Shown here: positions 1-33,626 of the stretch, in pieces
Position numbering within the stretch: position 1 is the first letter of the stretch
How the letters are laid out: each line of letters opens with the position of its first letter
Virus record (IMG/VR): IMGVR_UViG_3300013118_000260
Coordinates: 1-33,626 of that record
From: a virus
Taxonomy: Duplodnaviria > Caudoviricetes
DNA: 33,626 nucleotides
Direction: 5' to 3' (one strand)
The notes under the pieces: generated by a model
What the model was told of the DNA's origin: nothing
The model's database searches: none
What the model saw: only the letters and a program-made list of their open reading frames with translations
Position numbers and translations under genes: made by a program

Positions 1-17
1 AAGATGATTAAGGAGCT

Positions 18-470
18 GTGAAGGAGGGGAGCATGAAAAAGTTTAAAGGATTAATGACATCTTTGACTTGTGAATATGCAACCCCTCAATGGTTGTATGA
101 TGAGTTAAATAAAGAATTTAATTTTCTTTTAGATGTATGTGCTAATAAAGATAATGCTAAATGCTATAAATTTTATACAGAAAAAGATGATGCGTTAAAT
201 CAATCTTGGGTAAAGCCATGTTGGATGAACCCACCTTATGGGAGAGAGATAAGAAAGTGGGTAAAAAAAGCATGGGAAGAAAGTTGGTATGTATGTTCAG
301 GGGGTAGAGTTGTTTGCTTATTACCGGCTCGTACAGATACTAAATGGTGGCATGATTATGTTATGAAAGCGGACGAAATAAGATTTATCAAAGGTAGATT
401 AAAGTTTAATGATAGTAAAAATTCTGCTCCTTTTCCGAGTTGCATAGTTATATTTGGGAGGAAACAATGA
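18..470 (+). CDS. Phage DNA N6-adenine methyltransferase (Dam-like, PF05869 type)
   Basis: Motifs TPQWLY, LDVCA, catalytic NPPY, LLPARTDTKWWH, IRFIKGRLKF and APFPS. The start may be the ATG at 33, after SD GGAGGGG. Confidence 0.92.
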   Translation: MKEGSMKKFKGLMTSLTCEYATPQWLYDELNKEFNFLLDVCANKDNAKCYKFYTEKDDALNQSWVKPCWMNPPYGREIRKWVKKAWEESWYVCSGGRVVCLLPARTDTKWWHDYVMKADEIRFIKGRLKFNDSKNSAPFPSCIVIFGRKQ

Positions 471-622
471 CCAGAGAATACCCATTTTATCCAGATGAAG
501 TGTGTGACATTTGTGGGGTTAGAGGCTGTTACGACATTATGGGGGATCTATATTGCCCGGATTGTATTGTAAGGATTTCTTACAAGGCAATGAAAGAAAA
601 TCCAACAGGAGAAAAAGAATGA
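467..622 (+). CDS. Small Zn-finger protein (51 aa)
   Basis: ATGA overlap with the MTase stop; CDIC...CPDC. Confidence 0.65.
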   Translation: MTREYPFYPDEVCDICGVRGCYDIMGDLYCPDCIVRISYKAMKENPTGEKE

Positions 623-771
623 GTACATGCCATAGATGCCACCGTTACTTTAGAGTCCCAGAAGGTGAGGAAGGGGATCACGGGTGTCCGTACTGTAACT
701 TAATGCCCGAAGACACATACATGAGAGAGTCGTACCCTGCTTGGACAGATGAGGAGGAAGAAAATGATTGA
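619..771 (+). CDS. Small Zn-ribbon protein (50 aa) with an acidic tail
   Basis: ATGA overlap, SD AGGAG; CHRC...CPYC. Confidence 0.65.
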   Translation: MSTCHRCHRYFRVPEGEEGDHGCPYCNLMPEDTYMRESYPAWTDEEEEND

Positions 772-892
772 AAAACTACTCTCTACAGCTATGGTTATCC
801 TAGTAACAATAGGCTCGTTCGTTATGCTAGTGTCCTTGCTCTTGGTCTTACTCGGAATAGTTGATTGGATAAACCGGAAGAGGGAACGATGA
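764..892 (+). CDS. Small single-TM membrane protein (42 aa)
   Basis: Hand translation MIEKLLSTAMVILVTIGSFVMLVSLLLVLLGIVDWINRKRER; SD GAGGAGG. Confidence 0.6.
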   Translation: MIEKLLSTAMVILVTIGSFVMLVSLLLVLLGIVDWINRKRER

Positions 893-1044
893 TCTCAAAA
901 GGTATTTTACGCAAACGCCTCACACATTTGGAACAAAAAATGAGCATCTATTGGGGGAAACAAGAGGAGTTATACAGGTTCTACGCAGCGCAACGAATAG
1001 AGATACTGTACCTAATCATGCTGGAGGAAGATAATGTACTTTGA
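889..1044 (+). CDS. Hypothetical protein (51 aa)
   Basis: Hand translation MISKGILRKRL...; ATGA overlap chain. Confidence 0.55.
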   Translation: MISKGILRKRLTHLEQKMSIYWGKQEELYRFYAAQRIEILYLIMLEEDNVL

Positions 1045-1213
1045 ACACCCAAAAGCACGAATACTTAGGCGTAAACTCAGGGACGTGTTAGAGGATGTAT
1101 TTGAAAAAGGTTTCGCCGTTGCTCTAGCGGACAGCGACGATCCAAACCCACACCGTAACTTAGCGGTGGGTAATGCAATTAACGAGATAATTAGACGATT
1201 GGAGGCTAAATGA
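1034..1213 (+). CDS. Hypothetical protein (59 aa)
   Basis: Hand translation MYFEHPKARIL...; SD GGAGG. Confidence 0.6.
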   Translation: MYFEHPKARILRRKLRDVLEDVFEKGFAVALADSDDPNPHRNLAVGNAINEIIRRLEAK

Positions 1214-1365
1214 ATCCACGGGAACAGTTACAAGATTTGCTCTACAAGTATGGGTATAGCAACCTTCGTATGGAGGACGCACAGCAAAAGATTGAGGATT
1301 TAATTACTGATGAAAAGTTTATTGAAGAATATATAAAACTAATTGTTTCGGAAGAGATTTCATGA
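1210..1365 (+). CDS. Hypothetical protein (51 aa)
   Basis: Hand translation MNPREQLQDLL...; SD GGAGG; ATGA overlaps at both ends. Confidence 0.6.
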   Translation: MNPREQLQDLLYKYGYSNLRMEDAQQKIEDLITDEKFIEEYIKLIVSEEIS

Positions 1366-1700
1366 AGAGGAATAAATATAACGCAATTAAAACCATGTAT
1401 AACGGGGTGCTGTATGATAGTCGCAAGGAAAGTAGGAGGGCAGCTGAGTTCGACCTTCTCCGAAGAGCGGAAGATCCCAAAGAACGGGTGATCTTTGTTG
1501 CTCGACAAGTGCCTTTTAAATTCGCTTATGGAGGAAAATATTTCGCTGATTTTCTTGTATGTTATGCGTCTGGGCCAGAAGGTATACCTACTTGGAAACT
1601 CTACGACGTTAAAGGTGGGAATGCTACTAAAACCCAGGCCTATAGGATCAAACGTAAACTTTTAAAGTTGGAGTATGGAATCGACCTGGAGGAGATATGA
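1362..1700 (+). CDS. DUF1064-family PD-(D/E)XK endonuclease
   Basis: NKYNA...YDSRKE, QVPF, YFADF, DVKG...TQAYRIKRKL are typical DUF1064 signatures. Confidence 0.85.
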   Translation: MKRNKYNAIKTMYNGVLYDSRKESRRAAEFDLLRRAEDPKERVIFVARQVPFKFAYGGKYFADFLVCYASGPEGIPTWKLYDVKGGNATKTQAYRIKRKLLKLEYGIDLEEI

Positions 1701-1861
1701 GAACGTGTGAACGGTGTGGAGAGATCATCTGCTCCCACAACCAGTATGAGTTAGAACGAAAAGAAGTGTGCGTAGAATGTTTCTACAAACAGGTGAAAGC
1801 ATGGGATACCAAATTTAAAAAGGAGGAGGAAAATGAAAGTAATAATCGCAATAGTAAGTAG
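1697..1861 (+). CDS. Small Zn-finger protein (54 aa)
   Basis: Hand translation MRTCERCGEII...VCVECFYKQ; SD GGAGGAG. Confidence 0.65.
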   Translation: MRTCERCGEIICSHNQYELERKEVCVECFYKQVKAWDTKFKKEEENESNNRNSK

Positions 1862-2054
1862 CGCCCTACTCTGCTCAGTCGCTCTGGCAGAAGAGGTTAC
1901 AACACCAAGTCCATGTTCAATAGTTGAACAACAGCTGGTGGAAAAGGAACAGTATTTCGTGCAGTTACAGCAAGCATTGGAAACAACGAAACAGGAGATC
2001 CTCTACCTGAGAGGTAAGAGGGATGCGTACAAGGAATTAAACGAGACTAACTAG
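1833..2054 (+). CDS. Small secreted coiled-coil protein
   Basis: Signal peptide MKVIIAIVSSALLCSVALA|EE; heptad-rich remainder; SD AGGAGGAGG. Confidence 0.7.
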   Translation: MKVIIAIVSSALLCSVALAEEVTTPSPCSIVEQQLVEKEQYFVQLQQALETTKQEILYLRGKRDAYKELNETN

Positions 2055-2151
2055 GGGTGCAATGCACCCAGGGGATTGAGCCACCACCTTCAAACCTATG
2101 AACAAAGGTCGGTAGCGGTTACCCAGGGAGGGGCAACCTGGGCTAGTTAGT
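2046..2151 (+). ncRNA. Candidate structured RNA (four-way junction), family unknown
   Basis: Closing stem ACTAACTAG (2046-2054) / CTAGTTAGT (2143-2151); hairpins 2055-2069 and 2122-2142; irregular stem 2079-2120. Confidence 0.45.
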
Positions 2152-2164
2152 GAAAGGAAATAAA

Positions 2165-2233
2165 ATGTTAGAGAATGTGGTTATGATTATTGTTGTGTTA
2201 CTAGCACTAATAGTTATAGCTGAAGGAAACTGA
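2165..2233 (+). CDS. Hydrophobic micropeptide (22 aa)
   Basis: SD AAAGGA; MLENVVMIIVVLLALIVIAEGN. Confidence 0.45.
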   Translation: MLENVVMIIVVLLALIVIAEGN

Positions 2234-2234
2234 T

Positions 2235-2315
2235 ATGTGGTTTGTCCTTGGATTATTTGTAGGGTTCTACATAGGCTGGTTTGCAGCGCATGTGTTTATA
2301 CACAGGAACCATTAA
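2235..2315 (+). CDS. Hydrophobic micropeptide (26 aa)
   Basis: SD AAGGA; MWFVLGLFVGFYIGWFAAHVFIHRNH; its stop converges with the late operon. Confidence 0.45.
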   Translation: MWFVLGLFVGFYIGWFAAHVFIHRNH

Positions 2316-2575
2316 GGTAAGTCAGGGTCTTTTAACTTAGCAGCGATTACATCCTCGATATACACTGAGGTCATAAAGTACCCTGGCTCTGCTGTTGTCC
2401 GATACTCACCTGTAGCTGCTTTAATAGCCGTACCTGTAGCGATAGGGAAACAGCTGTTATCACGCAATACATAAACAACTGTCTTACCGCACCCACTACC
2501 TACGGTTAATGCGATTAAGGCTACGAGTAAGCTGGTCGCTATCTCCACTCTTAATCGCTTCCTTTCCTTCTTCAT
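2312..2575 (-). CDS. Lipoprotein, putative o-spanin (Rz1-like)
   Basis: Basic N-terminus, hydrophobic core and lipobox-like VGSG|C; overlaps the upstream TM gene out of frame at the end of the late operon. Confidence 0.6.
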   Translation of the reverse strand: MKKERKRLRVEIATSLLVALIALTVGSGCGKTVVYVLRDNSCFPIATGTAIKAATGEYRTTAEPGYFMTSVYIEDVIAAKLKDPDLP

Positions 2576-2702
2576 AAAGTTTCTTCCTTATTTGGCGTTT
2601 ACGCAATATTCGTTCTCTAATAAACGCTATTATGTTACCTACCCAGCCGAATAATGTACGCAAAAATCCTAGCACTATCCCAATAGTAGATAGTATGCTC
2701 AT
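2496..2702 (-). CDS. N-terminally anchored protein, putative i-spanin (Rz-like)
   Basis: N-terminal hydrophobic segment and basic helical tail; overlapped with the lipoprotein gene. Confidence 0.5.
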   Translation of the reverse strand: MSILSTIGIVLGFLRTLFGWVGNIIAFIRERILRKRQIRKKLYEEGKEAIKSGDSDQLTRSLNRINRR

Positions 2703-2760
2703 ATAACTGCTCCAATCTTAACGTTTCCAGTAACCCATGAAGCCAAGAGACGATCTCTCT

Positions 2761-2946
2761 TTATTTTTTTTTTGAAGTCCCAATAGTGAGAAGCTTATTA
2801 ATAGCAGCAATAGCTTTCGCCCACATCTCATCGTCTTTCTTCGTAGGTGTCAGCTTAACGATACCGCTAATAACTATCTGTAATCCACCCCAGATAGCCA
2901 GTATTTCAACAATGTTACTCTTTAACCACGCTAACAAACTAGCCAT
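2761..2946 (-). CDS. Putative holin
   Basis: 61 aa; TM segment followed by IVKLTPTKKDD, a pattern seen in small phage holin-like proteins; basic C-terminus. Confidence 0.55.
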   Translation of the reverse strand: MASLLAWLKSNIVEILAIWGGLQIVISGIVKLTPTKKDDEMWAKAIAAINKLLTIGTSKKK

Positions 2947-2960
2947 AAGTTACCTCCTTT

Positions 2961-3890
2961 TCACTGTATTGTGCTTGGATGCCGCCTATATGTCCTGATA
3001 CATTCTTTGTACGCAGGTTTAGTACAAACAGACCATTCACCGCCGTTTTCCCATGCGTACACAATAGCGATTGATATTTTGTTTGCGGTAAACCTGTCTA
3101 TACACTTTTTGTAATGGGCTATTTTAGTAGCTTCATCCCTGTCACTACCAAACTCACCAATAATAATTTGCTTCCCCGGGTCAAGCTTCCTACATTGCGC
3201 TAAATTAGTATAGAACTTCTTATCACCGTAGGTATGGAAATTCCAATAATCTATTAACGGGACAATACCTAAATCAGCTAACCGTTGTCTGTAAGTTAAA
3301 GCACTTACGGATTTTAGATTCGTACCTTCTTTGTCTTTAGCACCACCAGCTAATCCTCCCAGAGTTACCTTGATATTAGGATCAACAATTTTCAATCTAT
3401 TTCTGAACTCAGTAAAAATATTAAAGTATCTATCCGGGTCTAAATAGTTACTTGGATAGTCAGCCCACGGTGGCACCATTAAATTAGGCTCGTTCCAACA
3501 TTCGTATATAACCCCGTCACTACGGAGGAACTTAGCATAGTGTTCAGCAACAACCGGCGTGTTCTCAGCATTGTTTCTATCGGCAATAAGTAACACTACC
3601 CAGACACCTCTGCTCCTATACCACCGGACTCTATTAACTGTTCGATTAAAGTTATCCAGAGTAGCACCTGCTAGCCTAACAAACTGTGGCTTTATTGTCT
3701 TAAACGCTTCTACATGGTTTTCATTTGTGGAAATCACATATCCTAGAAGAGGTGGGACTGTTCCGTCACCGTCTTCATTATCATCATCGTCACCGCAACG
3801 CAGGAAACCACGCATGTGAGTGCAACAAGCTTTCTTGAGAAGGTATTGACGCCGGCAATGGATCTTATGGATAGCTTCTTTCCAATTCAT
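2961..3890 (-). CDS. Clan GH-A (GH5/GH39-like) TIM-barrel glycoside hydrolase
   Basis: Acid/base motif YECWNEPN, NFHTY, nucleophile motif IIIGEFG, late YAW; SD GAGGTG. Confidence 0.8.
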   Translation of the reverse strand: MNWKEAIHKIHCRRQYLLKKACCTHMRGFLRCGDDDDNEDGDGTVPPLLGYVISTNENHVEAFKTIKPQFVRLAGATLDNFNRTVNRVRWYRSRGVWVVLLIADRNNAENTPVVAEHYAKFLRSDGVIYECWNEPNLMVPPWADYPSNYLDPDRYFNIFTEFRNRLKIVDPNIKVTLGGLAGGAKDKEGTNLKSVSALTYRQRLADLGIVPLIDYWNFHTYGDKKFYTNLAQCRKLDPGKQIIIGEFGSDRDEATKIAHYKKCIDRFTANKISIAIVYAWENGGEWSVCTKPAYKECIRTYRRHPSTIQ

Positions 3891-4032
3891 GTATCACCTC
3901 TTTCAGGCATTTGCTACATACCCAGTAAGTGCCAACCAACATTTCGGAAGGTTTCTTTAAATAATCACGTAGCTGTACTTCAATGTTTTCTTTTGTCCAT
4001 TCACCGCAACGAGAACATAGTTTAGTATTCAT
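3865..4032 (-). CDS. Small Zn-finger protein (55 aa)
   Basis: Hand translation MNTKLCSRCGEW...WVCSKCLKEVIHELERSYP; not in the ORF track; no SD. Confidence 0.55.
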   Translation of the reverse strand: MNTKLCSRCGEWTKENIEVQLRDYLKKPSEMLVGTYWVCSKCLKEVIHELERSYP

Positions 4033-4040
4033 ATTTTAAA

Positions 4041-4171
4041 GGCGGAGGTGCAGGCTATAAAACCCCGTGTCTTAACAAACACGATCATCGTAGCCGGAGC
4101 TACATTGATGCCGTATCACCTATTTGATAGGCTATTATTTTATATGTTGGATTTGCCTACGTTCCTCCGCC
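4041..4171 (-). ncRNA. Candidate multi-branched structured RNA, family unknown
   Basis: Outer stems GGCGGAGG/CCUCCGCC and GUAGGC/GCCUGC; inner stem UAUAAAA/UUUUAUA; three hairpins, one with a C(UCCG)G tetraloop. G-U pairs fit the minus strand. Confidence 0.5.
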
Positions 4172-4342
4172 AATAGCTTGGTATCCTGCTTGAGCAAAGA
4201 ACTCATTTAAGAGCACTTGATAGTCACCCATATCGTTGCGTAACTTCTCCATATCACTGTTCACCCTCTCCATATCTTTACGCAAGATTGTACCCTCTAT
4301 AGCAATGTTTTTCATTGTGTGTAAAAGATCGTTATCTATCAT
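4157..4342 (-). CDS. Hypothetical protein (61 aa)
   Basis: ATGA overlap with the upstream gene; helical. Confidence 0.55.
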   Translation of the reverse strand: MIDNDLLHTMKNIAIEGTILRKDMERVNSDMEKLRNDMGDYQVLLNEFFAQAGYQAIGGGT

Positions 4343-4584
4343 TTGAATAACTTTATAAGCCCATATATAACCGCTATCGTTCCAGGTACGCCCAGGGCAA
4401 GAGCAATCATTCTGTGTGTGTGTCCCTTAGCCTCTTTCATACACCCATTCTTCCTGTCCATTAACTTCTCTAACTGGGTACGTACAAACCCCCACTGTTC
4501 TGAGGATCGAGAATCGTGTGCGTCCCATCGTTCCGTCATCTGCGTCTCTAACCTAATTATGCGTGATATCGTCTGGTCGCTCAT
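4339..4584 (-). CDS. Coiled-coil protein with C-terminal TM (XhlA/holin-like)
   Basis: RIIRLETQM coiled coil and a C-terminal hydrophobic helix; lysis-cassette context. Confidence 0.55.
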   Translation of the reverse strand: MSDQTISRIIRLETQMTERWDAHDSRSSEQWGFVRTQLEKLMDRKNGCMKEAKGHTHRMIALALGVPGTIAVIYGLIKLFK

Positions 4585-4789
4585 ATGCCCTCATCATCTT
4601 CATTATAGTGCGTAACTCAGCCTGTATCTCCTTCATCTCAACTACGTCCTCTGATATCTGTTCGAGCTTACGGTCAATCTTATCTTCACGCCTAACCACA
4701 CCACGATTAACACTCTCGTTAGTGTAGGCTGTATAAGCGTAAGAGCCTATGATTAAGGTAGTTACTAAGCCCCAAAGTATGTTTTTCAT
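4553..4789 (-). CDS. N-terminal TM plus coiled-coil protein (holin/antiholin-like)
   Basis: Start reassigned to MKNILWGLV (ATG 4789, SD AGGAG); KIDRKLEQI coiled coil. Confidence 0.55.
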   Translation of the reverse strand: MKNILWGLVTTLIIGSYAYTAYTNESVNRGVVRREDKIDRKLEQISEDVVEMKEIQAELRTIMKMMRAYERPDDITHN

Positions 4790-4819
4790 TGTGCTCCTAT
4801 AAAAAGTGTAAAGTCCCTC

Positions 4820-4848
4820 TTGACTTTGTGTTGTCTTTATAATATACT
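4820..4848 (+). promoter_or_regulatory. Sigma70-type promoter giving a probably leaderless HNH transcript
   Basis: TTGACT (4820-4825), 17 bp, TATACT (4843-4848); the ATG begins 7 nt after the -10 box and has no SD. Confidence 0.6.
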
Positions 4849-4854
4849 TAACCC

Positions 4855-5160
4855 ATGAAAACAAAAGAACAAGAAAAACGAGATCAATATAAATACAATC
4901 GAAAATTAAAACAAACTATCTTTAATCATTATGGTCATAAATGCCAATGTTGCAATGAAACTCGCTACGAATTCCTAGTAATAGATCATATTAATAAAGA
5001 TAAAAAGATCCCTAGAAAATCTGGTAAAGTTTGGTATATCTGGATTATTAAAAATAAATTCCCCAATAATCTTAGGATTCTTTGTCATAACTGTAATATG
5101 GCTTTAGCTTTTTTTGGTTATTGCCCTCACGAAAAAGAAGCTTATGCTCTTTTAACTTAA
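4855..5160 (+). CDS. HNH endonuclease
   Basis: YGHKCQCC, LVIDHI, LRILCHNCN; AT-rich; antisense to the late operon. Confidence 0.88.
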   Translation: MKTKEQEKRDQYKYNRKLKQTIFNHYGHKCQCCNETRYEFLVIDHINKDKKIPRKSGKVWYIWIIKNKFPNNLRILCHNCNMALAFFGYCPHEKEAYALLT

Positions 5161-5180
5161 ACATTACATTCTCGTATAAT
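5152..5180 (+). promoter_or_regulatory. Possible sigma70 promoter for the two membrane-protein genes
   Basis: TTAACT, 17 bp, TATAAT; hairpin TTCGCA-AATA-TGCGAA (5196-5211) abuts SD AAGGAGGT. Confidence 0.4.
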
Positions 5181-5221
5181 CACGCTCGCTTGTTTTTCGC
5201 AAATATGCGAAGGAGGTAACT

Positions 5222-5389
5222 ATGAAATGGAAACTTTTTCTCCAGATCGTTCTCCTTATTGTCGTTCTTACTCTATGTGCTCGCTTTATAACCAAAAAAC
5301 GTTATCCTCGTTATGTCGGCTCGGCGCATCAAGAAAGCCCTGCGAAAACAACTAGAATCCGTTTACATCCTGTAGAAGAATCAGAATAA
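5222..5389 (+). CDS. Small N-terminally anchored membrane protein (55 aa)
   Basis: Hand translation MKWKLFLQIVLLIVVLTLCARFITKKR...; perfect SD AAGGAGGT. Confidence 0.65.
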   Translation: MKWKLFLQIVLLIVVLTLCARFITKKRYPRYVGSAHQESPAKTTRIRLHPVEESE

Positions 5390-5413
5390 ACCATTCAATA
5401 AATGGAGGTACAC

Positions 5414-5650
5414 ATGAATATGAGAGCAATTACTCACGTTGTATTGTTTGTTGTTTTTCATGGGTTTCTATTGCTTACCTTCATTGTTGCCGCAGACAAT
5501 TTTCTTGAGTTAGTCAGTCAAGGGCCATTTGCAATTAAATACTTTGTAAAACTCATTCCTCTCTTGGCCATCGTTATCTTAGCAAAATACATCTATACTA
5601 AAATAACGCCATTAAACAAAAGCAAATTGTTTTTCCTCATGAATAAATGA
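5414..5650 (+). CDS. Two-TM membrane protein (moron-like)
   Basis: SD GGAGG before the ATG at 5414; two hydrophobic helices. Confidence 0.6.
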   Translation: MNMRAITHVVLFVVFHGFLLLTFIVAADNFLELVSQGPFAIKYFVKLIPLLAIVILAKYIYTKITPLNKSKLFFLMNK

Positions 5651-8567
5651 GATCTTTAAGTTCCTTCGGGATAGAACTCTTCTTGTCTAGCCTCTTAAGA
5701 TATTCAAATTTTTCTTCTGTTGTTTCACGCTTATTTAATTCATTTAATAGTTTTATTTGATATGCAGGATTCCTAGATTCAGATCTAGTCTTTGTTATTA
5801 TCTTTCTTATATGTTTTTCTTTCTCTATATCATTTAATTCTTGGTAGCCAGGAAGACTAATTAATGATTCCAATCTCTTTTTCATAAGCTGCCCTTCTAC
5901 CAAGGTCATTCTGTTTCTTTCTTCTGAAGACAATGGTAGACCTTTATACTTTTTCCCTATTTTTGTTGGGAAAATATCTAATCGCCTCAATTCTTCATCT
6001 ACGCTACTTATTTCATCCTTTGATATTCTAAAAGGAATAGCTGGCGTTCTCCGTTCAACCTTCTCTCCAAACACATCCATCTTAGGCTCAACCGTTTCTG
6101 ATAAGAATGGCAATCGTGCTTTAATGGTTTCAGGAACAGTGGTTGTTTCTCTAATGTAAGGATCTTTTAAGTTACCAATATAATTCAATAAGCCAGGAGT
6201 AAACATGCCTGAAATAATCTTTCTCCCCCAAGAAGCTCCATACATTTCAGGATTAGACATTGCTCTAACTAAGTTAGTGAGTCCTTGCAAATAGGTTTTA
6301 TTAGTTAATGTCTTACTCAGTCCACTCAAAGAATCCATGACTTTTTCTGCTGGCATTTCCTTTTCAGAGTTAGAATATCTATCAATTAAATTCGCTACCA
6401 TAGCAAAAGAACTGCCTATTGGTTCAATCCGTTCCAAAGGTATCCAATGATCAAAAAGCTTTATAGAATTTGGTTGTTTTCCCTCTCTGTAAAACATTTC
6501 CCTTTCCCCCTTGTTAGAAGGAATATCACCAGTAACATTGCCTCTAAAATATTGAAACCCAATCCAAGTAGCCGCAACTGAACTTGCACCTAAAAGCCCC
6601 ACCCTCTGCGCTAGTTGTTCTTGTGTTGCTGCTTTACCAAGAAAAGCTGCACCAAGAATAGTTCTCTCTATTCCAGCATTAATAATATCGGCAGGAGTTT
6701 TAACAAAGGGAATAAGCCATCTTAACCCAGGAATGTTCTTGCGTAATTTAAGTAAAGATTTTGCTATCTTTCCTGGTTGATTTTGGAAAGTTCTATATAG
6801 TTGTTCAGTTTTAATTTTCCCTAATCCAGTTAATCCTTTTTCGCCAAACTTGCGTATGCCTACTCCTTTTCTATATGCTTGAGCAAACTTTTCCATTCGA
6901 CCTATCATACCCTTGCCTATATCATCTTCTAGTTGCAGCAAGCTAGTAGGCAACAATTTCTTCCATCCCCTACGAGCGACCATTTCTTCAAACTTAGATC
7001 CAGCAACTTTAGGTACTTTACCCTTATGAAACAAACCCTTTATCATTGCTGGGATTTCACCAAAGAATACTTTTCGTTTTCCAGTTAAAGGAACCTTGCC
7101 TATACGTTTAACCCCTAACTTGCCTAAACCAGTTAATCCTAAATCTGCTACTGCTTGAGTAAATTTTTCTGGTATCTTCGCTAAAGCAAACAGGGCGTTA
7201 CTTCCTGTATTAACCATGTGAGTTCTAGGATCGGAAAGGATACTATTTAACCAAACAAAATATGCGTTATCAATCATTGTAGGATTAAAGTCTTTAGACA
7301 ATACTGTTTTCTTAAAGTCACTTAATCCCTTTATTAATGTTTTTTTAGCTTCTTTAGAAATTATAGGATCAGTTTTAATGTTTTTCATCTTAGCCAAGAT
7401 CATCTCAGATATTACTCGTTGTTCTTTTATTGGAATTTTAAATTGCTCTAAAGCTCCACCAACTTCAAACGCTGCTCTGGAAATCTCTCTAGTTTGTTTG
7501 TGCGCCAAATAATCCTTCATTGACCTACCCAAATCACCTAAGTCTGTCATTAACAAATTACGTATAGCCTTATCTTCTCCCTGACGTACCTTTAATACTT
7601 CTGCCCTTAATTGACCTTCTGGCATTTGGAATAGCCGCTTTAAGACAGGTGTGTTTTCTAATCTACTTGCTAAACTTATAGTCTCTTTATGTGAAATAGA
7701 TTTGTGTGCAGCTAAAGCAGGTTTTGCAGTAACTAATTCTTTTATTCCGTGCTGAACTTCTGGTTCATATTTCGTGAGATTAATATTCCCAATCTTAGGT
7801 AATTGTTCATCTGGAACAGGAACCTTTATTTTGGCAGCAATCTTCTCTTCTGGAACCACTGCCTGTATAGCAGGGGCAATGCCTTTTGCTGTAGGCGTAG
7901 GTTTTAATAACCCTGCTTCTCTCATTACTTCTCTGGCAGCACTAGCAGGGTGTAAAGGTACTTGCTCGGCTAATAGTCCTCTTGTAAACGTAGGAACAGT
8001 CTTAGCCAAGAATCTTCTTCCCCCAGGCGTGCTGGCTAACTTCCGCATTGCAGCCCCTCCTCCTTTAGTTAGGGCATACTCCCCTAGCCAAGTAGAAGGC
8101 TTAGTTGTTAAGCCAGCTGTTTCACCAGCCATTCTTGCAGCAAACATAGCAGGCCATGAGGTACTTTCTTCTAAGCCAAATCCACTTACTGCTATATCTC
8201 CAAAATCCCCTCCTCTAACCTTTTCTATTGTTTCTAAATCTTTAGGTGCACCAGCTAAAGCCCATTTAACCGCTTCCTCCCCTTCCCTGAAATAGTTCTT
8301 AGCAACAACCTTTTCTTCTGGGGTAAGCACCTGTTTCTTGCGAAACCTATTAAGGAAATCTAAGGGGGCTACATCTAAAACAGTACGGGCAATAGCCCCG
8401 CCTATAGATGCTTGCTTAGGGGCTGGTTGCTCAAAAAGATCAGGGATAACCATGGATTGTTGCGGAGGAGTTGCTTGATCGTACAAATTTGGAGAAACTA
8501 ATGATTCTGGTTTAGCTGTAGTATCTTCATCAAATAAGTCAACTATAACATAATTATCTTTTGGCAT
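5637..8567 (-). CDS. Large internal virion / DNA ejection protein (976 aa)
   Basis: Last and largest gene of the post-nozzle block; helical and basic; IPFVKTPADI, a hydrophobic stretch and D-x-F-G-E motifs resemble podovirus ejection proteins. Confidence 0.65.
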   Translation of the reverse strand: MPKDNYVIVDLFDEDTTAKPESLVSPNLYDQATPPQQSMVIPDLFEQPAPKQASIGGAIARTVLDVAPLDFLNRFRKKQVLTPEEKVVAKNYFREGEEAVKWALAGAPKDLETIEKVRGGDFGDIAVSGFGLEESTSWPAMFAARMAGETAGLTTKPSTWLGEYALTKGGGAAMRKLASTPGGRRFLAKTVPTFTRGLLAEQVPLHPASAAREVMREAGLLKPTPTAKGIAPAIQAVVPEEKIAAKIKVPVPDEQLPKIGNINLTKYEPEVQHGIKELVTAKPALAAHKSISHKETISLASRLENTPVLKRLFQMPEGQLRAEVLKVRQGEDKAIRNLLMTDLGDLGRSMKDYLAHKQTREISRAAFEVGGALEQFKIPIKEQRVISEMILAKMKNIKTDPIISKEAKKTLIKGLSDFKKTVLSKDFNPTMIDNAYFVWLNSILSDPRTHMVNTGSNALFALAKIPEKFTQAVADLGLTGLGKLGVKRIGKVPLTGKRKVFFGEIPAMIKGLFHKGKVPKVAGSKFEEMVARRGWKKLLPTSLLQLEDDIGKGMIGRMEKFAQAYRKGVGIRKFGEKGLTGLGKIKTEQLYRTFQNQPGKIAKSLLKLRKNIPGLRWLIPFVKTPADIINAGIERTILGAAFLGKAATQEQLAQRVGLLGASSVAATWIGFQYFRGNVTGDIPSNKGEREMFYREGKQPNSIKLFDHWIPLERIEPIGSSFAMVANLIDRYSNSEKEMPAEKVMDSLSGLSKTLTNKTYLQGLTNLVRAMSNPEMYGASWGRKIISGMFTPGLLNYIGNLKDPYIRETTTVPETIKARLPFLSETVEPKMDVFGEKVERRTPAIPFRISKDEISSVDEELRRLDIFPTKIGKKYKGLPLSSEERNRMTLVEGQLMKKRLESLISLPGYQELNDIEKEKHIRKIITKTRSESRNPAYQIKLLNELNKRETTEEKFEYLKRLDKKSSIPKELKDLIYS

Positions 8568-8570
8568 AAA

Positions 8571-9452
8571 TTATAACAACCTTTTTCTATTTAAAGCATC
8601 AATGATTTCATTTCTATCTTTCTTGTACGCATCCATGTTCTGTTGAATCATCCTTTCTTGTTCTGCTGTATAACCAGCTTTTAATTCTTTCTTTATTTCT
8701 TTTTCTGGCGTTTCCAATCCCCAAGCTTCTCTAACTGCTTGCTTCACAAGATCCTTCTCTTCTTTCTTTTGTTCTTTCTGTGTTATTTTTTCTGGCTTCA
8801 TCCAGCTTGGCATATTCGCTGATTTCCCAGTAAGCTCCTTAATCTTATCCCTGTTTTCTTCCCATGCCCTCCTAGCTGCTCCCTTAAACTCTTCCATCTG
8901 ATCAGCTGGATACTTACCCTGTGGTATAGCAGTTCTTCTAGCTTGGTACGCTTCCCGTAAATTCTCTATATCCTGCCAATAGGGTTGCGTAGCACCATAC
9001 CTTGCTGTAGTTGCATCTCTCTTTCGTGCCAATGCTTCATTTGCTAAAGATTTAGATTGAAGATTCTCTATCTGCGCTTGCGTTTTATCACTAGCCAAAG
9101 TATCCTGGGGAGCTACCTTAAAAGAAGGTCTGCCTGCTTCGTCATATTCAATGCCTATATCATATTCACCCGTACCAGCTAGATTAGCCATTTCTTTGAA
9201 CATGAACTTATTCTCTTCTTCTTTCTTTTTCTTTGCTGTAACTCTGGCAAATGAACCTAGCGCACTCTGCCAAGGATCAGGTTGCGCTTCTCTCATATAC
9301 CCTAAATTAAAGTATTTACCCATGCCAGATATGGGAGTAGGTTGCTGACCGAAATCACTGAACCCACCTGCTATATCACCCAGCAGATTTAATATAGGGT
9401 GTTCTTGCTGGAACCTATCTCCAATGCCAAGAATATCACTTAAAGTTGCCAT
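8571..9452 (-). CDS. Putative internal virion / ejection protein (293 aa)
   Basis: Synteny; Gly-rich N-terminus and coiled coil; SD AGGAGG. Confidence 0.55.
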   Translation of the reverse strand: MATLSDILGIGDRFQQEHPILNLLGDIAGGFSDFGQQPTPISGMGKYFNLGYMREAQPDPWQSALGSFARVTAKKKKEEENKFMFKEMANLAGTGEYDIGIEYDEAGRPSFKVAPQDTLASDKTQAQIENLQSKSLANEALARKRDATTARYGATQPYWQDIENLREAYQARRTAIPQGKYPADQMEEFKGAARRAWEENRDKIKELTGKSANMPSWMKPEKITQKEQKKEEKDLVKQAVREAWGLETPEKEIKKELKAGYTAEQERMIQQNMDAYKKDRNEIIDALNRKRLL

Positions 9453-9462
9453 TCAAAACCTC

Positions 9463-9690
9463 CTAAAATGATTGCGGCCAAGGACTACCACCAGGTAAAT
9501 ATTGATCTATTGCACCAAACCCACCAAAAGCTCTGCCACCACCATAATTCTTTTTCCAATCTAAATAAGGATTACCAGTATCCGGTAAGTCAAACTGGCT
9601 GCCCCCCCCTCCTCCTCCGCCAAATATGTCACCAAAACCAGGGACAAATTTATCAAAAATGCGACCACCAAAATCAAATATTCTATCCAT
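9463..9690 (-). CDS. Gly/Phe-rich ORF, in-frame continuation of 9703..10908 past one TAG
   Basis: TAG AAA TCC AGT TTT ATG is in frame; no SD before the ATG at 9690. Confidence 0.45.
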   Translation of the reverse strand: MDRIFDFGGRIFDKFVPGFGDIFGGGGGGGSQFDLPDTGNPYLDWKKNYGGGRAFGGFGAIDQYLPGGSPWPQSF

Positions 9691-9702
9691 AAAACTGGAT
9701 TT

Positions 9703-10908
9703 CTACGCTTGTTCTGCGTAATCTCTACCATATTGAAGCTCTAGGTTTCTCCAATAATCCCGATTTTCCAATTCAAACCTGTTCCATTGATCTTGTAAAT
9801 CCATCCCGTATCTAGTTGTATCAGCTTGATACTTCTGCATCTGTTGTTGCTGTAACAATCTATCCCAAGCACCCTGCTCACCAATCTGACCGAGGTACTT
9901 TTGAATATCTCTTCCGTATACATCAACACCAATCCCCTGCTGTCTGAGCAAGGTATCCATCATCGTCTTATCCCAATCTAAACCCATACGTTGCGCTAAT
10001 TCAAATGCCTCCATTTCTCTGCCCTTGCCTCGTTCCCAGATATCGCCTCCAAGCTGCATCCCGAACTGACCAGCACCCATAGCCTGCCCCGTTAATCCTG
10101 CCTGTGCTCCTATCCCATACTGTTCCTGCCCTGCTATATCCCCAAACACCCCTCTCTTAGCAGCAAACACATCTCTTGGGTATTGGTAGAGGTACTTGGA
10201 AAACTCCTGGTTATACATATCATCGTATTTCTCTTGTAACTTCGTCCATTGTTTAGCTGACGGGGTACTCCCCATCATGCCATGTGCAGCACTAATAGCT
10301 TTCCATTTACTTTCAGATTCAGCACGTTCATCTTCTATCTGTCTTTTATATGGATCTAAAATACGTCCAATAGTAGCTTCCTGGGCTGCTGACGGTATTA
10401 AATCAGCTAAACTCGTCAATTCAGTTTCCCTTGTCCCTGTCCTACTAACGAAATCATCTATCATCTGCTGAGTAGCTTGATACCCTACATCAGCCCTGCC
10501 ACCAAACAAATCAGCATAATCCAATGCTCTCTGCATCATAGGACTCTCTTCAGCCAATATCTGTTCCATCATTGTCCCAGCTTGAGCTTGACTGAAATCA
10601 CGTTGAGCCATTAAATCCTGCATCATTATAATACTCCAAGGATCTGAATAAGTAGGTTCGGTGATATCAAGAAACTGTGGATCTATTGTTCCTGGAGCAC
10701 TAGGAGCAGTTACCCCCGTTGTCCCCTCACCTTCACCTTCTTCACCGCTAATGGTTACACCACCGCCAGGAGAAGGTGCTGGTGTAGTATCTCCACCACC
10801 TGTGTATATCCAGATAGATTCTCCAGTATAACGATCTGGCCCAAAGAAATTCCACCCTGGTTCGTTTGGACGGTACTTACTTCGCAGTTTATCGCCTACC
10901 TTAGCCAT
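9703..10908 (-). CDS. Putative internal virion / ejection protein (Gln/Gly/Met-rich)
   Basis: Composition and AAHGMMGST motif resemble podovirus pilot/ejection proteins; first of the three-gene block. Confidence 0.6.
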   Translation of the reverse strand: MAKVGDKLRSKYRPNEPGWNFFGPDRYTGESIWIYTGGGDTTPAPSPGGGVTISGEEGEGEGTTGVTAPSAPGTIDPQFLDITEPTYSDPWSIIMMQDLMAQRDFSQAQAGTMMEQILAEESPMMQRALDYADLFGGRADVGYQATQQMIDDFVSRTGTRETELTSLADLIPSAAQEATIGRILDPYKRQIEDERAESESKWKAISAAHGMMGSTPSAKQWTKLQEKYDDMYNQEFSKYLYQYPRDVFAAKRGVFGDIAGQEQYGIGAQAGLTGQAMGAGQFGMQLGGDIWERGKGREMEAFELAQRMGLDWDKTMMDTLLRQQGIGVDVYGRDIQKYLGQIGEQGAWDRLLQQQQMQKYQADTTRYGMDLQDQWNRFELENRDYWRNLELQYGRDYAEQA

Positions 10909-10919
10909 TCTAAGCCTCC

Positions 10920-12047
10920 TTATTCTAACGCTTCTATACGAGCCTCTAACTCTTCTAATTTAGCTTGTGCATCTTCAGCCCAAATTGCTGTTCCTATAGC
11001 AATCCGGCAAATATCTTTACCGTAAAGATCAATTTCAATCTCTTGGATTGTCTTATCAGGATATTCAGTTTGCAACTCAATAAGTTTTCCTTTTTTAGTT
11101 TCCAGTTCATCTATCACTTCCTGGTTCTTATCAGGTTTATTTTTTTCTTTATTTATATTCCCTTCTAAATGTTCAAGTTCATTCTTACCACTTATCCCAT
11201 CATACGGTTTAGCAGGTTTCTTAGCATCTTCTAATGCCCAATCAAGGTAATCCGAGGCTGTAGCATCTTTAGCTTTCTTACCTTTCTTTTCCATGTGCTT
11301 ATCAATCTTAGGAGAGAACGTTGTCCATGAATTATCTGCATATCCGTTACCATTAGATGCAAAATAAAACTCTAACGAATTACTAGGATCATTAAATTCA
11401 AACCGTATGTTATTATTAGGATCATCGGCCATCAACAACGTTAAATCAGTGTCATCACTGCCAATCCTTTGAAAATAAATAACAGAAACATCATTGTCAG
11501 AATTATGAAACTCTATACCTTGGGTGTCTACCCCTGCACCAGTATAAATCAACGCACCATCTGAATCAAAATAAGTTGTTGCATTGTGCATAACAATATT
11601 GCCAGAACTACTAGGATCTATAGTAATATCTCCACTAGAACCGTCAGCAATGAGTATGCTTCCAGAATTTGTGCCAGCATTGGTATTAAGAGTCAAATCA
11701 CCAGTACCTTCAGTCGTCAGCGTTACATCTGTATCTAAATCCCCAATAGCAACCGTATCAGCAAATAAATTCACATCACCAGTACCATTAGGGGTTAAAT
11801 CCAAATCACCATTAGCGGTTGTTACTATATCGTTACTCCCTACATCCATAGTCAATGCACCGGTCATTGTACCGCCTGTTTCATCTAGCTTGGTTGTACT
11901 AGCCGTAGATACAGCATTGAAATCTGCGGTAATAGCATCCGCATCTGCCACAGCACCGTTAGTGTATGTGTTCTGAACAGAGTAATCACTAGCATAAACC
12001 TGTGCCGCTAATATTGTTCCACATAGGACTAAAACCAATTTCTTCAT
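10920..12047 (-). CDS. Tail fibre/needle-like protein with an N-terminal signal peptide
   Basis: Start reassigned to MKKLVLVLCGTILAAQVYA (SD GGGAGGAG). TYTNGAVADADAITADFNAV resembles a fibre attachment segment, followed by GGTMTGAL and LTPNGTG beta repeats and a chaperone-like coiled-coil end LEARIEALE. Confidence 0.65.
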   Translation of the reverse strand: MKKLVLVLCGTILAAQVYASDYSVQNTYTNGAVADADAITADFNAVSTASTTKLDETGGTMTGALTMDVGSNDIVTTANGDLDLTPNGTGDVNLFADTVAIGDLDTDVTLTTEGTGDLTLNTNAGTNSGSILIADGSSGDITIDPSSSGNIVMHNATTYFDSDGALIYTGAGVDTQGIEFHNSDNDVSVIYFQRIGSDDTDLTLLMADDPNNNIRFEFNDPSNSLEFYFASNGNGYADNSWTTFSPKIDKHMEKKGKKAKDATASDYLDWALEDAKKPAKPYDGISGKNELEHLEGNINKEKNKPDKNQEVIDELETKKGKLIELQTEYPDKTIQEIEIDLYGKDICRIAIGTAIWAEDAQAKLEELEARIEALE

Positions 12048-12057
12048 CTTCTCCTCC

Positions 12058-13650
12058 CTATTGATCCCCGTAATATTCACTACGTCTAATACCTTGTAAA
12101 TAAACTATAAACCCATAGAATTTAAAGTATTCATCCAAATCATCATTCCCGAACCTGAACTGTATACCCCAACATTCTTTATCAATCTCTCTGCGTAACT
12201 TAACATCATCTTCAGAACCCCATACGTCTGTACCCCACACCATTGTTCCCCATAAATTAGAAGCTGGGGTAAGGTCTAAAGTTCCAGAAGTCCAAGTGCT
12301 CCCTGAATCAAGACGGTAATAATCATCTAGTTCCCACGCACCACTGCCTTCTGCATAAACGTATTCGTAACGTATGTGCTTCATCCACGCTAAATCAAAC
12401 GTAAACCGTTTAGTGTCAAAAGTAGCGTCTATCGCTGCACTGTTATCATTAGTGCCAGTATACATTCTAAATACAGTTGAATTGTAATCAGAAGAATAAA
12501 TAAACTGTTCTAAAGTTGTAGGGTCTGTAACAGTTGTCATTTGCCCTGGAACTAACCCAGTCCAATCACCTAACCAAGCATCCAACAAATAGTCATAAGC
12601 TAGAATAACATTGTTCTGAGTAGCACTACCGTCACTAACACCCAACAAGTAATGGTCGTAATCTTTGAATACCACACTAACAGAATCGTCTAGGCGAGCA
12701 GGGTTAATAGCGTTAATATCAGTGTCTATCCGGTCAGATATTTGCGACACACTTGTGCCCTCTAACTTGTACACACCATCATAGGCAAGAAACAGAATCA
12801 TGTTATCTATGTTCTGAATACTCTTGTTACTTATACACCCTACATTTGAATTGAGTTTTGATACTACCCAATTAGTGTCTGTAGGGTCTGAAGCATCCAA
12901 AACATAAATTGACCGTTTCTTGAATATAACCAGATAGTTATTGATTGTAGTACCACTGTACTTCAACTCAGCTAATCCAGTAATCTCATCACCGTCATTA
13001 AAATCTATCTGAATTGTCCCGCCACTTGTAAAATCATCTGCCTCTAAAACGTCTGTATAAGATAGTCTGTTAGGAAAATCATCATTGCCGGCAGCCCATA
13101 ATCTGTTGCGGTGTACTATCTGGATAGCATTAGCTTCAGCTGTAGGAAGTTCTGTGGTCGTAGCAGAGGAACCATCCCAGTATACAGGGGTAGCTCCATC
13201 ATCCATAGCAATCGCTACTGTATCCCCATTGGTAAGCACAAAGGTGGTAAATGTAACATTATCACAGGTGAAACTAGTATTTATCGTATCCCATGTACCG
13301 TCTAACCCATCCATCTTGTAAAGATAGTTATCGTCTGAAGCGCACATGAAATAACGGTTGCCATCAGGAAGAGCAAAATCATGGAACCCTACTACATCTC
13401 CGGTAACAGCAACAGAATTAAGAACTGTTGCCATGCCGGGACGGGTGAGAATACTCCCTTCATCAAAATAAACATTCTGTGCAGAGGCAAGCTCCCGATC
13501 ATCAATCATCATTGGATTGAGAGCTTTATTAACACCTTTAGTTAGGCCAAAATACTTCTGTGCTTTAAGATTGTCCTGCGCTAGAGCTACCCTACACGTC
13601 AGCAGAACGGCGAGTAGTAGTATAAGTTTTTTCCAATTCAGTCCACGCAT
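12058..13650 (-). CDS. Tail nozzle / tail tubular protein B-like (P22 gp10 / T7 gp12 type beta-propeller) with a signal peptide
   Basis: Start reassigned to MRGLNWKK (SD GAGGT). Motifs AQNV..ILTRPG, HRNRLW, DGDEITGL, LVIFKKRSIY, VGCISNKSI, FLAYDGVY, ISDRI; follows the adaptor gene. Confidence 0.75.
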   Translation of the reverse strand: MRGLNWKKLILLLAVLLTCRVALAQDNLKAQKYFGLTKGVNKALNPMMIDDRELASAQNVYFDEGSILTRPGMATVLNSVAVTGDVVGFHDFALPDGNRYFMCASDDNYLYKMDGLDGTWDTINTSFTCDNVTFTTFVLTNGDTVAIAMDDGATPVYWDGSSATTTELPTAEANAIQIVHRNRLWAAGNDDFPNRLSYTDVLEADDFTSGGTIQIDFNDGDEITGLAELKYSGTTINNYLVIFKKRSIYVLDASDPTDTNWVVSKLNSNVGCISNKSIQNIDNMILFLAYDGVYKLEGTSVSQISDRIDTDINAINPARLDDSVSVVFKDYDHYLLGVSDGSATQNNVILAYDYLLDAWLGDWTGLVPGQMTTVTDPTTLEQFIYSSDYNSTVFRMYTGTNDNSAAIDATFDTKRFTFDLAWMKHIRYEYVYAEGSGAWELDDYYRLDSGSTWTSGTLDLTPASNLWGTMVWGTDVWGSEDDVKLRREIDKECWGIQFRFGNDDLDEYFKFYGFIVYLQGIRRSEYYGDQ

Positions 13651-14686
13651 GTAACCTCGACTTTTCTTTGCCACGCCATTTGACACGGCTATTAAATAAT
13701 TTAGCGTCATGTAAACTCATCATATAATCCGCTTTAGCATCTGCCATTTCAGCTATCCCTTTCTGATGCTGAGTGAATTTCCAATAAACATAATTCATGA
13801 TAATCGGATGAAATACTTTCTGGAACGGTAACTGCTCGTTATTGTTGTTTACTCTCAAAAACTTACAGTAATATTTAAGATTAATAATATATTCATCGTC
13901 AGGCGCAGGGTAAAGCAACACTCTCCTGCAAGGAGCAGGATCTATCTCATATGCGCTCGTACTAGCACTCATACCAGTTTTATGAACGGTAAGGGATGTG
14001 CCACTGGCTACCGCTGTAATCCGATACTCAATGTCATTAGCATCAACAATAAGAACCCTTCCCACCATCGTAGAATCCCAAGCTGTACCACTTCCCGTAA
14101 CAGTTGCACCAGAATTAGTAATAGTCCCAGTAGAATAATATGCAGAATCAGTCCATTCTGTCTCAATAAATTTCTGAGGTTCATCGCTATTAAACTCTCC
14201 CTTGTTATACCAAATATCCCAAACTTGAGAATCCTTCTCTAACGGTTCCTCATATCTGAACATAGCTTTAGTAGCAATGTAATCGTACGGTAAATCATAC
14301 TCGTCTTGGTATAACTCAAAGGTCAGGCCAGCTGTTGTTGTTCCCGTAAACGCTAAATCTAATGTAAGCTCAGTTGTAGATACAAATGCTGATATGCGGT
14401 ATATATCATCCACACCAGTTACCTTAATCTTCCTACCCACCATAGCAGAGGTAAATGTAGTTCCACTGCCAGTAAGAGTGGTAGAACCGTCTGTTACAGT
14501 GACAGTACCAGTTTCATAAGGGGCAATAGTACGGAAACGATACTCTCTTACTTGACTCTCAAACAAGTGCCGGCACATATCCTCAACCGCACTGTTCACC
14601 CATAAGCGAACACTGTTACGCCCGTCTGTAGTGTCTTTAGCACCACTACGTCTAAATGCTTCTTGATAAACTTCCAGAAGATTCAC
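13592..14686 (-). CDS. Head-tail adaptor (tail tubular protein A-like) with two inserted beta-rich repeats
   Basis: Helical N-terminus, YDLPYDY, LLYPAPDDEY, FHPIIMNY; duplicated TGT-x-T...GSGT...MVGR unit; GTG start with SD GGAGG. Confidence 0.7.
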   Translation of the reverse strand: MNLLEVYQEAFRRSGAKDTTDGRNSVRLWVNSAVEDMCRHLFESQVREYRFRTIAPYETGTVTVTDGSTTLTGSGTTFTSAMVGRKIKVTGVDDIYRISAFVSTTELTLDLAFTGTTTAGLTFELYQDEYDLPYDYIATKAMFRYEEPLEKDSQVWDIWYNKGEFNSDEPQKFIETEWTDSAYYSTGTITNSGATVTGSGTAWDSTMVGRVLIVDANDIEYRITAVASGTSLTVHKTGMSASTSAYEIDPAPCRRVLLYPAPDDEYIINLKYYCKFLRVNNNNEQLPFQKVFHPIIMNYVYWKFTQHQKGIAEMADAKADYMMSLHDAKLFNSRVKWRGKEKSRLHAWTELEKTYTTTRRSADV

Positions 14687-14698
14687 ATTAAACCTCCA

Positions 14699-15133
14699 TT
14701 ATAAAGGCACTGCTTCAACAGATAGTTTCTTTCCTTTACGCCAATCGTTAAAATCTTCGTTTAATTTCTTGCCACCACCACGATAAATGAACTTCTTTAT
14801 CTTCTTGTTGCCAGCCTCAGAATTAGCGTTCTGGCTGGTATATATCCCTTCAGCTGTATCAGAGAAGATACATTTGGTTATCTTGCCACTCTTGTTCTTC
14901 TTGATATACACATAGTCTTTCGGGGTAAGCTCGTTCTCGATAATGTAGGTAGCTACGTCATTAGTGCCGTAGATCGTATCCCTGAGAATAATGCCGTACT
15001 CACTCTTACCGTTAGCATGTTTAATCTGCCAAATTTCGCCGAGATAATCTGCACCAAACGCATGTAAACACACAATGAATATCGCACCTACTGTAACAAG
15101 CAATAACACTACTTCATCCATTCTTAATCTCAT
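14699..15133 (-). CDS. Hypothetical protein with a signal peptide or N-terminal anchor
   Basis: VVLLLVTVGAIFIVCLHAFG|ADY; Lys-rich mature part. Confidence 0.55.
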   Translation of the reverse strand: MRLRMDEVVLLLVTVGAIFIVCLHAFGADYLGEIWQIKHANGKSEYGIILRDTIYGTNDVATYIIENELTPKDYVYIKKNKSGKITKCIFSDTAEGIYTSQNANSEAGNKKIKKFIYRGGGKKLNEDFNDWRKGKKLSVEAVPL

Positions 15134-17175
15134 TATCTACCTGCCTCGTAAAGTTCACTTACTTGTGCCGATGATAATCCACGACTATAGAATCGTACAT
15201 CATCTATCGTGCCATCAAAATAAGCATTATATCCTGCGTTTCGGTATCCAAAAATAACATCAGAAGAATTATCCAAATCATCAGCAGATGCACCTAATCC
15301 ATCTGCACTGCCATCTATATACAAATACACATTAGAACCCACTCTCGTTGCAACTACATGATGCCATGTATTCAACGATATAGTACCCGTACTAGTAGCA
15401 TCACTAACCGCATCTACTCTCCATGTTAATGTGCCAACTTCATTTCCATTTACTTGCAAAGCATATTCATTCGCATTTTCCGGGTCGCCTTTACAGAGAA
15501 TCGTCTTATGCTGACTAGCCGCCGCATTAGTATCCAGATTTATCCATGCAGATACAGCAAACTCTCCCGTACTGAAATCTAAACTATCGGCATCACTTAC
15601 CGTAATGTATTGACTTGACCCATCTAAGTCTATTCCTTCCTTGATTTGCGCTGGAACTGTACTTGGAGAACCAGTAGTGGTACCGTTATTGCCTTCATTT
15701 GACTTATCATATACCGTAGTTCCGTTGACATCATTGGCATCCATAGGCAAACCCAATACTAAGTCTACACGGGAAGCTGCACTTATTTCTACAATCCTAT
15801 CAGCACTTAGAGCAGCTACTTCATCAGCCGTTAACAATCTATCCCATACTTTAAGATAATACCAATTACCCCTACCAGCCCAAGAACCATTACCGCCAGC
15901 ACCAAACAGTTGAGTTACCGCTCCCTGTGCCCAGGCAGTCGTATCTTGATTAAGTATCTGCGTACCGTTCATGTAAAAATCTGTTCTATCAGTAGTTGCA
16001 GAACTTACAACAACAAATATGGTTGTTTCGTTAGCCGCCCACTCACCTTCAAATGAAGCAGTAGCAATAGACTCTATTAACGTACCGCCTAAAGTTACGT
16101 CTAAGTTATTATCGCTAGGTCTTTTTAAGCTATATTCAGTTCCACTACTATCAAACACTGGTCTATTATTGCCATCATCAGCTGCAAAATTAGGTCTGTA
16201 TTTAACAGCAATAGATATTTCCGCCCCTCCACCAATAGGGTCAGTACCAGGAGAGTAAGAGATATGGTTTGCTGCTCCACCGCCAGTGTATTGCACATAC
16301 CCGTCAGAACCTTCTACAAACACCATTACTCCTGTTTCAGTACCATTTAAATCACTACCGCCGGTATCGTAAACCGTATCTGTAGCGTTATTGTTGCCGA
16401 AACTCCACTCCAACGTCATTCCCTCACGGCTGACAGCATCATTTTCTACTATCCTATCAGCACTTAAATCCGCTATTTCAGCAGCCGTAAGTAACCGTTG
16501 CCACACTTTAAAATCATGCATTTCCCCATCGAAACAACTTCCTCCAATATAACTGGAACCAATGTAAATTGTCGCTGGATCATCCGGTGTCCATGCAGTA
16601 GCTTCTGAATTTTGTATCTGTTCTCCATTTAACCAAATATTGTTGTCCCCTGTAGTCCCAGAATAAATAAGCACATTCTTCTCGTCTGCTAACCAATAAT
16701 CTTCATAAGTAGCAAGTGCTACTGTGGTTAATACAGTATTGCCTATCATAGCAACCAATGAATTACTTTGTGCTCCTGCCTGTTTAAATATCCCGTATCT
16801 AGTGTTTGCATCTGCCCCATCCGAAAGCACATAATATGAACCATCATTAGCGGCAAAATCAGGAGTAAATACATACATAATGCTACAATTAGCAGTGTTA
16901 TATACTCCCGTACCTGTGCCAGAAAAATGATTATTATTCGAGCCAGGAAAATCTACCCCCGTAACAGCAAATGTAAGCGTACCTGTTTCCGTCTGGTTTA
17001 AGTCGGATCCCCCAGTATCGTACACCGTATCCGTACCGTTGTTGTTACCGAAATCCAACTCTAAATTTAAATCAGCACGGCTAACAGGATCACTCTCAAT
17101 TATCCGTGCTTCGTTATTAAAAGAAATGCAACAAATCGTTAATAACGTAATGCTTATTAAAGTTTTCTTTAGCAT
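15133..17175 (-). CDS. Triple LamG/concanavalin-A-like domain protein with a signal peptide (putative receptor-binding or fibre protein)
   Basis: Three repeats ending FDGEMHDFKVWQRLLT, YLKVWDRLLT and FDGTIDDVRFYSRGLS; WHHVVAT and LYIDG LamG motifs. Confidence 0.85.
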   Translation of the reverse strand: MLKKTLISITLLTICCISFNNEARIIESDPVSRADLNLELDFGNNNGTDTVYDTGGSDLNQTETGTLTFAVTGVDFPGSNNNHFSGTGTGVYNTANCSIMYVFTPDFAANDGSYYVLSDGADANTRYGIFKQAGAQSNSLVAMIGNTVLTTVALATYEDYWLADEKNVLIYSGTTGDNNIWLNGEQIQNSEATAWTPDDPATIYIGSSYIGGSCFDGEMHDFKVWQRLLTAAEIADLSADRIVENDAVSREGMTLEWSFGNNNATDTVYDTGGSDLNGTETGVMVFVEGSDGYVQYTGGGAANHISYSPGTDPIGGGAEISIAVKYRPNFAADDGNNRPVFDSSGTEYSLKRPSDNNLDVTLGGTLIESIATASFEGEWAANETTIFVVVSSATTDRTDFYMNGTQILNQDTTAWAQGAVTQLFGAGGNGSWAGRGNWYYLKVWDRLLTADEVAALSADRIVEISAASRVDLVLGLPMDANDVNGTTVYDKSNEGNNGTTTGSPSTVPAQIKEGIDLDGSSQYITVSDADSLDFSTGEFAVSAWINLDTNAAASQHKTILCKGDPENANEYALQVNGNEVGTLTWRVDAVSDATSTGTISLNTWHHVVATRVGSNVYLYIDGSADGLGASADDLDNSSDVIFGYRNAGYNAYFDGTIDDVRFYSRGLSSAQVSELYEAGR

Positions 17176-17184
17176 AGAATCTCC

Positions 17185-17721
17185 CTATTCTAAATGTGCT
17201 TCTATTTTGACATCTATAATCTTTACGTTTGTATCTACATTCGTGTTGTTAACATCAAAACTCATTGAATACGCAAAATCAGCCAAAGTAACATCTCCCG
17301 TTAATATGGTTTCACTTGCATATCCACTTCCTCCATTTCCTATATTTGCTTCAGAAGCATCTGACGTTACAGTACCATCGTGGTCAGCACGATAAAGATC
17401 AAAATCAAAATCATCACCATTATCAGCTGTATAATAATATACGGTTATTTGGTCTAAAACTACCGTACCACCAAACATTTGATACGGAACACCTAGTGGA
17501 GCGTAAATCGTATCATTAACAGTGTCTGGATATATCATGTTTGCACTACTTTGTTCAATCGGCTGTCCTGTGATGAATAAAAAATCTGCAAATCCTAAAT
17601 GCCACACAAATGTTGCATCCGATACTTCTCCGCTTGCATGTCCAGCACCACCTACTTGTACTGCAAGAACAGGTGTGCAAACCAATGTTAAACCAAGCAC
17701 CAAAGCTATTAAATTACGCAT
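17185..17721 (-). CDS. Beta-rich acidic virion-associated protein with a signal peptide
   Basis: MRNLIALVLGLTLVCTPVLA|VQ; SD AGGAGG. Confidence 0.6.
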   Translation of the reverse strand: MRNLIALVLGLTLVCTPVLAVQVGGAGHASGEVSDATFVWHLGFADFLFITGQPIEQSSANMIYPDTVNDTIYAPLGVPYQMFGGTVVLDQITVYYYTADNGDDFDFDLYRADHDGTVTSDASEANIGNGGSGYASETILTGDVTLADFAYSMSFDVNNTNVDTNVKIIDVKIEAHLE

Positions 17722-17730
17722 ATAAACCTC

Positions 17731-20070
17731 CTAGTTATCTGATCTGGATAATTCATACCATTCCGTATCGGTAAGGTCGTAATACAGCTGTATCGTATCC
17801 CCTAACCCAAGCGTGAAATCAATACCGCCACTAAGTTGTAAATCACTATTTGCAAGATTGCTCTCATCCTGCAAAGTAACAGTATTGGTGTCATTAGTGC
17901 CGATAATCATTACTATCTGCCCGTCCCTAGCACCTGCCTCCAACGTAGGCGTACCAGTAAGCGTGGTTGCAGCACCAGAACCATATACCCTGATAGAAAC
18001 GCTATCGGTAGTAATTGCTGTACCTGCTGCCATGCTATATGTCACAGGAGCAGCCCAGAACGCTCCATGTAACTGCACACCATCGTCCGTAACAGAACCG
18101 TCACCATCGGCATCAGCAATTACATCAAATACAGGGAATCCATCTACCGCAAAAGAATATCCTACATCATCACCACTTGAAGCAGTGGTAGTTGACGGTA
18201 CGTCCATTGAGATAGAGTAACTATCGTCAGGCATGTCAATCTTACCAGCTAATAGATTATTAATACTTACACCACTTCCGGCAACAGCTGATATGTTTAA
18301 ATCACCTACACCAGTCGTAATGTATGCGTTTGTGTCATCGTGATAACTTTCTATGTAATCAGGGTCAGAGCCAATTGTCTTACCGGGGCAATAAACATAT
18401 ACAGAACCATCATCTCCATTACCGCCAGTATCGTTGTTTCCAGGCTGTAACACTACATTACCGCCATCACCGCCTACCGTTTCCAATAGGTTAGCGTCAC
18501 CGCCTTGTAGAACCAATGTGCCACCATCATCATTAGTTGTATCAGAAGCATCCTGATAGGCAGTTTGTGCAACCAATGTCATATTACTAGTTGCTTGATC
18601 TCCCGACCTAGTACCTTGTGAAACACTTGGAGCTGAAGCACTCGCTGACCAAGAAACAGTAGAATTATTTAAGATTAAAACACTATCAATTGTTGTATTA
18701 ACCCCTGATCTACCAAGAGTTAACGCTGTTTGTGTCGCTGTACCAACATTCAAAGCTGTAGCTGTAACTGTATCAATAGTTCCGTCAACTAGAACATTAC
18801 CATCAAAACGACAACTGCCATCATCTACCCACATAGCATAAGCGTTAGTAAGCGTCATATTAGCACCAGCTGCCGGAGCGTTATCAATATAAACCGTAGC
18901 CGCATCTGTTATCGTTAATGCACCACCTGCATCACCAATGTAGGTTGGACGTAAGAACTCTATTTCACGTTGCGTGGCTAACGGCCCAGCACCAGACGCC
19001 CATGTCTTATTAGCGGAAAAATCAAAAGTAACTCCAGTTACTTCTGTAGCCGCTGTTAAAGCCGTATGTGCGCCTCCTGTAACGCTAAATGCTATTGGTG
19101 TACCAGTACCAGCTCCTTGAGCTATAATCAATCCACCTAAATAATCAAAATATGCAACCTCTGTTGTAAGCCCATCAGGATATAAACTCAATATCTTATC
19201 ACCTGCTGTTGTTAAACTAGTTTCATTTCCAATTTGTACTCCAGCCACTCCACCGCCATCCGCTACATTACCCTCTACAGAAAGAGCACCAGCGGAAACA
19301 GTCTGAAGTATATTTGATTTAAAACTATCAGTTATCCCGGACAATGTTACTACCCCCCCATTAGGGTCAAACGTAATGTCACCTGCGCCTGTTGTAATTA
19401 CACCATTAGTTTGATTGTGAGTAAAAGCAAGCCAATCTGCTACAGTCGCCTGATCTGATGATTGGATAAATAAAGTCGGATTTGTAGATTGTGTATGTGC
19501 GAAATTTGTACTCTGATCCCCTGCTTCACAAATTGTTAAATGTCTACTAGCAGTGGCTAACGTTAAAAACAGCGAATCTACCGTCTGTGCTGTATTAAAC
19601 GCAAAACTACTATCGTCACTATCGCCACATGCGAGAAGTACATCATCTGGAATATTTACGATACTGTTATTTGTGTCAACAATCAATATGTCACCAGCAT
19701 CACCGTTCTGACGAATAAGTAATGCTTCATCAGCATCTACATCAACGGTTAAAGCCGCTTCTAAGTTTTGGGCTAAGGAGATTGTGGTCGTACCATCAAC
19801 AACGAGATCGCCATTCAAACTTACATCACCTTCTCTGGTGAGGCTAATACCAGTGTCTCCATATCCACCACCAATTTCAACACTGTCAGCAGTAACGCCA
19901 TTATCTGTCTGAATACCGCCATCCCCGTCAATGTCGCAGCCGGTCTGTCCGTACCCACCGCCTACTTTAAGGTAGTTGAAACGTTTCGCCTGCTCCCATC
20001 CAGCTTCCCAACAGAAAGCAGAACCACTGATTAGTACAATCCCCGTTACGATAGCCAAAACCTTCTTCAT
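17731..20070 (-). CDS. Long Gly/Asp/Thr-rich fibre-like protein (779 aa) with a signal peptide
   Basis: MKKVLAIVTGIVLISGSAFC|WE; beta repeats (GGTLVLQGG, GGNVVLQPG); C-terminal fibre-tip-like domain ending WYELSRSDN. Confidence 0.7.
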   Translation of the reverse strand: MKKVLAIVTGIVLISGSAFCWEAGWEQAKRFNYLKVGGGYGQTGCDIDGDGGIQTDNGVTADSVEIGGGYGDTGISLTREGDVSLNGDLVVDGTTTISLAQNLEAALTVDVDADEALLIRQNGDAGDILIVDTNNSIVNIPDDVLLACGDSDDSSFAFNTAQTVDSLFLTLATASRHLTICEAGDQSTNFAHTQSTNPTLFIQSSDQATVADWLAFTHNQTNGVITTGAGDITFDPNGGVVTLSGITDSFKSNILQTVSAGALSVEGNVADGGGVAGVQIGNETSLTTAGDKILSLYPDGLTTEVAYFDYLGGLIIAQGAGTGTPIAFSVTGGAHTALTAATEVTGVTFDFSANKTWASGAGPLATQREIEFLRPTYIGDAGGALTITDAATVYIDNAPAAGANMTLTNAYAMWVDDGSCRFDGNVLVDGTIDTVTATALNVGTATQTALTLGRSGVNTTIDSVLILNNSTVSWSASASAPSVSQGTRSGDQATSNMTLVAQTAYQDASDTTNDDGGTLVLQGGDANLLETVGGDGGNVVLQPGNNDTGGNGDDGSVYVYCPGKTIGSDPDYIESYHDDTNAYITTGVGDLNISAVAGSGVSINNLLAGKIDMPDDSYSISMDVPSTTTASSGDDVGYSFAVDGFPVFDVIADADGDGSVTDDGVQLHGAFWAAPVTYSMAAGTAITTDSVSIRVYGSGAATTLTGTPTLEAGARDGQIVMIIGTNDTNTVTLQDESNLANSDLQLSGGIDFTLGLGDTIQLYYDLTDTEWYELSRSDN

Positions 20071-20084
20071 CTAACCCTCCTTAA

Positions 20085-20906
20085 TTAACTCTTGTTCGTA
20101 TGTTCATACCAATTCAATTCTATTACATGGTAATTATCGTTATTGTCTAAACTAGTGGCTCTAAACGCATATTGCTGATTTTGTTCTAATAGAAACTCAT
20201 ATCTCCCTGATGCCGCTCCTCCAGCCTGACCTATACCCAAAAAACCGCCAGAAGAGCCTATAATAACTGAAGCTATTACTGTCCCGGTTATATTAGCACC
20301 AGCCGCTTGTGCTTCATTAAACGTAGTAACATTATTAGATACAGGAGCGGCTTGAACAGAAGTAACTTCACTTAAAGTATTGCTATTCCTGTCTCTATTA
20401 TAGGGCGTTATTTGCGTTCCCTCATCATTATCAATAGTAGGATTTTCTAATATCTCAAGTCTGGTTAAAGAAGTGCAAAATCCAGTAGCCACTATGTGAA
20501 TCCATTTTGTTGTGTCAGGAGTATTGAACGCAACAACAGATTGTTCACCAGTATTTGTACATTGGTTCTCAAAACATACTACAAAAGCATTACCGCTATG
20601 TATTTCATGGTGTTCATATTCAATCGTTTCAATAGCGTGAGTAGCGGCATCCATCTCTATTGGTCTGGCATCATCATCATCACGACGACCGTAAATAGCA
20701 CTTGCCGTTACTATCCCTTTCTTACCGTCAAGGTCATGTGTGCTATCCGTTAAGGTTTCTACTTCAACGTCATTCACCCCATCAGTAATCTGGGTCTTTT
20801 GCGTACCGTCTGTCTGATTGGCAATACTATCATCCTGCTTCTCTTCCGTAGCAGGATTAATCAATACTCCAAGAAGATTTGCTAGTTGCCTTACATGCTC
20901 ATCCAT
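20085..20906 (-). CDS. Hypothetical virion-associated protein (273 aa)
   Basis: In the structural operon; NPATEEKQD and EHHEIHSG motifs; beta-rich; no signal peptide. Confidence 0.55.
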   Translation of the reverse strand: MDEHVRQLANLLGVLINPATEEKQDDSIANQTDGTQKTQITDGVNDVEVETLTDSTHDLDGKKGIVTASAIYGRRDDDDARPIEMDAATHAIETIEYEHHEIHSGNAFVVCFENQCTNTGEQSVVAFNTPDTTKWIHIVATGFCTSLTRLEILENPTIDNDEGTQITPYNRDRNSNTLSEVTSVQAAPVSNNVTTFNEAQAAGANITGTVIASVIIGSSGGFLGIGQAGGAASGRYEFLLEQNQQYAFRATSLDNNDNYHVIELNWYEHTNKS

Positions 20907-21768
20907 TCTTTAACGCCCTCTCCCTTGCATCAAGGGTTTTACTATACTCTCTTAAATCTTTTGCCTGTAAATTCAATGCTTGTTGTTTACTCGCTAACAT
21001 ACGCTCTTTATCCTTCATCTGCTCCATTAACTCTTTACCTTTCTCCAAAGTAGTCTTGCTGTTAGCAATCAATTTCTCTGCCTGAACATTTTTCATGTTT
21101 ACTTCAGCTTCTTGTTTCTTTAATGCCTTATCTTTCCGTTCGTAAATACTAATCTGCTGCTCCACTAAGAGCCTATCGGCTTTAAGTAAATCTTCCCTTT
21201 CGTTAATCGCATTGGCTGATTCTGTCAGGGTAGCTTCCATATCCCTTACTAACGCTCTGCGTTCGTCTAGTTCATCCAAGGTTTCTTCATCCCTGGCTCT
21301 GGCTACCGCTAGTTCCTTGAGTTCTTTCTGTATCGCTATCTGAGTAGCCTTTGCTTTCGCTTCTGCTTCCCTGATACCGGTTGCCTTGTTCTGCAACGAT
21401 TGATCCAGTTTCTTCAAACTAGCTTCACGTTTACGCAAATCCACCAATCTGGTATCTGCATCAGCTTGTGCTTGATTGAGTTCAGCTTCCATTTCCTCTT
21501 TAACCTGCTCCTTTTTTTTGAGTTCAGCTTTGATCTTATTCATCTCACTAATAGCTTTAATCTTCTCAGCTTTAGCAGCAGTAATATCATCTGCCGCTTC
21601 AGCCTTGTTCTGTTCAAGTGCCGCAATCAATGCTTCCTTCTTTTTACCTAACGAAAGAATATCAGCTTTGATCTTCCCTAATTCAGCGTTGTACTTCGCT
21701 ATTGTAGAAGGATTAGGTTTCCCCTTTAGTACAGTCGTATAAACAGTATCTTCGCCTTCCCATCCCAT
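20899..21768 (-). CDS. Long coiled-coil protein (289 aa)
   Basis: Nearly continuous K/E/A/L heptads; SD AAAGGAGG. Confidence 0.7.
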   Translation of the reverse strand: MGWEGEDTVYTTVLKGKPNPSTIAKYNAELGKIKADILSLGKKKEALIAALEQNKAEAADDITAAKAEKIKAISEMNKIKAELKKKEQVKEEMEAELNQAQADADTRLVDLRKREASLKKLDQSLQNKATGIREAEAKAKATQIAIQKELKELAVARARDEETLDELDERRALVRDMEATLTESANAINEREDLLKADRLLVEQQISIYERKDKALKKQEAEVNMKNVQAEKLIANSKTTLEKGKELMEQMKDKERMLASKQQALNLQAKDLREYSKTLDARERALKNG

Positions 21769-21780
21769 GATTCCTCCTTT

Positions 21781-22170
21781 TTACGCATCTTCCATTCTGT
21801 AAAAGTAAGCGGTGACTAAAGTATCCGTTTGATTTCCTGCCTGTCCGGTGATAAGTATACGGATATAGTTCATCGGCACAGCACTAACACTGGTAATGAA
21901 ATATGTTTCCTGGGTAAGGTTAGTTACAATATCCGGTGCACCGTCAGGAATAACGTAGTTTGTATCCGCTGAACCTTCAGTTGTGGGTCTTGTGAAACTC
22001 TGCTCATACTGCACCAGCAGGTCAGGGGTTCCCAGAACAGAAGTAGCCACAATCGCAATCCCGAAATTAGTTCCATGAGAACCAATATCGATTGAATCGC
22101 TTCTTACCGCCCCAGTACCATTAACCAACTCCGCACTAAATATCGTAATATTTCCACCAACTCTAGCCAT
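21781..22170 (-). CDS. Small beta-sandwich virion protein (possible spike/fibre base)
   Basis: Alternating beta strands, YIRILITG; the function is inferred from position only. Confidence 0.45.
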   Translation of the reverse strand: MARVGGNITIFSAELVNGTGAVRSDSIDIGSHGTNFGIAIVATSVLGTPDLLVQYEQSFTRPTTEGSADTNYVIPDGAPDIVTNLTQETYFITSVSAVPMNYIRILITGQAGNQTDTLVTAYFYRMEDA

Positions 22171-23269
22171 TTGCTACCTCCTTTTTAACCACTTCCCACA
22201 TTGCTATCGCTAAGAGCGCAATTATCATCAGGTGTGGCATATGAAACGTGAAATTAGTTAAACAGTTAATTGCTACACAGCAAAGAACACAAAATATTAT
22301 TAGTGTTTCTTGTGTCTTCTTCATCTTAATAAATTTATATATAGAATCTGCGATATACCCTATCACAGCTAATAAGCTAAACATTCCTGATTCATAAAGT
22401 ATTTGAAAATATTCGTTATGCGCTTCTAAAACCCTGTTGCCTACCGGCCTCAAAACCTTAAAATTCCCTAATCCATAACCCTTAAACCAAGCTGCCTGAC
22501 TCATATTCTTTACTATTTTCTCCCACCAAACCAACCTGCCCTGCGCTCCTTTCCACCTGTACAACACATAAACAATATTCATCCCCAAGATAACAAAAAA
22601 CAATAGTAACCAGAACGTATCTATCTCTTTGAAACTATCCAAATAAAAGAACAGGAAATAAGCAAGTGTAAACGCTGCAAGTAACATTCCCCCTCTGGTA
22701 TGGCACACTGTCCAGTTCTTTAGGAACAGGGCTGAAAGAACCACCGGTATTAATACCCACCATTTACGCCTGAAAAAACACGGTAAACATATCCCTATGA
22801 GTGCTGACAGGTGATTAGGATTGTGCATGAACCCCACTACTATCTTGCGTGTGAATGTCAGGTTATCCGTATTGTTCTTGTACGGGTGGTATATCGGGTC
22901 AAAGTCAAAGAACTGACCCCAAGCATACAACGCATTTAATAACGCAATCACACAAAGCATGTTCAAAATCGGTGATAATCGTTTATTGTTCAAAGATTGA
23001 ACAAGCAAGCATAATATCCCCATACCGCAAGCTACTTTAAAAAAGCTGAAGTATACTGGGGCTGTATGGTGTATGAATGCTGTAACCGTACAAGCCAAGA
23101 AGAACAATCTCAACCACCAGTTCTTTATCCAGCAAGCTGCTACCATGAAGAACACAAACAGTATCCATACCTCTTTAGCTGCTCGTATTTGAAAGAATTT
23201 CGGGTACATATACCCAAAAAACGCTATGAGAAAGACCGATATTACTAACCATGTGGTATTCTTTTTCAT
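22163..23269 (-). CDS. O-antigen ligase / Wzy_C-family polytopic membrane glycosyltransferase (WaaL / O-OTase-like)
   Basis: About 10-12 hydrophobic helices; GFMHNPNHL, TRGG, GRLVWW, GYGLGNF, AHNEYFQILYESG, FTFHMP; likely start MKKNTTW at 23269. Confidence 0.88.
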   Translation of the reverse strand: MKKNTTWLVISVFLIAFFGYMYPKFFQIRAAKEVWILFVFFMVAACWIKNWWLRLFFLACTVTAFIHHTAPVYFSFFKVACGMGILCLLVQSLNNKRLSPILNMLCVIALLNALYAWGQFFDFDPIYHPYKNNTDNLTFTRKIVVGFMHNPNHLSALIGICLPCFFRRKWWVLIPVVLSALFLKNWTVCHTRGGMLLAAFTLAYFLFFYLDSFKEIDTFWLLLFFVILGMNIVYVLYRWKGAQGRLVWWEKIVKNMSQAAWFKGYGLGNFKVLRPVGNRVLEAHNEYFQILYESGMFSLLAVIGYIADSIYKFIKMKKTQETLIIFCVLCCVAINCLTNFTFHMPHLMIIALLAIAMWEVVKKEVANG

Positions 23270-23283
23270 TATCCACCATCCTT

Positions 23284-23313
23284 GGGGGAGAGGCATTATT
23301 TCACCCCTCCCCC
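23284..23313 (-). terminator. GC-rich hairpin after the capsid/decoration genes (attenuator or mRNA stabiliser)
   Basis: GGGGGAGGGG-N10-CCTCTCCCCC on the minus strand; no U-tract, so probably leaky. Confidence 0.45.
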
Positions 23314-23338
23314 GTTTAACTCTCTCACAAAATCAGTT

Positions 23339-24406
23339 TTAGTCGTTGTCTGTCCAAGTACCATTAATCGCTGTTACAAACCAGCCACCATTACCGTCAC
23401 AAGCCAAAGTTACTGAAGTCCCTGTAGCGCTAGCAGCACTCAGCAATCTATCTCCACCGGCTAAAGAATTGCCGCTAGGAGAATAGATAATCGTGTCTGT
23501 CCCGGTAGGATCAATGTTCACTTGGCTGCTAGTAAAAGCAACAATAGTGTAAACATTGCCGGCTGTAACTCCTTCAGGCAACGTCATTGTTACTCCATTT
23601 GCAGTAACCGCAAACAAATTACCACTATCAGAACTAACTAAAATTGTACTTGCGGTAATTGCTTCACCACCAGTCATCCTGAAACCAGCTCCCTGAATCA
23701 CTCCATCTGAAGTAATATCACCTACCCCGGTAACAATACCAGAAGGGTCAATATCCCAATCAGATGAATTAACTGTTAAGGTTTCATCACCATCACCAAT
23801 GGAAATGTCTGAACCATCAGCATCAAGTGAATCGAGAGCAATCTGACCTACATTAGCAATGTTGGCGTCACCATTATCAATACCGGTAACGTTAATCGAA
23901 CCGCTCGTACCGCCATCAATAATCTGCATTAAAGTATTCGTGCCATCAGTGAAATTAATCTGACCATCTACGTCATTCTCCATCGTTTCACCATTAATCA
24001 TCTCAACAATACTGAGTCCAACCAAATCAGCTGAAGTGCCAGTATCACGGAGAATCATCAAATCGTTGGTGCCGTCTGTGAACGCTAGATCACCATCAGT
24101 AATGTTCTCGATCTCTTCTCCGTTATCAAAGATAACTTTACGAATCCCCGACAAATCACCTGTAGTGCCAGTATCAACGATTGACCATAATGTGTTCGTG
24201 CCATCAGTAAACGAAATCGTGCCATCGGTAGAGTTATCAATGCTCTCACCGTTGTCTAGCACAACCACGCCACTACTGTTTACCCGAAACACATCATCAG
24301 CACCGCCTTCATCCGTTATGGTGAATCTATCGCCTATTGCGGCGTACAACACAAACCCTACTCCTAAGACAGAAATAAGGAATGCGATAAATAGAACTTT
24401 TTTCAT
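23339..24406 (-). CDS. Capsid-adjacent fibre/decoration-like protein with a signal peptide and three 43-aa repeats
   Basis: MKKVLFIAFLISVLGVGFVLYA|AI; NGE...DG...FTDGTN x3; C-terminal TLP...G..YTI...GGWFV..NGTW domain. Confidence 0.65.
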   Translation of the reverse strand: MKKVLFIAFLISVLGVGFVLYAAIGDRFTITDEGGADDVFRVNSSGVVVLDNGESIDNSTDGTISFTDGTNTLWSIVDTGTTGDLSGIRKVIFDNGEEIENITDGDLAFTDGTNDLMILRDTGTSADLVGLSIVEMINGETMENDVDGQINFTDGTNTLMQIIDGGTSGSINVTGIDNGDANIANVGQIALDSLDADGSDISIGDGDETLTVNSSDWDIDPSGIVTGVGDITSDGVIQGAGFRMTGGEAITASTILVSSDSGNLFAVTANGVTMTLPEGVTAGNVYTIVAFTSSQVNIDPTGTDTIIYSPSGNSLAGGDRLLSAASATGTSVTLACDGNGGWFVTAINGTWTDND

Positions 24407-24434
24407 ACCTTATCCCTCCTTGATATCTCTATCG

Positions 24435-25331
24435 TTAGGCAGCTGCGTATTCGCCCCATAGGCCCAAGCCACTGGTAGCACCACGATCATAATCCGTCAC
24501 CACATCAAAGTGGATAGACTTATTACTATCTTGTGTCCACCGGCTCATTTTAGGTTTCATAAACCATACAAGTTTCATCCTGTGATCCGCTTTGTCACTC
24601 AGCAAATACCAACTGTTAATGTTATTCAGAAGATTGTTCTCAATCGGAATCAATCTGTTGAACATGAAGTTGCTGTCGTTGTTAGCGGAACCAGGGATCT
24701 GTGCGCTTTTAAGAATCGCATGTACTACTGACGCCTTGTTAGGATGAAACATGATATATTTCGGCTGGTTTCCACCAGGAGCAACATCATGTCTCAGAGT
24801 TGTGCTCATCAGATAGTATGCGTTATTAACCGCACTAATACTCAATGCACTTGCCGCACCAGGAATGTTATCGTAAGTACCGCCATAGAGGTTAATATGT
24901 GCGGTATCAAAAATGAACAATCCGTCTGGAGTGGTATAAGTATCATCTCCATCGTTGAACAATGCTGTGCAATCTTCATCAACAGTCTTCTTAACTGCCA
25001 TACCCAGCATTTTGGAACTTTGGGAAACAATTCCCAATCTCTGGTATTTCCAGGTTTGCCGGCCAACTACGATAGACAACCCTCTGCCAGTTGCCACATA
25101 CTGTTTCGTGCTACCGTATGTGAAATCAGCGGTCGGTACGTCTTCAAGTTCACCAATCTGCTGTAAATACCCTATGCCGCCAGCTTCCAGTTCTTCCCAA
25201 TAATAATCTGCGGAACTCTCCACATTCATAAACTTGTCATAAACTGGGCTGTAAGCCTTTGCTCCTTCTGCATAACCACGCTTGACGATCGGACTAAGCT
25301 CATCCGCAATGGTCGTTAGTGTTATAGCCAT
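24435..25331 (-). CDS. Major capsid protein (HK97 fold, Mu gpT-like family)
   Basis: 298 aa after the scaffold; TPDGLFIFDTAH, ALSISAV, PKYIMFHP, WYLL motifs. Confidence 0.8.
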   Translation of the reverse strand: MAITLTTIADELSPIVKRGYAEGAKAYSPVYDKFMNVESSADYYWEELEAGGIGYLQQIGELEDVPTADFTYGSTKQYVATGRGLSIVVGRQTWKYQRLGIVSQSSKMLGMAVKKTVDEDCTALFNDGDDTYTTPDGLFIFDTAHINLYGGTYDNIPGAASALSISAVNNAYYLMSTTLRHDVAPGGNQPKYIMFHPNKASVVHAILKSAQIPGSANNDSNFMFNRLIPIENNLLNNINSWYLLSDKADHRMKLVWFMKPKMSRWTQDSNKSIHFDVVTDYDRGATSGLGLWGEYAAA

Positions 25332-25349
25332 GAGTCATTCCTCCTTTAC

Positions 25350-25874
25350 TTAGACACTCGCTTGATCGCCAGCGAAGATAGATTCGTTAAATACAACAAC
25401 CATGTCAGTGTTACTTCCCCACGCATTATCAACAGCATCTACTCTGCCTAATACACGCAGTTGTAATCCTGAACCATAGTCACTGCTGTTAAGTTCCTGA
25501 ATGGATCTACCCCTAAATGTATCAGCAGCACCATCAACATGATTGGCTGTAGCACCAATATTTGCCAACGCATCTGTACCGTTACCCTGAACAATAAACC
25601 GTGTTCCAGGTAATGCAAGCGCTACATCAACAAATCCTGCTGTACTAGCAGCTAAAGACTTCTGCGCTACCATGCTAGAGTTATAACAATTCGTTACAAC
25701 GCCAACTACGGTCACACCGGCATTAGCAGCAGCACGGGCAACGTAACCGTCCCCATCCTGGTCAACGCAATCGCCAGGAGCGACTGTAAGTGCTTCATCG
25801 CCCTGAACCTCAAAGCGTTTAATCGTATACTTCTCGTTCTCCATAAGACTAAAACCATTTGGTCTGTCTGGCAT
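25350..25874 (-). CDS. Putative capsid decoration/cement protein
   Basis: PNGF start, GD-x-V, VVGV, F-x-VQ, LRVLG; immediately upstream of the capsid gene. Confidence 0.6.
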   Translation of the reverse strand: MPDRPNGFSLMENEKYTIKRFEVQGDEALTVAPGDCVDQDGDGYVARAAANAGVTVVGVVTNCYNSSMVAQKSLAASTAGFVDVALALPGTRFIVQGNGTDALANIGATANHVDGAADTFRGRSIQELNSSDYGSGLQLRVLGRVDAVDNAWGSNTDMVVVFNESIFAGDQASV

Positions 25875-25886
25875 TATAATCCTCCC

Positions 25887-26276
25887 TTACTTGGCCTTTT
25901 TCTGTTTCCTTACTTTGCGGATCGTTTGTTTGACCCCTCTCGCCTCGGGTACTGGTGTTAGATTCCGTTTCTCAGCTAACTCGGCCTTTTTTTGTTCTAT
26001 AGCGGCCCTCATTTTCTTCGGCATCTCAATCAACACCAAAGTTTCATAATACTGCTGTCTTACTATCGTACCGTCTTCTCTTCGTTTTCCGTACGGTGCT
26101 CTTACTTTAGGGTCAGTAGTTTTCTGAAACCCTTTCTTTATGACCCCTGCCATAGCGGTCTTGTCATTCTCCAGAGCCCATTCGTAGTATTTGTCTGGAT
26201 CTCCAATAACCTTTGACTGGTCTTCCCAGTGGTCTTCTATTTGTTCAATTTTTACTTCTACCTGTTCGTCTGCCAT
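25887..26276 (-). CDS. Head-module hypothetical protein
   Basis: Between scaffold and decoration genes; YEW...GF...LVLIEMP pattern. Confidence 0.55.
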   Translation of the reverse strand: MADEQVEVKIEQIEDHWEDQSKVIGDPDKYYEWALENDKTAMAGVIKKGFQKTTDPKVRAPYGKRREDGTIVRQQYYETLVLIEMPKKMRAAIEQKKAELAEKRNLTPVPEARGVKQTIRKVRKQKKAK

Positions 26277-26286
26277 AAATCCCCTC

Positions 26287-27078
26287 CTACATTAACCTCA
26301 TGTATTCTTCCTCAGTCATGTTGGCTTTACGAGCCAAATCCCTCTGCCTTTGTGTTAGTGTTTTCGTCTTCGTACTAGCAGCACTACCTGAAGGGCTACT
26401 AGCGAGTTTCGCTGTTGGTACAGTCTTCTTAGATTTCTCTGCTTTTGCTCTCCAATACAAAGCTTCAAAGCCAGCTCTACTGTTCATGTCAAAATTAGAT
26501 CGGTCATTAGCACTCATGTTGTCCCATAACTCAGCCATGTCTTTTTTGAGTGTTTTAAAATCTGTGTGTTTATCAGAAAACTCTTTGCGTATCCGTGCCG
26601 CTTCATAATTACGCACATTAGACGCTTTACGCATTTCCTTCATAACCTCAGCAGTAAGCTCGTTACGGCGTTGGTACATCATGTAATCAACCGCCTGCTG
26701 TATTGTCTGAAGCGGATTATTTGCCAGATCGTTAAGGAACTTCTTATTCGCCTCATCCATGCTCAACTGCTGTTGTGGCGGTTGCGCTGGCGGCTGTTCC
26801 TTCTCCGGTTCTGGCGGTAACTCCTCTTCTGGTTCCTCTTCTTTCGGCTCTTCCGGTTTTGGCGGTAGAGGTACTTCTTCTTTCTTCTCCTCCGCCATAT
26901 CTTCTGGAAACAAATCGTTTAAATCGCCTACAGAATCCAAATCGTCTATTTCTGGTTCAGGGGATTTCGGTTTCTCTTCTTCTTGGGCTGGATCTGGTAG
27001 TTTAGCCCCTTCATCAAAAACATCCACTTCAAGTGGCTCTTCTTTCACGTTTTGTTTTTCTATCGCTTCAGGACTCAT
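26287..27078 (-). CDS. Capsid scaffolding protein
   Basis: Acidic Pro/Glu-rich N-terminus, helical middle, C-terminal LTQRQRDLARKANMTEEEY helix-turn-helix. Confidence 0.75.
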   Translation of the reverse strand: MSPEAIEKQNVKEEPLEVDVFDEGAKLPDPAQEEEKPKSPEPEIDDLDSVGDLNDLFPEDMAEEKKEEVPLPPKPEEPKEEEPEEELPPEPEKEQPPAQPPQQQLSMDEANKKFLNDLANNPLQTIQQAVDYMMYQRRNELTAEVMKEMRKASNVRNYEAARIRKEFSDKHTDFKTLKKDMAELWDNMSANDRSNFDMNSRAGFEALYWRAKAEKSKKTVPTAKLASSPSGSAASTKTKTLTQRQRDLARKANMTEEEYMRLM

Positions 27079-27327
27079 TTAATCCTCCTTGTAACTCTGA
27101 TTTAGTTGTTTTTTTAAGTCTTCAATCTCTTTTGTTAATGGTCTGCGTTGATAGCCCGTATAGTTAACGTTATAGTTCATGGGTACTCCGTGTTTACAGT
27201 TGATAGTTATATTTCCCGTAAACCCTGTTTCCCACAGGTGAACCATTTTATCCGCCATTTCAGCACGGGCTGCTTTCTCCTTTTCAGATAATTTCGTCTT
27301 CAAGGTCTCTTTCTTTGTTTCGTCCAT
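27079..27327 (-). CDS. Hypothetical protein
   Basis: Start reassigned to MDETKKE (SD GGAGGGG); FTGNITINCKHG. Confidence 0.55.
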   Translation of the reverse strand: MDETKKETLKTKLSEKEKAARAEMADKMVHLWETGFTGNITINCKHGVPMNYNVNYTGYQRRPLTKEIEDLKKQLNQSYKED

Positions 27328-27649
27328 GCTTCCCCTCCAGTTTTTGTAGTTTTTCTCCTGCTCTATCAAACGTCTTCAGTATGTGTTCGTATGTTTCTAC
27401 TTTCGATTGCAATTTAAGATAGTCACCCCAACTAGGCTGGTACGCAAATTCACTCCATGCTTGCAAATAACCTCGTATCAGAATGTCTTCGTATACCTCC
27501 CAATCAGCGTGTTTCCCTAATCTCAATAATGCAGCGAACTCTTTTTGGATCTCTCTTAGTCTTTGTTCTGGCGGTAACTTGTCCTTCTTGGTTTTAGTTA
27601 GTTTTCCTTGTAGGTATTCCAAGAACCTATCTGAATATTTGTGAAACAT
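27284..27649 (-). CDS. Hypothetical helical protein downstream of the portal
   Basis: SD GGAGG; positional equivalent of small post-portal proteins. Confidence 0.6.
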   Translation of the reverse strand: MFHKYSDRFLEYLQGKLTKTKKDKLPPEQRLREIQKEFAALLRLGKHADWEVYEDILIRGYLQAWSEFAYQPSWGDYLKLQSKVETYEHILKTFDRAGEKLQKLEGKHGRNKERDLEDEII

Positions 27650-27657
27650 TTACCCTC

Positions 27658-29520
27658 CTATCTTGGTAGTGGTGAAGGTGTTTGAAACGATCTCCTTGCC
27701 TGTTGCTGGCTCGGTATTGGTGATTCGCCACCGGCTCTAGGTTGTAGTGCAGCTTCAGGATTGTTTATCATCCCTAAATCAGGCGGTTGTGCCCCAGGCG
27801 ATTGTTGTTGTTGTGCAGGAAACACAATGTCAAATCCAGGTAATCCAAACGTTTCCCAAAACATCTTCGCTAGGTGTCTGCGACCTTGGTAATTCTGCTG
27901 TACTTCAGGGAACGCCAGGAACGTACCTAGCATTGCCTGTACAGCCTGCTGTTTCATTTCCCTAGCGGCATTAAGAATATTTATATTAACGTCTACTCTG
28001 AGCCCACCGGCATCAAGAGCGTACTTAAAGAGGAGATTAAATATCTGGTTCAGTTTCGGTTTAAGTGTTTCTAGCATGTACTGAATAATTAAATTACCCT
28101 GCCCGATAACCGTTGCTATACCACGATAGGTTCGGTGTTTGAGGACATTGCTCTGACTAGGCATGGTTTGGTCTAGAAGTCCCGAGAAAGATTGTCGATA
28201 GGCATTGAGCATTTGTTCCTGAGCTACTGAGCTTTGGCTCATCTCAGGCGGTTTAAGCAGGGTAATATCGTTTTCTCCCTGGCGAGGTATCATTACACCA
28301 GGAGCAAGTACCTGTTCGTCAGGATCAAACCCACTACCTTCCCTGAACGTACCCATCATACCGTTCTGAAGAGTAATATTATTAATCCTGCCATTAACAA
28401 AACTATTTACTGCATCGTGTATTGAAGTTATATAATGCACATAACTACGGGTATTAACTAAAAGTTTAGTTTCAGTGTCAAAAGAATGGATTTGAATTGG
28501 GCGTTCAATATCCGAAAACTCCTGACACCGAAACACTGTCTTTGTACGACGGTCAATTTCAACGATACACAACTCATCAAATCCGTCATTGTTAATATCG
28601 TAGTAACAGTAACATTCCCAAACCTCTAGTTTTGCCCGTTGTTTAGATATATCCCCCACGTTGGAGGTATCAAGTGTGGTTAATCTATTTTGCTCAATCG
28701 CAAAATCGTCTTTAACGTAACCACCCTTGTTATAGTGAAGTTCAACTTTCTCATAAGCATCTTTATCGTAATATTCAGCTTTAACAGCACGTTTAACATC
28801 ATCTAAACTCATAAATTTACGATAAGTAATAAATTCTGCCTTTTCTTGTTCACGCTCTTCTGTATCTTCAGGGAAGATAATTTCATCTAAAGTTAAATAC
28901 TTTACGCTCGTACCCTCGTTAATCTTGTGGAACGTTAACCCTATCTCGGTATCAGCGGTAAACCCAGCTATGTCTTCTTCCGTGTACTGTTCGTTAATTA
29001 TCTTCTGGTACTTCTCTGTATATTCTTCGTCCATAACCCATTCGGTGTATGTACGGTATTCTTTAACTGGCCTGTATCCCTTCTCCTTAACCACTCTAAT
29101 TCCCACTATCCCGTCAATCAGGTATGTGTGAAAATAGTCCGAAAGGAAATTGGGGATATCCAACTTAGTATGCGCCAGCTTTGTGAATTGTTTCTCTAAC
29201 TTGTTCTTAAACTCATAATCTAGTTGGTCGCTATCAATCACAACCAGGGGAGTTGAAGCAACGATTATGTTGGTAAACCTTGCCACATAAGCACGCACAT
29301 CTGTCATTGAGGTAGGGATATTGAGATTGGAAGCATTGGGATAAGGAAACGTTACATTCCCTAAATCTTTGTCATAAACCTTCTCACGGTTGTCTTTAAT
29401 ATCGTCTTCTAACTCTTTACGGCTGGCACTAGTCAGGGCAATCTCGTTCGCACTCCATACTTTACGAGCAATATCCATTAAATCTTCTTTGTCTAACTTA
29501 GAATAAATCGGTTTTGTCAT
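27658..29520 (-). CDS. Portal protein (P22-like size)
   Basis: 620 aa between terL and scaffold; FPYPNASNL, EVWECY..YDINNDGFDE, INNITL, TYRGI, Gln/Pro-rich tail. Confidence 0.85.
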   Translation of the reverse strand: MTKPIYSKLDKEDLMDIARKVWSANEIALTSASRKELEDDIKDNREKVYDKDLGNVTFPYPNASNLNIPTSMTDVRAYVARFTNIIVASTPLVVIDSDQLDYEFKNKLEKQFTKLAHTKLDIPNFLSDYFHTYLIDGIVGIRVVKEKGYRPVKEYRTYTEWVMDEEYTEKYQKIINEQYTEEDIAGFTADTEIGLTFHKINEGTSVKYLTLDEIIFPEDTEEREQEKAEFITYRKFMSLDDVKRAVKAEYYDKDAYEKVELHYNKGGYVKDDFAIEQNRLTTLDTSNVGDISKQRAKLEVWECYCYYDINNDGFDELCIVEIDRRTKTVFRCQEFSDIERPIQIHSFDTETKLLVNTRSYVHYITSIHDAVNSFVNGRINNITLQNGMMGTFREGSGFDPDEQVLAPGVMIPRQGENDITLLKPPEMSQSSVAQEQMLNAYRQSFSGLLDQTMPSQSNVLKHRTYRGIATVIGQGNLIIQYMLETLKPKLNQIFNLLFKYALDAGGLRVDVNINILNAAREMKQQAVQAMLGTFLAFPEVQQNYQGRRHLAKMFWETFGLPGFDIVFPAQQQQSPGAQPPDLGMINNPEAALQPRAGGESPIPSQQQARRSFQTPSPLPR

Positions 29521-29695
29521 TATCCACTACTCCTTGGGGTTGTGCGGAACCTTTATCCTCCATGTATTGCCTGGCATTGAATTTTTTTAAGTTTGTATAA
29601 GCTTCATTCACCGTATCAAACACCCTCATACGCTGACCAAACTCATTCATGATTGCGTATTTACCATCACCGTTTGGTACGACTGTAAAGTGCAT
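29498..29695 (-). CDS. Hypothetical protein (65 aa)
   Basis: Fills the operon gap and overlaps the portal start. Confidence 0.5.
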   Translation of the reverse strand: MHFTVVPNGDGKYAIMNEFGQRMRVFDTVNEAYTNLKKFNARQYMEDKGSAQPQGVVDNDKTDLF

Positions 29696-29704
29696 TAGAA
29701 TCCC

Positions 29705-30541
29705 CTAAAGATATCCTGGTATTTTCCACCCAAGCGGAGTACTGTATCCACCACCGTATCCACCTCTATTTAAAGCCATAATGTTATTACGAATATCTAA
29801 AGAAGTATTTCCAGGATTAGGCCCCAAATTACCGCCACCATACGGGCTGCTTCCACCACCATACGGGCTGGCATAACTACCATACGGATTACTTGACCCA
29901 TACCGATAACCGCTACTGGGATATTGAGTGAACATATACGGATCCTGTTGCCGTGCATTATATAAACGTCCCCATAACTGCATTGGATTACCTTGATATA
30001 GTTTCGCTAACGCACTACGCCAAATCGGGCCGAAGGATGAATATATACCGCCACCAGCACGTTGGCCTTGAGTTCCTTGCTGTAACTCAGCTGTACTAGG
30101 TTGTCTGCCGCTAGTAGTAGTGCCTCCACCATACGGTGAGGTATATCCACCGCCATATAATGACGACCAAGGGATTGAATATCGTTGGTAAGGACTAGTT
30201 CTGTAAGGGTTGCTATAGCCGTAAGGATTGCTAGACGAAGAATACGGTGGAAACACATTCTTCCATATAGCCTTTTGAAAATCAGCAACGTTTATAAACC
30301 GATTACCAAATTGAAGCTGTGGAATCAGGTTCCCTTCAGCATCAGTAGTATAGCTAACCCCAGGAACCTTAAAACCTGTAGTAGGAGTAGTATTTGTTGG
30401 CGTAGTAGTAATAAAAGGAGTAACTGTCTCGTTACCAGGAGTGAATCTTAAAGTACCTACGTCACCGCCACCCTGTAACCGCCGTATCTGTTCTTGTCGC
30501 CCTTGCTCGTATATGTTTCGATTAGCTATTCTTACTGCCAT
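29705..30541 (-). CDS. Gly/Tyr/Ser/Pro low-complexity protein (278 aa)
   Basis: SD AGGAGG; repeated [SND]PY(GGG) motifs. Confidence 0.7.
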   Translation of the reverse strand: MAVRIANRNIYEQGRQEQIRRLQGGGDVGTLRFTPGNETVTPFITTTPTNTTPTTGFKVPGVSYTTDAEGNLIPQLQFGNRFINVADFQKAIWKNVFPPYSSSSNPYGYSNPYRTSPYQRYSIPWSSLYGGGYTSPYGGGTTTSGRQPSTAELQQGTQGQRAGGGIYSSFGPIWRSALAKLYQGNPMQLWGRLYNARQQDPYMFTQYPSSGYRYGSSNPYGSYASPYGGGSSPYGGGNLGPNPGNTSLDIRNNIMALNRGGYGGGYSTPLGWKIPGYL

Positions 30542-30544
30542 AAA

Positions 30545-30709
30545 CTACCTCCTGGTTTTCTTCTTAACCCCTAAAATATCGCTTATGCTTGGTTTCTTTA
30601 GATCCTCTATCTTCCGTAAAGTCCCGAATACAAATGCCTTTGCACGATCTCCTTTTAATCCCTTTTTCCGTGCAGCTTTAACCAAAGATTTATGTGCGCT
30701 ATGCGGCAT
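30545..30709 (-). CDS. Small basic protein (54 aa)
   Basis: Hand translation MPHSAHKSLVKAARKKGLKGDRAKAFVFGTLRKIEDLKKPSISDILGVKKKTRR; exactly fills the gap after terL. Confidence 0.7.
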   Translation of the reverse strand: MPHSAHKSLVKAARKKGLKGDRAKAFVFGTLRKIEDLKKPSISDILGVKKKTRR

Positions 30710-30710
30710 A

Positions 30711-32399
30711 TTATCCTGCCCTCACTCCAGCTCTCTCCATAGGCGTGAGGTTCTTTCTCCTACGTTCAAGCCGCTCTTTGTAACTCCTGCCAGTCCCGAA
30801 CTTCTTGTTCCTGTACGGGCTTCGCCTAACTGGGATACGCTTGCCGATTACGCACGCTATACATACACTCACGACTAGATCGTCTTTCTCCCCGATAGGT
30901 GCCCCTGCCCGACCCCTCTCGTCATAACGATACATGAGCATTTGCTTGACCGTTTCACGGTGGTTTACCTTCAACCTCCGCTCCCGTAAAGCCGTATTCG
31001 TTGAAACGATCATTTCACTCTTGGTTATGCTCGTCATTTCCCAGCCGATCTTCTGCGTAACTATCCGCTGGATACCATCGTAACGCTCGCTCATATACAG
31101 GTTCGGATAATGCAACCGGTACAACAACTCTTCTGCTATGATTATTCCGCTACTGTTCCTCTCAGGTGCCAGTAACGCATTATTGTAAAAACTCCCTAAA
31201 TGAAATATCGAGTACACATACTCTTCCGGTGGATACCGTCCGTGAATAACAGCTACCTGCTCAAAACTGTCCAAATCTAAGACAGTAGCAGCACAAAAAT
31301 CACTCTTGGCGGTAGCACATTCAGCTGAATCTACCCCGATAACATACCTTCTACCCTCTTCAGGAAACCGCCAGATCTGTAGGTCCCCGTGTGAATCACT
31401 CCTAAACTCAATAAACTCACCCGTATCAACCAAACTACCACGGTCTTTAGGCTCTTCAGGACACTTAGTAAACACATCGTTTAAGGTAGCGGTATGGAAT
31501 ACAGGACGGCCACTTTCGATGAACGCCTCTTCAGGATTTGACGGGAAATTCTCGTGCATAGCTACTTCATCACCGCCAAACTTGTCCTTTAACGTCCGCC
31601 TGTACCAGTAAATCTGCTCGTCACTTAAAGAGTAGCGCTCCTTCATAACACGTTCGTCTTTACTCAAATAAATCCCTTTCTTAGGTAACTTACGTTTGTA
31701 CACAGGATGGTCGTGCCAAGCGAAAAATAACGGTGTGTAGTATCCCGTACCACTCGCCTCTTTCTCACGACTCTGTAACCAATACTTGTGAAACAGGTTC
31801 CCACTGCCCCAGGCAGTACTCTCTAACACCACCATACTCTCAGGATCGTTGTCAGGAATAGTCGGCATAATCCCGTTCATGAACCCTTCCGCATCCTGAT
31901 ACCGTGCAAACTCAGATAGGTGCAGCATACTAAACCCACCGGCTACCCCTACTCCACTACCTTCAGCTGAAGCAACAAAGATACTGCTCCCCAACCCGTC
32001 CATTACAAGCTCTTTCCTACTCGAATACTTTAACTTAGGCCGGATACTCTCAGGTAATAAATCAAAATAACGCTTCGCCATATTGTACAAATAACCTACA
32101 CTGTCCTGCTTGTGCGCTACCAAAACCTCATGTACTACCTTCCCCTCTGCAATACTGCGTAACCATTGGCAGAACATAACTGCTTGGATTAACGTACTTA
32201 ACCCCTCACGGCGTGCCTTTAATATAATTAACCGTATGGGCTTCTTGGCCTTCCTCAACTCAACTATCTTGTCGTAGACCTTACGCTGGATAGGATTCAA
32301 TACCAAGGGCATGATCTTACCGTCTGTACCACGGATCTTTAAATATCCCTCAATAAACCGTAACTCGTCAGTAAACAATAAGTTAACTAACTTCCCCAT
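30711..32399 (-). CDS. terL: Terminase large subunit
   Basis: LNPIQ, Walker A ILKARREGLST, Walker B LHLSEFA, coupling motif EST, nuclease YVIGVD and DDLV. Confidence 0.95.
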   Translation of the reverse strand: MGKLVNLLFTDELRFIEGYLKIRGTDGKIMPLVLNPIQRKVYDKIVELRKAKKPIRLIILKARREGLSTLIQAVMFCQWLRSIAEGKVVHEVLVAHKQDSVGYLYNMAKRYFDLLPESIRPKLKYSSRKELVMDGLGSSIFVASAEGSGVGVAGGFSMLHLSEFARYQDAEGFMNGIMPTIPDNDPESMVVLESTAWGSGNLFHKYWLQSREKEASGTGYYTPLFFAWHDHPVYKRKLPKKGIYLSKDERVMKERYSLSDEQIYWYRRTLKDKFGGDEVAMHENFPSNPEEAFIESGRPVFHTATLNDVFTKCPEEPKDRGSLVDTGEFIEFRSDSHGDLQIWRFPEEGRRYVIGVDSAECATAKSDFCAATVLDLDSFEQVAVIHGRYPPEEYVYSIFHLGSFYNNALLAPERNSSGIIIAEELLYRLHYPNLYMSERYDGIQRIVTQKIGWEMTSITKSEMIVSTNTALRERRLKVNHRETVKQMLMYRYDERGRAGAPIGEKDDLVVSVCIACVIGKRIPVRRSPYRNKKFGTGRSYKERLERRRKNLTPMERAGVRAG

Positions 32400-32697
32400 C
32401 CACCACTCCCTTCTTGTTCTTGTACTCTAACCACTCGTTCACTACCTCGTCCCGACCACTCCGTACCTTAGAAGCTAATACCTTGGCAGCCTCAGCACTT
32501 AAATGATCCACTACCGTGTACCGTACGTCCTTCTTACTCACCATGACACCAGCTAATAAATCACGGTGCGCACTCTTCATAACGTCATTGCAATACAAAA
32601 TAGTCGTCTGTAACAAATCAGCTGGCGTTACACTGTGCTTGTTCGCATACTCCTGTGCGTCCGCTTGCACCTTCCCAAAATCAGCCGCCTTACCCAT
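32383..32697 (-). CDS. Putative terminase small subunit
   Basis: 104 aa immediately upstream of and overlapping terL; SD AAGGAGG; positional call only. Confidence 0.55.
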   Translation of the reverse strand: MGKAADFGKVQADAQEYANKHSVTPADLLQTTILYCNDVMKSAHRDLLAGVMVSKKDVRYTVVDHLSAEAAKVLASKVRSGRDEVVNEWLEYKNKKGVVDGEVS

Positions 32698-32741
32698 AAT
32701 CTACACCCCTCCTTAAATTAACTAAGCCTCCATATTAAGTA

Positions 32742-32758
32742 AAAAGTGTTGCACTTTT
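32742..32758. promoter_or_regulatory. Operator-like palindrome upstream of the late operon
   Basis: AAAAGTG-TTG-CACTTTT, a perfect 7-bp inverted repeat 45 bp before the terS start. Confidence 0.4.
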
Positions 32759-32939
32759 AGGGCCTAAATCATTCCAATACAACATTCTAAGTGTCTCACT
32801 TTTGATCGTAAGTGTCTGCAATGCAATAGGCATTTTCCGAAAAACGCACACCTGAGAAATTTATTTCGCAAATTATTTTTCACGAAAAAACGTAACTACT
32901 TGCAAATCAATGCTAAAAAAAATAAAAAAAATGAAGTTT

Positions 32940-32980
32940 TTTTTGGTAGTGCGCAACTAACAAGCAATATCTACCAAAAA
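32940..32980. repeat. 10-bp inverted repeat
   Basis: TTTTTGGTAG-N21-CTACCAAAAA. Confidence 0.5.
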
Positions 32981-33234
32981 CTAGGTGTGAAAAAAGATGT
33001 AAAACCAGAGTATGAAGAAAGTAACCAATCAAGAGTATGTGTGTGGAAAGAGAAACAACTGTATCAAGAGTGTGTGTAGTGAGAGATAAGAGATTTCTTT
33101 AAGGGCGTAATATATATATACCCCCAGGGGGGTGCGTCCCCTATACCCTGCCTTCATGCGTGTATATATAATTAAATAAAATTAATGCGTGTGCATGGGT
33201 GTATAATAAAAAATAAGAGCTTGAAAATGTGGTG

Positions 33235-33262
33235 AGTTAACACTTCGTTAATTATGCGACGT
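33235..33262 (-). other. dif-like XerC/XerD recombination site with a degenerate XerD arm
   Basis: Minus strand ACGTCGCATAA-TTAACG-AAGTGTTAACT against E. coli dif GGTGCGCATAA-TGTATA-TTATGTTAAAT; 11-6-11 geometry. Confidence 0.5.
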
Positions 33263-33388
33263 TGCTATACACTCTAACTGCAAGCAATTCAACACAGTAT
33301 ATCTTTAGCCTGTTATGTCAATAGCATTTCAAGACGAAACTATTCCATTTCACATTCCCAAAACCATTTTTTTTATTTAATAATATAC

Positions 33389-33492
33389 TTTACATTCCCT
33401 CACTTTCAAGAGAGGTATTACGTATGTAATGACATATTACGTTAGTTGTAAGATTATTTTACATTCCCGTACTTTCAAGCGAGGTATTACGT
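33389..33492. repeat. Two 35-bp direct repeats (32/35 identical) separated by 34 bp
   Basis: TTTACATTCCCtcACTTTCAAGaGAGGTATTACGT (33389-33423) and TTTACATTCCCgtACTTTCAAGcGAGGTATTACGT (33458-33492). Confidence 0.8.
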
Positions 33493-33548
33493 TCATGGTA
33501 TTAGTTTGCGTACGTTCTTAATTATAGTTACTAATCATAATAATTAGA

Positions 33549-33626
33549 TAGCCCTTTAGCCCTTTATGAGTTCATTAGCCCTTTATAGAAACGTATTATA
33601 ATGATTTGAGGCTTTTGAGGCTTTTT
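33549..33626. repeat. Short tandem repeats at the window end
   Basis: TAGCCCTTTA x3 (33549-33585) and TTTGAGGCT x2 (33605-33622). Confidence 0.7.

Follow-up and report, generated by a model that had tools for sequence, protein, structure and literature searches.

Complete assembly in the cytoplasm is the accepted picture for tailed phages, and the locus described here raises the question of whether a short-tailed phage may export some of its virion parts before they join the head. The window, a stretch of 33,626 nucleotides of a Caudoviricetes genome (IMG/VR record IMGVR_UViG_3300013118_000260), belongs to a 45.6-kb short-tailed phage with a portal, adaptor and nozzle of the SU10/Pa223 type. 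Terminase, portal and major capsid protein were all identified, as in short-tailed Caudoviricetes (podovirus morphotype), and an adaptor is accompanied by a beta-propeller nozzle, a second podovirus feature. The phage departs from the solved podoviruses, whose tail proteins are leaderless, in that its sole nozzle gene opens with a 24-residue leader. The host is probably a diderm; two scans of genome contigs returned no prophage, and the ESM Atlas cluster nearest to the Wzy_C protein discussed below is commonest in Ca. Omnitrophota, a cluster that gives no host range.

All genes discussed lie on the minus strand. Those of the head are leaderless and comprise the terminase large subunit (30711..32399; phrog_2, E 3e-20) and the SU10-type portal (27658..29520; PF23899, E 5e-21), both by the rule given below, a probable scaffold assigned from position and composition (26287..27078), a 174-aa candidate decoration protein ahead of the capsid gene (25350..25874; phrog_37556, unknown function) and the major capsid protein (24435..25331; PF25209, E 4e-8). 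A BLAST comparison of the 174-aa protein with the protein encoded after the capsid gene in the relative L185 gave no match. Three probable ejection proteins (5637..10908; genes starting at 10908, 9452 and 8567) are likewise leaderless; the last corresponds to the internal virion protein phrog_6651, while the other two are so called from position and composition.

According to the original prediction, seven genes of the structural operon open with signal peptides. All seven N-termini were present on the minus strand, at 24406, 20070, 17721, 17175, 15133, 13650 and 12047, in one tightly packed operon with intergenic gaps of -59 to +42 nt. They were assessed with a signal-peptide rule of our own, which demands a net positive n-region, at least eight uncharged hydrophobic residues and small residues at -3/-1. 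Six of the seven (24406, 20070, 17721, 17175, 13650 and 12047) pass and thus present a Sec/SPase I substrate pattern under this rule, export and cleavage being predicted from it. The seventh, 15133, fails because its n-region has no net positive charge, but its ortholog in the syntenic relative L015 (24% identity, E 7e-5) carries a canonical leader, which lends this gene support. The prediction of leaders was confirmed, and so was the one that portal, scaffold, capsid, adaptor and ejection proteins are leaderless: none of the other 21 late genes was positive, with 0.1 positives expected from shuffled sequences. Neither a twin-arginine motif nor a lipobox nor a second hydrophobic segment was found in any of the seven proteins. 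As to gene starts, ORF callers place the first ones at 13710 and 12080, whereas 13650 and 12047 are the starts favoured by the Shine-Dalgarno sites and by the orthologs; 24406 and 15133 have weak internal GTG/TTG starts close to the leader end, which are possible alternatives. The interval originally claimed for the exported module (10920..24406) does contain the seven genes, but it also includes the leaderless 22170, 21768 and 20906, as well as the adaptor gene and, starting at 23296, a multi-TM Wzy_C gene, which the prediction had overlooked.

The strongest case for export is the tail nozzle or hub, a single-copy gene (12058..13650; phrog_578) with a 24-aa signal peptide at 13650-13579. Its structural model (pLDDT 76) matches the Pa223, SU10 and P22 hubs in Foldseek and superimposes on the Pa223 hub over 441 residues (VIA Z 30.6, rmsd 2.4 A), and its profile matches six solved phage tail chains. 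The objection that the leader-bearing proteins might not be virion components is thereby answered for the nozzle, the only one of them for which structure modelling points to a virion part. The predicted cut at residue 24 falls just ahead of the aligned solved N-termini, with Pa223 residue 2 at position 27 of the nozzle and residue 2 of SU10, P22 gp10 and Sf6 at position 29. The other objection foreseen, a start downstream of the hydrophobic segment, was rejected: no ATG, GTG or TTG lies between codons 1 and 47, and initiation at M47 would remove the equivalent of Pa223 hub residues 2-46, described as part of the adaptor-binding domain. Nozzle, adaptor and fibre head are each encoded by a single gene in this genome, which therefore has no leaderless spare copy. 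The adaptor itself (13592..14686) is leaderless and carries two fibre-type insertions; its profile matches the VP1 adaptor (E 0.016), and its L015 ortholog matches PF24175 SU10_adaptor (E 8e-10). A need for disulfides was rejected as a reason for nozzle export, since the cysteine content of exported nozzles does not exceed that of leaderless ones (25 vs 65 nozzles; medians 3 and 4, p 0.38). Searches with two relatives of the nozzle found no cultured phage above 28% identity.

The fibre gene that follows the nozzle (10920..12047) has a 19-aa signal peptide (12047-11991), and in alignments the mature protein begins where leaderless post-nozzle fibres do. Its L015 ortholog also has a leader, and no solved structure matched it. 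At the other end of the interval, directly after the capsid gene, lies a 355-aa fibre-like protein with internal repeats (23339..24406; signal peptide 24406-24341, 22 aa), which may be a head fibre and a target of glycosylation. Its ESM Atlas neighbours are viral clusters (fibre C-terminal family, 0.90; adhesin-like model, TM 0.63), its single-sequence fold reached a pLDDT of 38, and neither it nor the fibre-head profile gave a match in sequence searches of solved structures. The label "tail" originally given to the exported set suits the nozzle, but perhaps not this protein. The remaining leader-bearing genes, candidate virion parts by position, encode a 779-aa fibre-like protein (17731..20070; signal peptide 20070-20011, 20 aa, ortholog-placed cut), whose L015 ortholog (E 2e-34) has a different leader; a rule-positive 178-aa protein (17185..17721; signal peptide 17721-17662) resembling residues 556-629 of the former (phmmer E 2e-5); a 680-aa triple LamG/ConA lectin protein (15133..17175; PF13385 in three stretches, E 8e-43; signal peptide 17175-17107, 23 aa, ortholog-placed cut), a candidate receptor binder whose leader is kept in its L015 ortholog (37%); and a 144-aa protein (14699..15133) whose N-terminus (15133-15053) is either an atypical leader or a signal anchor. 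Interspersed are three leaderless products: a 129-aa protein (21781..22170; phrog_28213), a 289-aa coiled-coil-like protein (20899..21768) and a 273-aa protein (20085..20906; phrog_5335), whose L183 homolog is leaderless too. Genes similar by eye to that of the coiled-coil-like protein follow Wzy_C in L185, L186, L189 and L011, but passed no homology test, and there is none in L015.

Are the leaders functional? It could be argued that the proteins stay in the cytoplasm because translation starts non-canonically, Sec engages slowly or the leaders are trimmed there, and that assembly is the usual one, given that the evidence for them consists of sequence and structure comparison, that leader state changes at least nine times on a 68-row nozzle tree, and that 22170 is leaderless. 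We regard this as improbable, because the nozzle has no standard internal start, the leaders end where leaderless and solved proteins begin, the n/h/c pattern is kept in spite of sequence divergence across nozzles 22-43% identical to 13650, and the state is common to whole gene sets. Among the nozzle homologs listed, 27 of 159 have leaders, mutually unrelated in sequence, with Ala at -1 in 22 of the 27, a position where the rule itself requires a small residue. The expectation that homologous contigs would keep leaders on the same genes was borne out in part: five of the seven L015 orthologs have them, with different sequences, and the L015 adaptor and ejection genes have none, but 17721 is without a clear ortholog there and 22170 differs. 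The latter was correctly left out of the original list, as far as this genome is concerned; its L015 ortholog (33%) has kept a signal peptide that 22170 has lost.

Across relatives the leader states are nested, from none, to fibre, to fibre plus nozzle, and in one case to the adaptor as well; the same nesting appears in loci chosen by capsid likeness, and no portal, capsid or ejection protein in the loci listed was seen with a leader. In 60 of 61 loci the nozzle and the fibre share the same state, a set in which none of 91 adaptors has a leader, although a kinship-aware comparison leaves three independent pairs (two the same way, one without change; p 0.5). Leaders are found in 53 of 160 genes neighbouring leader-bearing nozzles and in 41 of 1116 beside leaderless ones. 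Since the protein after the capsid gene is predicted to be exported in relatives too, one adaptor likewise, and other relatives have a leader on the fibre only, the division is more aptly drawn between a head core and outer parts added late than between head and tail.

A possible reason for exporting virion proteins is offered by the Wzy_C gene (22163..23296). Its multi-TM product matches PF04932 below the cut-off (E 1e-4), the L015 ortholog (36%) matches above it, and ESM Atlas returns Wzy_C (0.98, TM 0.79). It retains R201, R254 and H293, which on visual comparison correspond to catalytic residues of WaaL/PglL; together with the fold this assigns the protein, on sequence grounds, to the O-antigen ligase/O-oligosaccharyltransferase superfamily. 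PglL_A (PF15864) did not match at E 0.01 in this protein or its L015 ortholog, a short motif being sought in a distant protein. The gene directly follows a leader-bearing gene in all seven loci with the upstream gene visible; the evidence for protein rather than lipid A core as the putative glycan acceptor consists of this adjacency. It is absent, however, from two of seven leader-nozzle loci and present beside leaderless nozzles in L011, L215 and L218; the conserved His is missing in L189 and L011, and a search starting from Wzy_C found only the present phage. Among bacteria, 21 of 31 pglL homologs are reported to adjoin pilin genes (PMC3643930). That the phage enzyme adds a lipid-linked host glycan to exported proteins, first to the product of the gene just upstream, is plausible, though we would not put it at even chances.

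Alternatively, most of the exported set may be no part of the virion but modify the host surface or act as decoys, by means of the lectin and through serotype conversion by Wzy_C for superinfection exclusion, with some proteins joining the particle after lysis in the medium. Simple sequence comparison is said to leave Wzy_C indistinguishable from WaaL, 20070, 17721, 17175 and 15133 are counted as virion parts by position, and P22 heads and tail parts are reported to join in vitro. This explanation appears improbable, as the sole, indispensable nozzle has a leader, Wzy_C is translationally coupled within the late operon, and no integrase was found among the proteins scanned, which disfavours lysogenic conversion.

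The original two-compartment reading is supported in part: comparative and structural evidence speaks strongly for export of the nozzle and of the fibre-like proteins, and the tail-versus-head split needed rewording. The best reading, in which we place rather more belief than doubt, is that outer parts are exported by Sec, fold and are perhaps glycosylated in the periplasm, and join heads after inner-membrane breach. The leaderless terminase, portal, scaffold, capsid, adaptor and ejection proteins would be made in the cytoplasm and yield DNA-filled heads, while the nozzle, post-nozzle fibre, lectin and three or four more outer proteins, with their predicted cleavable Sec/SPase I signals, would cross the inner membrane and fold as soluble periplasmic proteins, some possibly being glycosylated there by Wzy_C. 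Holin-type lesions would then open the inner membrane and let parts meet heads before the outer membrane is removed, the intact outer envelope serving as assembly vessel; time and place of joining are our inference. The closed portal would have to hold the DNA until then. Such a hold has been proposed for T7, where it is described as brief, and P22 heads without plug are reported to lose DNA even before lysis, so that the reading does not account for prolonged DNA retention in heads lacking a nozzle.

This difficulty would disappear if the DNA were capped early, by a route analogous to the inner-membrane assembly of filamentous phages, whose Sec-targeted virion proteins are reported to assemble there. 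The 15133 leader could be a signal anchor, and no canonical Pfam endolysin was found among the 62 proteins scanned, a set covering the small genes only in part. The leaderless relatives scanned, however, also yielded no canonical endolysin: searches covering 107 of 122 proteins (110-420 aa) in four genomes of the leader-bearing or mixed kind, and 110 of 113 in three leaderless genomes, gave no contrast, DPBB_1 turning up in a single genome per group and Hydrolase_2 in just one with leaders. Moreover, none of the seven proteins has a second TM anchor, no pI-like ATPase or secretin was found among the proteins scanned, and a probable lysis cassette is present (2312..4789). It contains small TM genes, a GH5/GH39-like protein (3890-2961; match below cut-off, none in a sequence search of solved structures) and an overlapping pair arranged like spanins, TM gene 2702 and Cys-leader gene 2575, the latter not matching the strict lipobox pattern; its holin and spanin labels are putative. 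Early capping is accordingly considered unlikely.

What would be new is the proposed assembly route, the folds being already known. The nozzle fold is shared over its full length with SU10/Pa223/P22-type phages (PDB 9nwi, 7z4b, 8eap, 8zkk), as are the gene order (adaptor, nozzle, fibre, ejection) and, with SU10-type phages, the portal and adaptor families; solved nozzles begin leaderless at residues 1-3, whereas the present one is preceded by a predicted signal peptide of 24 residues. Glycosylated mycobacteriophages Che8 and Rita reportedly use soluble glycosyltransferases, while the candidate here is a membrane enzyme of a family active on the periplasmic side. Phage-encoded glycosylation of the virion surface, a candidate property here, is described for those phages (cited in PMC11256854). 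Type I signal peptides, predicted here, are also found on virion proteins of Ff/M13, those of Ff passing SecYEG (PMC4823517). Ff proteins, however, are described as integral membrane proteins assembled during ssDNA extrusion, whereas those of the present phage lack a second TM segment and would need to attach to a dsDNA head that is already formed; in place of the TM-anchored coats and pI ATPase of inoviruses there are terminase, portal and capsid. Like PglL/WaaL (PF04932), the phage enzyme has the Wzy_C fold and motif and adjoins a secreted-protein gene (PMC3643930), but it is phage-encoded, lies in a late structural operon and does not match PF15864. The claim that no described tailed phage exports tail parts agrees with a literature search, run mostly outside subscription journals, which found no paper on signal peptides in tailed-phage nozzles or tails.

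Because the nozzle forms the central part of the channel and seals the DNA, its export implies a different morphogenesis. If it is exported, heads would keep their DNA while tailless, late joining would be tied to lysis, and virion parts would be open to periplasmic modification; nozzle leaders are, as counted above, common in the family, and this would make the mis-filing of signal-peptide genes from uncultured phages as host-like or accessory a frequent error. More tentatively, and with the balance against it, an old, broad short-tailed lineage may complete its particles outside the cytoplasm, with Sec-exported nozzle and fibres, periplasmic glycosylation by a phage-encoded oligosaccharyltransferase using host lipid-linked glycan, and joining inside the closed outer envelope, export progressing inward from the fibre at the tip to the nozzle and the adaptor and being lost again in lineages where cytoplasmic sugar enzymes occur instead.

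The window comprises an entire record. A 45,606-bp IMG/VR contig with direct terminal repeats, whose completeness is estimated by CheckV at 68%, contains a nearly identical stretch. Its minus strand carries a single packed late operon in the order terminase, SU10-type portal, probable scaffold, capsid, the module with the leader-bearing genes, three probable ejection genes and a probable lysis cassette. Neither an integrase nor a canonical endolysin was found by Pfam among the 62 proteins of the genome scanned; within the lysis cassette lies a GH5/GH39-like protein (2961-3890, minus strand) whose first 45 residues are Cys-rich and unusual, so that its true start may differ. A 278-aa low-complexity protein, rich in Gly/Tyr/Ser/Pro and without a family match (29705-30541, minus strand), is flanked by terminase and portal, and the rest of the genome includes a GroES-like gene (PF00166; L096:9067-9438, minus strand). 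Omnitrophota is a weak lead for the host phylum; according to a 2026 paper (PMC13452462), it has no phage associations reported so far.

The seven N-termini originally predicted to be Sec leaders are present as described, on the genes starting at 24406, 20070, 17721, 17175, 15133, 13650 and 12047. Our own rule for tripartite leaders is passed by six of these seven genes versus none of the 21 other late genes, with 0.1 predicted from shuffles; 15133 fails the rule and its ortholog passes. A twin-arginine motif, a lipobox and a second TM segment are absent from all seven proteins. The feature is real, and the leaders very probably work as export signals; a disulfide motive for export finds no support in cysteine counts. 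Signal peptides also occur on three small early-side genes (L095:1585-1866 and 2033-2215, minus strand; window 1833-2054, plus strand). An account of such export in tailed phages was not found in the literature searched, which comprised main texts, few of them from subscription journals, and one study treats signal peptides as a marker for filamentous and budding viruses without tailed-phage hallmarks (10.64898/2026.09.15.751708).

The 13650 product matches phrog_578, and its predicted model (pLDDT 76) has as best Foldseek matches the tail nozzles of Pa223, VP1, A4, Pan3, P22 and SU10. Structural alignment with the Pa223 nozzle (Z 30.6, rmsd 2.4 Å, 441 residues) places Pa223 residue 2 at model residue 27; for SU10, P22 gp10 and Sf6, residue 2 aligns at residue 29. 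Since cleavage is predicted after residue 24, the leader extends a nozzle that is already complete; Pa223 residues 2-46 belong to the adaptor-binding domain (10.1101/2025.06.11.659172). A start downstream of the leader, the objection foreseen in the original prediction, finds no codon to use before codon 47, as ATG, GTG and TTG are all absent between codons 1 and 47. Nozzle, adaptor and fibre-head genes are each present in a single copy. A conserved WG-repeat loop with three tryptophans, of low pLDDT, occupies residues 465-480 of the nozzle (12058-13650); the same study describes a three-tryptophan loop holding the trimeric Pa223 fibre, at a different position.

Among 159 nozzle homologs (12 from one search and a further 147 out of the top 150 of 45,594 matches in another), 27 pass the rule, the window nozzle included, and three others appear leader-bearing by eye. 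A 163-row tree splits into halves of 79 and 84 rows; 33 of its 34 leader-bearing nozzles belong to the former and one to the latter. A tree of a chosen 68-row subset places the window nozzle within a five-member leader-bearing clade (SH-aLRT 97); the leader state changes at least nine times, and under midpoint rooting a leaderless clade is nested among leader-bearing ones (support 88-94). The leaders are conserved as a pattern: in the syntenic related locus L015, the orthologs of 20070, 17175, 15133, 13650 and 12047 carry different leaders, and those of the adaptor and ejection genes are leaderless. There, 17721 has no clear ortholog, the contig stops short of the position of 24406, and the leaderless 129-aa protein 22170 has an ortholog with a leader. 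A relative with an exported nozzle (G002) has an outer-membrane beta-barrel-like gene (PF13505, just below cut-off; L221:3330-3944, plus strand). In MW495066.1 ('Microcystis phage MaAM05', L206), the bacterial housekeeping genes lepA, proS, ftsH and hppA surround a short, leaderless cluster of portal, capsid, adaptor, nozzle and fibre genes; the record resembles a bacterial contig that carries phage-derived genes, not a jumbo phage.

The nozzle N-terminus was callable in 125 of 128 non-redundant loci, 14 of these 125 having a leader. Across the 61 loci with a detected fibre-head gene, leaders were on both proteins in 7, on the nozzle alone in 0, on the fibre alone in 1 and on neither in 53 (Fisher p 1.8e-8); L015 and L063, missed by the fibre-head profile, have both leaders by eye. 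Minus its leader, the fibre starts in register with leaderless fibres. Correction for relatedness leaves 3 independent pairs (p 0.5), and therefore co-evolution of the two leaders is suggested, no more. No leader was found on the adaptor in the 91 loci where it was called. Of 10 further loci selected for a similar capsid, 8 were read and five reached a nozzle. An exported nozzle beside a leaderless fibre was seen in no locus. The structural genes of L212 are leaderless; L215 and L218 have leaders on the post-capsid protein and, by eye, on a fibre-like post-nozzle protein, with a leaderless nozzle; L211 has a leader on the nozzle and none on the adaptor, and L214 on both. Portal, capsid and ejection proteins showed no leader in any of the loci listed.

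The gene at 23296 encodes a multi-TM Wzy_C protein. In the 46 loci that extend 7.5 kb or more upstream of the nozzle, Wzy_C is present in 5/7 with a leader-bearing nozzle versus 0/39 leaderless ones, these five also being the seeds of the Wzy_C profile, picked by a TM filter applied to all loci. Because the gene upstream of Wzy_C has a leader in all seven loci where it is visible, and Wzy_C also stands beside leaderless nozzles (in L011 and in two non-seed matches, L215 and L218), it goes with the exported post-capsid protein and not with the nozzle. According to PMC3643930, target genes often adjoin pglL, and simple comparison cannot separate PglL from WaaL. Virion glycosylation is phage-encoded in mycobacteriophages (as cited in PMC11256854). 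Cytoplasmic glycosyltransferases or nucleotide-sugar enzymes occur in 3/3 leaderless genomes scanned and in neither of the two Wzy_C-bearing relatives scanned, small numbers that cover proteins of 110-420 aa. That Wzy_C acts on virion proteins is conceivable, if somewhat doubtful. Directly before the adaptor, leaderless-nozzle relatives encode another multi-TM family, marked by a DD motif at the N-terminus and by weak TPR matches (L060:1358-2803, L082:2870-4195, L092:7315-8739, L104:7380-8711, L180:629-2056, and L179), which we take to resemble TMTC-type GT-C transferases, Pfam support being absent. A 47-kb leaderless relative, G010, has a large cluster of glycosyltransferase, epimerase and radical SAM genes (L235:4004-14200, L237:1261-3743).

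Late joining of exported parts has one main difficulty, the retention of DNA. P22 heads that lack the plug leak their DNA even ahead of lysis (PMC3741392), and the closed T7 portal is described in PMC6702177 as holding DNA only briefly, with reopening by adaptor binding proposed. This difficulty keeps alive the alternative that exported parts are assembled at the inner membrane and DNA is capped early, as likened to filamentous phages; these share Sec-targeted virion proteins but differ in that theirs are membrane proteins (PMC4823517). In the late-joining reading, leader-bearing proteins would be exported by Sec, fold in the periplasm, possibly become glycosylated and join the heads late, which we consider reasonably probable to happen after inner-membrane breach. 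The nested leader states may track the order of assembly, from the tip inward.

Follow-up and report, generated by a model that had tools for sequence, protein, structure and literature searches.

In known podophages the tail is assembled in the cytoplasm, and the textbook view holds that tailed phages complete their particles there before lysis. The host Sec pathway is used by the coat proteins of filamentous phages and, among tailed phages, by endolysins and spanins that carry a signal. Filamentous phages are alike in their use of Sec, but they extrude single-stranded DNA and have neither portal nor nozzle, whereas exported endolysins and spanins are not parts of the virion. Filamentous-type features also appear in the accessible part of 10.64898/2026.09.15.751708. 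The closest described counterparts of the protein considered here are the nozzles of Pseudomonas phage Pa223 (9nwi), Vibrio phage VP1 (gp16, 8zkk), cyanophage A4 (9k09), Pam1 (gp8, 7eeq), P22 (gp10, 8u10) and T7 (gp12, 6r21 and 9jyz), which share its fold along the entire mature chain. The gene order of adaptor, nozzle, fibre and ejection proteins is common to this locus and the known podophages. Unlike the known podophage nozzles, whose N-termini were compared by profile alignment, the protein has a 24-residue signal-peptide-like leader before the fold.

The window, meaning the whole stretch that was analysed, is an entire virus contig of 33,626 bases. Parts of a 45,606-base IMG/VR record that has direct terminal repeats match it at 99.99-100% identity. 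Matching public sequencing runs are labelled as marine; of 11 such runs, 4 contain at least half of the words of the contig, 2 of these 4 may be its source, and no RNA run was listed among them. The minus strand encodes terminase, portal, capsid, tail, three ejection proteins and a lysis-like block, and the phage is a standard short-tailed phage (podophage). The nozzle gene is located between the adaptor gene and the fibre and ejection genes. The features are as follows.

30711..32399 (-): terminase large subunit, leaderless (phrog_2, 3e-20)
27658..29520 (-): portal protein, leaderless (PF23899 SU10_portal, 5e-21)
24435..25331 (-): major capsid protein, leaderless (PF25209, 4e-8)
23339..24406 (-): 355-aa protein right after the major capsid gene, putative leader (head-fibre-like by eye; no family)
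22163..23296 (-): O-antigen-ligase (Wzy_C/WaaL/PglL)-like membrane protein, candidate periplasmic glycosyltransferase (PF04932, E-value 1e-4, below the cut-off)
17731..20070 (-): 779-aa fibre-like protein, putative leader (from sequence)
17185..17721 (-): 178-aa protein, putative leader (from sequence)
15133..17175 (-): Laminin-G-repeat receptor-binding-like protein, putative leader (PF13385, 8e-43; orthologue in the relative L118)
14699..15133 (-): 144-aa protein, atypical hydrophobic leader (from sequence; no family match)
13592..14686 (-): portal adaptor with two inserted fibre-like beta domains, leaderless
13650..12058 (-): nozzle open reading frame, 530 aa
13579..13650 (-): putative Sec/signal-peptidase-I leader of the nozzle, residues 1-24 (in the model an isolated helix, residues 5-24, followed by a low-confidence linker)
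12058..13578 (-): mature nozzle, residues 25-530, platform and beta-propeller (Foldseek and profile matches)
10920..12047 (-): post-nozzle fibre-like protein, putative leader; in alignments the Met of leaderless orthologues falls at its mature start
5637..10908 (-): three ejection (internal virion) protein genes, leaderless (the largest phrog_6651, 9e-28; the other two by position)
2312..4789 (-): lysis-cassette-like block (layout by eye: small membrane proteins, hydrolase, spanin-like overlapping pair)

The sequence-only reading had proposed a nozzle of the P22 gp10/T7 gp12 type that carries a signal peptide next to an adaptor that does not, and both assignments were borne out. Foldseek matched the nozzle model (pLDDT 88) to 9nwi_Y (TM score 0.75), 8zkk_O (0.68), 9jyz_P of T7 (0.65) and 8u10_1 of P22 (0.63), with E-values from 5e-27 to 4e-13 for tail chains of Pa223, VP1, A4, P22, Sf6, Pam1 and T7, and a profile search retrieved 9k09_U (1e-20) and 8zkk_O (6e-10). 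A single-sequence search of the PDB with the nozzle gave no matches, and Pfam and NCBIfam assigned no family to the nozzle and none to at least 26 of the 29 aligned relatives, with only three stray weak matches. In the model, a signal-peptide-like helix made up of residues 1-24 stands apart from the fold, which starts from about residue 29. The conserved fold starts just past the leader, both in the model and in the alignment with leaderless homologs; neither the lack of a nozzle fold nor an alignment of the leader with a conserved element of cytoplasmic homologs was found. The adaptor fold, a helix bundle plus a beta domain of the type seen in T7 gp11, P22 gp4 and VP1 gp12, begins at residue 1 with no leader ahead of it. 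The adaptor gene begins with a GTG that follows GGAGGT; an in-frame stop lies directly 5' of the start, and no hydrophobic leader is encoded. A clear Foldseek match to the adaptor model was not found; the virions 9k09, 9nwi and 8zkk were common to the nozzle and adaptor searches.

The N-terminus of the nozzle reads MRGLNWKKLILLLAVLLTCRVALAQDN, with an n-region of net charge +3 followed by a hydrophobic core, A-L-A at positions 22-24 and then Q25. All sequence features of a Sec/signal-peptidase-I leader, namely a basic n-region, a hydrophobic core and small residues at -3/-1, are present according to our own hydropathy-plus-charge rule, which is not a trained signal-peptide predictor and under which the leader scores 3.7. 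The leader anatomy claimed previously is confirmed. As a chance control, the rule was applied to 397 open 30-mers starting with ATG or GTG, taken from all frames of the coding strand without excluding true starts; 34 of them passed and 4 reached a score of at least 3.5. Homology provides a stronger control, in that the four nearest homologs are leader-bearing as well (P0003, P0004, P0014 and P0016). A lipoprotein (signal peptidase II) or Tat signal was rejected, since a pattern search found a lipobox or twin-arginine motif in none of the 37 leader-bearing nozzles (0/37). The mature nozzle contains no second hydrophobic segment (best 19-residue hydropathy 1.15). Judged by these features, the nozzle is very probably exported via Sec and cut after A24. 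A contig from another run, which shares its study with a possible source run, spans positions 13460-13776 without a difference, and no sequence variants turned up within the overlap of the nozzle and adaptor genes.

The annotated start is preceded by a ribosome-binding-like GAGGT motif 3 nt before the ATG, and the nozzle start shares 59 nt with the 3' end of the adaptor gene, an overlap absent from the earlier description. The only in-frame ATG or GTG codons are at -19, -11, -7, 1 and 47/48. Starts at -19, -11 and -7 all lie upstream, so the hydrophobic segment is kept with each of them. Codons 2-46 include no in-frame ATG, GTG or TTG, and a start at M47 would remove the conserved family motif G39-x-N41. 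For this reason a leaderless nozzle is impossible from a standard alternative start, and an internal leaderless start was ruled out.

The search for nozzle homologs found 160 sequences, of which 152 were kept after removal of 8 fragments or sequences with odd starts. A leader was assigned to 37 of these 152 relatives, 33 by our rule and 4 by eye. The query falls into a well-supported clade of five rows, all with leaders, and a leaderless clade of 20 rows is nested among leader-bearing nozzles. Leader state requires 13 changes on the tree, at least six of which are forced by strong branches, and a single origin was rejected (AU p 3.7e-6, calculated on 43 of the 152 rows that were picked after the first tree). 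Going by these sequence-based calls, the leader is inherited and has been gained or lost several times, and since the nozzles of close relatives are leaderless, export would be a switchable state. The predicted leader is also an add-on to the fold. The median number of residues before the conserved G39 is 34 with a leader versus 18 without, in the 32 of 37 that have a predicted cleavage site a median of 14 remains before G39 once the leader is removed, and the profile match to the leaderless P0005 begins at residue 31 of the query. Leader-bearing nozzles have a median charge of +2 in the n-region and 0 after the core, which favours an N-in/C-out orientation. An A-x-A-type motif alone barely separates the groups, as it is found in 35 of 37 leader-bearing and 87 of 115 leaderless nozzles. 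No gain of cysteine was observed in leader-bearing nozzles (0.77% vs 0.80% in leaderless ones), and a disulfide adaptation of the exported nozzle was rejected on this basis. The leader call of L138 is probably an artefact, because the near-identical L139 and L140 start further downstream. Searches of GenBank phages with the nozzle returned only 22 and 10 distant matches, and the N-terminus of the MaAM05 match is leaderless. This leaderless nozzle-like gene of the record named Microcystis phage MaAM05 (L193; MW495066.1, 202112-219629) lies among lepA, proS and ftsH, and the region looks like bacterial DNA plus a small phage-like module.

Among the virion proteins of the window, our rule assigned no leader to terminase, portal, scaffold, capsid, adaptor or ejection proteins. 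The comparison with the post-nozzle fibre started from 131 dereplicated loci in which the start of the nozzle could be scored. In 45 of them a fibre domain could be scored too, after two further loci without a start had been removed, and 20 of these genes served as seeds of the fibre profile. The best PDB match of the fibre N-terminal domain had an E-value of only 0.16. Nozzle and fibre leader states were concordant in 45 of 45 loci (10 both, 35 neither), and the syntenic relative L118, with leaders on both proteins, adds one more case. This co-variation comprises only two independent pairs if strong branches alone are counted and four if the best tree is taken, with p 0.5 in a sign test. Because a leader is found on a core tail protein and switches jointly with that of the orthologous fibre, the leaders are not merely a matter of host-derived accessory genes, and the earlier argument to this effect holds. 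The proposal that the compartment boundary falls at the adaptor-nozzle interface was only partly upheld. It fits the window, and of the 17 leader-nozzle loci 16 include an adaptor frame, which is leaderless in 15. However, in L136 the adaptor-position protein (1857-2570) itself has a clear signal-peptide-like leader and precedes a nozzle that has one too, and the boundary there would fall at the portal/adaptor interface.

Leader state also differs between other genes of these modules. The protein encoded at 21781-22170 (-) is leaderless, whereas its orthologue in L118 (1148-1579, 33% identity) has a clear leader, which indicates that single genes can switch inside the exported module. The loci L031, L033 and L067 combine a leaderless nozzle and post-nozzle fibre with leaders on other large accessory proteins upstream of the adaptor and represent an intermediate leader state.

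With a predicted secretion signal on the nozzle and none on the adaptor, the tail tip is likely made outside the cytoplasm and would be joined to the head late. In the arrangement we propose, the host would have two membranes, nozzle and fibres would cross into its periplasm, and the portal, capsid, adaptor and ejection proteins would remain in the cytoplasm. The exported nozzle would fold and form hexamers in the periplasm, the ligase-like protein would glycosylate the exported parts, the packaged DNA would meanwhile be retained by a closed portal, and heads and tail tips would meet once the inner membrane is breached at lysis. That the two halves are made apart in this way and joined at lysis is, on the sequence features described, somewhat better than an even chance.

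The ligase-like protein resembles the WaaL/PglL O-antigen ligases and oligosaccharyltransferases (PF04932) in family signal and fold, and differs from them in that the copy in the window lies within a phage virion operon and scores below the Pfam cut-off (22-26 bits against the Wzy_C family, cut-off 31.7). Homologous genes pass this cut-off in 5 of 24 genomes and in L118, and the nearest Atlas cluster is Wzy_C, with Ca. Omnitrophota as the commonest taxon. A Wzy_C-like gene is present in 8 of 9 genomes with a leader-bearing nozzle versus 0 of 15 with a leaderless one, although 6 of the 8 ligase-bearing genomes belong to one clade and G003 has a leader-bearing nozzle without the ligase. In the WaaL/PglL family the active site faces the periplasm. 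Once exported, nozzle and fibres would probably be glycosylated, as judged from this gene content. Two genes past the ligase-like gene, a leaderless coiled-coil protein is encoded at 20899-21768 (-); in L023-L035 the ligase is followed by one or two coiled-coil-like genes, whose sequence similarity to 20899-21768 is undetectable.

The retention of packaged DNA is the main difficulty for joining at lysis. According to the accessible part of PMC6702177, the closed T7 portal is proposed to retain DNA briefly until tail assembly, adaptor binding then re-opens the portal, and the nozzle gates hold the DNA from there on. If that model applies, heads without a nozzle should leak unless the portal/adaptor of this phage differs. 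The problem would be solved if the portal/adaptor stays shut, if joining takes place at the membrane, or if some of the nozzle remains cytoplasmic. Other points against the proposal are the small number of independent switches behind the co-variation, the clustering of most ligase-bearing genomes in one clade, the unchanged cysteine content, the poor discrimination by the A-x-A-type motif, the adaptor leader of L136 and the missing ligase of G003; family searches of the complete record, moreover, recognised no peptidoglycan hydrolase.

Joining at the membrane is an unlikely reading, in which the leader would first anchor hexamers of the nozzle at the periplasmic side of the inner membrane and filled heads would dock from inside, with local crossing by budding or through a pore instead of mixing after the whole cell has lysed. 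Heads would then be unsealed for a shorter time. In solved nozzles the first strand of the fold opens the platform domain (available text of PMC13730344), and in the model the leader joins this first strand, so that an anchored nozzle would plausibly have its adaptor side towards the membrane. The complete record, in which no standard endolysin was recognised, is in line with docking. Against it stand a cassette of holin and overlapping-spanin-like genes (by eye), the occurrence of cell-wall hydrolases in relatives of either leader state, and the fact that neither an extrusion ATPase nor a channel was recognised; moreover, a 20-residue helix alone cannot pass a capsid.

Leaky export with two fates, in which a cytoplasmic share of the nozzle builds virions with the leader removed there or tolerated and the exported share acts as a decoy or in superinfection exclusion, would likewise solve the retention problem and is rather improbable. 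The end-to-end alignment of the nozzle with cytoplasmic forms, the unchanged cysteine content and the frequent switching of leader state are compatible with it. However, no internal start yields a leaderless nozzle, the leaders are strong and canonical on deep branches, and the outer parts all bear leaders together while the inner parts are leaderless. That the leader is a hydrophobic stretch read by chance from the end of the adaptor gene, or a propeptide for assembly that a phage protease removes, is very improbable, since the position of the leader within the 59-nt overlap, the close spacing of the ribosome-binding motif and the loose rule's acceptance of arbitrary starts are outweighed by relatives with overlaps of 1-4 nt and unrelated leaders of the same anatomy, by the loss of the conserved motif from the next start, and by family searches in which no maturation protease was recognised.

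Returning to split assembly with joining at lysis or at the membrane, the broader proposal is that widespread uncultured podophages build their virions across the inner membrane, with periplasmic nozzles and fibres that a phage-encoded ligase coats with glycan of the host and with a repeatedly flipped switch that can include the adaptor. Taken as a whole, this proposal appears moderately probable. If nozzle export is true, the genome-sealing step would move to another compartment or to lysis, which raises the question of how packaged DNA is held meanwhile. Export would also allow virion surfaces to be glycosylated in the periplasm and tail parts to be kept out of reach of immune sensors in the cytoplasm. 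Avs13 senses podophage nozzles, and Avs12 and other Avs proteins sense adaptor, portal and capsid (PMC12803255, available part). Concealment of the nozzle from cytoplasmic sensors such as Avs13 is a speculative benefit, and the lack of leaders on the Avs-sensed adaptor, portal and capsid of this phage counts against sensor evasion as a motive.

A cultured podovirus indicates that exported parts can plausibly reach virions. In Cellulophaga phage phi18:3 (KC821620), gp085-gp087 pass the leader rule, which corresponds to 3 of the 11 tested proteins that are annotated in GenBank as structural and MS/MS-detected. There, three accessory proteins have leaders, and the other eight tested are leaderless and none matched the nozzle or fibre profile, whereas in the window the DNA-sealing nozzle has a leader. 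A general export route is thus testable now in phi18:3, and the sister lineages with and without leaders offer a natural comparison. In the literature covered, which includes few subscription journals, nothing was found that describes the export of nozzles or fibres in tailed phages, and the accessible parts of PMC13452462 and 10.64898/2026.06.07.730766 contain nothing on exported virion parts. New in this analysis are the fold check of both partners, the repeated switching, the co-switching with fibre and ligase, and the adaptor exception.

Regarding the host, the relative G002, which is complete and has a leader-bearing nozzle, encodes an outer-membrane beta-barrel-like protein (E-value 2e-6, just below the cut-off) and a lytic transglycosylase with a leader, which together point to a two-membrane host with peptidoglycan. 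A scan of genome contigs gave two weak loci, a leaderless nozzle-like gene and a short partial match, and no host, and neither cluster look-ups of 30 of the 37 leader-bearing nozzles nor searches with ligase and fibre homologs returned a host organism. The commonest taxon of the ligase cluster is the sole lead, a weak one, towards an Omnitrophota host.

In the lysis-like block, a membrane-protein gene overlaps a lipoprotein-like gene in the manner of a spanin pair (by eye), and family searches found no holin, spanin or endolysin match. A GH5/GH39-like hydrolase (2961-3890 (-); PF00150, 5e-5) occupies the expected endolysin position. Just before a Cys that is followed by an acidic linker, a hydrophobic leader-like stretch is found in a neighbouring frame, identically in the full record, which suggests a lipoprotein signal out of frame. 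Among selected candidates, cell-wall hydrolases occur in relatives of both leader states, and the presence of an endolysin does not separate the states. In relatives with and without a nozzle leader, small leader-bearing cell-wall enzymes (RlpA-like DPBB_1, Hydrolase_2) are encoded outside the virion operon at L196:5061-5477, L207:1821-2246 and L214:8959-9336. A small HNH-like gene, assigned by its motif by eye and with no convincing family match, lies on the opposite strand of the late region (4855-5160 (+)), and the part of the genome beyond the window contains a Cpn10 co-chaperonin gene (L003:11067-11471 (-); PF00166, 5e-9). The first ejection-protein gene (9463-10908 (-)) is split by a stop into 401 and 75 aa. 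In matching records this protein is an unbroken 481 aa with one base different at the stop, which is likely a sequencing error or a rare variant of the contig.
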